From Phyllosticta citribraziliensis (Eukaryota): 64,000 nt of DNA. Positions 1-64,000 of this stretch are shown here, piece by piece; the first letter of the stretch is position 1; each line of letters begins with the position of its first letter. The stretch lies in contig NW_027117340.1 of assembly GCF_038025025.1 (NCBI RefSeq), positions 558,001 to 622,000 on the forward strand. Reading direction: 5' to 3'. The translations under genes were made by a program, and so were the position numbers. Below the pieces are notes generated by a model. The model saw nothing but the letters and a program-made list of their open reading frames with translations, searched no databases and was not told where the DNA came from.

Positions 1-329
1 CCTCGTTGACGACGTAGAGCTCATTGCTGATGGCGGCAGCGCCGAGACCGGCGCTGGCAGAGAGGATGGCGGCCTTGGAGGCGATCGAGTTGCCCGGCAG
101 CGAGTCAATGATGGACTGGGCCTTCTTCTTGGGCTCCTCCGAGGGCACATTGGACGAGGCGCGGGACGAGACGACTGCGGGAACAGCAGCGCGGACAGGC
201 ACGGTAGGGCGGAGCCGGGCAGCGCCTGCGTCAACGTCAGTCAAGTGTTGCGATGCCAATTGCGGTCGATCCGGGGGGCAGAATCGGCGCTGGCATACCA
301 AAGGCACCCCTTGCAAGACGAGAAGCCAT
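1..329 (-). CDS. ATP4: Mitochondrial ATP synthase subunit b (subunit 4), 5' part; runs off the window
   Basis: ATG at 329, exon 329-299, GTATG..CAG intron 298-226. The spliced product reads MASRLARGAFGAARLRPTVPVR...EEPKKKAQSIIDSLPGNSIASKAAILSASAGLGAAAISNELYVVNE: an Arg-rich presequence followed by the typical fungal Atp4 N-terminus. Confidence 0.9.
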
Positions 330-548
330 TGTTGGTGATGTGGGAGTGGAGAGGATGAGGCTCTTGAATCTTGCCGTGAGGAGCTTCGGGTACGCTGTTG
401 CAAACCTGAGGTGACTGCTTGGCGTTGTCGGCGCCGATTGGTCCGAGTGCCCGTCCGGGACTCTGTGCTGCTTGACATTTTTCTGGGACGGCGCCTGCTC
501 GACAAACACCTCGCTCACGACCGCTCCAGGACCGCGCTTCGATTGAAA

Positions 549-2321
549 ATGTCCTTGGCCTCTCCAGACCCGCTCGCCGGCCACAAGAGGAAAAGAGACG
601 GCGAAAAGACCGCCGAGAAAACGAAGAAATCCAAGAGCAAATCGACCTCGACGACGGCCACCATCGCAAATGGCGACGACTTGGAAGCCCGCATTCTCGA
701 GCTCGAGGGCGACATCAGCCAATCGCGCCGCCACTACAACAACATAGTCGAGCTGATTACAATCGCCAAGGATATCGATGCAAAAAGGTCGCGTCAGGAC
801 GAGACGCCAAACCTGGCCATGCTCGCGCTGGTTCGCGTCTTCAGCAGGCTCTTGGCCACAGGGAACATGAAGAAGAGCAAGGGCTTGTCCGAATCAGAGC
901 TCATGATTGTACAGTGGCTGAGGAAAAGATATCAAGAATTCACAGACTACCTTGTGTCCCGTCTCAATTGCAACGATGCTCTTGAGAGCTTGTGTCTGCA
1001 CCTTGCCATGCGCTTGGTGAAGGGAGAGGTTCAGTCACAGGCAGGCCATGGCGATGATGCTTGGAAACAAGGCCTCTTCCGGAAGGTCGTGCGTGAGGCA
1101 TTGTCTTGCGACGAGTGGATAACAATGGACGAGTTCCGGGAAAAGTTCGCTAACGAGTACACCGACGTGAGATTTTATACTCTACAAGCGATCTCGTAAG
1201 TTTGCTGCCTGTACGTTGGACTGTAAGCTGACTGTCACAGTTCGATATTGAAAGAACCACCATCACCTGCCGAGCAGGAGGTTTTGGTGAGCAACAGCCT
1301 TCAATACCTCCTCTTGATCGGAGAACTACCTGGAGACGAGAAGTTCTTTGGTGATTTCTTCGGCCCGGAACCCGAACAACCCAAGCACGCATTGAAATCC
1401 CTATCCGCGCACAAGAGACAAGGACAGGATGCCTGGCTAGCACTGCTGAGATCCGGGCTGGACGCAGATCAGCGCAAGAGGGTGCTCGGCAGCATGACCG
1501 GTTGGGTCGTTCCTTGGTTCCTCAAGGTCGAACTGTTGATGGACTTTTTGACCGACTCTTACAACGTGGGCGGTGGTACTTCTCTCCTGGCTCTTGCAGG
1601 ACTCTTCCACTTGATGAAGGAGAAGAACTTGGATTACCCTTCGTTTTACCAGAAGCTCTACTCGCTCCTCGACGACGGGCTGTTGAATTCCAAATACCGC
1701 TCACGCTTCTTCCGCCTTCTGGACGAGTTCATGTCTTCGACCCATCTTCCTGCTGCGCTTGTGGCTAGTTTCATCAAACGCCTCTCCCGGCTGGCACTCC
1801 ACGCTCCCCCTGCCGGCATCGTCGTGGTCGTCCCATGGGTGTACAACATGCTGAAAAGGCACCCGGCGTGTACCTTTATGATTCACCGAGAGGTCCGAGA
1901 CCCACAAGCGCGGGAGGAGCTGGAGGAGAGGGGAATGAACGACCCATTCGACATGGAGGAGCAGGACCCAATGGAGACTGATGCGATTGAAAGCAGCCTT
2001 TGGGAAATAGAGACCCTGCAGTCTCACTACCATCCGAACGTGGCTACGCTCGCCAAGATCATTTCGGAGCAATTTACCAAGCAATCCTACAACCTCGAGG
2101 ATTTCTTGGACCACTCATACAATGGCGTAAGTTTGATGGAAGCCCGAGGTGGAATGTGCGCTAATATTTCCCAGTTGATTGAAGCCGAGCTCGGAAAAGA
2201 ACAGCTGAAGAAGACTCCAGTGGTGGAGTACGAGATTCCCAAGAGGATATTCACAGCGGAAGAGGGTGGACTGGCACCGCTGGGTGCATTGATGATGCAG
2301 GTGATGGAAGGTGGAGATTGA
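549..2321 (+). CDS. NOC4: Nucleolar complex protein 4 (CBF/Mak21 domain), 40S biogenesis
   Basis: ORFs 411-1199 and 1248-2321 are joined by intron 1196-1240, with an in-frame intron at 2127-2174. Motifs LMDFLTDSYNVGG, LDYPSFYQKLYSLLD, THLPAALVASFIKRLSRL and SSLWEIETLQSHYHPNVATLAKI are characteristic of Noc4. Confidence 0.92.
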
Positions 2322-2701
2322 ATACCATGATTTACAAGTTTGATATCCGAGAGACAGAATTTTTAGCTTCCTGCAAAAAGAGCATTTCAATTTGAACATG
2401 ACGAACCAAATGACATCCGGATGCTCCTATTGACCTAAGGAATCCTTCAAACCATCCATGTGCTCCAATCATGTGGCCAGAATCCAAATCCGGCAGGCGC
2501 AAGGCTGTCCCCATCACGTGCCAGTGATCAACCACACCCGCTCACCGCCTTCAGTAGTTACCAAGCACGCGGCGCCCGATTGTCTTTCATCATCCGCTTC
2601 CCTACAACCGCCAACGCAACCAAGTCGCCACTGCACACCCTTTCAACCTTCGACCTCATTCTTCCTGTTGCGCACGCTTCACGAAAGCAAAGGACCACGT
2701 C

Positions 2702-4340
2702 ATGTCAGAAGATCGAGAGTTACAGGCCAAAATCGCCGCACTTTCCGGTACTGCGCAATCAGCGGCTATGAAGATGCGCTCCACTGACTGTTTCATAGGC
2801 AAAATCAATCTTGCCAAACAGCGCGATCACACCAGTCACGGTCAGCAGACGCAGTACGGTATGCGCTACCCGCGACTGCCCATCTCTTCTGCCTGTGTCA
2901 CTGACGTCCAACGAGGATATGGCCGCGGGAGCGCAAACTGGACGCCGCATCGGGGCACTCCCTATGGTGCACCTCGCGGTCGCGGAGGCAAGATGTTTAA
3001 CAACCGCACTCTGGTATTGAATAGCTCCGCCTCAAGAACCAACTCTCCAGTATCCGCAGCCACGCCCACCGAAGGAACGCCAACAAGTGAGATCACGCCC
3101 TCTCCGCGGGGAGATGGAAACGGATGGGTTGTCAAGCGCGACCGACACATGCAACTCATCAACCCGGCCATCTACGACAAAGTTGCGCAACAGCGGGCCA
3201 AGGACATGGAACAAACGGCTGAACAGCGCCGCCAGCAGCGGAGCCTTCGAGAGAGGGCCAAGCTCAACAAACATTTTCAAGCAGCGGCTTTGCCTGTGTC
3301 GGCAAACACTAGTGTCCACAACCCTCCCGCGACTTCGCAATCATACGAAATCGACGTGGAGGGCGTTCGCTTCCGTGTTGCCGACGGTGGCAGCAAGCTC
3401 ATCCGAGTTTCCAGTAAGTGGGACAAAGATCGTGCCCTGCAGAACAAATCTAAAAACCCAGCAGACGACCCCATTACTGCCCGTGTGACCCCCAAACACG
3501 CAAAGATAGGCGGCGTCACTTTTCTGCGGAGTAAAAATGGGAATCTCTACCGCGCCGGCATTGTCAAGACGAGACAGTAAGTGGAGCAGCAACCCCTTCT
3601 GGCATTGGCAGGCTGACATCACGACAGGACAAAACCCGTTCAAAAAATTAGCGAACCTTGCCCGAGGTTCACTACCACCGGTTGGCCTCTTCCCTCCCGT
3701 CCAAAGGATACAGACGGCGCCCTGCGCCAAGGGATCCGGTTTGTACGCCCTGTTCTCAAGCTGACGATGTGTTCCAGGTACCTGTTCCAAAGGACCGCAG
3801 TGCCGGTATCTGCATGATCCCCACAAAGTTGACATCTGCAAGGACTTTCTGCTCAGAAACAATTGTCCCTTGGGCGACGCCTGTGACCTTTCACACGAGC
3901 CAAGCCCGCACCGCGTCCCAGCATGCCTGCACTTTCTCCGCGGCAACTGCACCAACGACGACTGTCGTTATGCCCACATCCGAGTCAACCCCTCGGCGCC
4001 CGTTTGCCGTGCCTTTGGCACCATTGGATATTGCGAGAAAGGACCGGAGTGCACTGAACGCCATGTATTTGAGTGCCCTGACTATGCTAACCACGCAGTT
4101 TGTCGAAACCCCAAATGCCGCTTGCCACACGTGGACAGGGCGGGGCAGATTCGCAAGGCAGCCAGCGCTCAGAACGGCGCAGTTGACAGCGTCGACATGG
4201 ACATTTCCAGCGACGATGATGAGCAGATAAACAGCGACGACGTGGACTCTGATGCCGAGATTGAAGAGGAAATCATCATGACCGAGGCCAACGACCAAGG
4301 GCACGAGGTCTCTCGGCAACAAGACTTTATTGGCTTTTGA
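2702..4340 (+). CDS. Multi-CCCH zinc-finger RNA-binding protein (ZC3H3/Red5-like), several introns
   Basis: ORFs 2702-3580 and 3870-4340 with short GT-AG introns between them. Tandem CCCH fingers (CLHFLRGNCTNDDCRYAH, CRAFGTIGYCEKGPECTERH, CPDYANHAVCRNPKCRLPH) and an acidic tail. Exon boundaries in the middle are approximate. Confidence 0.8.
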
Positions 4341-5305
4341 GCCATGAGCGTAAGTTTGCCGCAGCCCATCAGCGGTACTGAGCACAGTCGCCTTGAGGAC
4401 GAGAGGCCAAGATGGAAGGCTCCAGACGTGGTCTTCGCTCTTGAGCCGGGTTTGTTTGCAAGGCTGAAAAGGGGAGTTGGATCCCAAGGCATAGATACCC
4501 AACAGAACAAGGTCGTTGTATTTTAGACAAGAAGGAAAAATGGAAAGAATGAACAATTGACCTTGTGGTACCTTGGATGCGTGATGACGAACGAGACAAG
4601 GAAATCCACGTCCGCCGACGAGACACAAGACCCAGGATGTGGCGGCAACGTTGACACACGTGGCTTTGAAACTACGTTTCCTTGCAGTAGCTGATGGCCA
4701 TGTTTCGCCGTCTCTGGAGGCCTGAGGCATGACATCAAAAGAAACTAACTCTGAGAGCGCGATCCAGCTCCGCCGATCAGTGGGAGCACCGATTTTGCGG
4801 GGAAGGTCGATCACCCGCGGGAGTTGATGAGCCAAATCAAAGGCAGCTTTTTTTGGTATCCTCCAGGAAGTCTGTTGGTTGCGTCGCACTTTGCAGAGCC
4901 GTTGGCGCCGTGTCGCCGCAATAAGGCAAGCCAGCCCAGGCTGAGGCGAGAGACCTGGGCCCCACGATTCATTTGGAGGCAGCACGCAGGGCAGGCCAGG
5001 GCAGGCAATACCGTACCGTAGGCGCTGAGCCACTGCCTGCTCCCATATTTACCTGGCCGTCGTCTTTCCTGAGCTGTTTTCGGTCTTGCCAATGTTTTCG
5101 GCCCCTTTGGCCCTCTTGTCAGAGTCGCGCACGCACAAACGCTACAAGGTCAACCTGCGCGTCAGATGAGATTCTTTGTACCGCCGCTGCGCCCACTACC
5201 TTAGACACCGGTGACTGCACTAGAAAAAGCTGCCAATTCTTGCTGCTGCGCTTACCGTGCTGAACCCTTCGCCCGACTCTGCTCTTTTTTGACGCTGGCT
5301 GCGAA

Positions 5306-7772
5306 ATGACGCTGAAAGATCTGCTCAGGAAAAAGGACAGGATGAGGGCCGACGACACGGTGCCGAGCCATCACGGCCTCGCCCCTCCCGGTCCCCCTGA
5401 AGTCACCATAATCCGGACAACCACAACCATGCAAGAGCGAATTTCTCCGCCATCCTATCCGGGAGACGACGAGAAGTCTCCCAGACTGCTATCGATCCCG
5501 GGCAAGCAGAATGAGAATCAGAGGCGCCTCTCGATATTCCGCCGGCCGTCCCAGCTGGCGCCAGATGGACGCGGCGCCGCCCGCAACGACAAACGCTTGT
5601 CAGAACGCCTGCACTTGTCCCGGCCGCGCGCCAATTCGAGCCTCGTGAACCTGCCGTCGAATCTGCCCGCCATAAGCGTCGAGGTTGCCAGGAGCACAGA
5701 GGAACAAGCCGAGTGGGAGCAGCGCGCGACGGCTCTCGCCAGAGGGACCTTGATCAGCAAGGGAGATGGACTTGGCCGCGAAACCGCGCGCAGCCCAAGT
5801 CCCAGCGTCAGCGACGAGCCTGGTGACGTACGTGTGGAATTCTTGTCGGCCGCAGACGGGCATTGAATGCTGAAAGAAATCTCGATTTAGAACAACATCC
5901 AGGAAGCCATCAGGCTCCATGAATCCGGAGGTCAGCGCAGTAAGTCACACGCGAGCTTCACGCGATCGAGTACCGGGGCATTTCTGATGGCTTGCGCAGA
6001 TTTGGAAAGGTCGACCGAAATGTTTAGCAAGCTGGCAAATCCCAACGGAGCCAACAACGCCCTGAGCCAAGTGCTATATGGCCTGGCATTAAGGTGAATT
6101 TTCTCTTGGGATTCAACGCCTCTACATGTTCCCAGCTGACGCGGATGCAGACATGGCTGGGGTTGTCAGCCGAATCAGGAGCTGGCCGTGACCTATCTCT
6201 CTTACGCCGCAGCGAACAGCGCCGAGATAGAGTCTCTGGCCCTGGCTGCGGGCATGAAAAAGGGTGGTGCAGCCAAAGGCGAACTGGTGCTGGCCATGTT
6301 TGAGCTCGCCAACAGCTTCCGCCACGGCTGGGGGGTCAAGAAGGACCCGGCGGCCGCACGACAATACTACGAGACGGCAGCGAACCTGGGAGATACGGAC
6401 GCCATGAACGAGGTGGCATGGTGCTATCTGGACGGATTCGGCGGCAAGAAGGACAAGGTAAGAGATCTGAATCTGGGCAACCGTCTGCTGCACGGCGCCA
6501 CAGCATCCCATTTGGCACAAGAGGCCTGCCCCAACGCCGCAACAGCCTCACTTTTTGGGCAGCAATGGAAGACTAACTTCGCTCATGCGCATCAGTTCAA
6601 AGCGGCGCAGTTCCTCCGCCTCGCCGAAGAGAAGGGAAACAAGACGATTGGCAATTCATGGTAAGCGAACATTCCTCGTCCTCCGAACCCTGCGCCCCGT
6701 CGTCTGCTTTCCTGGATGCCCGCCTGCACCGCCTGCTCGTGCCTGCGCCTCTCCTGGGGCACGCGTCTCGTGTCGAGTCTCGACCGCAATGGATGCAGTT
6801 GAGTGGTTGTCGAGCTGGGTACCGTCATCCAGGCGTCCGAAAAGGCACGTCGGCCGTTCGAAAACGGTGGTGCAAACCCGGTTGCGGCTCGATCCTGGCC
6901 GTCGCCGTCACGGATGGGCGTGTTCATGGCACATGGACTGGCTGACGTGCGTCGGTTGGTCGAGCGGCTACGAGTCGGTTACGCAGCGGCAGCGGGAAGA
7001 GGGCGAGGGGAAAGGCACGGGTCGGCCCCCACCTAGCCGTCCCCGTCCCAGAGACCTAGCAAGCAACACCCCTCTGTGCCTCTGCTACGCACACACGTGG
7101 CAGTGCAGCTGCTAGCTCTGTCCCGGCGCTGTGGATGCCTTCTGCCCCTGGGTCGCCCTCTCTTCTCGCTTGTCCACTTCGCAACCGTCGTTCTGGATGG
7201 CCGTGACGACTTTGCATCGTCGACTGCAGCTTGCGCCGGCCGCTGAATCGTTGGGAGACGATCGCCCTCAATCTGCACCTCTCCTATCTCCTGCTGTTGC
7301 GTTTCTGGCCGTTTTCTGCCGGTCTCGCCTCTCGATTCCACGATCTACCTCTCACCTGCCGGCCTCGTCAACCCTTTTTCGGCCTTTGCCGGGTCTGGTC
7401 AGGGAGAGAGATCAAGCCAAGAGCCTGGGTTCGAGAGCAAGCAGTCTGCTCCGCGGGTCGGCCATGACCATCACGTCTCTGGCTTCCCTCCCTGTCTTCT
7501 GCCTCTTATCCCGGCCATTTTGCATAATGGTTTCAGTCAAGACGTGGACGGCAAGGACGGGCAGGAAGCAAAGACGCAGAAAATTTTTCTCGGCCATGGC
7601 TGCTCCATCGTGGATCCCGCACCAGTCAATGTCGCCGTGGTCGTCACGTCTGACAAGCCATCTTCATGCACCCAGCCTGCATCTTCTCGTTCGCGTTACA
7701 CCAGATAGGATCTTACTAACGTGCTTGTTTTTTTTTTTCAGGATCTGGAAGGACAAATACAATCCCAAGTGA
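5306..7772 (+). CDS. Sel1-like repeat protein (DSF2-like)
   Basis: Exons ~5306-5827, 5891-5930, ~6000-6093, ~6150-6457, 6596-6660 and 7742-7772. Sel1 motifs ELANSFRHGWGVKKDPAAARQYYETAANLGDTDAMNEVAWCYLDGFGGKKDK; spliced C-terminus GNSWIWKDKYNPK*. Confidence 0.8.
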
Positions 7773-8221
7773 CGGGCCAATCAACCAGCCAACCACAAGA
7801 CGAGAGAGACAACAAATCGGAACCATTTTCCCCCCTCATGCCCAACTCGACTCGACCCAAACCCCTCATTGCCTCGCGCCCGTCCGCCTCACTCATCGTC
7901 TCATCCCTGATCGCCTGACTTTTCCGACTGGCAATGCAATTGGCACGCCAGAATCGGCATGAAGAACGGCACAGTTTCTTTGCATCCGCAGGCTTGGTCT
8001 CGCTGCCTAATCAACCCCTTTGGCATCGACCGTAGGAGTCACCTGTCCTGTCTCTCCACCTCCGATTCCTACACCCATTCATACGTACATATTCTTTTCT
8101 ATACTCTCCTGAGCATTATATCCCTTTCTCACTGTCTCTCAAACGTCCATCCATCCATCGTCCGCTCGCTCCTTGCAATCCATCTGTCCTCGTCGCTCGT
8201 CGGGCTGGCGCAGGGCCCCCG

Positions 8222-8507
8222 CCTGCCTGCCTGCCTACCTGCCTGCCTGCCTTGCCTGCGCGTGTGTTGGTTGGCTTCCTCCATCTCACCCGTGCTTTGA
8301 GTGCCTCTCTGCATGTCTGTCCAACCGGCACTGCACCCGCGCTTCCCCTACATGTCCTCCTGCTATGCTCTGCGGCGTCATTTGCTGCGTCATTGGTTGG
8401 TTGGTTGGTTGGCGTCTTTTTCGCAAAGATTTGAGGCGCTTGTTGGCTTGGTGGGCTGCCTCACCTGTCTGTCTGCCTGACTGACTGACTGACTGACTGA
8501 CTGACTG
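8222..8507. repeat. Cluster of tetranucleotide microsatellites: (GCCT)n, (TTGG)n, (CTGA)7
   Basis: Directly visible tandem arrays at ~8222-8251, ~8393-8412 and ~8477-8507. Confidence 0.9.
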
Positions 8508-8724
8508 TGCGTCTCTCATGTCGGGCTTGTTGGGCTGGCAGGAGCGCGAACGAGCGAGCGAGGGTGGAGGTTGAACGGCGCTTGACGCATCGATTGGGCC
8601 GCAGTGGCGGCCGCGGCGGAGGACTCGACTCCACGGACAGACTGCTCTGGCGCTGTCCTGGCGTGTCGTGTAGCAGCAACTGTTCTGCTCACCAGCTTGC
8701 GCTTGTCGTGCTGCCCATTTACTC

Positions 8725-8766
<42 letters not shown>

Positions 8767-8793
8767 CTCCTCCTCCTCCTCCTTCTTCTTCTT
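8725..8793. repeat. Compound trinucleotide microsatellite (CTA)13(CTC)6(CTT)4
   Basis: Directly visible; it produces the spurious poly-Tyr, poly-Thr and poly-Val ORFs in the track. Confidence 0.95.
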
Positions 8794-9821
8794 CGCCTTG
8801 GAATTGGTTGGATAAAACACGGAGACTGCAGTGAAAAAGAAGACGTGCACACACACACATGTACGGAGCAAGCAAAAGCACAAGTTTCACATTGGGTTTC
8901 TGGGAAAAGTAGGGTCGATCGAGTGCTCGCTTGCTTGCTTATTCCTCTCCCTGTTGTAATTTATATCTATCCAGATATTTCTCCCGCTCGTGTCTTTTGT
9001 GTGCATGCGTAGGCCTAGCGTACCCGTATCTGAGTGTGGGTCCGTTTGAGACGACATTGAGGTGAGCTGGTGGCTGACTTGGCTGACTGGTTGATTAATG
9101 GAGTGGGATCGGATTGCAGTGTTGCACTTCCCCCCTCCACGCACATCTTCTTGCTAAAAGCTAAAGAACAAGAGACAGATGGAAGGAAATGAATGAGCAG
9201 TGAGGAGGAGCTTGTATCAAACAGGCCAGGAGGAAAACGACACCACTGTCTCATGCCAACGAATGAAAGCATGCAGGCGAATTATACGTGACAGATCAAT
9301 TTTCACCAGTGGAGTTTCTAGCTCCCTTCTCCCCTTTTGCCGCTGAAAGAAACGGGGAGGCCCATCATCAACGTTGGAAGCTAAGCATCTCGCATTCCTT
9401 CATTCTTCTTTCCTTCCTGTGCATACACCTAGCCCACCCACCTCCTCCACACCAGCTCGCTCACCACAGCTTTAGACAAGCACATACGCCGCAATACTTA
9501 CTCCGTCCATTCATTCCTCTCTCCAATGATGCTACCGTGCCACGGTACAAACGTACGCGGACAGCCAGCCAGCGATGTGGTCTGAGCAAGGAACGACACT
9601 GCAAGGACGACGGCAGCAGCAGTGCGGAGCAAAACGAAACGCCCGCCCGCGCGGCCTCCATTTATAGTGCAAACATTTTTGTCGATGTACTCAAGGATTC
9701 AGACGCTGCTACTGCTGCTGCTGCGAGCAGAGCACAACAGAGAAGGCCAGAGAAGAGGGAGGCCTAGCCAGCTCTGACCACCAAGACGCTTTGTTCCACC
9801 TCCGACTGCCCGGCACGGCAC

Positions 9822-9823
9822 GG

Positions 9824-9853
<30 letters not shown>
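9822..9853. repeat. (GGCA)n microsatellite
   Basis: ggcaggcaggcag... tandem array. Confidence 0.9.
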
Positions 9854-9857
<4 letters not shown>

Positions 9858-12800
9858 CCGCTCGGGCGGACGGACGCGGGTACGGGTGCTGTGCACATGT
9901 ATGTAGGCGAGGTTGACTGGCTACAATGTAGCTAGGTAGAAATGTAGCCGCTGGGACACACGCATACTTGCGGTGATTAGAAGCGAAAGAAGGGCAGGGA
10001 GGGGCCAAGGGTAGCTGGCCATTCTCCCTAAACGACAACGACGACGGCAGGGTCCAACGGCCCCGGCAGTATCAGGCACAAGAGGGTATAGAGCGAAGAA
10101 GAGGGAGGGAAAAGAGCAGCGTGTGAAGGATGAAAAGGGTTGCGGGCGCGCACGAGCGCTGTCCTTTGCTTTGCGCAGAGATGGGTCTGTCTGCGGTGCT
10201 CTGGTCTGGTTAGTAGTAGTAGTAGGGTGGCTTGCTCACTCGCTCTGATCAATGGCGTTGCCGTCATTGGTTGGTTGGTTGGTGGCGATGGCGGCGTTCT
10301 CGTGCTCTCTGTCTGCCTCCACATCTCGAACCCTCTCGATGCTCAGGCGCCTCAGGCAAGCAGATTGCCCGTCGATGAGGGGTCATGTCATGGTCATGGT
10401 CTGCGTGCAGTGCGGCCCCGTCTGAGTATCTTGCCTCAGCAGCAGCTGCGGCGGCGGCGGCGGCGGATGGCCGGCGCAGGAGATGGCCATGTCTCATGTG
10501 AGAGAGACAGTGCGGATGGAGGGACGGACGGACGGCGGCAAAGGCTTGTCATGCCTCCACAGCCTCCTCCTGTTGCTTACTCGGTATGTATCCACACTGT
10601 GGTGCTGCCACTGGCCGTGTGTCTACGCATGAAGATGGCAGCGTGGCAGGTGGAGGCCTGAGTGTGATGAGACCGGAGAGGGAGGGATAGAGAAGGAACG
10701 GGAAAGGGTAGCGAACATGTACGGACAGACAGACGGGCGTCATTAGACTTGTAAGCTTGCGGAGTTGGTCGGTTGTTTCGAGTCGAGAGAGTTGACCTTG
10801 CGTTCTCGGAATAGCAGATAGGCAGACGACCATTCTCCTCTCCCAGTCGTCGTTTTCTTCCCTGTCGACAAGGACGCCATCAAGGTGCCCTTTGACACTA
10901 CAAAACACATTAATGGTCAAGGGTGATAGGGCGCTGCTGACAGGACACACTGACCTATGGGCACGCCTGTTCGTTCCCCCTGCAAGATCTTCTCCATCTC
11001 GGCTGATGTCGACGCGAGCTAGGCCGGCAATCGCGTCACCCGTCTGACCTTTTCTCAAGCTTTTCCCAATCTTTAGGCCAGGCCAGGCAATGGATGGGCG
11101 AGGGAGGGCTCCATCATGCCCCTCTTGCCCCTACAACGTCCTCCATCCGGCCGCCGTCATCCCTATCAAGCTCCCCTCTCTCCACTCGGTACCCTCTCCG
11201 CACCCTCTTTTTTTTTGTCCTTTCTCTCTCGTCTTTCCCTTTTCTCTCTTCAACAAATGCCACACACGATGCCATCTCCAGAAATCGCCGACAGCAGGGC
11301 CTCCCGTCCCTTGCCGCATCCAACCATATCCCCGCCCCAACCGGGCCTGCCCTACCCTGCCCACACTCCAGAAGCAGCGCCTCTTCCGGACCACCTCATC
11401 GTGACTCCCTCACCGCCCATGCCGCCGCTCAGCTGCCCCCGTAGCCCCTCCCGGCTTCATGCTCCAGCAGCGCCCTTCTCAGCCCACATTGGGGGTTGTT
11501 GGTTCGTGACCTGGACCCGAAACCCTAGCTCCTTCGTCATGCCGAAAAGGATGGATCAGTCAGTCCGCACTGCTATCTACGTAGTATGTAATCCGTCAGC
11601 CTCACTCTTCCTTTCCTTGCCTAGCTACAAGTTGCGGAGCCAAGGCAACCAGCTAGATATGTAGCTATCTTGGTAGCTAGATGGGCCAATGGCCATCCGC
11701 CTCGATCCAGCGACGCTTTGACGGTCAGACGAGGCGCCGCAGCCCAGGACAGGGGCGGGCAGGCAGAGAATTCCTTCCTATCGTCGCGGGCATCACGCTT
11801 ACCCCGAGACGGATGGGTCGATTGACTGGGTGGGCGACGACAGTTTTCGAGAGAGGCTTTTGTGTCGGCAAGCAATGGAATCACCTGGTTCCTCCCGGCT
11901 CTCTCAGTTGCTCGCCTCAAGCCGGCACTGACTCGAACAGCCGACTCGACTCATGCGAACAGCTGGTCAGTGCCGAGCTGCTGCTCTTCTGCGGCTCCAT
12001 ATGGATGGCGTGGTTTGGCAGAGAGCGGGGCGGGGCAGACGGGCAGGCGGGTTTTGCACAACAAGTACGAACATGCCCGAGTGGGATTTTCTCTTCTTCT
12101 CTTCTCGCAACAATGGTGCCCGTTGGTCGCTCGCGCCAAGGCTCCGAGGATGCCCACCCATAGTTCCAACCTATAAGAATTGCGCCAACTCTGGTGCTCC
12201 GCGGGCGTCTAAGTAGGCAGGCAAAGCAGCGGCCATCCGGCACGGCCGGTGGCTATCCGCGGGCGAACAAGACGCAGCGGGCGCGCTGTGCTCTGGCAGC
12301 TCGGGGCGGTCGCGGGTCGGGGTTGGCCTCCGCTCCACAGCCGCGCGGGCCGCTGGTGGTCATTGTGGTGGTGGAGGACCGGAGGACCGTGGTGCCTGGT
12401 GGCCACCACGGGCACTGGCCAAGGTTTTTTCTTTTTTTTTTTTTTTTTTTCTTTCCTCTTCCTCGCCCTTGACGGAAAGCTCGTCTTCGTTCGTATCGGC
12501 CGCGGCGGAGCCGACAGGCAGCGAACGGACAGATCACGGATAGACGGACGGACTGGTGCTGTAGGGTGGATGGTGCTAGCAGGCAGTGTCGCTCGTTCAG
12601 GGGCGAGGGCCGACCTGGAGTCTGAGGAGCAGGCGGGCAGAGCAGTACGAAGAGAATAGGCGAGAGTTGGCGCTACTTTTCGTATGGATGGATGCTCTTG
12701 TCGAAGGGTGTGGGTGTGGGTAAGAGGGTCGCAGTGGAGAGAGGAGGGGAGGGGAGGGGGAAGTGCGGGCATCGAGGCTGCAAGCGGAGGGCAGTCAAGC

Positions 12801-15026
12801 GCAGAAATCGCGTCAATCGCATCTCACGCATCACATCGACGCCCCCACCACCACCACCACCCACCACGCACACCGCCTTGTTACCCGCCCGCTTGGCTCT
12901 CCCCAGTCACCTCAGGGAGTCAGGGTACCACACCACACCACCAACGACTCTTTCTCTCTCTCTCTTGCTCTCCCCCTCGTTTGATCCATCCATGGTGAGA
13001 TGGTTGCCCGCCCGCATGCCGATGCTGGCCATGTGCCTGTGTCACCACCCACCTCATTCAACGTCGCTGCTGCTGTCTCAAACTCTGATCGCTCCGGTCA
13101 TTGTGACGGCAGCGCAAGCTTCGTCACTTGCTCTCTTCAGTTCCCACGGCCCCTCCATTGTCTGTTCTGCTCTGCTCTGCTCTGCTCTTGCATCATGCCT
13201 ACACTCACCCCCCTTGCCTCGTCCCAACCTCCTGCCTCTGCGTCTCGCACAACGACACCTCTCTCGCGACGAGGTCCGACGGACGAACAGACAGACAGAC
13301 AAACGTCCGCCCGCGCAGGTGGGCGCTTAGACCCGCTGTGGCTCGTCCAACCAACGCGGCGGCGCACCCTCTGCTCTCTGCACTGCGCTGCGCTGCGCTG
13401 CTACCCTCCGACCGACCCATCTACCCATCTACATGCGTGCATCCATAGCTTGCGACTGAAAAGAGTGGCTGGACACATGTAGGTGGCAACGTCCGCGCGC
13501 GCCTGTCTTTGCCACAGACGCTCGGTCCAGCCAAGTCCGAAGTGATTTTCACCATGACAATATTCGCAGGCGCATGCGAACAACAAGTGTAATAGAAGAA
13601 GCATACAATTCCATCCCAAAATCTCTCTTTGCGTGCGTGCCTCACGAAGGCGTCTAGCATTCGGGCGTGCGTGCTTGCTTGCTCCATAGACTTTACATAC
13701 ATGAAGCAGAAGAAGAGTGCAAACCCGACCAAAAGTCTCAATGGTCAAAGGGGGGGGAGGACAAAACCAGCCAGCCAGCTAAACAGTCAGACAGCCACAC
13801 CAAGGGGCTTGTCAGAAGAAGCAGAGGAAAATGACACTGTCCAACAGCATGACAGCAAGAAAAAAAAGCCGGCCGGCCAGGCGGAACACTTGGTTGGAGG
13901 AACAAAAAAGGGGAAAGCAAGGCTTCGGCGCCGAGAACCTTGTCCGAGAAGAGGAGGAGGTGGAGTATGTGGCGGATGATGCTGATGATGATGGCGTCGT
14001 GTCGTCGTGCGCGTGCGTGTTACTGTGCTGCCCAGTCCGCATCCCGATTCGATCGTTTGTGAGGAAAAAAGGAACGAATGAGCTTTCGTTCAAGGTCCAG
14101 CCTCGCCCTGGCACAGCTAACCGAGAGCTGCTTTCTTGACGCTGACGCTCGTCGTCGCATTCCTCGTCCACTTCCAGCTCCAGTCTCTCCCTGACTCTCT
14201 CTGATCTCGCCGCTCCAGAGGAACCAAGTGGAAGAGAAACAAAAAAGAAACAGAAAGATCAAGCCAAAAAAAAAAAAAAAAAAAAAAGACTTCAAGGAAA
14301 TACCCGTTTCGTCAATCTGCCCATAGTGCCGTCCATATCAACATGACTCGTCAAATTTGCTCTCAATCGTGTCACATGTCCTTTCGTTCTTTCGTGGGTG
14401 CCCATACGTCCGTCGCCGTCGTGTCCGTCATTGCTGTATTCCGTCTTCGCGTGAATAGCCAGAGAAGAAGGAAAAATATCAGTCTCGCCGCGAGACTGTC
14501 GGGAAATGAAAAAACACATGATCGCTCGCAATGCTTTGGAAAGAAAAAACAATCAAAAAACTTGAGGGGGAGATCGCTCGCCGCGCTTTGCAATGTATCC
14601 AATCCAGAGAAGCAGACAAGGGAAAAGAAACACTTGTGACAAGGTAAGGAGAACAGGGCAGAGGATAAGCCAAAGGCTGACCAACAGCAGAGACCCCAGA
14701 GTCGCCAAAGCCGTGTGCGCATCTCTCCAGCCACGTCGAGTCGTGGTTGGCTGACAAGTCAGCCTCGTGTGCACACGTCGACAAACTCGGTCAGGCCTCT
14801 GGCTGCCGGTAGCACATGACGCCTTCTGCATCAAGAGAGAACCTCCGATGCTTGCTCGAATCATGTTCGTCGAGAGAATTGAGTGGGTGGGTGGGTAATC
14901 GACACAGTCGCGGATTTGAAAGGATGGTGGTTGGGATCGGAGACATGCAGAGCCGAGGGTGTGCGAAGAAAATTGTGTATCTTTTTTTCCCCAAAAATGA
15001 TTGTGAGAGAGGGAGAGTGCTTTGGC

Positions 15027-17010
15027 CTAGACCTTGGTTTCGCTCTTGACGTGGATGGGGCTGCCGTTGCTGCCACCGCCGCCGCCGTTGACCTTGCTGG
15101 TTTCCTCGACCATGCGCTTGAACTCGCGTACGACCTCGGTGGGAATCTTGTCCCAGAGCAAGCTGCGCGTGTAGACCTCTGCAGCCGTCTCGCCCTTGCG
15201 TTCTTCACGCATGGCGGTAAGGGTTTCGGCGAGGTTGCGGCGGTTTTGCGAGGTTGGCGTGGCTGGCGGTGTACCGTCTTCGTAAGTGCGACGACCAAAG
15301 TCGGCCGACGTCAGGCTATTGTACTGCGCAGGGGTGATGGAGAAGGCCTGTTCAGCTTCCTGTTCCTTGGTGGGAGCGGCGAGCTGCGCGTAAGCGTCGA
15401 ACTGGGGGTTGCCTGCCGTCTGCGAGATTGTGGCGAATTCGGTTCCTGACAGCGTCGGCTTGGGCCAGGAAGCACCAGAAGGCGCAGGCTCGAGAGCCTC
15501 GACGCGGTGGGCAAGCAAGTTCTGTGCCGACTGAGCTGAAGGCTCGACGCCGGCATCCTTGAAGATGCTGTCCAACACGGAAGCGGAAGCAGCACGAACT
15601 TCGTCGGGCATGCGGGGAATGGCCGGCGGCGATGCACCCGAGTTGCTGGCGACAAAGGCGCCGCAGAGGAGCAGCATGAGCAAAAGTCCCGAGGCAACGG
15701 GCTTTTCTTGCTCCGAATCCTTCTTGCGAGCGACGACTGCTGCGGCCTCGAGAGCCTGTGGGTTGCTGTTATTGTTGTTGTTGTTATTGTTCGACGGCGG
15801 CTGGTCGTCCATGTAGACGTCGTTGTAAATGTAGCTGTCCCAGTCGTTGCCGCCCATGTTGAGGTTGTCCATGTCTTGGGCAAAGTCGGTAAAGTTTGAG
15901 CTGGGAACGGCGGCCATGGGGCTGCTCTGGCTCTCGAGCTTCTCGGCTAGGATGTTGACCTTTTTGCGGAGCTCGATGCTCTCGAGAGTGTGGGCCTTGA
16001 CCATCTCCATCTTCTCCCACTCGAGGTTGTGGGCGCGCTGCTCAGCCTCGAGCTTCTCGCGGTGGACCTGGTCCTTTTCTTGCATGATGGCCTCGGCCTG
16101 CAGTCGCATGCTTTGCAGGTCCTCCTCGAGCTGCACGACTCGCTCGGTCCAGAGCTTCTTTTCTTCCTCGAGCTCTTCAGTGTGCCTCTTCTTGCGTTGG
16201 CGCGAATCAAGACTGTAGAAGCAGGTTAGCAGGGGAGTGCAAAGACCAAAAGACACGGATCGAAGGACCAAGAGAGGGAGAGTCGTACGCGGCCTGTCTG
16301 TTGCGGAGCAGACGCTTCTGTTGCTTGAGCTCCTTGATTTCTTCCTCGTTGCTGGATTGGGCGATGAGCTGGTCAATGTTGAGGAGGCTCCGCTCCGGGG
16401 GGATTTCGAATCTCGCATTCTTCTTCCTGATGCCGTCGCGGCGGGGGAAGGGCGAGTAGGAGCGTCCGGGAGGGGTGTTGGGGCGCATGCGCTTGTTCAT
16501 GGGGCGCGACTCCATCTCCTGGGCGGCCAGGGCCATCCACTCCTTGTTGGAGTGGGGCGAGGGGGGGTTTCCTGAGGGGGTGGGCTGGAAGACTGATGCC
16601 GGGCGCACGTTCATGGGGACGGCCGAGGGGGGGAAGGGCTCGGAGGAGCCGACGGCGAGGTAGTTGGAGTCGTTGAAGTCGTGACCAAACATTGACGAGG
16701 TGGGGGTCCGCGAGTCGTCGTCGTTCATTGGAGGCCACACGGGCTGGTGGTGGTGGTGGTCGTACGAGGGCATTTGCTGGTGGGCGGACATGCGCATGTA
16801 GGGGTTGTTGTTGTTGTTGTTGGTGGGTTGCTGGTTGGGGAAGAAGGGGTTCGTCGAGACGGCGAGGCTGACGTTGGGCTGGGGTTGCGAGTAGTCGTGG
16901 GGGTCGAAGAAGGCGTCGTCTGGGGAGAAGATGGCTTGGGCGCTATTTGCCGGACTCATGGTGTCGAAGAGGTCGTGGGGATCGTCCAAATGGTCGTGGG
17001 TCGGGTCCAT
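15027..17010 (-). CDS. bZIP transcription factor with a hydrophobic segment C-terminal to the bZIP
   Basis: ORFs 16207-17010 and 15027-16418 are joined by intron 16288-16213 (GTACGA..CTAAC..TACAG). This gives KQQKRLLRNRQAALDSRQRKKRHTEELEEEKK (basic region) plus a heptad coiled coil; the later stretch VASGLLLMLLLCGAFVAS is hydrophobic. Confidence 0.9.
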
Positions 17011-20000
17011 GTGGGTCAGTAGGGTACTTGTACAATTGACGGTGTGACGGGCGATGTAGCGGTGAGGTGTGGACGGGAGGGACGGGGGACGGCAGGCGAC
17101 GGAAGCGGATCGTGGGTGGTGTAAACGGACAACGGCGATGATGGCTGGAGAAGGGTTCGCGGGCTGCGTGGGCTCCCCGTCTTGTATGCTGGGCTGGGCT
17201 GGGCTGGGCTGGGCTGCGTGAGTGGGGAAAAGGTCGAAACGAGCCGCCGCGCTGCCATTCGGCGCCTCAGGTCAGGTAGCCGTGCAGTGCAGGAAGCACG
17301 CTCCTGGTTGTGGTGGTTTGGGTGACCCTGGTCGTGGTGTTTTCTCGTTTTGGCGTGAGGTGGAGTGGAGGTGAGGTGGAGTGGAGCTGCCAGGTGCTGG
17401 GGGGCCTGCAGGGGGGAGTGTCTGTCTGGCTGTCTGGCTGTCTGGCTGCCCTCCTGCTGCTCTCTGCTGCTCTCTGCTGCTGTCTGCTCTGCTCTGCTCT
17501 CTCACCTCACCCACCTCCAGTCTCTCTCACCTCACCCACCTCACCCACCTCCCGTGCCCGCCATCGCCATCGCCATCGCCATCGCACCCATCGCCCTCGT
17601 TGTCACCCTTCCTCTCCCGTTTGTCGCTCGTTCGCCGCCGTCCTCAACCTGAACCTCATCTTCGCCTTGAAACACTCCCACTCTGGTTGCTGGTAGCTTG
17701 CGGCCCGCTGCCCTATCTACCGTTGGCTCGACATGGTCTGCGGCTGGGCCGGAACGCACCGTGGCGTGGCGCCCAAGCACCCTTCCCAGGTAATAACCGA
17801 TCGCCATCCAACCATCTTCCCTCCATCATCCCCGCCGCCTCCAAACGCCCGTCTTCTCTTGGGCTCGCGCTGCTCCCGTCCGTCTGTTTACTCACGCCGT
17901 AAACACTCGCCCTCGTCATCTTTCAGCCCAATGCCGCCACTCCAACAAGTCCACACTGACCCTTCCCTACATGCCGAATACTCTATCGCTTTCGACAAAC
18001 CCTCTCCGCTGTCTCACCTTTCTTCTCTGTTAACTTCCTCATCCAATTCTTCCCGCTCCGCTCCCTACGAGATCGGTGCCGGTGCGTTTTAGACTTTGCG
18101 CCATCTTAAGCCTCGCAAACTCTCTTTTCATCTCGCCGCGTCACGTCCCGGTACATGGATCGTCGTCACCGCCCGCTGAGCTCGCCCACTGCCGGAACTG
18201 CACGCCTTGCAGCATGCGTCTGCGTCTGCGTCCGCCGGCTCTCTGGCTCGCGTTCCTGTTTGCCCGTTGCGCTTCGGGGGCGTGCTGCTGTGCGACGCCC
18301 TCATGGCGCCAGCCTCTCGCTCCATCCAGATGCCGGAACATCCACCGCCACGGGCGAGAGGGACCGTCCGAAGCCTGCCATCATCGCTCCTCTCTTCGCT
18401 TCTTGACATTAACCCTAGCCTGTCTCCATCCTTCCCCGGCCACTGAGCGCTCCTCTCGTCTCTCATCAACAGGTTCCCATTTTTATCTCGCTCTTCAGCC
18501 ATTGCGGCCCAAAACGTGAGGCAACGATTCCTGGTCTCATTTCTCGTCTCGCCATTTGCCCTCTCTGCAAATGTCTTCGCTCAGGTGCTTCCACAACATC
18601 CCATCACGTGCCTCTGCACACGCCCTGGTTGGGTGCTCTGCGTGCCTTCACGCGCAAGAAGACGCTGAGGAAGACATTTCTGCTTCCGTCACACGAGATT
18701 CTGCGTTCCCCACCAAGACCAGGGCGACGTTTCAAGAGCCGGATTCTTGCCTGTCTGCCTCTCTTGATTGCTTTTTCTATTTTGGGATCTCCTTTTTCCC
18801 CGACTACCAGCACTTTTCGAAACAAATTCTTCACCAAAAAGATCCGTCTACGTCAAGCCCAGATTATTTGCAATGATATCCATGCCTCGAGCTGGGCACC
18901 CATCCACCCACCGGCAAAATCAAGCTCTTTTTTCGGTCTGGTGCCGTGTTTTGATCGCGGGAATCCCTTCGACTCATTGCTCGCCCTCCCGCAGCAGCAC
19001 CGTCGACCATGCGTCCATTGGTACAGAGTCTTCCTGGGGAGTTGGCTGTATTACCCGAAATTGATCGTGTGCCTTTTCCTACCCTCTTGGACTGCGCTCA
19101 AGCAGGCTTTCAGCCTTTCGATTCCCTTTTCTTCCGTCGTGTCCCCCGAGCAACACGGGGCTCTTTCCACTTTAGTCGCTGCAAAACACACAGAGTGTTG
19201 TACGGTACACTCGGCCAAGACGGTCAGACGTGCGTCTTGCGATCCCATGTCCCTCACAGGCCCATCGCTTCCCTTTCCCAGCCCCCTTTCCTTATTTCTT
19301 TGTCAAAGAGCTGGGAGCAAAAAGTGCTTCTGCCAAGTTCTGGCCAAGGGTAGACAAATCACCAGAAAAGCAAGCCTCCCTATCCTCCGTCATGACCGCA
19401 GCTCGCTCGCTCAGCAAACCACTCCACCGGCGAGCAGAAAGCAGCTGCGGAACACCCACTCCGTCGGTGCTCTCGACATCCTACCATGGTCCTATCGCTC
19501 GTCACCATCGCTCGAGCAACAACCGGCTTTCAACGAAACTCATCTTCTTGTCATCCACACCCGCCCACTCGCCACACGCCATGCCAGCCATTCCATGTCG
19601 CTCCTCCATCTCGTCAACGTCCAACTAGCTAGTCATGCTCGCGGTACAGTCACAGGCCCTTCCTCGCTCGCTCCGCGCGCCACTCAGTGGCTCATCACCT
19701 CCGTCGGTCGTCGACCCGCCAACGCCAGCCCCGCTAGCACGCTAGGCGCGAGCATAAAATATCCACATGCCTGGGATGGCGCGAGTGCGGGAGCGGTTGC
19801 GGTCGGTGGGCGCTCAGAGAGATGACTGGACTGACCTGACAGCGGGAGGGATGGTCGGTGCCATGGCATGTGTGAATATGCTGACCCCAGCAACCGCAGA
19901 TCGCTGCCGCAGCAGCAGCAGAAGCAGGCGGGCAGTCCGTCGGGATCTCGACGTGAGATTTAGAGAGATTGATTGAGCCGGCGAGGGATGGGGTTGGTCT

Positions 20001-23000
20001 GGTTGGTCGGCCTCTTTTTTCCTTGCAAAGATGGAGGCCATGGCTGGTTGGTCGGTCGCTTGCTTCCTTGTGAGGCCTCGCGTCGCACCGAGGCACCACA
20101 CATTTGTCAAGATTGAGGACATGGCCTCCTTCCCGATACACAGACATGAACCGCCGGACGAGGTGGTGGGATCACCGAGGGCTTTTGACGCCAGCCATGA
20201 GTGGCTGTCCAGTCAATGGTCAGTTGGTCCGACGGTCGGCGGGTCGACTGACTGAATGCTCTCCCCTATTTGCGCCCGGCTCTCGGTCGAGGGGAACACC
20301 TGCTCCTCTTTGTGCAGTGCGATGGGTTGTGTGTAGTAGCAATGGTGGCAGTGCGTGCGTGTGTGCCGCAAGCCAGTCAGCCATTCAAGCGCCCGTCTGC
20401 TTGCTTGTTGCGCATCTCCACTGCAATGCCTCCCTCCTTACATGATGCCTCGGCAGGCCATCATATCCAGGGCCCTATCACCACGATCGGACTCGTCTCG
20501 CCCACATGGGCTACCTCAAGTCACCTGTCCGTCGCTTGCTGTGTGCCAACCGCCCCCCTCCTCGCCCACAGACGCAAGAAACGTCGGATCGCGCTCGACT
20601 AATTACCTACAACGCCTGTGCTCAACTTACATACATACCACCCTCCGACATGTTTGCATGCACGCCGGCCGACATGAAAGGACTGATACGCGATCGAAGA
20701 GCTGCCAGTGGTTGGCACGCTGCGCAACGCGAGTCGACGCGTGTTCCTGACTTGCGACACGCCTCGGTCCGCCCTGCCCTGCTCGCACTGTACCGTTCTG
20801 GTAACCCACGATGCCTAGGGCGTGCAGTGCTCACGGTCCTGGACAATGGGTATGTACGTATGTATGTGTATGCAGATGTAGATGTATACCACCCCACCAT
20901 CCCATCACCCTTCTTTCTCTCTCGTCGTATCCTTTGCCCCCTCTCCTTTTCTTCCTTTTCTTTTCTTCTCCTCGCTTCACCTTCTCTGCCCTTGCACTCT
21001 CTCTCCTTTCCTTGCCTAGTCTCTTCTTTTACTCCTCTTTCGTCCCTCCCACCTCTTGACTGCACCGGGTGCCTGCCATGCTATGCCCTGCGCCGCAACA
21101 CACAACCTACCAACCCATACACTTTTGCCGTCTTTCCGTTCCGGTGGCTGGCAAGCGCTTCCCCGCTGTACTTCTAGGAAGAGCTGTGAGGGACGTCGTC
21201 ATGTCGCAGCGTAGCGTCTTGTGGTGTGTCATGGTATGGCTTTGCTTGCTCCCCCTGTGTCTCGGTCCAGTAGATCATCTCTTGCTCTCATTGTCACTTT
21301 GAATGCTTCTTGGACGATATCCTTGCTCTCCCGTAATCCCGAATTCAGAATAGAGAACCAAGTTTCTGAATTCTCCCAAATGTCGCCCGAGCAAACACAC
21401 AACCCTACCTACCACAAGCCCCCTTTCTCGAACCCTTCCATTGCCGCCGCGCATCTGCACGCACTTGCGTCATGCGCACATACCCCCACTGATCGGAAGC
21501 GATGGACCGCCGGCCGGTCAGAGACTTCCTCGATCAATCTCGCTGCCGACCTCCTGCGTGACTGCCATGCTGCCGCACATACATGCGCGAGAGACGTAAG
21601 GGCAGAGCGGCACTCACTCACTCTATCGCCAATCCACCAGCCACCGCACCACCGCACCACCGCGCCAAAGAGTAGACGGGTAGATAAGGGATAGGTAAGG
21701 TAGGTATATAGAGCAAAGCGTTCGTGGATGGGTGTGTGGGTAGCATGGCAGGGTAGGTGGCGGAACGAGTCAATTGCACACACCACGCGCGCGCGAGCCA
21801 GCACCAGGCAAGCACCTTCCTATGTACGGACCATCGTCTCTGACGTCCCACGCTGCATGGCGCAACCTTTTTCTTCTTTTTTTTTTTCCTTCTTTTTTTT
21901 TCTTTTCGTCGTCGTCGCCATTGTCAACCGGTCGCTCACTGCTCTTGGCCCAGCCTCTCTTATTGCGCTGCCTCACTGGACCATACATTTACACACCACA
22001 TGCCCGCGCCTTACTGTACGTACGTACTGTGCGCCCACACACGCGCTCGCGCGCGCAGAGGCTACACGGCAGATGCGATCACCCCACTTGCTGTCCCGTT
22101 CGACTCGCTCAGTCAATTGGTAACTGGCCGAATGACTGGCTGAGTGGGTGGCCGTCCCAAGCCCCAATTCGAGTGATTGGCTGGGCCTGCTTTCTTTCTC
22201 CTCGTCCTACTCTGCCATTAGCTTAGGTAGCAGGTTAGTCAATCCGACTTACCCCTCTTCTCGTCCTCGTTTAGGTAGGTAGGTAGGTAGATATGTATGT
22301 TGGTGCATGGAGGGGTGGGCAATGCTATTGGCAATGCACCACCAAGGCATGTTGCTGGGCTTCTTCTCCGGTTGCTTACTGAATGCCTCGAGTTTTTCTT
22401 TTCTTTTCTTGTTCTGCTCACTTTTCCGTCTTCACGTCCACTTGCTTATCTGTCTTTCCCCTCCTTTTCTTTCTTTCTTTCGAATTGGACCAATGTGCGG
22501 ACGGACGGACGGACGGACACATCTCTTGATCTCGATCATACGGCCAACTGGTTGCCTAGTCAGCCAGCGGCGATTCTCCAATGCTTTGTCTCTTTGCCAT
22601 TATCCGGGCCCGGTTTTGCGTAGTTTCGCGCAGCGTGGCGTCGTGTGGCGCCCAGCACGAGGGAAGCAGTTCGTGAGGTAGGTGGTGGTGGTGGTGGTGT
22701 GGGCATTGTAAACGTCGAAGGAACCAATCGAACATCTTTTTTCTGGTTTCTCGTTGATCGCACTTGCTTTTTCTTACGTCGACTACGGTCGGTGGATGTC
22801 ATGTGGGTTTCGTTGATTTGAGGGTGGGTGATATTCGCTCTCGAGTGGATGGAGGCGACTTGAGCACTTGGAGCAGGAGCACGAGTAGCTTTGCCGATGG
22901 ATATCATTTCTGGTGGTGAAGTGGTTGTGGTGTGATGATGATCCAGCTTTTGACACTACCTTCTCGTACACTCTTGCTTGAAAGCGCGCCTCGTGCGCCT

Positions 23001-23042
23001 TCCTTTTTCTTCTCGGGTCTACTTGCTGGAGGCTATGTGGAA

Positions 23043-25241
23043 TCAAGAAAGAAAGCACTTCCGCACATGCATCCTCGCAACCTCATATCCAGTCTGGAAT
23101 TGCGTTGCCCCTGCTCTTCCCATATCCACCTCAATCTTCTCAAACAATCTCCGCTCAACACTGACAATGCCAGCCAGAGCCTTGCAATCTGCCTGCCCAA
23201 CCAAATCCGACTTGGCAACTGCATCGTGCAATTCGACAAACGCCTTGGCCATGCCCAAGAGCGACGCATGACTCTCAACCGGTCGCATCGACAAGTGCAG
23301 CATGTCGAGCGCAAACGCATTTGGCCACCGGTCGAGCACTTGCTTCAGCAGAGAAGGAGGCTTCGACAGGCCGTCTGGGACCCGCTGGAGGATGCGCAGG
23401 CCTATCTCGACGAGCCCGCAGTCGCCGTGCTTGCGTACCTCGTCCATGCCTGCCACTCCGTCCGCAATGCTGGCGAAACCGTAGTAGCTGCGCAGCAAAC
23501 GCACGATGGCGCAGGTTGTATCGTTGGCTGTGCGCGCCGGGATTGCAACAAAGTCTTCGAGGAGACTTACATGTGCGAACCACAGCGGAATGAGAGAAGA
23601 GAAGACGGGCCGCACTCCCGGAGAGACAGAAAGCTCGAGGTCCGTACTCGAGCCAGAGAGGTCGAATTGCCTCGCCTGAGCAAGGACAGGGTAGTCGACA
23701 CTGACATCCTCCAGCTTTGCAGTGACGGATGGGGCAGACGGCGCTACAAAAGAGAGATAGGCGTGCGAGCCGTACGTGCCCGCGTCGAGACTGTCAATCC
23801 ATTTGCGAACAACATCCATCTCGGCCACGGTGAAGGAGCCAAACATCTTGCCGCCCCAAGATAGCGCATGCATCAGACGGCTATTCTTGCTATCGCCCTT
23901 GCGCACCCATGGCTTCCAATTCGCCAGCTCCCGCAAGAATTCCTTTTGTCGCTGTTCGGATGCAAAGCTTTCGGGCGCCAGCCAGTCCGTCAACGTGCGT
24001 CCACCCACTTTGATCCGGCTACCGCAATGGATCTTGCCCGACGCTTGCGCTTTGCCTTGCATCATGGTGAGGAGCTCATGATTCCATTCATTTCGGAGGA
24101 GTGGCATTGTAGTCGTGGTGTTTGCGTCAGGGGGCGATCCCCCTAAGCCACTTGAAAGACAGTAACCCGCCTGGACACGCTTCCAAGCGCGTTGCATGGC
24201 TTCACGACCATCGATTTTGCCTATGTGGTCAAGGTATTTGACGACAATCTCCATGGCCATGGCCGTATGTCCCGAATGCGAGTTGTCGATGCTGATGTGC
24301 AGGAAAAAGTAGTACGGATCCAGCTTGACCTCGTCGAGCTCCTTGGCCGCCTTCATCGTGTCCAGCGTCAGCAGCTCAAAGTGCATGTTGTACCCCAGGA
24401 TCTCTGGCAAAAAGTCGTGCGGGAAGAGAGAAATGAGGAGCTGCGCCACTGCGGCCTTCCATGGCAAGAAACTGGCGTCGAGTCCGTGGCCGGGCTGAAT
24501 GAAGTCAGCCGAAGAGGCTTCCGGCAGACGCGCGCCGGCTTCTTCGAGAAGCTTCTTGTACAGGTGTACGTGGTGCTGCTCCAGATTTCCGTCGCCATAC
24601 TCCTCCGACATGACTTGCCATGCGCCCTTGGTGACGTGGCGGAGAGCAAACGGCGTCGTGACGCGGTGGATGTGTCCAAGCCATGCACCGTCGACCAGCT
24701 TCAGGGGAGCAACTCGCGCGAGCCAGTCTCGAGCTTCGTCCTTGGTACCAAAAAGCTCTCTTCGTCCTCCGCCCTTGCGGCGTGCAAGGTACGTTTCCCA
24801 TTCGTCTGCGACAATTACGTCTTGTTCCTGAAGGAACGTGCGTAGCTCTTCTTTGCTGTATCGTTCCAGGGACAGAATTGATCCTTCTACCCGATTTTTT
24901 TCTCCGCAGATTGTCTCAGAGAGCAGACAGATGAGTGTGTTTCTCGCCAGCGGCAAGACATCTGGAAACTCCTCAAGGTTCTGCACCTCGTGGTACAGTT
25001 TCTTGTATAGTCGCAACTGCTCGTATTCGGACGCCGAAGGTTCTCTTGAGCTCCACTTCAACACATCTGGGTCTTTAGACTCCTGTTGCTCATGAGTACT
25101 TCTCAACGCCGCTCGCCTAATCTTTGGGTTCTTGTAGAACCGGACTGATCGTGCGTATTTTAGGAAAATAGGGGTAGAGATGTATGCCGTGGCGTACCCC
25201 AAGCAGGCCGCAGTAATGATGAGTAATAGATTGCCGAACAT
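23043..25241 (-). CDS. Heme-oxygenase-like diiron oxidase (HDO / iron-containing redox enzyme family), ~732 aa, N-terminal hydrophobic anchor, apparently intronless
   Basis: First ATG is at 25241 (the ORF-track start is TTG). Candidate metal-ligand set: LVDGAWL, SEEYGDGNLEQHH (E-x9-H), MHFE, FLHISIDNSHSGH (H-x3-D-x2-H), the pattern of HDO enzymes such as the SznF central domain. N-terminus MFGNLLLIITAACLGYATAYI. Confidence 0.8.
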   Translation of the reverse strand: MFGNLLLIITAACLGYATAYISTPIFLKYARSVRFYKNPKIRRAALRSTHEQQESKDPDVLKWSSREPSASEYEQLRLYKKLYHEVQNLEEFPDVLPLARNTLICLLSETICGEKNRVEGSILSLERYSKEELRTFLQEQDVIVADEWETYLARRKGGGRRELFGTKDEARDWLARVAPLKLVDGAWLGHIHRVTTPFALRHVTKGAWQVMSEEYGDGNLEQHHVHLYKKLLEEAGARLPEASSADFIQPGHGLDASFLPWKAAVAQLLISLFPHDFLPEILGYNMHFELLTLDTMKAAKELDEVKLDPYYFFLHISIDNSHSGHTAMAMEIVVKYLDHIGKIDGREAMQRAWKRVQAGYCLSSGLGGSPPDANTTTTMPLLRNEWNHELLTMMQGKAQASGKIHCGSRIKVGGRTLTDWLAPESFASEQRQKEFLRELANWKPWVRKGDSKNSRLMHALSWGGKMFGSFTVAEMDVVRKWIDSLDAGTYGSHAYLSFVAPSAPSVTAKLEDVSVDYPVLAQARQFDLSGSSTDLELSVSPGVRPVFSSLIPLWFAHVSLLEDFVAIPARTANDTTCAIVRLLRSYYGFASIADGVAGMDEVRKHGDCGLVEIGLRILQRVPDGLSKPPSLLKQVLDRWPNAFALDMLHLSMRPVESHASLLGMAKAFVELHDAVAKSDLVGQADCKALAGIVSVERRLFEKIEVDMGRAGATQFQTGYEVARMHVRKCFLS

Positions 25242-26618
25242 GACGAACTTCCGCGCAAAAGAATGACAAAGGAGGCGAGGCAAGCAAGCCTGGGAAAAAC
25301 AAATATCAGCAACGACAATGCCAGAACGTAGTCTGAAGTGAACAGGACAACCGATCTCAACAAAATTAGCCCGCAGTCCTTGACTCAAGTAGTCTTTTCG
25401 AAGCCTAGATGACTCCCTTCACTCCTTCCTCTCCATCCCCGACCTCAACTGACCAGCCCACGACGTCTCGGCTCACCAAGCCAGCCCTCCGACCACCCTT
25501 CGAGCTCCGCCATTCCTCTGTGCTTACAGCGGCTGCCTGTTCATCCACTGCACTGCTCTCTGTCGCAATGTTCCCGCTTCAGCCGTACATGTCTCTGATG
25601 CTCCTCGGGGATACACGGTACGGTTGCAGATGCAGGGAAGGCGGACGGGCAGATGGAGGTAGTGCAGGCGATGAGCGCGGGCGGGCATTGAAGAGTGACA
25701 GGCAGGCAGTGAAGTATTCTCGACCTGTGATGCCTGACCTTTGTTGTCCTGCCATTTCGAGCATCGCTCGTTACTTGGTAAGAATGCAAAGGTAAGCTAC
25801 ATAGATAGTTTACAGAACTCACACGACGCATCAGCATGGGCGTGCTCACATACCATCTCGGCCGTTCCGTGGGGACTGCATGTCCATCGACAGCGGTAAG
25901 GGTCGCACACACATGTCTGAGCGCCAGGGCTGACTCGGGGGGCCAACTCGATCCCCTTCACGCACCTCCTGCCCCTATACCAAGAGAGGAAGGTCGGATC
26001 AGGTCCGCTGCGGAGGCATGGTAAGCTGCGAGGTGCCTGCGTCCAAGGCAGCAATCGGCGGGAAGGCAGATGGGCTCCTCCTGCAGAGGCGAGGTGGTGC
26101 GTGGACGGGCTGGACCGCACGTCGTCAGTGAAGGATTTCTGTCGTGACTTGCTGACTACGCGGATGGCTGAAAAGGGACAATGGTGTGCTTGCGAGGGCG
26201 AGTGGGTTTGGGGTTTGTTGCGCGGGTGGAAAGTGATTGCGAGCGTGGGAGGATTAGGGGTGGTGGTGATGGGCTGGGAAGTGGTGGACTACTGTTCGTA
26301 GGTAAGGGGAGTTAGTGTCGGTAATTTTAATGGGTGGTTTTGTCGAGAATGCTGCCATACAAACAAATGCATATGCCACCGAGACACTGATTTTACCAGA
26401 GTTCTGCTGGCACAGTGGATATCGAGAGAGATGATGCAATAGAGGACACTCCCTAAGCACAATCATGGCAGTAAACAACAGTTTTCCTAGCTTCATCTGT
26501 AGAAGTGAATGAATGCTCCCTAGACATACATAGCCACAGTACCACGAGTTATCGTTCTTTTGAAACCAAATGTAGCAATTCAAAAACAAAGAAATTCGCA
26601 ATCTCAGGGCAAGAATTC

Positions 26619-27956
26619 CTACAATCTGGCCTTGACCACGCCAATCTCCTCTGCCACCAACTGCCGCTTGCTCAACTCCACCACAGGCGCCGGCTTCTTG
26701 GGCACCATCGTCTCCAGCATCATCGGCCGGGGCTCCAAGTCAAGCAGAGCCTCCTCGACCAACGCAGCGACGTCACCCGCGCATCCAAACGACAACGACC
26801 ACCCCGCGCCGCCCTGGCCATAGCTGTGCACAATGCGGCTTGGTGCCGCGTCGCCCTCTCGCCGGCGCAGCTCGCGCTCCACGCGGACGTTGCGCTCGCG
26901 GAACGGCCGCAGACCCTGTGCGAGGGGGTAGTCGGGGTCGACGCGGGCGTGCTTTAGATCAGGGAGGAACGCCTCGCAGCGAGCACGCATGCGTCTGATA
27001 ATCGGCGAGTCGAGGGTGAGGTCGAGCTCATGCTGGTGGGACTCGGCGATGCCGCCAATGAGCAGTATATCGTCATTGCGCGGGACGAGGAAGACGATTT
27101 CATTCGAGTCGTGCACGGCGTCGGCAGTGATGGTCAGCGCGGCGTCAAGTTTGGGAAAGTCTTGTCCGTTGTTGACGACGCGGATGAGCCCGCCGCGGAT
27201 CGGGTAGCAGGACTTGTCGCCTGCGATTTCGGCGCCTGCGAGCCCCGTTGCGTTGATAATTACGTCGGCGGCGAACTCGGCGCGCAGAGCGTGCTCTTGA
27301 GCGAAGAGGTCGCCGTGAATGGTGCGTGTCGTGACCTTGGCGCCCTTGGAGACGACGAGGTCTTTGAGGAAGGCCATGCAGACATCGGTGTCGATGATCG
27401 GGGCGAGGTGTTCGTAAGCGTCGACAGCGCCGTAGTTTGCGTCGACGCGGCGCTCCTTGATGATGGATGCTCCCCGCCTGAAGCCACGGATGCCGCTGGC
27501 CATGATCTCGAGCATCTTGGACATTTGCTCGGCGTCTTGCTCGATGGGGACGGGGAAGAAGAAGTCTGCCCCCTTCATGCGGACCCCTGAGAGCTCCGAC
27601 AGTGACTTGGATGCTGCAATGGCATCCCAAATGTGATAGGCAACCATGCACCAGCGTTTGGAGTGTTGGAGAGAGATGGCATCGGTGTGCTGGCCGCAGA
27701 CGGCGGGAGGGAACTCCCAGAGAGCGCCCGCAATTTGGGATGTGAGGCGTTGCTTCTTGCCATAGGACGCCCACTCCTTGGCCAGAATGTTTACATGGTA
27801 TCCTTTGTCGAGAAGGGTCCAGGCGGTGATGAGTCCAGTGACTCCTCCTCCCACAATCAAGACTCTGGGAGAAGACGAGGTCGGCGTGTGTAGAGGGGTG
27901 GGAAAGGGAGTCAGGTCTCTCCAGAAGATCAAACTTTCACCCTGTGAAACAGCCAT
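26619..27956 (-). CDS. FAD-dependent D-amino-acid-oxidase-family oxidoreductase with a PTS1 (-ARL), intronless
   Basis: Rossmann motif VLIVGGGVTG, plus TSQIAGALW, IINATGL, YPIRG, GLRPFR and HSYGQGGAGWSLSFG (DAO C-terminal signature). Ends ...VKARL*. Confidence 0.88.
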   Translation of the reverse strand: MAVSQGESLIFWRDLTPFPTPLHTPTSSSPRVLIVGGGVTGLITAWTLLDKGYHVNILAKEWASYGKKQRLTSQIAGALWEFPPAVCGQHTDAISLQHSKRWCMVAYHIWDAIAASKSLSELSGVRMKGADFFFPVPIEQDAEQMSKMLEIMASGIRGFRRGASIIKERRVDANYGAVDAYEHLAPIIDTDVCMAFLKDLVVSKGAKVTTRTIHGDLFAQEHALRAEFAADVIINATGLAGAEIAGDKSCYPIRGGLIRVVNNGQDFPKLDAALTITADAVHDSNEIVFLVPRNDDILLIGGIAESHQHELDLTLDSPIIRRMRARCEAFLPDLKHARVDPDYPLAQGLRPFRERNVRVERELRRREGDAAPSRIVHSYGQGGAGWSLSFGCAGDVAALVEEALLDLEPRPMMLETMVPKKPAPVVELSKRQLVAEEIGVVKARL

Positions 27957-28938
27957 TGTAGGGTACCGAATTGAAGATGAATGTGATTTGAGACAAGAAG
28001 ACAACAGTGTAGTCTGGGTTTACAACAAAACATCAGTCTCCAACCAGTTCAAAGACATTCAAGCGTTTATGTACTTACAGCCCCTTCTCTGCTAATAACG
28101 CAACTCTGGCTGGATTTTCATCACGACGAGGGCCAAATGTGCCGATTCTGTGGCTTGGGACTGTTGAATGTTCCATGTAGCCCAATCCTTCCGACACTGG
28201 AGACGTGTCGCTGACACCTCCGCCATGGCGACGATGCATGACAGAGGACTGGGGGCCGAGCCGGAGTGTAGAGGACCATTTGCAGAAGCCCGGGTCGGCG
28301 GTGTAGTGGTAGCCTAGAAGCCCTGGTCGAATTTCTGTTGGTTTGGTAAATTGTCTCCTCGCGAGGGAGCGGAATCCAAACCACACGAGGGACACAGTCA
28401 TCACTGCGTCGCTCGACGGCTTTCTGTCCCACCAGTCTCATCGCTAGCGTCGACGGTGCGGAGAAAAAGCAAGGAGTCGAGAGGCGGAGTGCCATGTAAT
28501 GGTAGCAGTAGGAGTGGTTGAACGCATCCTGCGGAGAATCGACTAGTCAAAAAAGTCTTAGGTCTGGCCTTGTCTGCCCTAAGACCTGCCAAATTAAGCT
28601 TGTTTGCACCGTGCAGCTCGAAGGACGTTGGAGCAGGGTGTCTCGCGGGCCGCACGATCCGCCCCGCCTTGGCGGATCAGTTCCCCAAACAGACAGGAGG
28701 AGCATCTGCCGACTAAAGGGTGCTCGTAACGCTCGGCAATTTCAGAGATGCAGCTTATCTCAGTTGGCCCCTTCCAAAACCCCTGCGCACATCGTTTGCC
28801 GGACGTGACTCAAGCTTCCTGTCCTGGGCTAGCGTCAGCACGCCGGACCCATGACCGGTAAATATCGTTTGTTTGGCGCGTCCTTGTGCTGTCCAGCGCT
28901 CCCTCTCTGCACGTTTCTCGATTCCTCCCCTCTGCCTC

Positions 28939-30329
28939 ATGGCGAGCCCTTGCCCCGAGCCTGGCCTGCCAACGCCGACTTTGCGCCAAAGTGAGGAGAA
29001 GGCCGAGAATGGACTCATCAGTGCAGACAACGACGCCGAATCAGCAGAGGTCGACGTCAATTCCGCCTCACTCCCACCTCCCCCTCCAGATGGCGGCGTC
29101 CAGGCGTGGACCCAAGTCTTGATGGGACATTTGGTCCTGATCAACGGATGGGGCTATCTCAGTTCCTTCGGGCTCTTCCAGTCGTACTACACGACTTCTT
29201 TGGGCGCTTCACCCTCGGCCATTAGCTGGATCGGCTCCCTCCAAATCTTTCTCGTCTACCTTGTCGGCACCTTTTCCGGCAGAGCTCTTGATGCCGGCTA
29301 TTTCCATGTCGTCCTTGGCCTTGGGTCGTTCTTGCAAATTTTGGGAGTCTTCATGACGTCCGTTTCATCGCAGTACTGGCAGCTTCTCCTCGCCCAGGGA
29401 GTATGCAAGGGACTTGGTGATGGCTTGGTATTTTGTCCCACAGTCTCTCTAGTGGCAACGTACTTCTCCAAGAAGCGCTCGTTGGCCATGGCCTGCACTG
29501 CGTCCGGAGGTGCCACCGGTGGCATAATCTTTCCCGTCATTGCCCAGCAGCTGCTTCCCAAGATCGGCTTCGGTTGGACTGTGAGAATCATGGGGTTTGT
29601 CATCCTCTTCAACGCTTTCGTCGTGCTCTTGATTGCGCGCGTCCGACTTCCACCCAGAAAGACGGGACCTCTGGTCGAGTGGAGCGCATTCAAGGAGCCT
29701 TCTTACACGCTGTTCTGCGTCGGCATGTTCTTCAATCTTTGGGCAGTCTACTTTGCCTACTTTTATGTGAGTCTGCTCCTTCAAGGCGTACAACCAGCAT
29801 CTGATGGCATTCGCAGGTCAGCACGTTCGGCAAGAAGATCATCGGTGTCTCTTCTTCGACTTCGTTGACGATTCTCCTGGTGATGAATGCGGTCGGAGTT
29901 CCCGGGCGGCTGGTCTGCGGCCTCACGGCGGACCGGCTGCTTGGGCCGGTCAACACGCTCATTCCAGTGGCATTTTTTGCCGGAGTCTTGTTCTACTGCT
30001 GGGCAGCCGTGTCTTCGCTGGGAGCCCTTTTTGCTTTTTGCATCCTTTACGGATTTTTTGGAGCCGGCATTCAAAGTCTCTTTCCCGCATCCTGCGCCAG
30101 CTTGACGACGGATCTCAAAAAGATGGGAGTGCGGACAGGCATGTGCTTTTCGGTCGTATCGATTGCGTGCTTGACGGGTCCGCCAATAGCTGGAGCGCTG
30201 ATCCAGCAGCACAATGGCGGATTCCTGTATGCACAAATGTTTGGAGGGTCAGCATTCATGGGCGGCACGTTGACGCTGGTCGCAGCCAGACTCGCCAAAA
30301 GTGGACTGGAGCTCAAGAGCAGGATGTAA
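28939..30329 (+). CDS. MFS transporter, monocarboxylate porter (MCT/Mch) family
   Basis: PPPDGGVQAW N-terminal motif, GYLSSFGLFQSYY, SWIGSLQ, YFSKKRSLA; intron 29767-29816; many hydrophobic helices. Confidence 0.9.
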
Positions 30330-30724
30330 TCAAGGAGGGAAGAAGCTGGGCGCATATAGACTTGCATGGGTTCGGCATGATGCTTTAGACGGAGGAATGC
30401 CAAACTTTGGGCCGATAACAAGGGACAGTGGGTCGGCTCATGATGACCAGTGCCGGTGGGTGGTGGAGGGAGTGTGTGCGAGTGGGGAGTTCAGTTGGCG
30501 TCGCACGAGGCGAGGTGAGGTGAGGCGAGGATGGCTGCAGGGAAGCTGCCCTGCCGTCCAGTGGCAGCCGGCCCATTACTCTCTGGCCCTCTGGCCCCCG
30601 CAGTCCTACGAACCATCCATCTGCTCAGGTCGCATCTGGTTGCATATTGTCTATTTAACGTCCTGTCGTCAGCTCGCAATGAACGCTCCTCATTTCCATC
30701 CTCTCGCTTTACGCCCATCGAGCC

Positions 30725-31510
30725 ATGGCTGACACCGCCTACACCAAAGAGACGCGCAACACCGTCCGCCGCCATCGCGAGCGCGGCCAGTATGACTTTG
30801 CGACGGTCCACTCGATTGTCAACCAGGCCTCGATCCTGCACGTCTCCTTCCTCCCTACAGACCCTTTGGAGGATCCCTTTCCAACCATCCTCCCCATGAT
30901 TGGTTCCGTGGGCCTCTTCTCCAACCCTGACAACGATCCTGGCGCCCAACCGCTTGACCTCTATATCCATGGCCACAGCGCCTCGCGTTTGATGCGTCTA
31001 CCCACGGCGCAGGGCTTGGAACAGGTCCCCGTCTGCGTCGCTGCCACTATGCTCGACGGCATCAAGCTGGCTCTTACGCCCTTCAACCACAGTTGCAACT
31101 ACCGCAGCGCTGTGCTCCATGGCTACGCGTCGATCGTGACAGACGAGGCAGAAAAGAGCTGGGCCCTGGCACTCATCACCGACGGCCTCGTGCCCGACCG
31201 TTGGGATAATTCGCGTGTCCCACCCACCAAGGCTGAAATGACGAGCACGACGGTGCTAAAAGTTTCCGTCGTCAGCGCCAGCGCCAAGGTCAATTCCGGC
31301 GAGCCCGGCGACGACCGCAAGGACCTCAAGGACGACGCAGTCACGTCATCTGTGTGGACCGGAGTCCTGCCTGTCCATGAGCAGATTGGCGCTCCGCAGC
31401 CCAGCTCCACTAACAAGGTCGCCAAAGTGCCGCAGTATCTGGATCAGTGGTGGCAGGCAGAAAACACCAAGCGCGAGACATATGCCCACGATGCCTCTCG
31501 GCCAAAATAG
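30725..31510 (+). CDS. Split-barrel flavin-nucleotide-binding protein (pyridoxamine 5'-phosphate oxidase-like / NimA-like)
   Basis: 261 aa intronless ORF: NTVRRHRERGQYD, ILHVSF, LYIHGHSASRLM, VCVAATMLDG, HSCNYRSAVLHG, SAKVNSGEPGDD, VWTGVLP. Confidence 0.85.
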   Translation: MADTAYTKETRNTVRRHRERGQYDFATVHSIVNQASILHVSFLPTDPLEDPFPTILPMIGSVGLFSNPDNDPGAQPLDLYIHGHSASRLMRLPTAQGLEQVPVCVAATMLDGIKLALTPFNHSCNYRSAVLHGYASIVTDEAEKSWALALITDGLVPDRWDNSRVPPTKAEMTSTTVLKVSVVSASAKVNSGEPGDDRKDLKDDAVTSSVWTGVLPVHEQIGAPQPSSTNKVAKVPQYLDQWWQAENTKRETYAHDASRPK

Positions 31511-31790
31511 ACTAGACTCGATTTGGTGTCATCCATTTTCCTTGCTCCTGTGTGCTATCAAGCTACAACCAAGACTTTAACCGCCAGACTTTTGGCGTGG
31601 ATAGACAACAAGCAGGGAGCACATTGGGAAAGTCAGTCAAGCTACTCTGGGCTACAAAATTCACCAGACTACTCAGGAGCATTCAAGAGTTTTTACCGAG
31701 CTATGAAAGATAGCATCAGGGAGAATTCCATCACCAATCTGCGAGAATCCATGATCGTACACGCTATGAATTTGATCATTAGCCTCGGGC

Positions 31791-33067
31791 CTAGTTTCCG
31801 TCCGGATATGCTAGCCTATCAACCTCCTGCCATTCCTTACTCTGCGCATAGATGCTGCGAATGGGCGACAACAACCGATTGAAAGCTTCAATCGTGGCCT
31901 CCTTCAAGTCTTCGGGACTCACTTCATCTTTCACAAACGCCTCTTCCAACTCTTCATACGAGGAAAAATGCTTCGGCGCTTCTTCACCAAATACCGTCCA
32001 CGCCGTGCCACTCGGCGCGTCTTTTGCACAAAATGGCCTCTGATTGCTATTCACTTCCTTGCCTTCGGCCGTATATAGTCCAGTCTGTCCAGCAAGCCGT
32101 TCCACACGCTGCACGCTAATGGGCAGGAGGACGTCGCGCACAAGGCCCAGCACGCCATTATGCTCAACCTGGGCAGCGGGGCAGGCTGCGGCGTCAATCT
32201 TGGCGCGAACGACGTGCGGAGCGTCGAGAAACTCAATTTTGGTGGCGGCCGGCTTGGAAGACGACATTTTGAGCCCGTCCAGTCCGGCAACCATTGTGTT
32301 CATGAGGTGCTCGCGCTGGCGGTATCCGAGGGCGGGGATGAAGTGTTTGGCGTGCTCGAAGAGGCCGGTCTGCGGGGTCTGTCAGTGTCCGACTTTGCAC
32401 GGGACGGGAGGAAAAGACACACCTGATCGATGCCGCCATACTGGACATCCAAATCCAAGTACACCTCGCTCAAGCTTTGGTGCACGGCACACAGCATCGG
32501 ACTCAGCATCTTCGTCTCGGCAACCTCATCGCTCGTATCCCTCGCATCCTTTTGCGTCATGAGCGCACAAAGGCGCTGAGTATCCACCACAAAATCCTTC
32601 TGATACGCAATGCTGCTCTCGGCAATGAAATTGACGTGCGCAGGCGGGACCCCCAGCGCCGCCAGGATCGCGCGTACGAGGAAATCGTAGTAGCGCTGCC
32701 GGTGCGCGACGGTTTCCATGCTGTGCACGTAGTTGACGAGGAAGCCGTACACGTCGAGGTAGTAGACTGTCACGTCGAGCCCGGCGCGCAGGAAGTCGAT
32801 CAGTTTGGCTAGGGGCACAAAGTAGCCAACGTGCGCTGTGAGAGCCGCATGGCATTGGTTAGCCAACCTGGTTGATTTTGCTTCGGATTGGATGGCGGAA
32901 GGGGACCTACGCTTTCCTGTCGGCGTGGTCTCCCACGCCAGCTTCAACGGTGTCTGGCCTTCTGCTTCTCGCCGGGCCAGCAGCGTGCGGAGTGAATCAC
33001 GGTCAGCATCGCTCAAGAAGGCCTGCTGGCGTGTAATGAGGTTGAATTTCTCCTCGGTGGGCAGCAT
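31791..33067 (-). CDS. Tyrosyl-tRNA-synthetase-like protein (class Ic, eukaryotic type), divergent amino-acid pocket, ~382 aa
   Basis: ATG 33067; introns 32910-32836 (in frame) and 32422-32370. The spliced product has TGKPHVGY (HIGH motif), YLDLDVQYGGIDQ, HLMNTMVAGLDGLKMSSS (KMSKS motif) and an anticodon-domain-like C-terminus ending AYP. Confidence 0.88.
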
Positions 33068-34606
33068 CGTAACTGGATTGGTAAGAAGACGAAGATGCAA
33101 AACGATCAATGTCTAGACGAAGCCGAGGTGAACTTGACAAGTACAGTGCTTCAGAAGACCGGAGCGGAGAGGATGGCTGGTCCTTTTACATAACTGCTAC
33201 TTATTGGACGCGCTTCTTATACACGTCCGGGTGTTCTTTGGAGCAGTTGACCGTTGAATAGCGTTGAGGACCAATGCCGCGCTGCTGGCGACCGTCTCCG
33301 GGCCTTGGAGCTTCAGCCCTCATCCCTCCACCTTTCCGCACTTGATCGCACAAGCGCAGCAGCAGCATCCTCCTTCCTTCTGCCTCCTCATCGACCAAAA
33401 GTCGCTACATGGGCGGCTTCAACCAAGCTGCATGGCTCTTTACCGTCTTTTACGCTTATTTTACGATGCACACGTAACCGTTCTGTACTGTACAGGTTGC
33501 CGGACCTAGCTCCTCGCCATCTCGCTCCCTGTCTTGCTCTACGGCAGCTGTGCTACGTCCCATTCCGGTGTGCGTTCAATGTTGCCGACGCAGCTGTCAG
33601 TCAGTCAGATCTCTTCCACGTATCAACTCCTCGTAGGGGGCGGACGGCATGAGGGGGCCAAATCCTTCGTTCCTAAATGTTGCATACCATTACGCAGCTG
33701 GGCGGAGCAAATCAGGAGATTATTTGCCGGGTGATTGTCTAAATGGATGGCGTGCGCGGTCATGGTTTGCGAAGAATAGAATCGGACAACAAGAAATGTG
33801 TTTGTGTGGTTACCGTGGCTGACGCAGGGACTGCACTGCACGACTTGCGGAGGAACAGTCAGTCATGCATACAGGCAGCCAGACGCCACGGTAGGTGTGA
33901 AAGTACGAACGCTCCTTGGGCATTTGATTGGATGGACTCCCGCACGACCGTACGTCTTGTCTCACTCTTCCCCGCGGAAGGAATCGAAGAAGGAAGGCGA
34001 AAACTCTGCAGCACCTGCGGGTGGCGCCGGCGCGGCGTTAAGAGAGCGATGCAAAGAGGCAGGTGGTGTTGATGGCAAGATTCGGCCCCCAAGTCGCACG
34101 ATGCGTGGTCCGTCGGCGGACGTGGCCGAGACATACGGGACTTGCGGAGAAGAGCGAGAGATGTTGACGCAGTGAGTGTGATTTGAGGCATGCGGTGAGC
34201 ATCTAGATCCTGTGGTCATGTCCGCTTGTCACTTTGTGGGGATTGTTGCGACGTGCTTGCTGACTGGCTAAAAGGTTGATTACCTGCAGGGTACATGTTC
34301 CTACACGCTGAGTATGCCAGCATCTAATTTTCGAAGCCCAAAGACTTGATGCACTGTACATGCATGCTGTACATACTCCACCTCTTGAGGAACGACCAGC
34401 CCCTTCTACATGCCTGACTGGCTTAGCCGTAGGTGACGAGAAGGATGCCTTCTCACTCTCGGGGCATCTCTCCATTTTGAACTGCCGAGGGTGGTGTGTC
34501 TTGGCTTTCTCTGACGGCAAAGGCTGATCTATCACTTCGTCTCTTGCGCGCTTTCACTGGCGTTTGGACTTGTTGGAGAAAGGAAGTTCGCAAGTCTCCC
34601 ATCAAG

Positions 34607-36437
34607 ATGGGGACTTTTCCAACTCTGGGTGAAGCGCCCAAGAGTCTGACTGGAAGCATTCACAAGATGCCACAGAAAGGGGGCAGCGTGGCCGCGGAGG
34701 CAGACGCAATCGCAGTGATTGGCGAGAAGAATACCGATGTTGAAGAGGCCCAGCTGGAAGAGCCGCCCAAGAAACTTCATCTGCCCTTGGTATTGACGTT
34801 AGCCGGTGCAGCCTTTCTGAATGTGAGCCATGTCTCCTGATCAATGAGCTTTTCCGCTAAATGCTCCCTCCAGACGCTGTCGGTGCAATCCGCCGTTATC
34901 ATCCTCCCCAGCATCGCTCGAGACATTGGCATCCCCTCGGAGCGCCAACAATGGATCATCTCAGCCTACTACCTGACGTTTGGCTGTTTTTTGCTAGTGT
35001 GGGGCCGGCTTGCCGACATCTTCGGACGACGCCTCATCTTCATCTGGGGCTCGGCCTGGGTAACGGCTGTGACCGTCGTCGTGCCTTTCGCGCCAAACGA
35101 AATCGTCTTCGACGTCTTCCGCGGCTTGCAAGGGCTCGGCGCTGCTGCCAATGTCCCGACAGCCATTGGCATCCTAGGCGCGACGTTTTCGCCAGGCAAG
35201 ACCAAGAACTACGCGTTTGCGATTTACTCGGCCGGCTCTTCGTGCGGGTCTGTTTTGGGCAACATCTTCAGTGGCATCATCGGCCAGTGGCTGTCGTGGA
35301 AGTGGATCTTTTGGGTGCTGGCCATCATGGCTGGCTTGGTCACGGTGCTCGGCCACTTTCTTGTCCCACTCGAGTCCAAGGTCGAAGATGAGGAGGCCGC
35401 CGCCAGGCCCGTTGTGCACGTCGACTGGATTGGCGGCACACTCATCTCGAGCGGGCTCATGCTGCTCAATTTTGCATTGACGCAGGGCAACGTTGTGGGA
35501 TGGGGCACGTTCTGGATCCCCGTCCTGATTGTCTGTGCAGTGCTGATTGTAGGCGTGTTCGTCTTGTGGCAGTGGTATCTGGAGAACAAGACGTCTAGAG
35601 CGCCCCTGATGCGCGTGTCCATCTTCCACAACACGCGCTTCAATGCTGCGCAGGTCATTATGGCCATGTTCTTTGCCGCGTTCAATAATTATCTCGTCTA
35701 CGCCACTTACTTGTAAGCTCCCTCCCCCAAATCGTGGTGGATGTCAAAAAGAGGGCACCATTCCGCTAGAACGCCTCGCTCGCACCTCACCGCAGTGGCA
35801 GCTCCTGGCCAGGGCGTGACACTTCTTTGGTACCTGCCGTGAAATTATTATACTGACGTACAATGCGCACAGTTACCAAGACTATCTCGGCCTCAACGCC
35901 ATCCAAACTGCGCTGCGCTTCATCCCGACCGGGATCATGGGATTCGTAGGCAACTTCATCGCGGCTAAGCTGCTCTCGCGCGTCCGCGGGACCTACCTCC
36001 TTATCTTCAGCTCAGCATGCGTGGCACTTTCTTGCCTCCTCAATGCCGTGCCCATTCCACCCAGCACGTCGTATTGGGCCTACGGCTTCCCTGCCATGGT
36101 TGTCTCAACCCTTGGCGCCGACATCTTGCACCCAACCCTCACCCTCTTCACCGCGCAGTCCCTGCCGCCTGCCGATCAAGCCCTGGGCGGCGCGCTCATA
36201 ACATCGGTCCTCCAGATCGGCCGTGCCATCGGGCTCGCAGTCGCTACCGTTGTTCAGACGTCTGTGGCGCGCGATGAGGGCGGCGCTTCAGGCAGCGAGG
36301 AGGTCGCGGGGTCGGCGGCGCTGCTCGACGGCATCAGGGCAGGCCAATGGTTCAATTTCGGATTAGCTGTTGGTGCGTGTGCAGTCGCAGTCATTTTCTT
36401 CAACAGCAAGGAAAAGGTCGGCGCGGTGAAGAGGTGA
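34607..36437 (+). CDS. MFS drug:H+ antiporter (DHA2-like) efflux transporter
   Basis: Introns 34823-34873 and 35713-35872; motifs WGRLADIFGRR, RGLQGLGAA, WKWIFW, DWIGG. The start could instead be the ATG at 34667. Confidence 0.88.
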
Positions 36438-37559
36438 GGATGGATGATTCGGTCTGCCGTTTTGCAAGTGTTGCATGGACTTTCTTGGCCGACTGGCAAC
36501 GCGGGACGGCCCGAGCCGCCTGGTATGTCGATCCTTGGACGTTGCAGGGTTTCTTGGAGCATTCTTCTCCTCGGAGTCTCCTTTCTATATTTTGCATTCG
36601 CAATTTTCTTCATTCACACATTCCACGCAGTTTAAAAGATAATGCATCTTGTGGAGAAAAGTCCTGAGAAGCGCACCGGAACCTCGAAATCCAGAAGCCA
36701 TTGCAGTGGTCAGGCATGATAGGACAGAAACCCATCGGTGTCAAACAGGAGTCTCAGCCCGCAATGCCCTTTGTTTCTCTCAAAGCAGCAGTCCTGGTCT
36801 CTCAGTGACGAAATATCTGGCCCCGGTTGCCCTGCCAGCTTCAACACGCTCGTGCTCGAGTTAGGCAGGTGAACACACGTCAAATTGCGCTTTCCAGGGT
36901 TCGACAACGTACCTTGCACAGGGCTATTCTCGGTGCTGCCTGTATTCGAAGGACGTATTCTAAAATCTGACACGAATCTGTCAACTAGGCCTAGATGCAT
37001 GCAAGTCTCGGAAGAGGTGGTGTTCGAGGCTGGTAGTCTTTGCGTGCGTGCACAGGCAAAAGACGCGATATTGCAATTGTTCGCTCGGCTGGATGCTTTT
37101 TTTGCCGGCAGTGCAACTAAATGGGGGCTAATAGGAGTTGACAGGCTGACTACTGACATGCATGCATGTATGTATGCAGACTGACACACGGACGACCGAC
37201 GACGTCCCTGCACGAATCCTTCCACATTACACCTGCCTGTTCCTTTAGGCCAAGAAAGAAGCATTGTGGCTGCAAGGGGCTTATGGACCCTGGTCTTCCA
37301 GGAAGTGTGGGGTGCATCATCGGGTCAGCACGAAGGATTCACCGACAGGAGACAATCTGACAGTCACTGACAGGCAAAAATCACGACAGATGGGAATTGC
37401 TAACACAAATTACAGTCATTGGTGGATCTGACCTCCATCTTCGCGTGCCATTTTCCTTGATGAGAAAAAGGGAAAGACTGTTTTGTGATTTGCTGCCTGC
37501 ATGCTGACAATTGAGTAGGTAAGAAAGTATTGCAATGCCGCACATTACCACGGGCATCA

Positions 37560-38597
37560 TCACGCTTGAATGCTCCCTTCGCGCTGCACCGCTGCTGCCG
37601 CCGCAGAATCCTCCCTCGCCCACTGCTCCTTGAGCTGGTGCATCGGCCGCAAAAAATACGACAAGTAGTACCTCTTTCTTTTTCCATCCTCATGCTGCGT
37701 AACGCGATGCAGGGGCGAGTGAAAAACGCCCTTACTCAAGCGCTGCAGCGAATCCGCCACATTGACAAGTGCACAGCCAGGTTTGGGCGCGGCGTAGGCC
37801 CAGCGCTGCGTCGACGGGAGGAATACGTGCAGCCCCCACTCGGTGTAGAAGAGCAGCGTGAAGGTGCCGCTGTCGGTGTGCTTGTTCTCAACGACGTCGG
37901 CGGCCTGCGCAACTGTCGGCTCGTAGATGAGCTTGAGCCCGGTGTCGCTGGTGAAGGCATGCGAATGGTGGCCAAGGACGATGTCGGGATCGTAGGAGGG
38001 GTGGACTTCTTGGGCCAGCGAGTGGAAGAGGCTGCCGAGCAGAGACAGGCTGGCGATGTGGCAGACTTCGTTGAAGCGCTTGATCAGCTCTGTCTTGTCG
38101 GCGATGGAGGTGGGGAGTTCAATAAATCCGCCGCGGAGGAGCTCGTCGTCCGCCATCTGTGGGCGGTTTAGTATGTCAATTTGCAGCTGTCAGGGAGTAG
38201 GTAGGAAGATTTGGATCTTCATACTTCGAATGTCTCGTCATTCTCGCTCTTCTTGTACCTGTCCACACGCAAGAGTCAGTGGTGAATGGCGCTTGCGGTG
38301 CACTGGAAAAATAGGACGAAATTCACTTGCATACCCGCGGTCCTGCGACGGCAGCTGGTCCGTTCTTACGTCTTTCTCCTTCTCCGCGGCAGACTGCGCA
38401 AAGTAGCGGTCTGAAAGGGCGTACATCTGATCCAAAGCATCCAAGACACCCTCTCTGTAGTTGGAAAAATCAAGGTGAAAAATCCCCGGCGACTGGGCAG
38501 CCTCAAAGAGCTTGCGCTGCTCGGCGGCGTCGCGGTTCAGGATCTTGAGAATATCGATAGTGGCAAGAGCCGCGACGTCGGTGGGTTGATCTGTCAT
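37560..38597 (-). CDS. 2-oxoglutarate/Fe(II)-dependent oxygenase (IPNS/DIOX family)
   Basis: Exons 38597-38335, 38258-38225 and 38156-37560 keep the frame. N-terminal LATIDI..GIFHL (DIOX_N-like); facial triad HTD...H (HTDSGTFTLLF, SPLHRVT); RYYLSYFLRP. Confidence 0.88.
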
Positions 38598-39299
38598 GAT
38601 TGCCGAGACTATGTGTTGTACTCAGTGTAAATGAATAGTCGATTGCAGCGGTTTTTAGTTTGGGGAGAATTGATATGACGACCGACATCAAGAGCAGTGT
38701 GGGAACAGAGCTGGCATTTAACTGTTCCAACTACTGTCAAGCTGACCAATACAAGGGTCGTACGGTGCCGAGCTCTGCATAGCAATTGGGGGCCAGCCCT
38801 GAAGCGTTCATTCAACTCATACATCCGAGTTGAACGAGATGATTGTCCCGATTGGTCTGACTTCCTGAGGGACAGCTTCTTGAGCCCAGCTGCGGTTCTG
38901 AATGACTGCTCCTGAGTCTTTCCATAGTGATATATGATGACAGGGGCTATGATGCCAGAATATGAAAATTGTCTTGCATCTCATGTCGCAACTGTGTCTA
39001 ACTACAAAAGCGCTCACGCGTCGGACTCGGCGTTGGAATCATCCAAAACGTCAATATGGACAGCATTAACTTCCCTAAACCACAACTTAGGATGACTTGA
39101 CACAAAGTTAAGAACCAACCATCGACCAAATATCAGTACACATTTCAAAGGACTCCTGAAAACGTTTCACACTTTCATCAAGCCTCGTCAATCATTGCGG
39201 AACCTTTCGAATGATGGGGAGGTTCGGTGGCTCAGGTACAGGATTGAATGCAGGAGCTTCGATTTCGCGGAAGCTACCTCAAAGTCAGTGCTCAACTCT

Positions 39300-42200
39300 C
39301 ACATAGAATGCTGTAGACTCACTAGAAAATAAGGAATGGCGGCGTGCGGCCTTCTCGTAGCGCCTGTACACCTCCATTGACTTCCTCGTACCCAAGCAGT
39401 TGGAACTTGCCGCACAATTTCTCGTAGAACAAGACTTCGTGGTACCCAGTTCCCGTGACCGAGGCTACGTATCTTCCTGTCTCGGAGAGGACAACAAAGC
39501 GGACAGGTTGCGTTGCTGGCATGTACGCTGGAAACATCCCCAAGCTTGTGGAGAAGGCGATTGGTTCTGGGTTTGTGGGTCGAATATCGGCGACAGTTGA
39601 TGACTGTTTTATGTCTACGCGTATCATTTAGTACGGACGCAAACATTTGGTGCATGAAACGTACCTCTCAATGTGTAGATGCCCTTCGGACCTTTGGATA
39701 TCATACCAGACTCGGCTTTGATCAGCATGTTAACGACTTCCGTAGGCGGATTCTGCTGGGTTATTGTCCAGGTTTTGACAGGATTGATCTTGCGGAGAGC
39801 AGCCTCAAGATTGGCGTGGTCGCGTGCACCAGAGGTAACCCAATCTGCGACAGATTTTGCTTCGTCAAAATTGAGGCCCCACATCTGCCGCGAGGCGTCT
39901 GTAAACACCTTGCCGTACTGATCTTCAAGCCAGGGCTTTGTCGCCAACGTTTCGTACATCTCTTTGAGGTTGTCGTAGAAGACTTGGAATGCTCGGCTGA
40001 TGCGAGGAGGATCTGGACGCCCGTTGATGTAGTAGTTCTTGAACTGTGTTGCGCCTTCCTGGAACAATCTCAATGCCTCCGGATCTCCGAATGCTGGGTA
40101 GGCATTTCCAATGACGCGTTGTGCCTGGGGGATCGCTTCGTCGATTGTGACATGGGCTTTGAACCCTTCCATTACCTTCTGCTGCCTGGCATCTCGCGCT
40201 TGACCGCCGGGTACTTCAAGCTCCCGATTGGGTGTAGCTCTGCAGCATAAGAGCTTCGTGACGGCACCACCTTGACGCTTCCTGATGCCTCCTCCACAAG
40301 CGCCACAATTCCTGAATGCTTCAACTGGTCAGGTATACTTCCTGTAATAGGGGATGCAGCAAGTATCAAAAGATATGGTATCGACCTGGGAGCGCCCACG
40401 GTGGCAAACATCCGCTTGCTAGACGTAGCAGCAGTGCCAGGAGTTGCCATCTCCACTGACGCCTGCTGCAGTAGGTTGAGAACGTACTATTGTGCTCTGT
40501 TGAGTCTCTCAGGTCATTGATGGCCTTTTCGGTGTAGAAAGGCACGGGCTTTCCATCGCCATAGTCGTTGAAGAGCTGAACCTTTCCACCTTTTCCTTCT
40601 GCCTCGAGAATCTTCCCTGCTCCCGACACCTTCGGTTTGAAGTACGTCATGACCTCGCTGATCCTGCCGACCCATTTCGCTGCGCCAGCGGCCTGAGCCA
40701 GGTCGTTGACGGCAAATATCACTTGAACAACATCGGCAAAGATGCCACCGGCTGTTTCGATCTCACCTTGATACGGAATTGTTGGAATGGGCTAGTCTTG
40801 ATTAGCGAAAACGTCCTTCCCATAGTGGATGTGGTGCGAGTGTGAACCTTTTGAGGCTTGAAGACCTCAGCGCAACCTTCTCGCGTCTTCTCAACGGCTT
40901 TTTGGTCTTGCCCCAATTTGAAGGTCATGCTGTAGCACGACGAACGCGCCGAGTAGACAAGGCCATTCTTCAACAAGTTGACAAGATCGATCACCCCGTT
41001 GATCAAGCTCTTCATGACGCCTATGATTGATCAGCAATAGGGCAGCAAAGGAAAGTGCGATGTAGCGAGCATGAGACATGCACATACCGACCCAAAATTG
41101 GTCCAGAAGAGGCAAGTTGTTTTCGGGCTCTCCAAAGAGGGGACCAAGGCCGCCGTCCCTCCTCTCCAGCGAATGCTCATTGGAACGTGCCATGAGCATC
41201 TTTCCCGGTTGGCCTCCACCGGAAACAAACTGCACGATACCAGCAAACAAGCCGCAAGCACAAGCTCCTCCTGGAGGATTTGCGACGCACGGTCCGAGCG
41301 AAACCGCGCGTATGCAAGCTTCCACTTCGACCGACGCATCCTTCTTGAAGCGACGAGCGGGTACATCGAAGCAAAACGCCTGCAGGCATGAGTAAAGTTG
41401 GAAATATAATAGGCCTGTAAGTAATGGGACTGGGCCGTCAACTTACTGGTGCAAGATGCAGCACGCACTGCATGTTGTGAGGCTTTGTCTCGCATATTTT
41501 GGGCAGGGAGTTGTAGGCCCGCACAATGAGGCAGTCGAGGTTCGTGTTGGTTTCTACATCGCATCCAGGAAGCTCGTACTCGTTGACGGGCTGGTTGCTC
41601 GGCGGCACCTTCTGGCCGATGAGGTTGGTGATTTCGGGAGCTGGGACGTGGAAATCTTGCGGCGGAGCAGTGACGAGCGCGCCTGTCTTTGCGCTGTAGA
41701 CACAAACGTTGGCGTCCACATTGTCGTTGACTGCAATCAATTTTCCGCTCGGGTCAACTTTGATGTGCATGACATCGGCATTGCGCATGAGATGCATGTT
41801 GCCAGGGGTGGCTTTTTGTTCAATCTATGACATGGCGTCAGAATTGTGGATGCCAACGCAACTCACTCATGCATACTCACATAAAACTGGAACAAACGGT
41901 CTGCACCGCATGGTTGCTCTTCAACAAAATCGCCCTGTCCAGATATCCAGCAATTGCCGCCCACCGCAAAGGGCTCGGAAGCTTTGATGAAAGTCTGGCT
42001 ATTCGAGTCGAATTTTGCAGAGTCAGAAAGCCATCCGCTGACCAGACGAAAGCTCAAAGACGCCTTTGGGCCGGAGACCGCAGGCTTCGTCGTCACAATT
42101 TTTCCATCGTTTGACCAAATCGGCAGGAGGCCGGCGTCTTTGTCTGCCCCAGCTACATCGGCCGCACAATTGGGAGTCTTTACTGTGTCGGGTGCGATGT

Positions 42201-43030
42201 AGAACCTCAGGTTCATGCCCACATGCTGGAGTCAAGTTAGCAACAGTAGCGCTGGGGGCCTGGCGCGCAAGGTCATCTGAGAGTGCGTACCCATTGAACA
42301 GATTGAGGAGCTGGCGCAGCGCCTTGCGGTGCTCCATGAGCCGACGACGAAAACCAGACAAATGAGACAAACAAGGAGAGGAAACACCAGAATGGAGCCA
42401 AGATTTTGCCGTTGCCGTTGCCCATGGTTTCAAGGGGTCAGTGATTTCCTCGCTCAACAGCTATCATGATATTCATGAGGCTCGGGCTTGACCATATAAC
42501 GTCCCTCATCTTCTCCCACCATTCCAAAAATTGGGGAGGCGTTCAAATGAAATCGACTATATTTGGTCAGAAACTCTGCAAACTACAGTGCCTCGCAGCA
42601 AAAGTTGCCAAACGTGTGAGTCCGAGCAATATTAGGCTCGGTCGGGTTACAGGATGGTGTAGGTTGGGTTGGCACTTTGCGGACAAGAGTACGGCGACGC
42701 GGCAGTGCGGCAGTTGGTGGCAAGATGGGCAGCTGTTGACGCGTGCGACATGCTTCGGAACGACTTGACGATGTCATTGCCAAATTTGAACATCTTTCGA
42801 AGACAGTGCAGTGTTTAGATGTTGGTCGGAAGGTTTGAGCAGAGCATGCTGAAGATAAACTCGGTGTGCAGAAGAGAAGCCGCAAGGCGTGCGACGGCGA
42901 CGGAGTAACGGTCGTTGTCCAGCGCTAGCCTTTCCAGGTCTAATTTACTGCGCAACCACGCTGGTAAGGAAAGCGCCTGCGTGGGGTTGGTAACTGTAGA
43001 AAAACAAGCCAACATCAAGGCCAACATACA
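39300..43030 (-). pseudogene. Probable degenerate or orphan multi-exon gene for a Cys-containing, possibly secreted protein
   Basis: A chain of protein-like ORF fragments, all on the minus strand (42815-43027 signal-like MLALMLACFS, 41863-42222, 41438-41797, 40891-41325, 40719-41015, 40366-40722, 39624-40172). I could not explain all frame changes by introns. No family recognised; boundaries approximate. Confidence 0.35.
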
Positions 43031-43483
43031 GGCGGATTTAGGTCCGAGGACGCAGCTTATCTAAATTGCGTGCATTAACTCCGAGCCATGGACGTCCAAT
43101 CCAAAGATCTCTCGAATCGCCATCCCGAGTCTTGACTGACTTGCTGTGTTGTTTAGCATTTTAACCTCATAGACTCACTAAATCGATAAGTCTAAATTGT
43201 AAGCTGTGTACCTGCATGGTAAATTTGCAAGGATAGCGCTTGCCATCTCTTCCCGAGACACCGATCGCCAAGTTGACAAGATCTCCACGGCACACGCCAA
43301 AAGCTGAAGATTGCATCGAAGCAATCGTATAGGTATACAATGGACCTTCCAATGAATGTTGTTTGCAAAAAAAGCTGTAAAGAAGGCATACGAGAGCCCG
43401 CAACTACGGGTTGCTGTTGTTTGTGCGGGTTTCTGCAATTAATACAAAATATATAATTAACATTCAGTGTCTTTCTCAACAAG

Positions 43484-43572
43484 TCTTCGATGGTCTAGTG
43501 GTGATGATTTCCGCTTGTCATTACAGCGTAGTGCAAGCGCGGGAGACCGGGGTTCGATTCCCCGTCGGAGAG
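43484..43572 (+). tRNA. tRNA-Asp(GTC) with a 17-nt intron
   Basis: Acceptor stem TCTTCGA/TCGGAGA with discriminator G, D-arm TGGTCTAGTGG, anticodon GTC at 43517-43519, intron 43521-43537, T-arm CGGGGTTCGATTCCCCG. Confidence 0.93.
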
Positions 43573-44823
43573 ACCATCTCCTGATGATAATCAGGACATT
43601 TCTTTTTGCCATCCTTTTGCTCCACTTAAACACTCCACGGGATCGGCGGCCCACTGCCTCATTCCAGCGCTGTGCCTGGCTAGCAAGAACATCATGTTAT
43701 GCAGGGCAGGCGCAAGGAGAGCTAGGGGACGTTCCTTCAGGTCTTCTGGCAGAAAGTTCTCCTTCTCCCTCTTTTGCAATTTTTTTTTTTTTTCTTCCTC
43801 GTCTCCCGAGGCGCATCCACCGGTGTTTTCCCTTCCCTCGCTTGCTTTGAAGAGCCATCCACATGCTAGTGTAACTTTCCACGTCGGAGAGTCCATGTCA
43901 CCCCGTCACACGTGAAGTGACCTCTTACACCCTACCCCCTTTTTCGGGTTCTCAACCAAGCAGCACGCAAAACTCACTGGGCTGAAGCTCGTGACGGAAT
44001 GTCTTCCCTCTTCATCATCAGCAGGGCTAGGACGCCACATGTCGTCGTAGGTGGCGTCGAAAGAAATGAGACCTCCCCGTTGTCCCATCAAGCCCACGTC
44101 CACAAAACCGATAGTAATAAAGGTGTCGTGCAAAGAAAGCCAACGCCAACCATACCCCAGAAAACATTGGCGACGCCGGGCCTCTCGCGTTAATTTTGCC
44201 ATTCTTGATCTCGCTTTCGTATACGGCTTTTAAGCAACGAACCATCTATGCGAGTACAAGGTTACTATGCGTCGGACAAGCGGCTCCGTGCCCGCCCGAT
44301 AAGCGGCCCCGCGCGCCGAGCCAAACAAAATGCGCTCGCAAAGATTCCTCCATGCTGCAGCGTCGAGGTCGAAGACTTTGGCGCGAAAGGCTCTCGCCAG
44401 GCGAAACGACGCCGAAGCGAGCACAGTACCAAGCCTACGCGCAGAGCAAGCTTCTCTCTCGTATTCCAGCACTGCAAAACTATGTTTCGCCAAAATTTCA
44501 TGCGCTCCTGGGACTCGATTACTTATCATGACTCTGCAGCACATTGGATGTTGAAAGACAGGAGACCTTCTCGCGGTATCCATACCGGAAGCGTTCCTTC
44601 ACCGCTACAAGTGTGCCTAGGGGGCGGCCATTTGCCACCATAGTGACGCGTGAAAAGCAGCCACCCGCTATTACCAATGCGCCTATGGAGCTGTTGTTTA
44701 GACACATCAAGTCAAAACCTTCAATGTGGCAGGGAAAAAGAAAAAGAAATGAAGGGAAACTACCTCTTCCCCGAGAAGAATTGCCATTTTACGCGACTCG
44801 TTCGCCTGATCTCACGGTAACTT

Positions 44824-45695
44824 CTAGTCTTCCTTCTCATCGTCTTTCTCGCTCCCTTCCACAGCATGACATGACAGCCCGACGGCAGTCATCGCAGCCA
44901 CAGCGCCAACCTGAGTCAAAGCAGCAACGGGACCAACGCCATATCCACCCATCGCGGCGCTCTGGGATGTTGCAAAGACACCGCCAGCCACGACGGGCGA
45001 AAACGTCGACTGGATACCAGCAGCCAACGAGCCTGAATCCATCACTAATTGGCAAAAAGCTCCCTTTACAGCCCGGTCCAGCTTCAAACTCACCAGCCAC
45101 GGGTCCAGCGGCGGAGAAGCCCATCATGCCCAGCGCCGGACCGTACGCCAACGTTGGCACAACGAAAACGACGCCGCACGCGACGTAGAACGCCGTCTGC
45201 CAGGGGTGCTGCTCGACCCACGTCCGGATCCTTTGCGGAATCTGGTCCCACTGCACAGTCAAGACAGCATCGCCAACTCGTCGAGCGCAGTCTCGAAGAA
45301 GCGGTCCGGCGCGCCGTGATTTGCATTTCGCACAGCGAGGCGCTCACGCCGCGCGCCAGCTGCTGCACCGCCTCGCGAAGCCACTGGGCGTGCTCGCCGT
45401 CCATGAAGAACGCGTCGGCGTTGGCCAGCAGCGCCGCTGCGGCGTCGGCGTGTTGGGTGAAGAAGTCGGGGGTGCTGTGCTTGAAGAAGTCTTCGGTGCT
45501 TTGGAGCGTTCCTTCGAAGCTCTTGCCTGCCTCGCTCATGGCACCTTCGAAGCCGCGCTTGCTCTCCTGGCCCGCTCTGTCCAGGTGTTGTCCGGCTTCG
45601 TTGAAGAAGGCGAGTGCGTCGTGTTCGAAGAAGTGGCCCGCGCCGGCGGCGACGCCTTCGCCCTAGGCGTGACAGTTGGCGAAGAAGCTGTCCAT
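44824..45695 (-). CDS. IFI6/IFI27-like small membrane protein; possible premature stop at codon 11
   Basis: Introns 45347-45251 and 45093-45033 give ...GMMGFSAAGPVAGSLAAGIQSTFSPVVAGGVFATSQSAAMGG (Gly/Ala-rich Ifi-6-16-like motif). The ATG at 45695 is followed by an in-frame TAG at 45665; the next in-frame ATG is 45539. Confidence 0.65.
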
Positions 45696-46550
45696 TGGCA
45701 GAGGAGGGCGGCAGGAAAATGCTTAGAGGCGGACGCTGGAAGGGAGAGGGCGTAATGCGCCGTGCAGATGGATGGTTGTTGACGCCAAGGCCTGAACCTC
45801 TTTGTTGATTGGCGAAAGTACTTTGTTTGTTCAAGCAGTTTTTGCATGAGTGCTTGCCGTAATGAACAAACTCGTACTGTGATTGTTGAGATGGAGGGAT
45901 ATTGATTGCCTTTCGAATAGCAAACGGAAGGAAGAATCAGGCATGAACGAGAAGAGAAACACCGCATTCGTGAATGCCTCTTTCAACATTGACCTCGGAT
46001 GCTCCCTCCTGCACATGCTCTGTCATACTCTCCTTGTATGGTGTTGATGACCCATGGCTCGTTCAGTCTAGTCCATGCCCCGGCACCGTTGCCGCGTCTG
46101 GGAGCATCCCCGTGTCGAGTTCAACATCAACCCACACGCATCGAGTTCCTGTTTTCATGTCATTTTTTAGGTACACATATAGTTACCCCACCGGCCTAAC
46201 TCCATCCAACTCCATCCAACTGGTGAACACACCACTAACCACCTGCTATCTGGCCTCGCAATTTGTCGTTCTCCATCATACATCAGTCGTTTCCATCGTA
46301 CAGAATCTCCATCGAGCAGCCGATTGCTCAGCCCCGGGCCTTGCGCGCGCGGATTTGACCACGCGTGCATGAATGCTCCCTGTAGTCCATCAATCTGTCA
46401 TGTTTGTCCACCACGATCTATGTTTGTACTTTTACAAAGGTAGAGGTAGAAAGAAAGAAAAAAGAAGGGTCCAGGAGATCGGGAACAGTGTCTATCCAAT
46501 GCCAAAGACGGGCCAAGCCAGACAGGCCACGCGCGTGACCACTGTCTCAC

Positions 46551-49089
46551 TCACGATCCTGGATCCGCGTTTGGCACGATGCTGGACATGCGCCTGCGGC
46601 GCGTCTGATTCGTCGACGTGCGCGCCTGCGGACTCATGGGCGTCGGGCTATTCGACCTCCTCAATGCACCACCAAAAGTGGTCGCGCGCCTCAGCTGGTG
46701 CCCATTTCCGGCAGCAGCACCGCCCCAGTTGGGCACCTCGTCCTCAATCTCGTCCAGCTCCTCAATGTCGTCGAGGACTTGCGTGGGGATCTCCGTCTCA
46801 AAGACGGCCTGAATGTCGCCGTGCACGCTAAACCGCGCCCAGTTCCACAGCGAGAATTTGCGACGCTTGTTGGTCGTCGCAAGCGGCTTGCGCGTGGGGT
46901 TCCACAGATTGCGCCGCTCATACCAGGTGATGGCGAGGAGGATGGGGAGGTTGAGAATGCGCACTGCCGTGACATTGATTTTGTGAAACCACCGCGGCGA
47001 GACGACGAACTTGAGCGGAACCAGTACGAGAAGCGCGAGGACGTTAAAGGGTGGCCGATATGCAAAGATGGAGTCGGACTTGACGCCTTCAAACGTCAGC
47101 ACCGTGCGTCGGAATTGAATCTCAGCGCTGGCGTCGGCGGCGATTTTGGAGAAAGTGTCGCTAAGAATTGCCACCAGAATTGTAAGGAAGAGGGTGTTGC
47201 CAAGAAAGGCAAAAGCCACCATGAGCGCTGGTCCCATGATCAGATGAAAGTTGGGCGCTTGCTCGATGCCGGTAGCGTCAAGACCAAACCAGATGTACAG
47301 CATCCACTTGGAAATTGTAATGGGATTCGACGTTTCTGCGTCAGGATCCTCATCTGGCGGGACTTGGCCGAAACTCAACCACCTAAGAGCAAGCAAGAAA
47401 CCGGCGAAGCACCACGCGGCAATGAGGGTGAGCAGCATGAAATTGCCCATCATTGCTCTGAGTGAGATGAAGAGCATGTTTTCGGGCATGAGGTTAAAGG
47501 CCAGACGTGGAAAGAGAATGGGTGCAGCCACAGACAAGACATCGAGTGCTTGCCGCGAGACCTCCAAGTTGTCGTGTGTCGAGCCGTACAGTCGCATCGC
47601 TAAGTAGATGACGTAAATTCCGACAAAGGTAATGTCCAGAAAAGACCACAAGTTCTGCGTGTAGACCTTCCAGCCATGCTCCAGAATCGTGGCGCTTTCG
47701 TCGAGACACCATCCGGCGCCGTAAATGGCAAACAGGATTTCGTAACCCGTCCATTGGGTGTGATCCCGGTTGGTCATGGCGATGGCGTAGAGAACGATCA
47801 GAATCAGGAATTGAACAATGTCAATGATGTTGCGGGTGCGAGGCACAATCAGGCGGTAGTGATTCAGCACAGGTCCCTTGCGAGGATTGTACAAGCGCAC
47901 GGGCTTGTGCTTGTAGTGGTCGGGGATGATGTCTATAAAGCAGATTGGCGTATAGACGACTCTTCCCCGATACACGGCGTCGACAACCTTTTGACAAGCG
48001 GAGCCGCTCAGAAAGTGTTTGCTCTCAGAAATGATGGCGATTTCCAGAGCGGTGAACTTGCCCTCGTAGCCGCCTCTGTCCTGGATGGCCCACTCAAAGG
48101 AATGGCGGCTCTCGCTGAGTACATCGGCTGGTGCATTTTGGAAAGGCTCAAAGCCTGCGACAAGGACATTGGCCAAAAGAAGGAGGCCAGCCCGTCCCGG
48201 ATGCTCCTCGTCGAATCGTCTCAAAATCTTTCCAGCAAGAAGCTCGCAGAGGTTGGCGCGGGTCGTGTTGACCGTCTCATGGTGGTGAGCTTGATAGTAG
48301 CGCTCGTGCAAAAATCTGACGCGGTTGACAAGCAAACAATAGACTGGTAGGTCAGCGACTGCAACGCGAGTACAAGGAGACTGTAGAGATGTGAAACAGT
48401 GTTCCACAGAAGACTGAATTTTGAGAGAGTCATGTGATTCAAGCGGTGGTTATTGACCGAGATGAGAATGGACGCAATGGGATTGTAGAATTCGGCAAGT
48501 TTGAAAGCATCAAAACACCGAACTTTGCAACAGGGAATCGGCATGCAGAGCCGACTTGGCAAAGACTGGGGCCGCGGCGCCAAGAAAAAGAGCGGAAACT
48601 CACCCACGGAGCAGTCCTTGGGGTCATATAAGCGGTCGACGAGGGGCCTGACGATCAGAGCGTTCATGCGCGGGTCCCTGAGCTGGACCAAGGTATAAGG
48701 GTCGTCTGTGCACAGAGGGAGAGAGCATCAGCATCAGCATGCTGTGAGGAGTGGATGGATGGATGGATGGATAGATGGGAGGCGGGGATTACGCACCAAT
48801 GCTGGCGAGGATCAGGCGGCGGATCCTGTGCGACGGGTGAGTGAGATGGACGACATGCAGTCGAGGGGAACGAGGCAATTTACCGATGTATGGTGCGGTA
48901 GACGGGCAGGTCCTTGTGGGGGTCCGAGGCAAAGATTTCCTCGTCGGGGTTGTAGCCAACGCCGCCGTCACCGTCGACGCGCTCTTCATCGTCGCCGAGC
49001 AGCGTCTCCTGCTCTTCCTGGGCGCGGAGCGAGGCGAGAGCGGCGCTCAAGCGGGACGAGTTGCGCGAGGTGGTTGGGCGCATGGGCAT
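46551..49089 (-). CDS. TRP-like non-selective cation channel (YVC1-like)
   Basis: Three 5' exons (LPVYRTIHR-IRRLILASI-DDPYT...PLVDRLYD) join ORF 46551-48407, which has TRANLCELLA, multiple TM helices, WSFLD, WFGLDATG and FLGNTLFLTILVAILSDTFSKI. Confidence 0.85.
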
Positions 49090-49907
49090 GACTGTAGGGA
49101 TGGGCGGAGCGGACCGCAGTGGGCTTAGGCATGCAGGTATGCCGGGCTTCGGCGTCGGGATGCGTCTCGTGTGGTCAAGGTCAAGCGATGGTGAAGACGG
49201 AGAGGACGAAGGAGCGTCGTGGTGGATAGCGGCGCGCTATCGATGGAAAACGCGGTCACTGCATGTCAAGAAACGGTCCATGTTTCGCCCGCCGCACTCA
49301 CCACGTCATCCCTACCATCAGAGTTTCATCGTCTAGACGTTTCTGTTTCGACGTCCCCGCCCGAGTCATGATGGAGAGCCGAAGCGCTGTCGTCCTGCCT
49401 GGCGTCAAGTTGAACCGAAGGTTGCGGTGCTGGCCGCTGGCCGGTGATGCTGATGATGATGATGCTGATGCGGAGAGGATAAAGATGCCGCGTGCTCGTT
49501 CAAGGACCAAGACCGGGACCAGGACCAGGACCAGGACGGCGGGAGAGTATTGCTGCCATCCCATCCCATTCGTATCCTCTGGACCCAACGACGTGTTCTC
49601 GTAATTTGGCTCGCCAATCGCTCATTTCAACGGCCTCAGGCTCGTGTCCGTCAATTGTGTCAGTCAGTCGGCGTCTCCTCCAACCTCACTGCACGCCGGC
49701 CACGCTTCTCCAGACGTCACTGGCCCTCGTCCGCCGACGCGTTTCGGCCGCCGTCGCAGAAAAGCAATCCCAGCGCCGTCGCCTGAACTGCCTCCTTCGA
49801 CCACCGACTGCTCCGCCTCCTCCTCCTCCTCCTCCTCCTCCGACTCTTCTCTCTGCACCATCCCTACTCGACCCATGCGACCACGACGCGCCCCAAATTC
49901 CGCGGCA

Positions 49908-50736
49908 ATGGACGACGACAATCGAATATCAATCACAATCTGCGGCGACGGCGGATGCGGTAAGTAGTCTGTCCGTGTGCGTGTGCGTGTGCGTGTGCAT
50001 GTGCAACAAAAAGACATGGCCACTGACGCGCCCATCACCATGGCACAGGAAAATCCTCCATAACCCTCCGCCTGGTACGCAGCGCCTGGACCAACGACTA
50101 CGACCCCACAATCGAGGACTCGTACAGCGTCACACGCACAATCGATGGCCAGACCTACTACCTCGCCCTGACCGACACGGCGGGCCAGGAAGAGTACCGC
50201 GGCCTCTGGGCGGCGTCCAATCTGCGCAGCGATGCCTTTCTGCTCGTCTACGACATCACCAACCCGTCGTCGCTCGACGCCCTCGACTACTTCATGGACA
50301 TGATAGAAATGGAGACGGAGCAGCGGCTGGACAATGGCGGCGTGCCCCCCATCAAGATTGTTGCCGGCAACAAGTGCGACTTGCAGAGCGCGCGCCAGGT
50401 GCGCAGCCAGCAGGGCCTCGAGTGGGCGCGCAGCCGCCGCTGCGGCTTCATGGAGACGAGCGCCCGCGAAATGGTCAACATTGAAGAAACCTTTGCGTGT
50501 ATGTTGTTGCCCCGCACCACCTCAAAGCGAGGCGCGCCGTGACTGACTTCCTTGGCCGGCCCGTAGTGCTCGTCCGCCGCGTCGTCGAAGCGCGCCGCGT
50601 CCACGTCTCCGGTTCCTCAGCCGCTGCGCAAACAGCGCCGCTGTCCGCCAACGAAAAGCAAATGTCGCCCGTCATGGACGACGCGGCGCGCGGCCGGCGC
50701 AAACGCAGCTTGTGGCGCAAGCTCAAATGCTGGTAG
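49908..50736 (+). CDS. Ras-family small GTPase (divergent Ras-like)
   Basis: Introns ~49960-50049 and ~50499-50566. G1 GDGGCGKS, effector region YDPTIEDSY, G3 DTAGQEEY, G4 NKCD, G5 ETSA. Confidence 0.9.
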
Positions 50737-51909
50737 CCGAATCGCCCGTCTCTCTTTACCGAGTAGCTCTCCTTCAAACCTGCCATTCGTCCTCGCCCCT
50801 CGTCTTTCTCTTCGATTCCACCACTAGTAGTACGCCTATACCCCCGGAAAGCTCTCTGTGACGAGAGCTTCTTCACCCTTTGACTCCGCTTCCTTTTTCC
50901 TCACGTTAGTTTTTACGTATGCTTTTTAAGTCGATTGATATCCCTGGGCAGGCCTCATCACTACACTGTTTTCATTCTACTTCCTTGTTCTTGATTTCAA
51001 TCTTGTTATATTTTCTTTTCAGTGATATCCACACAAGAGGGGCGGTGAAGAGATCTGGAGCAGTGTTATAGACGGGGTTTTTACCAAAAAAAATGGGCTG
51101 GACGGGAACGGAAGGAGGAAGAGAAAAAGTGCGCAAGCTACTCATCCAGCATCGTTTCTACTATCATGGATTCCTTTCCAAACGTCTTGCTCTTTCTCAT
51201 AGTCCGGTATCTTGATACTGTTGTATTCGTTTTTGCGCATATCACTACCTCTAGTTGTAGGTAGTCTAATCCCCTGCGCCCGTTGGGCAGCTGCAAAAGT
51301 TGGAACAGGAGAACCGAGGTAGAAAGGAGGCGTTGTTTGCGCCGTTGGCCATGAATGCATGGATGGTTCCATTGGCTCGCGTGGTCCATCTGTCTGGCCG
51401 GAGCGTACATGTTCGTCGGGTGTGAATAGCCAACAAACAAAAGCATAAACAGCATGGCACCTGTTCCAAAGTGCGGATCAAGACGCACCATCTGCCAGTC
51501 TAGCCCAGCAAAGATAAGCTGCGCGTTGTTGTTCGGCAAAAGTTTGCCTTACTCCTTAGGCATCACCGATCCGGCTTGGGGGACGCGTACAGCCTGGAAC
51601 CCTGGTTTAGCACTTGCGTTCCTGGATGGGGGCCTTTGGACTGAAGCTAGATCTAGACTAGGGAGATATGCGAGGCGACCGGCGCACGACCAGGAGACGT
51701 TGTGTTGTTGGAATCGCTGTGTTATTTCGGGCATTGATGGTGTGGTGTGGTATCAAACAAGTAGGTAAAAGAAAAAAAGATCAAGGAGAGCAAGACAGCA
51801 AAAACAACGCCTCCGCTAAGCAAGCACCCGAGGAAAATTCAAGCCTCAACAAGTCAAGCGGAGTGACAACGCAAAAAGCTGTTGCCGAAGAAAAGAAATA
51901 TTGCGCGTC

Positions 51910-52718
51910 TCATGAGTGCCCGCTGGGAGCATCCGTCAGTGGCACATACTGCACCGCGTACAGCTTCTTCCTCTCAACGCGGCCGTCCTGCTTCTTATCG
52001 ACGACATAAATGTGCTGCACGTAGCCCTCCTCGACGGGGACAAACAGGCGGCCGGGCGTCTTGAGCTGATCGACCAGCGCCTCATGGTGCTCAGCTGCGG
52101 CGGCGCCGACATGGATAGCATCGTACGGGGCGCCCTGGGGCCAGCCCTTGCGCCCATCGCCCTTGACGTACGTAATGGTGCCGTCTTGGAGCATCTTGCG
52201 GCCGGCGTCGCTCTTGGCCGTGTTGCTCTGCGCCATGTCTACTAGCGGCTGGATGTGGTCGATGCCGATGACGCTGCCCCCCGGCGTCACCAGCGACGCC
52301 AGCACCTGTGTCAGGTAGCCGGACCCGCTGCCGATGTCGAGGACCCGCGACCCGGGCTTGATGAAGGGCAGCAGCGATTCGCAGGCCGAGGCGTGCATGT
52401 GCGGCGCGCTGATGGTGGCGCTGTGCCCGATGGGCTGCGGCGAGTCTTCATATGCGCGCGCTGGCGCGTAGTGTGCGCGGTCGACCTATGGATGGTCAAG
52501 CAATCAGTCACTTGTTCATTCAGCGAATCAATAGCCATGCTCTGAGAAGCATTGCTACCGTCCTCTTTCTTTCTGGTAGTCCTTCAGCTTGTGCGGAGGT
52601 CGATGGGTCCCCGTACCTCGAGCATGGCGCGCTTGACGCGGTCGGAGGTAATGAGCCCTGCCGCTGCCATGTTGTTGATGAGCTCCGAGTTGGAGCTGCC
52701 AGAGCAGGCCCACGCCAT
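51910..52718 (-). CDS. PCM1: Protein-L-isoaspartate (D-aspartate) O-methyltransferase
   Basis: MAWACSGSSNSELI, one intron, then YEDSPQPIGHSATISAPHMH, VLDIGSGSGY, GDGRKGW, APYDAIHVGAAA and VQYVPLTD. Confidence 0.92.
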
Positions 52719-53189
52719 GGTGAAGAGGCGGCGCCGGCGGGAGAACAAGGCGGTGGATTGCGGCAGGCGAATCGTGACGGTGGCGGCGGAGATGGTTTCT
52801 GAAGATTGGCAATCGAATTGGAGACGTTTGGACTAACGAGAGATGGCGGGCGTAGACGGAAGAAATGGAGAGAGGTCAAGTACAACATGAGCCGTTGTTG
52901 TGCAGGACAAGGGAGCAGTCGAAGCATGTGCCACCTCAGTGGGGTGCGGGGAGGAAGGTGGCGCGACCTGGAGCTCCTGTGGCAGTGGGAGCTTCCGTGC
53001 AGTGGCTGGTGCGGGTGGACGGCGGGGCGGAGCGGAGCGGAGACCAAACAACGTCAAAGGAACAACGGTTACACAGGAACCCAGGATGTGCATGTAGTCT
53101 CCAAGGGGGAGGTCAATTGAAACACCAACATACAACAACAATGCGTAAACACCGCTCCCATCTCTCACTCCTCCTGCCACCCCGTCACG

Positions 53190-54344
53190 ATGGACTATAA
53201 CCACCTCTCTCCAGACGCCCTCTTCTCTCCATCCAAGGCCGCTCAACAGCGCGCCCAGGCCCATGACTGGCAACACGTCGAGACGTGGCTGTCGAAGCTG
53301 TATCCAGGCCAGCGGCTGCCCGCGTTTGAGCGCAACGAAGAGACGCTCAAGGCGCTGATGGCCATGGCGGCCGCCAACGAGCGCGCCGACGAGGAGGCCG
53401 CGCTTTTGAACGCGTTGGAGGACGAGGTGCGCGACGAATTGGACGCAGTGAGCATCATCATCTCTCTTTCGAACGCACGTCTAACGCAATATCAGACCTC
53501 AAACCTAGACGACGACGACTCCACCGCCGCTCTCGTATCGTCAATCGAGTCGTCCTTATCCCCCACCGGCCTCCGCGCCCTCGACTTTCTCACCCGCCTA
53601 ACCAGCTCGCTCCCCTCATCAACCTACAGCCCAACCGCGCTCGCACACGCTCTGATCTCGCAATCCGCGCACCTGGCCTCCCTCTCAGCCCACCACGACG
53701 CGCTCGCCCACCTGCGCCTGCAGCTCGCCGCCACGCTGCACGATGTGCGCGCCACGCACGACGCGCTGACGACCGACCCGGCTCTGGCTCCGCACGCGGC
53801 GCTGCCGCGCCAGACGACGGATTTCGCCCGCCAGACCAAGCACCTGCTGCCCAAGCTGCGCGAGTACGAGGAGCGGCTCGCGGCGCTGGCCGCCGGCTGC
53901 CCGTGGTCGCCGGCAAACGCGGCGTCCGCTGCGCGGCCGTCGACCGCAGGCTCCACGGCGTCGACGGGCAGCACTCTGGGCGCCGCCGCTCCCCCGGGGA
54001 GCACCAGTCCCACGCTCTCGCGGCGGGGCGCCAACACGGCCGCGCGAAGATCGCCCGCTGCTGCCGCTGCCGGTGGCGCAGAAGACGACGTCGAGCCGCC
54101 GACCCACCTGCTGTCCTCCTCGCTGAACCCCTTTTCCGCTTCTGCGCTGGCGGCGCTGGTCGCGCAGACACGCGACGTCGATGCGTTGCGTCAAGAGGTC
54201 GAGGCGTCGGAAAGCCAGGTGCGTGCGTTCAAAGACCTCCCTGCTGATAGGGACGAGGCGCGGAGGGTTGTGCGGGCGAGGGAGGCGCACTTGGCGCAGC
54301 TGAGGGCGGAGAGGGATGGTGCTTTTGAGGGGCTTGTCGGGTAG
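53190..54344 (+). CDS. Coiled-coil protein, probable HAUS1/augmin subunit 1 homologue
   Basis: N-terminal WLSKLY...PAFERNEETLKAL and C-terminal AFKDLPADRDEARR resemble fungal HAUS1-like proteins; in-frame intron 53448-53495; internal Ala/Ser-rich insert. Confidence 0.65.
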   Translation: MDYNHLSPDALFSPSKAAQQRAQAHDWQHVETWLSKLYPGQRLPAFERNEETLKALMAMAAANERADEEAALLNALEDEVRDELDAVSIIISLSNARLTQYQTSNLDDDDSTAALVSSIESSLSPTGLRALDFLTRLTSSLPSSTYSPTALAHALISQSAHLASLSAHHDALAHLRLQLAATLHDVRATHDALTTDPALAPHAALPRQTTDFARQTKHLLPKLREYEERLAALAAGCPWSPANAASAARPSTAGSTASTGSTLGAAAPPGSTSPTLSRRGANTAARRSPAAAAAGGAEDDVEPPTHLLSSSLNPFSASALAALVAQTRDVDALRQEVEASESQVRAFKDLPADRDEARRVVRAREAHLAQLRAERDGAFEGLVG

Positions 54345-55492
54345 GAGAAGGGGAGGGCGAGATGAGACGATGGGGGAGGCGAGGCGTGGGGCATACAATG
54401 GGACGCCACAGTGAGGCCGTTTAGGGGATAGGCAGGTACGTTTTGTTCAAGACAGAGAAGCAGACGAAGAAGCAGTTCTCCCATTATGCTACTAGTTCCT
54501 CCGTTTATCCACACACGGTACTGCCGGGAAAGGAAAGAACAAGAGAGTGACATTACTCAATCACCTCAAGCCAACTCTCCATTACCTCCTCCTCCTCCTC
54601 CTCTGCCTCTGCGCACAGACATACACATCTACACACACATAACCCAGCTATAGCCAAATCAAAGTCTAGAACGCAAGGACCCCACACCACATCATATAGA
54701 CAACATCCACCCAGCTACCAGCCTGGCAGCCAGTCAGCCATAACAGACCGACCAATCTCCCGTCCTGTCCAGATGAGGAGACCCCGCGTGCGCGAAGCAC
54801 TCAAGACAGACAGCCAGACAAGTCAAGAAAAACGAAGACGAGTGAGTACAAGGAAAGAGACGAAAGAGAGAAATTTTTGAATTGTTTGAAAAGACCACCC
54901 CCACCCAGCCAGCCAGCAAGTCTTCTCTACCTGCACTACCGTCTCTTGCCTGCGAAGTCTGCCAGGCCTGATTGCCACTAATAGACATACATATACATGC
55001 ACATAGCCAGCTACTAGCTCAATCGACGCCACCGCTCTGCTCAAGCCAGTCGCACATGGCACAGCAGCAGCAGCGCGTCAGAATGCTCCCTGCGCTGCCC
55101 CCGCGCCCACATTTTGAGTCTGCTGGCTACCTGATCGGAGAAGTGAAGAAGGATGGGGAAGGAGAGAGAGGACGTGAGATCATGAATCGTGCGCTATCGT
55201 TCGTACATGGACGCATGAAGGAAAGAAGGTCTGAAAGAAGGCAGCGATAAAAACTTTTGTACAAGAAGTCAAGGAGGGAAAGAGAGAGACTGTGTGTGGG
55301 TGGAAACAGGCAGCGCTTTCAGTGCAGTGCTCTCAATGATGCAGGAGGCCAGTGGCAGTAGGGCCGTCGTTTCGTTCCGTCTTCCAGTTGTGCAAAACAG
55401 AACCGCGACAGGCAGGTCGACGCGCTGTTGTCTTGACTGGCGCGGAATGCAAAAAACGCGGTAGGAACGCGCAGCAGCTGAGCGCGCGTCTC

Positions 55493-56884
55493 TCAATGGA
55501 ACAACGCATCAAGAATCCCCCAAAACTTCTCGGTGCCCATGGTGCCCTCATAGTCTAGCTTCCACAAGTTATTGTGCGCCGAAAACAGCACCAAGTCTGA
55601 CTTGTTGCCGACGAAAGCCTCTTTGAGACTCGCAATGGCCGCCCGGTGATTTTCTTCATCAGGGATTGGGCGGTTGCCAAAGGCTGAGAGGGGCCACGAC
55701 GTGCTGTGCGGCCAGCCCGACTCGGCGATGACGGTGCGTCTGTTGCCGCAGCCCTGTTTGAAGCGCTCGATCTGCATCTGGACGAATCTGCCCGCGTCTG
55801 AGCCTTTGTTGAAGTAGCCTGAATTGTCGAAGAAGGCATGGCAGTTGGCCGCATTGTAGTCCGATTCTTTGCATAGGTGGAGACCGCTGCCGTCGGAATT
55901 GAGGAATGTCTCGATTGTGTCGACGGTCACGACGGGACCGTCAAAGCCGCCGCCATTCAGTACGCCGCGCGCTGCTCGAATTCCGGCAATGACTTGGCCA
56001 ACTGAAGCGGCGCCAGTCTTCACAGCCTCATTGCCGACGCTGACAGTGTCGACGCGGCTCCAGTCTCCATTGAACCACCTTTCGATGGCGTCGACGATTT
56101 GCTGTGCTTCGGAAGCCGCATTGTTGACATTGTAGATGCCGAGGAAGAGCCTCATGCCATCATATCTCTTAACAGCGGAAAAGACTGTGTTGAGCTGGTC
56201 ACAGTCGCAGCCGTAGATGCGAAGCATTGCGTAGTCCTTCAAAAGGTCGATGTCGCGGCTAACAGCATCCGCATTCTTGCACGTGCCATCGTCATTGTAC
56301 GGGTTGTAGCTGATTCCGTAGCCATTGTTGACCGGGCCAGGGGAGAACGTTGGAGCAGGAGCCAATGACGGTTGCGGCGCAGATGCAGTTGGCTCTGGGA
56401 TGCTCACAGGAGGCGGCGGGGGAGGAGCCTGGGTCGTGGAGGACAGAGTCGTAGGCGCCGGCGGTGGCGGAGGAGCTGGAGGTTGCTCCGAGGACGTTGG
56501 AGCAGGGGGAGGAACCACGATGGGAGGGAGCGGCGTGCTTGGAGGAGCCGGAGGAGGCTCAGGGGAAGAAGTTGGGGGAGGAGGAGGCGGCGGCGGCGGA
56601 GGCAGAAGCTCAGTCGTCGAAGTCGGGATTGGAATCTGAGGTATTCCTTCGGTAAAGGTAAAGGTTTCGGATCCGAAGACCTCGATGACGACAAGGGGAG
56701 CAGTCACGGTGACAATCTCGACCTCTGTTACCAGAGCGCGACGCTCATTGTGCAAGTGACGGTGGTGGCCTGCATGCGCGTCAGTGCGTCATCCTCAAGC
56801 GCAAACAAATTGATACTCACGGTGCGGCTGCGCAGCAGAGAACCCAATGAGAGAAACGAGTGTGAGGAAGATTCCAGCCTTCAT
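55493..56884 (-). CDS. Secreted GH17 cell-wall glucanase/transglucosylase (Scw4/Scw11-like) with a Pro-rich linker
   Basis: Signal peptide MKAGIFLTLVSLIGFSAAQP, intron 56820-56770, poly-Pro region, then GISYNPY, RIYGCDCDQ, VSVGNE (acid/base) and IAESGWP (nucleophile). Confidence 0.9.
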
Positions 56885-58258
56885 GTTGGAAGAGTTGGGG
56901 CGGCAACGGCCGCAAATTCAGTGAGCGAGCGTGGAGAGAAGAACTGCAATGGCCGGCCAGCGGCGTCAGCACATGGTCTGAATTGAGCGTTGGCAGCACA
57001 ATCAGCAAGAGCCGGGACAGGGGACCGAGCCGTCGTCAGAGATATCGTACGGCTGAGTGTGTGGTGGAGAGGCGCCTCAAATGCGCAGCGAGGTGACTTT
57101 GCTTACCAGCAGTCTCCAAGGCAACTTGAGCTCACAGGAATGTGAGGGTCAGGCCTGGCAAACAAAGCACCGCGAGAGAACAGCCAATGCGACTGGAATC
57201 TCGAGTGCTCTGTGAGACTTGGCTGGCTCGATTTTGTCTTCAGGGATTCCTTGTCGCAAGAGCAAAGCCTGGGCAGTGTTGTACGCACGAGCGCGTGCAA
57301 TGAAGGAATGTGAGATTAAGGAACGGCGCAAGGGACACGGTCCACAAAGGAGAGAAGAGAGGGTATGTGTTGCAGAAGAGCAGGACGCAGACGAAGCCGA
57401 AGAGGAGAGAAAGGCGGAAGTAGAGGAAGTGGTTAGGTGCAGTAGAGCGATAGAGTTTCCGGGAAAGTTTGGATTTGATTACCAGCACGCCTTGGAAGGT
57501 ACCCGCAAGACGCAAGCCTCAGGCAGTTCCCTCCCGGCCCGTCGCTGCTTAGCGAATGAGATGTGCAATCTTACTCGTCCTCGAACAGGTCCTGTTGGAC
57601 GTCCTGCGCAATGGTCCACGCTCCCATGCCACCATACGCCTCGGCCTCCTTGTCGGTCTGCCAGAACTGCCACACATTGGCCAGGCTCAAGTCTCGTCTT
57701 ACAACCGCCCAGCTCAGCAGCAGCGCAGCAGTCAAGGACAGCCCAGGTGGTCGACCTTTTCGTCTCACACTGGCGCACGAGGCGCGGAGCTCCTCCACAA
57801 CGGCCTTGCATGCCATGCTCCAGTGACACCGCAACGGTTTTCTAGCCGTCCACATGCACGGCCGTCCGGTGGGACGTGGGCAACGTCAGGAGCCAAGGCA
57901 GACGGCAGACGCAATGGAACTCTACAGCTGTCAGTCAGCGTCGCAGGCTGCTCAGGCCCTCAATGCCGTCAGACTTAGCGCGCTTCCCCGCAGCCAGGCG
58001 CATGCTACTGTACCCTTCCAGCATGCATGATCTTGATTTGGCCGTGCATCAGGCCGTTCGTCGGGGAAGGAGGGCAATCGATGGGCGCGGTCAACGTTTG
58101 ACGTTTGAAGCTAGGCAAGGGCCAGGCGGAAAGAAACATTTCCTTTGGATGCGGGGAGTCGGGTGCGTCTTGCCCTGACTCTGCCGATCCGGCCATGGCA
58201 TCGACTCGCCCGGTCTCAGGCCCGCGCCTCGGCCCGTGTTGCACGGCCACCTTCACAT

Positions 58259-58282
58259 CCCCCCCCCCCCCCCCCCCCCCCC
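58259..58282. repeat. Poly-C24 homopolymer
   Basis: Directly visible run. Confidence 0.9.
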
Positions 58283-58615
58283 TAAGGTATCCAAATGCTC
58301 GGTCAAGACATGCAGACGGGCGCGTGTCGACAAGACATGATGATTCACAAGTCACAACCTCATCCCGTCACGGCACGAGACAACCAGCGGTATGCGCACC
58401 ATTGAACGACGAATTCGATAAAAACGCAATACAACGCCAAGTGGTATCTGGATTCGTCCACGTCCGACATCCCTCGCATCGTCCTCCCCCCTGGTTTCGC
58501 AACGCTAAGCTTTGTTTCCCAAAAGAAAAGAAAAACAACGTTGCAACGCAATGCAAAGAAACTCGTCAACTCGTGAGGCTACCGTCGCCAGACTGCTCCG
58601 TGCCATGGGTATCAT

Positions 58616-61196
58616 TCATGTGGCCATCGACCCCTGTCTAGGGTACTCGCCGGGGATGTGAAGGTTGCTAACGCTCATGTCCGTGTCTCGACGGTTCATC
58701 GAGGGAAGAGGATTGTCAGTCTTTTGAGCACCATCCGCATTCAAAGTTGCCGTCGCATTCGAGAGCTCGGTCTGGCTCGTGCCGCCGCCAATGTTTGTTC
58801 CATTGGATTCCACATTGGCAGCGGCAACGAATGCTCCCTCCGAGTCGACAGTCGGAGCGAACGAGGAATTCTGTCTCTCCAGAGGCGTACGAGATGCCAC
58901 CTCGGCCTTCCCCTCTCGCTGTTCGTGAATAGCTTCAGTGCCCGCCACACCAGCCGCGGCACCTGTCGGTACCAACCAGTCCTGGTACGTGGTCGTACTA
59001 TTGTGCCTTTGAAAGTCAGGCGCATTCGATGAAGACGAATGGGCGGGAGATACCTGCTGAATCTGAGGCTGGTATGCATACTGTGCGTCATGGCTGCCGT
59101 CTGGCTGTCCAGACGGAAATGCTTCGTACTGATGCGTATTTGGCTGGCGGTATTGGCGCGGAGGCTCGGCGGCGTAGTGGGCCGACGTCTCGGGCTGGTG
59201 GTGTTGCAGTCCCCCGGCAGCAGTCGTCAGGTCATGATCGGCGTCGGAGCTACCACTAGACGGCGAGAGTGGAGCCTGTAAGTGATGATTGACAGCAAGA
59301 TCCGAAGGAAAGCGCCCACCTGGTGCAGGCCGTATCGCTTGTGGTTGTTTAATGCCTACGTCAGAGCTCTGTGCCGAGTAAGGAACCTCGTCTGCCTCAT
59401 TGTCGTCGAGGCCGTCGCTGCTCACAGATCGCGCGCTCCCTTGGCTGACGCTCCGAGTGTGCTTCCGGATAAAAGTCTCGCGCTCGAGTCCGCTCGTTTC
59501 TGTCAGCGACCGAATGTCCTCGTACCAGGCAAGCATCGTATCGTATGACTCGGCGCGGAAAACCCAGGTGTGACCGCGGTGCATCGATCCGGCTTGTCGA
59601 CCCTTGAGAATGAACTTGTGCGACGACGAGCCCGGTTGGGAGTGGGTGCCAAGTTTCTGGTCCGGCAAATACAGTGACATCACCGGCGGTTGAGTATAGA
59701 TGCGATCTGCGGACTTGAACTCGTGCAGGTGGGTGGGCGACAAGACGTACCTGCTTGAATATTAGAAATCGTCAATGGAGCCAATCATAAAAGCACTTAC
59801 CAGCCCGGCGTATAGCTCTTGAGGTATTTGCTCTTACGCTCCAACATGCCAGCGCGAATCTCAGCCGCCGCTGGGTGGTGTTTTCCGGGATATTCAATTT
59901 CGTCAATGTTGCGCAAGGGTGTCCTGGGGTTGACAAAGTGCGGGTCGTGTTCGACGAACTCGGTCCACTCCAAGTCCTTGGGAATGGAAAGAGGGCCTGC
60001 GCGGAGTCTCTCCGCCGTCTCGTAAGCCTCGTCAGCTTCACGCTTGAGGATACCAGCCAGCGCATTGTAGGCCTTTTGGATTTCGCCCACAACAATCGAC
60101 TCCAATTCCCGGCCGGATCCCTCAAGGTTGAGGTATGCCTAGATAAGTCAGCGGTGGTGCAGATTTCAATGGCGAGAGCAGCCTACCCTGTGCAAATAGT
60201 TTTCCTCCTCTATTTGCTTCTCAATCTGGCGCTCAACAGAAAGTCTCACGACAAAGGGATCGCCCTTGCCGACCACGGAAGACGGGTCGATTTCGACGGC
60301 GGCCAAGGCATCTTCGAGGTGGGCCACGGCCTTGCGCGTCCCATCCTTTTCCTTCTCGACCGAGTTTTTAAAGTCACCAGAAAGTGACTTGATTTCTTTG
60401 ATCTTGTTGCCGAGGTCTGACCTCAGGCCGCTCAGCTGCGAAATCACGTCGGTTTCAATGTCGCGGGCTTTGTTGGCCTCGACGACCGACTGCTTATGAT
60501 AATCGCGTAATATGCGGTTGGCCTCGTTGATGCCTCCGTCGGTAAGAAAGATGGATGGCGTGTTGGTGTTGTTGATGACGTTGGACACCTTGACCAAGGC
60601 TTTTGCGCGCGTCTCGTACGACGATTGTACCTCGCGAAAGTAGGTAATCAGGTCCTTGAGGAGCTTGCGCCATGCTGCAGCTTGCGTCAATCCCAGCCAT
60701 GCAGATCAAGAAATTTTTGAAGTTTGTGCGTACCTTGGAACCTGTTTGCCAGAATGTCGGTGGGGGTGCCGGAAGTGGGGACGGGCGTGTAAAAGACATT
60801 GTTGAAGCTGTCTGGGCTTTTGGAATCATCCTGGACAGCGATGCCCTTGATGCTGCCGGCGTGCATGCTCCTGCGACTTCCGCTTCTCCTGATGCTGGTC
60901 CTTCTACTGACGGAGCTCTTCTTTTTCAAAGTGCCGCTGCGCGAGACGCCGCCAGCTGCGGCCGAAGAGCGTTGGGATGCGCGCGAGGCAGAGCGGTGGA
61001 TTCCGTCGCCGTCGAGAATGGAGGAGCCGCGCTGGCTGGCGTCGAATTCTTCGTTGAAGCGACCTGGACCTGGACCAGGCAGTTGGTGGGGCGCGAGCGA
61101 CTGTGAAAGCGGGGATGAATCCATGGCGGCGGCAGAGTCTGGGCCTGTCGGCGAGAGTCGGTGGCCGCGCGAGAGACGGTCGGGGTTATAGGCCAT
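58616..61196 (-). CDS. BAR-PH domain protein (Slm1/Slm2-like)
   Basis: ORFs 60687-61196, 60166-60690, 59797-60105 and 58616-59743 are separated by short introns. Motifs PTDILANRF, AWRKLLKDL, GMLERKSKYLKSYTPGW, LHEFKSAD and WVFRAESYDTMLAWYEDI. Confidence 0.85.
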
Positions 61197-63095
61197 GGGC
61201 GGGAGAGGCGGCAGCAGTGTGTGGGTGGGAAAACAAAGAGCAAGGCAGGCAGATAACTATCTACCAACAATGTGGATGCCCGGCAACGGAGATGACGTGA
61301 TGATGGCAAGCCAAAGGCCGTTCAGGTAATGTATGTAGGTCGTTGTGGGCTGAAGATGGAGGCGCAGCACAGGGAAGTGGCGACGGGCGGGCAATGTCGC
61401 GAGTTGAGAGAGCTGAGGGAGAGGGAGAGCGAGGCGCAGCGTTGAGTGTACACCCAAACCAGCACATGTATACAGGTAGCAAGTCATGGCGATGCCCACA
61501 AGATGAACAGAATGGAAGCCCGGGCAGGTCACAGGAGAGGCTGACGTCACTAGCCCGCATGCAGCTCCAATTTTGCGGGAGGTGGTGATCCTCTTGACTT
61601 GACAGGCACTGCACCAGAGCCGTCGCACTGTGGCGCTGCTAGTCGCACACCTCACCTCATGTCACTCCGTGCGGCCATCCTCCTGCCGGGCGCCTGTTCA
61701 TTGCTTGCATTGATGAATGCTCCCGTCAACATTGGCAATCTGACCATTGGTCAATTCATCTCTTTAATTTCGAACCCCATTGTTCCCCCCAGACCCTGAC
61801 GGTTATTCCTGCAGCGACACCCGCCGAGGCCAGGGATATGTGTTTGCGCCGTTCGTTTCGTTTCAACACCAGCCCGTCTGGACCCCTCTCGACCGCAGCT
61901 TAGACCCGGCCTACGTCCTGTCTTGTGAACGTGCCTCCTTGACCGATTGCAAATAGCGCGCCAGCCCATCATCACCAAACTCCTCGACCCTCATCTCCCA
62001 AAACACCATGACGCAATCCAGTCCTTCTTCCTGCTGTCATGAGGATGTATGGCTCGACGCCATCTACGGACGTACCCGCCTCCTCCAAATTCGGACACGA
62101 CATCAACAACGCCCTCGGCCCCCGCCCATCCGTTCCTCAGTTCGTCCACATGGCAACCTGAGAATTGCGGGTACCCGCTGCAATGCACGGCCGGGGGGCT
62201 CGTGGGGCGTTCGCGGATCATCTTCACCTCCCACCCGCCAGGCCGTCGCTCTCCATGTGAGAAACCTTCAGGGTCGGCCAGAGCAAGCAAAGCAGCCGAG
62301 CGAGAGATGACGGCAGCTCTGCTTGTCACGCGTTTCGGTTTGATCATCTGGCCTGGTACGTAGCTACCGATCCAAGCCATCAAACCAGACACTTGGAGAC
62401 ATGTTGTTGCTTGGTCGAACATGTACCGGAACCCAGGCTCCGATTCCCACGGCCTCGGCACCCCTTTCGCCATGTCGAATCGCAATGCCGATCCCCACCA
62501 CCAGGGAACATGAAGCCAACAGAGATCTCCATGCCTGCCTGCCCCGCTGCCATGTGCATATGGACCCCGTCCCCCCACGTCGCTTATCCTGAACCCCTTT
62601 CACCCTAGTCTCACTGCAGACCCCTGAGCTACATCGCGTCCCCAAAACGATAAAAGCGAGAATAAACAGGTAAATACTCATCTACTTCGACAGCTCGGTT
62701 GCAGCCGCGATACGAGACGGCAATGTCAAAATGCGTCTCCTGCTCGTACACGGCTGATGAGCACCGCGAGCTTGCGAGCTAACGACTGCTTCGAACGCCG
62801 AAGCGAAATTGCAAGGCGCCTTTGCCTTCTCATTTGCCGGAACCAATGACTTATCCTTTCCTCTGTATTCTACTTAGGCTTATGGTGTTGAGGGATGGGC
62901 AATCGCTTTCGACTGCGCGTGATCTAGAGGACCACCGTTGACGGGCAAAGATATGGATGAACAACATTTGCTCTGTAGCAGATATACTTTCCTATTTTAC
63001 AACGCCAAAGGCTCCTCCGCTCTGCTAGTTTGCAAAGTACCCAATAAAGCGTCTGCGATGCACGGCAAAACAGAGAAGAACACGCACAGCAATAC

Positions 63096-64000
63096 CTAAC
63101 ACTTCATCTTGATGCCGTGCCGCAGCTCCTCCTCGCGGACCTCAAACATGACCTGGACGCCGACAAACAGCGCGCCGCACGCCGTCGCAAAGAACACCAG
63201 CCCAGAATAGTTGCCAAAGATGGCCTTGACGAGAGCTTGCAGGCCGTCGAGCCCGATAGCGAATCCAACCAAGTTTGCTGCCATCATCATGAGGACGTTG
63301 CCAACGGCGCCGACGCCGCAGAGGACGCGGTAAGCATTCGGCCGCGCGGCCCACCGGCGGCGCGGAAACGCCATGGTGGCCAACACCTCGGGGGCGACGA
63401 AGAGCGTAATGAGCCAGCCCCACATCAGCAGGCGCAGCTGGATGTCGTGCCACAGGGCGACGAACGTAAAGACGGCGAGGAAGTTGACGACGGCGCGCAC
63501 CTTGCCCCACGGGCCGCCGCTGCGGCTGCCGCCAATGGGCACGAAGATGTAGCGTACGATCCACCGGTTGAAACTGCGGTGCCAGCCGCGCCAGAAGGCC
63601 AGCGCCGAGTAGTTGTCGCTCATGCACCGGACCATGTTTTCCGGCGGGTCGATGCCGTCGAGGAGCGCCCAGAGCCGGAAAAAGCGCCACGGAAGCAGCA
63701 ACTTGAGCCAGATGTGGTGCAGGTTGAAGTAGCCGAGCATGCTAAGCTGAAAGGGCGTGTATGCTTCCCAGTCTGGCTGTACGTGGAAGATGGCAACGGC
63801 GTAAATGAAATGGCAAACAATCTCCATGGTCAGGAGCGCGACGATGAAGCGGATCGCGTACAGTGTCGTTCTCTGGCGGGTTATACTGGCCGCGCGATAT
63901 CGCTGTTGCGAAATGTAGTCGTTAAAGGTCAGGATCGGCCCTGTGAGATACAATGGCGAATAAAGGGCATAGGCAATGTAGTTGCGGAAGCTGTAGTCAT
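63096..64000 (-). CDS. GUP1: MBOAT-family O-acyltransferase (Gup1-like), 3' part
   Basis: YLTGPILTFNDY, WLKLLLPWRFFRLWALLDGIDPPENM, FWRGWHRSFNRW and FVALWHD (catalytic His). Confidence 0.9.
   Translation of the reverse strand, partial: DYSFRNYIAYALYSPLYLTGPILTFNDYISQQRYRAASITRQRTTLYAIRFIVALLTMEIVCHFIYAVAIFHVQPDWEAYTPFQLSMLGYFNLHHIWLKLLLPWRFFRLWALLDGIDPPENMVRCMSDNYSALAFWRGWHRSFNRWIVRYIFVPIGGSRSGGPWGKVRAVVNFLAVFTFVALWHDIQLRLLMWGWLITLFVAPEVLATMAFPRRRWAARPNAYRVLCGVGAVGNVLMMMAANLVGFAIGLDGLQALVKAIFGNYSGLVFFATACGALFVGVQVMFEVREEELRHGIKMKC

Follow-up and report, generated by a model that had tools for sequence, protein, structure and literature searches.

The locus that we analyzed lies within a 64,000-nucleotide stretch of the Phyllosticta citribraziliensis genome (contig NW_027117340.1, positions 558,001 to 622,000), which we refer to as the window. 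Seven genes occupy positions 23043-38597 of the window, a span that starts at the stop codon of an HDO (diiron oxygenase) gene and ends at the start codon of a 2OG oxygenase gene (Table 1). When the 24 stop-to-stop ORFs of this region were searched with Pfam, the same seven gene types were found as had been claimed in the original prediction, and both of the divergent pairs that it described (DAO/MFS1 and TyrRS-like/MFS2) are present. The region had also been said to lack PKS, NRPS, terpene synthase and transcription factor genes, and none of these four domain types was detected in any of our domain scans, which covered the 24 ORFs and 124 ORFs of at least 130 aa outside the region. Only 10 of the outside ORFs matched any domain, and these are of housekeeping type (CBF/Mak21, CCCH fingers, Sel1, YVC1, Ras, PCMT, HAUS1, PH_20, BAR_4 and MBOAT). 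Smaller ORFs (60-129 aa) within the cluster and next to it gave no domain match either; 128 of them were scanned, with 29 further ones at 13.6-17.0 kb set aside. One side of the island is bordered by housekeeping genes, the other by a stretch without recognizable genes.

Table 1. Features of the locus in the window, and accessions of the three-gene group in other genomes
Feature	Position or accessions	Strand	Description
HDO	23043..25241	-	Single exon, 732 aa; Haem_oxygenas_2/HDO PF14518, RNA contig
DAAO-like FAD oxidoreductase	26619..27956	-	445 aa, ends -ARL; Pfam DAO
MFS transporter 1 (MFS1)	28939..30329	+	446 aa; intron 29767-29816; Pfam MFS_1
Pyridox_ox_2 split-barrel flavoprotein	30725..31510	+	261 aa; Pfam PF12900, Anf3-related
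TyrRS paralogue	31791..33067	-	382 aa, three exons; Pfam tRNA-synt_1b
MFS transporter 2 (MFS2; TRI12/DHA2-like)	34607..36437	+	539 aa; introns 34823-34873, 35713-35872
2OG/Fe(II) oxygenase	37560..38597	-	297 aa; introns 38157-38224, 38256-38331; Pfam DIOX_N + 2OG-FeII_Oxy
Candidate shared promoter word TGGCCCC	25939..38795	.	Post hoc search
HDO / flavoprotein / TyrRS-like	KAJ5409131 / 133 / 132		Penicillium cosmopolitanum
HDO / flavoprotein / TyrRS-like	KAM7187847 / 846 / 845		Naviculisporaceae PSN 640
HDO / flavoprotein / TyrRS-like	KAK4207119 / 120 / 121		Rhypophila decipiens
HDO / flavoprotein / TyrRS-like	KAM7183813 / 814 / 815		Rhypophila PSN 637
HDO / flavoprotein / TyrRS-like	KAK8164390 / 387 / 386		Phyllosticta citrichinensis, one genome
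HDO / flavoprotein / TyrRS-like	KAK8162951 / 948 / 947		Phyllosticta citrichinensis, second genome

Gene models were derived from spliced RNA contigs with the help of scripts. All seven genes are covered by RNA contigs, which establishes their presence in the same libraries and not regulated co-expression. Contigs from four runs (X1 to X4), representing four studies and two species, lack the canonical introns of the five intron-bearing genes. Both introns of the TyrRS-like gene (75 and 53 nt, separating exons 33067-32911, 32835-32423 and 32369-31791, with the stop codon counted in the third exon) are spliced out in X1, X2 and X3, and the spliced product is identical to protein P0225. The joint of a 5'UTR intron of the DAAO-like gene (28014-28078) is seen in X1, X3 and X4, and the spliced frame has stop codons upstream of the first Met. 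The MFS1 joint occurs in X1 and X2, and with a 1-nt offset in X3 and X4; the joints of MFS2 and of the 2OG oxygenase occur in X1, X2 and X3, with the second MFS2 joint also in X4. A single contig carries MFS1, the flavoprotein, the TyrRS-like gene and MFS2, while another runs unbroken over the HDO gene (22306-25683), whose 3' end at 22465 is marked by a poly-T loose end. The seven genes are therefore confirmed as real, contiguous and transcribed, and to this extent the original prediction stands; its further implication, that all seven form one conserved unit, does not fare as well (see below).

The DAAO-like protein scores 105 bits against Pfam DAO and matches solved D-amino-acid and D-aspartate oxidases (E 1e-13 to 2e-15). 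In the 2OG oxygenase, the H-x-D motif and the distal His align with those of solved 2OG oxygenases. MFS2 scores 122 bits against MFS_1 and 40 bits against TRI12.

The HDO protein scores 115 bits against PF14518 (cut-off 28.9). An AlphaFold model (pLDDT 77) predicts an N-terminal helix, a diiron HO-like domain at residues ~69-376 and a second HO-like domain at residues ~517-732 that is without a ligand set. Among 34 HDO sequences, E213/E214, H224, E280/E289, H315, D319 and H325 are invariant, consistent with an E-H-E-H-D-H diiron site, and the E...H stretch aligns with RohS. In structure alignments, residues 69-376 are closest to HrmI (Z 19.9, rmsd 3.4, 261 residues aligned), RohS (Z 19.8) and SznF (Z 19.2), with lower scores for FlcD (15.3), CADD (12.4) and PolF (11.4). 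The C-terminal domain, modelled alone, also resembles HrmI (Z 12.7), CADD (11.1), HamA (10.7) and TenA (10.0). The proposal that this is an N-oxygenation-type enzyme is thus supported by its fold, in that HrmI, RohS and SznF are N-oxygenating HDOs. These bacterial proteins belong to the same Pfam family and superimpose over ~250 residues, but they share just 12-18% sequence identity with the fungal HDO, for which a phmmer search found no solved relative. In addition, the fungal protein, at ~730 aa, has the N-terminal helix and the second, ligand-poor HO-like domain.

The flavoprotein scores 103 bits against PF12900 (cut-off 27) and matches the Anf3 chain 6rk0_A (E 9e-27 over 153 residues) and 4ybn_A (E 3e-15). 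As a NimABCDEF protein it was rejected, with 19 bits against an equivalog cut-off of 260. PMC6579470 describes Anf3 as an FAD/haem flavocytochrome that receives electrons from ferredoxin. The Anf3 motif with the haem-ligand His is conserved in the fungal protein, where this His is matched in the alignment by H82, a residue that does not vary among 30 fungal homologues. However, Anf3 of Azotobacter vinelandii (6RK0) is tied to the Fe-only nitrogenase and works as an oxidase, whereas the fungal protein has another genomic partner and is longer at both termini. A second comparison is provided by mangotoxin, where, according to PMC13725569, an HDO gene (MboA) likewise lies beside the gene of a flavin-containing protein, MboB, an electron-transfer protein that MboA requires for turnover; the same text finds an electron-transfer protein encoded in ~40% of HDO clusters. 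MboB is a multidomain [2Fe-2S]/FAD/NAD(P)H reductase, in contrast to the small Anf3-like split-barrel FAD/haem protein found here. It is likely, judging from these parallels, that the flavoprotein acts as the redox partner of the HDO.

The TyrRS-like protein matches tRNA-synt_1b in two exons (38 and 46 bits), and its best solved relatives are the canonical cytoplasmic enzymes of yeast (2dlc, E 9e-68) and human (1n3l, E 1e-63), with which it shares the domain order, the HIGH-type His and the KMSSS loop. Unlike fungal canonical TyrRS, it is without a Lys-rich C-terminal tail. The window protein scores 145 bits against the TyrRS equivalog NF006330 (cut-off 220), all six paralogues tested fail this model (117-175 bits) while five of five canonical enzymes pass it (262-386 bits), and the six lie far under the cut-offs of both TyrRS equivalogs. 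In the gene tree, which is at odds with taxonomy, the paralogues group as a single clade (support 100/100) on a long stem (1.31); their distribution is patchy.

We compared the tyrosine pocket of 24 paralogues with that of 79 canonical TyrRS, each of at least 300 aa, at positions equivalent to human Y39, Y166 and D173. We take these three to be tyrosine-binding positions of canonical TyrRS, with Y39 and D173 binding the tyrosine hydroxyl. All three residues are kept in 79 of 79 canonical enzymes. The paralogues have A (15), T (2), V (1) or G (1) at Y39 (19 sequences cover it), C (23) or F (1) at Y166, and S (17), G (5), A (1) or D (1) at D173; the window protein has A, C and S. The paralogues retain the HIGH-motif His, K-M-S in the KMSSS loop, and both Q170 and Q188. 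In the C-terminal P-x-D-L-K motif, the Asp, presumably an anticodon-reading residue, is found in 77 of 79 canonical enzymes versus 10 of 24 paralogues; the window protein retains it and so could still use a tRNA. Engineered Methanocaldococcus jannaschii TyrRS variants, many of which are among our PDB matches, admit para-substituted phenylalanines through small residues at Y32 and D158. The same two hydroxyl-binding positions are changed here. Those variants are laboratory-made and charge orthogonal tRNAs, whereas the paralogue is natural, conserved across a fungal clade and uncertain in its tRNA use. Given the equivalog failure and the changed pocket residues, the earlier view of this protein as a TyrRS-like aaRS homologue is borne out: it is a remodelled paralogue and not the housekeeping enzyme.

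Conservation, with adjacency read from NCBI accession order, distinguishes among the seven genes. The HDO, the flavoprotein and the TyrRS-like protein are a three-gene module kept across three ascomycete classes; their accessions are consecutive in Penicillium, Rhypophila and Naviculisporaceae, and within five of each other in Phyllosticta. This conserved adjacency means that the grouping of three of the seven genes exceeds chance. Partial versions also occur. The flavoprotein and TyrRS-like genes are adjacent in Clathrospora (KAF1938424 / 425) and convergent, like those of the window, in the metagenome loci L002 and L003 (identity 56-57% and 67%), where no HDO is present within 1.7 or 6.2 kb upstream and within 10 kb downstream. 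Penicillium roqueforti, P. psychrosexuale and Ptychographa, a lichen fungus, have adjacent HDO and flavoprotein genes with no intervening TyrRS-like gene. The TyrRS-like gene and the listed HDO are on separate contigs in Arthrobotrys musiformis, A. megalospora and Drechslerella dactyloides. The split-barrel protein, originally counted as just another enzyme, is thus in every conserved pairing, in addition to being Anf3-like.

Outside Phyllosticta, co-location is therefore shown only for the trio, whereas relatives of the DAAO-like protein sit in other taxa. The 10 closest DAO-like sequence clusters that we looked up come from Diaporthales, lichens, the mucoromycete Apophysomyces and basidiomycetes, and include no trio-bearing species; the library has one representative per 50% cluster, so DAO-like orthologues could be hidden. 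It is possible, although we lean against it, that the trio alone is the functional unit and that the DAAO-like oxidase, the 2OG oxygenase and one or both MFS proteins are unrelated neighbors. The provenance of the DAO-like relatives points this way, as do the consecutive accessions, with nothing intervening, in four other species, and the occurrence of the flavoprotein/TyrRS-like pair alone in AT-rich repeat DNA at L002 and L003. Against this, the flavoprotein and HDO genes are separated by MFS1 and DAO in three Phyllosticta genomes (the window itself, and two from accession gaps), the same RNA assemblies contain all seven genes, and the island has the borders described above. Moreover, all five promoter regions have one copy of the rare word TGGCCCC (25939, 28765, 30592, 33654 and 38789), and an extra copy lies at 36818. 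Six of its nine matches in the window are inside the cluster, although the whole-window count is not above that of shuffles (9 versus a mean of 11.2). When five intervals of matching lengths were drawn at random 3000 times, they had one or more equally rare 7-mers in common in 42 draws and two or more in a single draw.

We give roughly even chances to the broader reading, in which the trio is the core of a locus that also includes the amino-acid-oxidase-like flavoenzyme, the 2OG oxygenase and the two MFS proteins, and that would make a small N-O or N-N amino-acid derivative. The HDO, using its diiron site and O2, would N-oxygenate an amine on an amino-acid-derived substrate, with the predicted N-terminal helix as a possible membrane anchor. 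The Anf3-like FAD/haem flavocytochrome would re-reduce the diiron site or, alternatively, process the N-oxygenated product. The TyrRS paralogue would still bind ATP and form an acyl-adenylate; the amino acid that it activates would be aromatic but not tyrosine, because the pocket is widened where the para-hydroxyl of tyrosine would lie. The acyl group might then be passed on, more probably to a small-molecule nucleophile, e.g., a hydroxylamine made by the HDO, than to tRNA-Tyr. The original suggestion of the TyrRS-like protein as a bond-forming enzyme, and of an N-hydroxy, nitro or N-N product, is plausible. In Phyllosticta, the DAAO-like oxidase and the 2OG oxygenase may prepare or tailor the molecule, and the MFS proteins may export it.

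Pathways to N-N and N-O bonds that are assisted by an aaRS homologue are known from valanimycin (VlmH/VlmR/VlmL/VlmA) and from hydrazine synthetases with a MetRS-like domain. The trio shares their logic of an N-hydroxylating oxygenase, a reductase and an amino-acid-activating aaRS homologue. However, the host is a fungus, and the locus has an HDO where those pathways use a flavin monooxygenase, and a remodelled TyrRS paralogue where they use a SerRS or a MetRS-like domain. Neither the VlmA-like transferase nor the fused cupin domain of these pathways was found in the scanned ORFs in and near the region. In agreement with the claimed novelty, a full-text literature search gave no paper describing such a cluster.

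A different use of the flavoprotein, which we consider unlikely, is that the HDO makes a nitro compound and that the Nim/Anf3-like protein reduces nitro or nitroso groups, as self-protection or as a pathway step, instead of feeding electrons to the HDO. RohS, one of the three best structural matches of the HDO, makes 2-nitroimidazole, but HrmI and SznF match equally well and have other N-oxygenated products. Relatives of the flavoprotein are annotated in their sources as 'NimA-like nitroimidazole reductase', yet these names are automatic and the NimABCDEF score is far below its cut-off. A C. difficile preprint on metronidazole, a nitro drug, mentions Anf3 24 times. The pairing with TyrRS-like genes where the HDO is not nearby also favors this use, as it would not be accounted for by a mere HDO reductase.

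Cluster-borne aaRS copies are a known resistance device, and this precedent suggests that the HDO and flavoprotein could make a tyrosine antimetabolite or TyrRS inhibitor, with the paralogue as an insensitive spare for translation. Compatible with such a role, the paralogue has kept the full TyrRS architecture and the ATP motifs, the window copy also has the P-x-D-L-K Asp, and the paralogue is accessory in that HDO and flavoprotein pairs occur without it. However, both hydroxyl-binding positions are replaced (Y kept in 0 of 19, D in 1 of 24) and 23 of 24 paralogues have Cys at the Y166 position, so normal tyrosine recognition is unlikely. The equivalog scores of the six tested paralogues, the loss of the anticodon-reading Asp in 14 of 24, the missing Lys-rich tail and the presence of the paralogue without an HDO nearby at L002 and L003 are further arguments against self-resistance, which we regard as distinctly improbable.

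We are just as doubtful of a catabolic or detoxifying island, in which an unusual aromatic or D-amino acid, e.g., from a plant host, would be taken up by the transporters and degraded by the oxidase and oxygenases. In favor of this reading, DAAO-family oxidases are typically catabolic and the nearest relatives are solved DAAO and DDO, there are two transporters with no core synthase or regulator, and the names of several carriers (Phyllosticta, Macrophomina, Diplodia and Neofusicoccum) indicate association with plants. Against it, Penicillium, Sordariales and nematode-trapping Orbiliales also have the trio, MFS2 belongs to the TRI12 efflux type, the patchy distribution and discordant gene tree are typical of specialized metabolism, and degradation offers an adenylating aaRS paralogue no obvious place.

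The HDO and flavoprotein families are both very broad in fungi (726 matches for the HDO among 8000 candidates scored, and 741 for the flavoprotein), so that a general rather than a specialized function could apply to them. In the Phyllosticta locus, where they are joined by the remodelled copy of TyrRS, this copy probably helps to make a nitrogen-oxidized small molecule.

The seven gene types named in the original prediction are exactly those that Pfam recovers among 24 stop-to-stop ORFs at 23-39 kb, and its limits coincide with gene ends: 23043 is the stop codon of the HDO (a PF14518 diiron-oxygenase-type protein) and 38597 is the start codon of the 2OG/Fe(II) oxygenase. The other genes encode a DAAO-like FAD oxidoreductase (DAO-like), two transporters (MFS1 and MFS2), an Anf3-like flavoprotein of the Pyridox_ox_2 type and a paralogue of tyrosyl-tRNA synthetase (TyrRS-like).

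Genes of the cluster (window coordinates)
Gene	Coordinates	Strand	Product
HDO	23043-25241	-	732 aa
DAO-like	26619-27956	-	445 aa
MFS1	28939-30329	+	446 aa
Flavoprotein	30725-31510	+	261 aa
TyrRS-like	31791-33067	-	382 aa
MFS2	34607-36437	+	539 aa
2OG oxygenase	37560-38597	-	297 aa

The gene models were compared with contigs from four sequencing runs (X1-X4), which originate from four studies and represent two organisms, one of them a related species many substitutions apart. The runs carry only the label 'RNA?'; we took them as RNA because their contigs lack the sequence between canonical GT..AG or CT..AC boundaries and because two have poly-T loose ends. In these same four assemblies, the five genes with introns are represented by spliced contigs and the two intronless ones are covered by contigs; contig depth is unsuited to ranking genes by expression. 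Both predicted introns of the TyrRS-like gene (75 and 53 nt) are confirmed, and further introns are fixed in the DAO 5'UTR, MFS1, MFS2 (two) and the 2OG oxygenase gene (two). Two public protein models exist for the TyrRS-like gene. The spliced product is identical to P0225, a protein ascribed to Phyllosticta citribraziliensis; P0224 (407 aa) keeps the in-frame 75-nt first intron (window 32836-32910) as coding, and contigs of three runs remove it. Counterparts in P. citrichinensis are 90-98% identical to the window proteins. The H-x-D...H residues typical of such enzymes are present in the 2OG oxygenase. The DAO-like protein is distantly related to D-amino-acid and D-aspartate oxidases and ends in Ala-Arg-Leu (window 26622-26630), which we take to resemble a peroxisomal PTS1 signal. 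Pfam gave no match for extra ORFs at 33.1-34.6 kb and 36.7-37.4 kb, which appear non-coding when translated after splicing. In run X1, minus-strand spliced transcripts (introns 33594-33687 and 36839-36912) span window 33100-34600 and 36700-37400; these may be long UTRs or non-coding RNAs inside the cluster.

Occurrence together in other fungi is seen for the HDO, the flavoprotein and the TyrRS-like gene (the trio), on the evidence of accession order and metagenome loci, and finds no support for the DAO-like gene among its ten best relatives. The TyrRS-like protein has few close relatives, and these are scattered, occurring in Phyllosticta, two Penicillium species, Rhypophila, Naviculisporaceae, Clathrospora, Macrophomina (two copies), Diplodia, Neofusicoccum and Orbiliales; next come the canonical TyrRS, at only 30-39% identity. 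We judged neighborhoods by the order of NCBI accessions, which run along contigs. The accessions of the trio are consecutive in P. cosmopolitanum, Naviculisporaceae PSN 640, R. decipiens and Rhypophila PSN 637, and lie within five positions in two P. citrichinensis genomes, a spacing like that of the window, in which MFS1 and DAO intervene. In Clathrospora the flavoprotein adjoins the TyrRS-like gene, while in P. roqueforti, P. psychrosexuale and Ptychographa the HDO adjoins the flavoprotein with no TyrRS-like gene between. A metagenome scan added two loci (L002 and L003) in which the TyrRS-like and flavoprotein genes are convergent, the same arrangement as in the window. All of these adjacencies include the flavoprotein, which is thus the one gene that no conserved pairing lacks. 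Three Orbiliales species speak against universal linkage, with the TyrRS-like gene and the listed HDO on separate contigs.

The metagenome loci have an unusual setting: in both L002 (1-13104) and L003 (1-17682) the two genes stand by themselves in an islet of 3-5 kb with about 50% GC amid repeat DNA of about 30% GC, and L002 carries a hAT transposase remnant at 5800-6177. In Orbilia oligospora, the models of two HDO homologues (P0214 and P0217) also contain the C-terminal half of a class I/II aminotransferase. The fusion may be genuine, or separate genes may have been merged into one model; it hints at an aminotransferase neighbor.

An exhaustive search of representatives gave 160 relatives of the DAO-like protein at E <= 1e-30. 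The best ten full-length ones include proteins of Diaporthe/Cytospora, Apophysomyces, Candelaria, Aulographum and several basidiomycetes, and none of the ten is from a trio-bearing species. These distributions bear on the alternative that the trio alone is the functional unit, which we regard as possible, if somewhat doubtful. To be weighed against it is a word, TGGCCCC (TGGCCCCC at four sites), that occurs once in each of the five cluster promoter regions (25939, 28765, 30592, 33654 and 38789). There is an extra copy in the cluster at 36818, and only three are present in the remaining 48 kb of the window. The word was found post hoc, is absent from the loci L001-L003, and is a candidate shared cis-element.

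The HDO matches PF14518 over residues 171-360 with 115 bits (gathering score 28.9). With phmmer no solved relative was found, and the HDO profile gave only a local match to RohS among PDB sequences (E 0.34). We also predicted the structure, using 34 homologues (pLDDT 77, pTM 0.74). Foldseek with the whole 732-residue model returned no match at E <= 0.001, and we turned to domain-level VIA alignments. For residues 69-376, the best alignment was with HrmI (Z 19.9, rmsd 3.4, 261 residues aligned), followed by RohS (Z 19.8) and SznF (Z 19.2), with lower scores for FlcD (15.3), CADD (12.4), PolF (11.4) and PqqC (9.6). As modelled, the fold is closest to those of the N-oxygenases HrmI, RohS and SznF. 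In passages of PMC13133933, the site of HDO subgroup 1 is described as a six-residue E-H-E-H-(D/E)-H set plus a seventh carboxylate on auxiliary helix 2. The invariant residues of the fungal HDO (E213/E214, H224, E280/E289, H315, D319 and H325, with E162/E169 nearly invariant) fit a putative E-H-E-H-D-H site, of which only the first E...H stretch was aligned by sequence to RohS. When the C-terminal third was modelled alone, it yielded a second HO-like domain (HrmI Z 12.7; the top 20 rows all HO-like), so the HDO has two HO-like domains in tandem, an arrangement that the solved bacterial HDOs it matches do not show. This second domain comprises residues ~517-732 (window 23046-23690) and has no His/carboxylate metal set. 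Separately, residues 97-167 show a weak, non-significant resemblance to the complex I subunit NDUFA5/B13 (E 0.08). The fungal HDO family is broad, with 726 matches at E <= 1e-5 among 8000 candidates scored; a scan of 185,579 prokaryote genomes with the HDO alignment, using two peptide patterns of limited sensitivity, gave 93 pattern matches and no relative.

The flavoprotein matches PF12900 with 103 bits (cut-off 27) and aligns with Anf3 (6RK0, 6rk0_A) at E 9e-27, residues 79-231 against 69-210. According to passages of PMC6579470, Anf3 is a dimeric FAD/haem b flavocytochrome that receives electrons from ferredoxin, and its named haem ligand is His70. In the fungal flavoprotein, H82 is invariant (30/30 homologues) and aligns with the His of the Y-W-H-G stretch of Anf3, which corresponds to His70 if an inferred two-residue numbering offset is assumed. 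An alternative would be nitro chemistry with a Nim-like reductase. The flavoprotein scores 19 bits against the NimABCDEF equivalog for 5-nitroimidazole reductases, where the cut-off is 260, and we consider this alternative unlikely. The reading that we prefer for the HDO/flavoprotein pair, an oxygenase and its redox partner, is based on precedent: in the mangotoxin system, MboA, an HDO, depends on the reductase MboB, and an electron-transfer protein is encoded in about 40% of HDO clusters (passages of PMC13725569). A complex prediction for HDO residues 60-732 with the flavoprotein scored 0.00, which decides neither way.

The best solved relatives of the TyrRS-like protein are the yeast and human cytoplasmic TyrRS. 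It was also considered as a cyclodipeptide synthase, a reading that we dropped because it matches tRNA-synt_1b and aligns over both domains with full-length TyrRS structures. A search of the ESM Atlas with the paralogue returned TyrRS clusters only. P0225 scores 145 bits against NF006330 (cut-off 220) and 71 against TIGR00234 (cut-off 113.8); with five further paralogues at 117-175 and 53-91, respectively, all six tested are below both cut-offs, whereas five of five canonical TyrRS controls exceed the equivalog cut-offs. We then compared residues in 24 paralogues and 79 canonical enzymes. The ATP signatures, HVGY and KMSSS in the window protein, are retained: the HIGH-type His is present in all 19 paralogues covering the position, and the KMSKS-type loop has K in 23/24, M in 23/24 and S in 22/24. 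A different picture emerges at human Y39, Y166, Q170, D173 and Q188, positions that we take to bind tyrosine, with binding of its hydroxyl and amino groups among their roles. Here the window protein has A44, C168, Q172, S175 and Q190. Positions 39, 166 and 173 are Y, Y and D without exception (79/79) in the canonical enzymes, versus 0/19, 0/24 and 1/24 of the paralogues; small residues take their place across the clade at position 39 (A, T, V or G) and position 173 (S, G or A). Both Gln are retained. In the C-terminal P-x-D-L-K motif, the Asp, presumably anticodon-reading at base 34, is kept in the window protein and in 10/24 paralogues, versus 77/79 canonical enzymes. Both the retained signatures and the altered pocket have to be considered for the alternative of self-resistance, with the paralogue as a spare insensitive enzyme, which we find improbable.

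A tree unites the paralogues in one clade with 100/100 support, whose stem measures 1.31 substitutions per site. Within this clade, Phyllosticta groups with Penicillium and Sordariales, not with other Botryosphaeriales; this placement suggests either transfer or old paralogy.

The cluster had been called core-less, and this description stands: no PKS, NRPS, terpene synthase, DMATS or the like was found by Pfam among 24 + 124 + 128 ORFs. Outside the region, 10 of the 124 ORFs of at least 130 aa have Pfam matches, all of housekeeping types (CBF/Mak21, CCCH fingers, Sel1, YVC1, Ras, PCMT, HAUS1, PH_20, BAR_4 and MBOAT), and none of 128 small ORFs (60-129 aa) in and around the cluster has one, in a scan that excluded 29 small ORFs at 13.6-17.0 kb. 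Because the scans of region, flanks and small ORFs gave no such domains, we find neither a core synthase nor a recognizable transcription factor, and rule-based finders keyed on a core synthase would probably miss the locus. To the right of the cluster, about 8 kb (window 38600-46500) has a lower GC content (0.50-0.53), no ORF with a Pfam match and an RNA contig depth far below the cluster's, although depth is not a reliable gene ranking. On the other flank, window 8000-23000 contains long ORFs without a Pfam match, e.g., 15030-16496 (-) and 18419-19822 (+), and its GC and AT skew is strong. It is also conceivable that the cluster serves catabolism instead of biosynthesis, to which we assign little probability.

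In the aminoacyl-tRNA synthetase (aaRS)-dependent N-N/N-O pathways of the valanimycin and hydrazine-synthetase types, an aaRS homologue and an N-hydroxylating oxygenase are found in one cluster, accompanied by an aminoacyl transferase dedicated to the pathway or by a cupin domain joined to the aaRS-like one. The present cluster is alike in holding an aaRS homologue and an HDO of N-oxygenase-type fold. However, the region's ORFs have no aminoacyl transferase or cupin Pfam domain and, unlike in the hydrazine-synthetase type, the TyrRS-like protein stands alone. By analogy, the cluster's logic resembles that of these bacterial pathways, with different parts.

We propose that the HDO would N-oxygenate an amine with electrons supplied by the flavocytochrome. 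The TyrRS paralogue would adenylate an aromatic amino acid other than tyrosine, and the acyl group would then be handed to a small acceptor, with tRNA as the less likely recipient. In Phyllosticta, the oxidase and the 2OG oxygenase might tailor the molecule and the MFS proteins export it. It is very improbable that the paralogue is a natural counterpart of engineered 'orthogonal' synthetases, loading tRNA with a non-canonical aromatic amino acid from the HDO/flavocytochrome pair (which would then be the first dedicated fungal diiron N-oxygenase system) and feeding tRNA-dependent small-molecule assembly or even targeted protein incorporation.

As for the supposed novelty, full-text searches of non-subscription literature turned up no article dealing with a fungal HDO or with a TyrRS-paralogue cluster. 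There is no passage on fungal HDOs in the RohS paper (where 'fung' does not occur) or the FlcD paper (once, in a reference title), and the HDOs characterized in the passages of HDO literature examined, including PMC13133933 and PMC13725569, are all bacterial.

A conserved flavocytochrome beside a fungal HDO suggests a way, open to testing, in which these unstable diiron sites could be re-reduced in vivo. The positions altered in the TyrRS paralogue are, we believe, those that engineers mutate for unnatural amino acids. What the paralogue acts on would be a pointer to a new metabolite derived from an amino acid, and a new biocatalyst could result. The trio provides a concrete search handle for many fungi, plant-associated ones included.

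Follow-up and report, generated by a model that had tools for sequence, protein, structure and literature searches.

Paralogues of aminoacyl-tRNA synthetases with roles in secondary metabolism are known from bacteria, where they comprise MetRS-like hydrazine synthetases, VlmL and resistance copies. Bacterial hydrazine-synthetase cassettes also carry a FAD oxidase resembling D-amino-acid oxidase (DAO). The MetRS-like domains O-acylate N-hydroxylamines produced by N-hydroxylating monooxygenases (PMC13755311, in its available part), the chemistry consisting of formation of an aminoacyl-AMP and subsequent O-acylation of a hydroxylamine (excerpts of PMC13755311 and PMC12376268). In the VlmL/VlmA system of valanimycin and in the fungal ErdS protein (AspRS-DUF2156), a dedicated synthetase paralogue was recruited to supply the aminoacyl group that is passed to an acceptor outside ribosomal synthesis (for ErdS, excerpts of PMC9437257). 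According to the same excerpts, synthetase duplicates are known in antibiotic clusters, e.g., the indolmycin-resistant TrpRS and the mupirocin-resistant IleRS, in which an extra synthetase gene is tied to secondary metabolism, and TrpRS II of Deinococcus is an auxiliary class Ic synthetase linked with the nitrogen-oxide chemistry of an aromatic amino acid. A search of the open-access literature, PMC6941272 included, found no account of a TyrRS-like enzyme with a biosynthetic role in fungi, nor of a fungal occurrence of the family of heme-oxygenase-like diiron enzymes (HDO) that accompanies the one described here.

The window (the whole stretch of 64,000 nucleotides of Phyllosticta citribraziliensis that was analysed) contains a gene for a TyrRS-like protein on the minus strand at 31791-33067, with its ATG at 33067-33065 and its TAG at 31793-31791. 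Exon 1 (32911-33067) encodes residues 1-52 and the first base of codon 53, including the motif AWETTPTG with A44 (32938-32936); exon 2 (32423-32835) encodes residues 53-190, including HVGY (32833-32822), C168 (32491-32489), Q172, S175 (32470-32468) and Q190; exon 3 (31791-32369) encodes residues 191-382 and the stop codon, including T191 at the site of yeast R193, KMSSS (32270-32256), the C-terminal domain and D344 (31910-31908). Intron 1 (32836-32910, 75 nt, GTAGGT...CAG) and intron 2 (32370-32422, 53 nt, GTGTGT...CAG) are skipped exactly in RNA contigs from three of four runs (X1, X2 and X3, from three studies), in which the exon 1 boundary is also seen; splicing therefore does occur at these sites, and the gene is expressed. 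The fourth run (X5) gave just two 151-nt contigs on the window, and contig depth in these runs is no basis for ranking expression. The spliced coding sequence of 1149 nt specifies 382 amino acids with a single terminal stop, and the product is identical at 372 of 382 positions (97.4%) to a protein of the same length from Phyllosticta citrichinensis (P0001). The frame and splice sites, which a sequence-only reading had described as intact, are so; all the motifs that it quoted were found (AWETTPTG, HVGY, MLCAVHQSLSEVYL, GGIDQ/TGLF spanning intron 2, and KMSSS), and the TyrRS consensus strings that it gave are consistent with human and yeast TyrRS as they stand in the alignment.

Both the class Ic catalytic domain and the TyrRS fold are present. 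Pfam PF00579 matches exons 2 and 3 (E 9e-10 and 1.5e-11), and a sequence search of PDB with P0001 retrieved yeast TyrRS (2DLC, E 3e-64) and human TyrRS (E about 1e-61), both much too strong to be chance matches, while an ESM Atlas search returned generic 'Tyrosine--tRNA ligase' clusters only. The predicted structure of P0001, which served as a stand-in for the window protein, is confident (pLDDT 90.2, pTM 0.90), its top Foldseek match is again 2DLC (E 1.1e-29, TM 0.81/0.91), and the TyrRS fold covers all 382 residues of the TyrRS-like protein. This protein falls in the same length class as the cytosolic TyrRS of yeast and human (2DLC, 1N3L/1Q11) and shares their fold (32-34% identity, with TM 0.79-0.81 on the query), their HIGH and KMSSS motifs, the glutamines that contact the alpha-amino and carbonyl groups, and the C-terminal domain; it differs from them in lacking Y43, D177, Y170, R193 and R151, and in being encoded within a cluster of oxidase genes.

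These residues were mapped by pairwise alignment with yeast TyrRS, using the list of contacts in the available part of PMC1934993. The two readers of the tyrosine hydroxyl are replaced (yeast Y43 by A44 and D177, which that source describes as universal, by S175), and of the triad that holds the alpha-ammonium group, Tyr170 is replaced by C168 and the other two are kept (Gln174 as Q172 and Gln192 as Q190). The sequence-only reading had claimed just such a loss of the Tyr and Asp at the phenolic hydroxyl and of the Tyr at the alpha-amine, together with retention of HIGH (as HVGY) and KMSSS; its claims are confirmed by the alignment, and the structure model that it called for best matches 2DLC. 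Judged by these motifs, the TyrRS-like enzyme can probably still use ATP. Many M. jannaschii TyrRS variants engineered for non-canonical amino acids are among the sequence and fold matches in PDB, and most such variants carry substitutions at Y32 and D158, i.e., at the two positions that are altered in the window protein; unlike them, the window protein is natural, is conserved across fungi and has lost tRNA readers as well. In yeast TyrRS, the Y43G substitution illustrates how a smaller residue at Y43 opens room for substituted tyrosines (excerpts of PMC1934993). The pocket of the window protein would be enlarged at the former para-hydroxyl site, and its substrate may therefore be bulkier than tyrosine or differently substituted.

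Recognition of tRNA-Tyr appears to be altered in parallel. The available part of PMC1934993 attributes the reading of C1 and A73 in yeast to Arg193, that of G72 to Arg151, and that of the anticodon base G34 to stacking by Phe296 together with Asp321. In the window protein, the acceptor-stem identity readers are replaced (R193 by T191 and R151 by D152, as well as K194 by G192) and the G34-reading Asp is kept as D344; in alignment A1, nothing corresponds to the aromatic-Gly-Gly motif seen in canonical rows, and HMMER left this stretch unaligned in the comparison with solved structures. The C-terminal domain, of the anticodon-binding type, is retained and well conserved, and its presence along with that of D344 leaves room for some tRNA binding.

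In a phylogenetic tree of 56 rows, the 29 TyrRS-like ones all fall into a single clade (SH-aLRT 100), nested in a clade (support 99) with canonical TyrRS of the basidiomycete type; by this phylogeny, the gene belongs to a filamentous-ascomycete clade of single origin. Site by site, 14 non-redundant clade members were compared with 160 canonical sequences, 'canonical' being defined by Y43, Y170 and D177, so that the universality of these three residues among the 160 holds by definition. In the clade, the Y43 site is occupied by Ala in eleven members, Thr in two and Val in one, the D177 site by Ser in eleven, Gly in two and Ala in one, and the Y170 site by Cys in 13 of 14; Q172 and Q190 are found in all 14, and the HIGH His and the KMSSS Lys in 13. 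The R193 site is basic in two of 14 members (Arg in 152 of 160 canonical sequences), the R151 site in none (Lys, Arg or His in 155 of 160), and Asp is present at the D321 site in five (131 of 160). Residues D80, Y82, N87, Y88 and H90 of a remodelled motif do not vary among 12 sequences, and L345, K346, Y364, W370, A377, Y378 and P379 in the C-terminal domain are likewise unchanged in 12 of 12.

These patterns bear on self-resistance, in which the cluster would make an inhibitor of TyrRS and the paralogue would be an insensitive TyrRS that sustains translation. The precedents in antibiotic clusters mentioned above, the two exporters encoded nearby, and the intact ATP motifs and overall fold are what such a copy would lead one to expect. 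However, resistance duplicates keep recognition of their cognate amino acid and tRNA, and the window protein, to judge from its residues, does not: both readers of the tyrosine hydroxyl are missing, including the Asp called universal, and so are Arg193 and Arg151. The sequence-only reading had counted the loss of the tyrosine readers against a resistance copy, and the additional loss of the tRNA-Tyr readers bears it out; as the identity readers are gone and just five of the 14 members of the clade have the G34-reading Asp, the protein is very unlikely to be a resistant TyrRS. Also against it are the pocket residues of the clade, which are not minimally modified but conserved in a new state, the diversification of the family, with its many types of pocket and its fusions to GNAT, and the existence of HDO and PNPOx-like gene pairs alongside which no TyrRS-like gene was seen.

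The TyrRS-like gene lies tail-to-tail with a plus-strand gene (30725-31510) for a PNPOx-like flavoprotein of 261 residues (Pyridox_ox_2, NimA/Anf3-like; Pfam E 1.8e-29), whose nearest solved structure is 6RK0 (E 9e-27) and whose relatives bear names such as 'NimA-like' in their source records. A predicted complex between the two proteins scored 0.00 against a mark of 0.34, which counts neither for nor against binding. Beyond the flavoprotein gene are a plus-strand gene for an MFS transporter of about 446 residues by Pfam (28939-30329, an approximate model with an intron at 29767-29816 joined in RNA contigs), a minus-strand gene for a FAD enzyme of the D-amino-acid-oxidase family (26619-27956, about 445 residues from the first ATG; Pfam DAO E 6.5e-30, and E 2e-15 to 1e-12 against solved D-amino-acid oxidases), upstream of which an intron at 28014-28078 is spliced out, the joint being seen in RNA contigs, and the HDO gene. 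On the other side are a plus-strand gene for a second, TRI12-like MFS transporter of about 539 residues by Pfam (34607-36437, introns 34823-34873 and 35713-35872) and a minus-strand gene for a 2OG-Fe(II) oxygenase of about 297 residues (37560-38597, Pfam DIOX_N and 2OG-FeII_Oxy, introns 38157-38224 and 38256-38331), both of them approximate models with joints in RNA contigs. The 2OG oxygenase has only generic relatives in PDB (best E 7e-10), and a 42%-identical copy adjoins the TyrRS-like gene of metagenome locus L041. This separate 2OG gene of the cluster encodes a protein of the double-stranded beta-helix type. Within the window, the cluster includes neither a PKS nor an NRPS.

Gene neighbourhoods in other genomes, read from runs of accessions, place the TyrRS-like gene beside genes for HDO and the NimA/Anf3-like flavoprotein in three classes of ascomycetes. 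HDO and PNPOx-like genes accompany the TyrRS-like gene in the window and also in seven other genomes and five loci from metagenomes, and the PNPOx-like gene adjoins the TyrRS-like gene in six other genomes (five named species) and two metagenome loci. The gene order of P. citrichinensis is that of the window; Penicillium cosmopolitanum has HDO, TyrRS-like and PNPOx-like genes consecutively, Naviculisporaceae sp. and two Rhypophila have TyrRS-like, PNPOx-like and HDO genes consecutively, and the PNPOx-like and TyrRS-like genes are neighbours in Clathrospora. Among metagenome loci, L005 and L007 have the TyrRS-like gene tail-to-tail with the PNPOx-like gene, L001 has an HDO gene at a distance of 7.4 kb, and L041 contains genes for a 2OG oxygenase, the TyrRS-like protein, a SidA-like N-monooxygenase, the PNPOx-like protein and DAO. 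At E 8e-95, the SidA-like protein of L041 closely matches housekeeping SidA, and it was seen at this single locus, where it may be a chance neighbour; it was set aside as a part of the system, and a tblastn search of the window for a lysine/ornithine N-monooxygenase, with this protein as query, gave no match. Separate contigs carry the listed HDO homologue and the TyrRS-like gene in Arthrobotrys musiformis, A. megalospora and Geoglossum simile. In Ptychographa and P. roqueforti, HDO and PNPOx-like genes form a pair beside which no TyrRS-like gene was seen, indicating that the TyrRS-like enzyme is accessory to the pair and not its core.

A further possibility is that the protein is a non-catalytic or decaying duplicate, i.e., a pseudoenzyme, scaffold or regulator that neighbours the oxidase genes by chance. 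Many recognition residues are gone, and a catalytic function is a prediction. Even so, the open frame, spliced transcripts and 97% identity between two Phyllosticta species, the ATP motifs in 13 of 14 clade members, the confident predicted fold and the synteny maintained over three classes all argue against decay, which is accordingly given even less credence than self-resistance.

The favoured reading, and a fairly likely one, is that the TyrRS-like protein is a neofunctionalised descendant of fungal cytosolic TyrRS that would act outside translation as a class I ATP-dependent adenylate-forming enzyme within a small conserved biosynthetic cluster. The sequence-only reading had proposed an adenylating enzyme for a substrate other than tyrosine rather than the housekeeping TyrRS; with the tyrosine pocket lost, the tRNA readers lost or unconstrained in the clade, the trio of genes conserved and the new pocket residues fixed, that direction fits and is strengthened, and its biochemical part stands as a prediction. 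The enzyme would activate an amino acid other than tyrosine, and the acyl-adenylate would be handed not to tRNA-Tyr but, in all likelihood, to a small molecule that the neighbouring oxidases generate; most likely, then, the enzyme helps to make a small molecule.

The neighbour that may indicate which chemistry is involved is HDO (PF14518, Pfam E 4e-33), encoded on the minus strand at 23043-25244 as a protein of 733 residues with a predicted N-terminal helix and a C-terminal half that is assigned to no domain, 90% identical to P0105. RNA contigs of run X1 do not cover this gene (bins 22500-25703). HDO N-oxygenases have the ligand pattern E-x9-H, E, HxxxDxxH (PMC13133933), and the putative metal ligands of the window protein are E215, H225, E281, H316, D320 and H323, spaced as in RohS and SznF. 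Among 20 homologues, five of the six ligand columns do not vary at all; the column of the third His has Asp in 15, His in four and Ala in one, with an invariant His nearby. As a single sequence, HDO has no relatives among solved structures, a profile of the 20 sequences retrieved none that is credible (best E 0.079, the unrelated NDUFA5), and its model gave no Foldseek match at E <= 0.001. VIA-align superimposed the model on RohS with Z 21.6, on HrmI with 20.1-20.4 and on SznF with 17.3-19.7, compared with 10.8-12.9 for CADD, BesC, PolF, PqqC and UndA. RohS and SznF are marked by a seventh carboxylate on an auxiliary helix (E98 and E189, respectively); in the corresponding region of HDO, where pLDDT is below 50, a Trp is located 26 residues before the first Glu and an invariant Asp 30 residues before it. 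By its model, HDO is nearest in fold to the N-oxygenases RohS, HrmI and SznF, and it may be considered a candidate N-oxygenase.

The most specific guess, purely by analogy, is that HDO would N-oxygenate an amine and that the resulting hydroxylamine, or an intermediate related to it, would be aminoacylated by the TyrRS-like enzyme, a logic found in bacteria with the MetRS-like/cupin hydrazine synthetases and, for valanimycin, with VlmL/VlmA; processing of the product would fall to the NimA-like, DAO-like and 2OG enzymes, and its export to the MFS pumps. The TyrRS-like enzyme could then be the adenylating half of a fungal system that follows, with a derivative of TyrRS, the scheme of the bacterial hydrazine synthetases, in which a membrane-anchored HDO N-oxygenates the amine and O-aminoacylation of the hydroxylamine proceeds without tRNA to give an N-N or N-O bonded metabolite; in this full form, the proposal is decidedly unlikely. 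What the two systems would share is an adenylating domain derived from a class I synthetase and encoded beside an N-oxygenating enzyme (in the window, the candidate HDO). Unlike the bacterial cupin/MetRS-like proteins, the window protein is eukaryotic, is derived from TyrRS rather than MetRS and has no fused zinc cupin, and the candidate N-oxygenase is HDO instead of a flavin monooxygenase (of which L041 has a SidA-like one). No partner that would transfer the acyl group to an acceptor was identified in the cluster, nor is a cupin fused to the TyrRS-like protein.

Two features have no prior description in the searchable literature or go beyond the tyrosine pocket: a conserved derivative of a eukaryote-type TyrRS linked to a diiron N-oxygenase-like enzyme in fungi, and the loss of tRNA-Tyr identity readers. 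If the protein is an adenylating ligase, it marks a class of fungal clusters without PKS or NRPS, expected to escape standard finders that seek such genes, and these could be mined by a signature in which Y170 is replaced by Cys and both Y43 and D177 by small residues, and Arg193 is absent. Such a ligase would also represent natural remodelling of the positions that are mutated in genetic-code expansion, offering ready scaffolds with altered specificity, and might lead to N-oxygenated or N-N bonded fungal metabolites. Should the comparison with hydrazine synthetases hold, this would be the first eukaryotic machinery of its kind derived from an aminoacyl-tRNA synthetase, and a TyrRS pocket would have evolved in nature to accept a non-canonical substrate.

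An acyl transfer that does involve tRNA is rather unlikely, and would require the TyrRS-like enzyme to load a non-tyrosine amino acid onto tRNA-Tyr (through other contacts) or onto a different tRNA, feeding a transferase as in VlmL/VlmA or ErdS; ErdS uses Asp-tRNA from its own AspRS domain (available part of PMC9437257). Retention of the full-length architecture including the C-terminal domain, where many residues do not differ between any of 12 sequences, and the presence of D344 are consistent with such a route. The synthetases of the VlmL/VlmA and ErdS systems, like TrpRS II of Deinococcus (bacterial, TrpRS-derived and still active on tRNA-Trp), truly charge tRNA, whereas the window protein lacks the tRNA-Tyr readers, and those of C1-G72, A73 and G34 are lost or variable over the clade. 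No dedicated tRNA was found in the cluster by ARAGORN and Rfam, the sole tRNA of the window being Asp(GTC)-like and 10 kb off (43484-43572). A GNAT or other transferase was sought with Pfam among the 130 window orfs of at least 140 amino acids, as well as among 127 orf pieces of 60-139 amino acids (19.7-43.4 kb, mostly outside the seven genes), and none was found in either set. In contrast, relatives of the window protein do resemble the VlmL/VlmA and ErdS systems in this respect: two more distant TyrRS-like proteins, of Drechslerella stenobrocha (DRE_00504) and Phlyctema vagabunda, carry a fused GNAT domain (Acetyltransf_3), and DRE_00504 is only two locus tags from an HDO (DRE_00506). The wider TyrRS-like family thus shows several pocket types along with GNAT fusions, which suggest a whole unexplored family of enzymes.

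The TyrRS-like gene occupies 31791-33067 on the minus strand, from an ATG at 33067 to a TAG at 31793-31791, and is interrupted by two short introns, both bounded by GT..AG and carrying motifs that resemble fungal branch points. Spliced by coordinates, it yields 1149 nt and a 382-aa product that matches P0001, a 382-aa protein of Phyllosticta citrichinensis, at 372/382 positions. Three runs, drawn from three studies, have contigs in which precisely 32370-32422 and 32836-32910 are missing; therefore these runs derive from RNA, the gene is transcribed and its splice sites, which the sequence-only reading had called intact, are used. Another splice-like joint (33594-33687, minus-strand), present only in run X2, lies upstream of the ATG and may be a 5′-UTR intron, which would fit a longer 407-aa database model (P0225).

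Every TyrRS-like motif quoted in the sequence-only reading is present, and the contrast that it drew with the eukaryotic TyrRS consensus agrees with HMMER alignments to the yeast and human enzymes. Residue roles were taken from the contacts in PMC1934993 and mapped onto the TyrRS-like protein by HMMER alignment. Among the yeast contacts described there, the tyrosine OH is met by Tyr43 and Asp177, the alpha-ammonium and carbonyl by Tyr170, Gln174 and Gln192, C1 and A73 of tRNA-Tyr by Arg193, G72 by Arg151, and G34 by Phe296, Pro320 and Asp321 (PMC1934993). The mapping reproduces the proposed changes in the tyrosine pocket (Tyr43 to A44, Asp177 to S175, Tyr170 to C168), while Gln174 and Gln192 are kept as Q172 and Q190. 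In the motif GGIDQTGLF, the arginine by which the yeast enzyme reads the acceptor end of tRNA-Tyr is also missing, a loss that had gone unmentioned: Arg193 is T191 and Lys194 is G192. Arg151 is replaced by D152, and Asp321 is kept as D344. A resistant TyrRS, the alternative raised earlier, is very unlikely, because recognition of tyrosine and of tRNA-Tyr are both dismantled.

The same sites were surveyed in a family alignment of 230 members of 280-1000 aa (from 257 gathered), and tabulated for 14 non-redundant members of the gene's clade, a further 14 divergent paralogues and 160 canonical sequences. Because a sequence counted as canonical if it had Y43, Y170 and D177, these three columns, but no others, are circular. 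The R193 site is basic in 2/14 clade members, compared with R in 152/160 canonical sequences; the R151 site is basic in none of the 14, compared with K/R/H in 155/160; and D is found at the D321 site in 5/14, compared with 131/160. The HIGH histidine and the KMSSS lysine are present in 13/14 clade members, Q172 and Q190 in all 14, and a cysteine at the Y170 site in 13; a remodelled strand motif (D80, Y82, N87, Y88, H90) is invariant in 12/12 sequences. As judged from sequence, the clade pattern is one of a conserved ATP site, a conserved putative new pocket and apparently decayed recognition of tRNA-Tyr. The AlphaFold model of P0001 is confident (pLDDT 90.2) and superposes over its whole length on yeast and human TyrRS, so the TyrRS-like protein is neither truncated nor degenerate. 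The protein is probably a non-translational biosynthetic enzyme that would adenylate a substrate other than tyrosine and pass it to an acceptor other than tRNA-Tyr, within the cluster.

When 1.84 billion representatives were scanned in full with HMMER, 1156 relatives reached E <= 0.001 and 161 reached E <= 1e-30, the best including other non-canonical fungal lineages (Geoglossum, Drepanopeziza, Hirsutella, Xylona, Sclerotinia SS1G_07965 and a second Rhypophila copy). Two relatives, P0385 of Drechslerella stenobrocha (DRE_00504, 632 aa) and P0367 of Phlyctema vagabunda (610 aa), join the TyrRS-like domain to a C-terminal GNAT (Acetyltransf_3); DRE_00504 is two locus tags from DRE_00506, a homologue of the window's heme-oxygenase-like diiron enzyme (HDO). 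These fusions, with the retained C-terminal domain and D344, are what a tRNA-dependent variant of the enzyme would have in its favor, an unlikely but tenable reading; in valanimycin biosynthesis, the SerRS paralogue VlmL works with the transferase VlmA. In a quick IQ-TREE phylogeny (56 rows, 369 columns, no named filamentous-ascomycete canonical TyrRS among the rows), every one of the 29 TyrRS-like rows falls into a single clade (SH-aLRT 100), itself nested in a wider clade (99) that also holds five canonical rows of basidiomycete type. The nesting of this single clade suggests that the fungal cytosolic TyrRS was duplicated once, long ago, and that the copy then diversified. Within the gene's own subclade, Dothideomycetes, Eurotiomycetes and Sordariomycetes are intermixed against the species tree, from which cluster genes often depart.

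Pfam searches of all window ORFs of at least 140 aa placed the TyrRS-like gene among those for HDO (PF14518, 23043-25244, minus), a D-amino-acid-oxidase (DAO) family protein (26619-27956, minus), an MFS transporter (28939-30329, plus), a Pyridox_ox_2 (PNPOx-like) flavoprotein (30725-31510, plus), a second MFS transporter (34607-36437, plus) and a 2OG oxygenase (37560-38597, minus). RNA contigs confirm the introns of five cluster genes; four cluster gene models are approximate. Run X2 alone has two other splice-like joints, at 36839-36912 (minus-strand, between the second MFS gene and the 2OG gene) and 24231-24306 (plus-strand GT..AG, antisense inside the HDO gene).

The arrangement around the TyrRS-like gene is conserved. 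In named genomes, as inferred from accession runs, Penicillium cosmopolitanum has HDO (..131), TyrRS-like (..132) and PNPOx-like (..133) genes; trios in the order TyrRS-like, PNPOx-like, HDO occur in a Naviculisporaceae sp. (..845, ..846, ..847) and in two Rhypophila (R. decipiens ..119, ..120, ..121; a second Rhypophila ..813, ..814, ..815); Clathrospora elynae has PNPOx-like (..424) and TyrRS-like (..425) genes; and Phyllosticta citrichinensis (..386, ..387, ..390) has the gene order of the window. Expression and conservation both argue against an inert duplicate, which is most improbable. A scan of metagenome contigs added five fungal loci with the paralogue signature. In L005 and L007 the TyrRS-like gene is tail-to-tail with a PNPOx-like gene that shares 67% identity with that of the window, in L001 an HDO gene is 7.4 kb away, and L004 shows no neighbours because its contig is only 1.3 kb. 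L041 carries 2OG, TyrRS-like, SidA-like N-monooxygenase and PNPOx-like genes and the beginning of a DAO gene. The SidA-like gene (12210-13817, plus) sits between those for the TyrRS-like and PNPOx-like proteins and encodes an ornithine N5-monooxygenase closely resembling Aspergillus SidA (E 8e-95); it is either a siderophore gene placed there by chance or an N-hydroxylase gene recruited to the set. L005, a low-GC (39%) contig, has a hAT-transposase dimerisation-domain remnant (5800-6177, plus) 1.3 kb from its gene pair.

Two Arthrobotrys species and Geoglossum have the TyrRS-like gene on one contig and the listed HDO homologue on another. HDO adjoins the PNPOx-like gene in Ptychographa (P0127/P0296) and Penicillium roqueforti (P0131/P0358), with no TyrRS-like gene seen. 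Both families (709 HDO matches at E <= 1e-5, 741 PNPOx-like at E <= 1e-10) have more than 700 fungal relatives, many in lichen fungi, and greatly exceed the TyrRS-like clade in size. In our reading, the pair forms a widely distributed core, which the TyrRS-like gene joined as an accessory in a subset; even by itself, the combination of HDO and NimA-like flavoprotein looks like an uncharacterised two-gene module that is widespread.

HDO has all six metal ligands (E215, H225 ten residues on, E281 56 further, H316-x3-D320-x2-H323) spaced as PMC13133933 describes for RohS and SznF. The model of a homologue (P0105) is mediocre overall (pLDDT 71), and its HDO domain aligns best with three N-oxygenases, RohS (Z 21.6, rmsd 2.8 Å, 252 residues), HrmI (Z 20.1-20.4) and SznF (Z 17.3-19.7), followed by FlcD (Z 15.3-15.5) and by CADD, BesC, PolF, PqqC and UndA (Z 10.8-12.9). 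RohS is described as oxidising 2-aminoimidazole to the nitroimidazole azomycin, HrmI as N-oxygenating lysine and SznF as N-hydroxylating methylarginine. Residues about 543-715 of the model, in the unassigned C-terminal half, have weak four-helix, ferritin-like matches only (Z 6.2-6.4), and two Orbilia oligospora homologues (P0215, P0217; 935-947 aa) carry a fused aminotransferase domain of class I/II (PF00155). The PNPOx-like neighbour bears source names such as "NimA-like nitroimidazole reductase", and its best solved relative is 6RK0, which is tied to the Anf3 oxidase paper PMC6579470.

Fold similarity does not establish function, yet the N-oxygenase-like diiron enzyme, Nim-like redox protein, DAO-like oxidase and 2OG oxygenase read like a set for chemistry on the oxidation state of nitrogen. 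Bacterial enzymes derived from aminoacyl-tRNA synthetases take part in chemistry of just this kind, among them the hydrazine synthetases, whose cassettes also carry a DAO-like FAD oxidase. For hydrazine synthetases, PMC13755311 describes an N-hydroxylating monooxygenase that makes a hydroxylamine and a MetRS-like domain that adenylates an amino acid and O-acylates the hydroxylamine, with the N-N bond formed afterwards by a cupin. By analogy, the TyrRS-like enzyme might O-acylate a hydroxylamine, a rather improbable specific case.

Past about 46 kb, the genes of the window look like housekeeping genes. The plus strand carries a tRNA gene at 43484-43572 that scores 46.3 bits against Rfam tRNA. 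Its anticodon context is GTC, and the anticodon loop is followed by a 19-nt insertion; ARAGORN mistakenly calls a 4-base anticodon here. The gene is probably an intron-bearing tRNA-Asp and, 10 kb off the cluster, probably unrelated to it. Three long open frames of 354-489 aa (15027-16496, minus; 16207-17271, minus; 18419-19825, plus) have no Pfam match; the region, at 15-20 kb, is strongly skewed in strand composition (between 16 and 18 kb the AT skew is -0.24).
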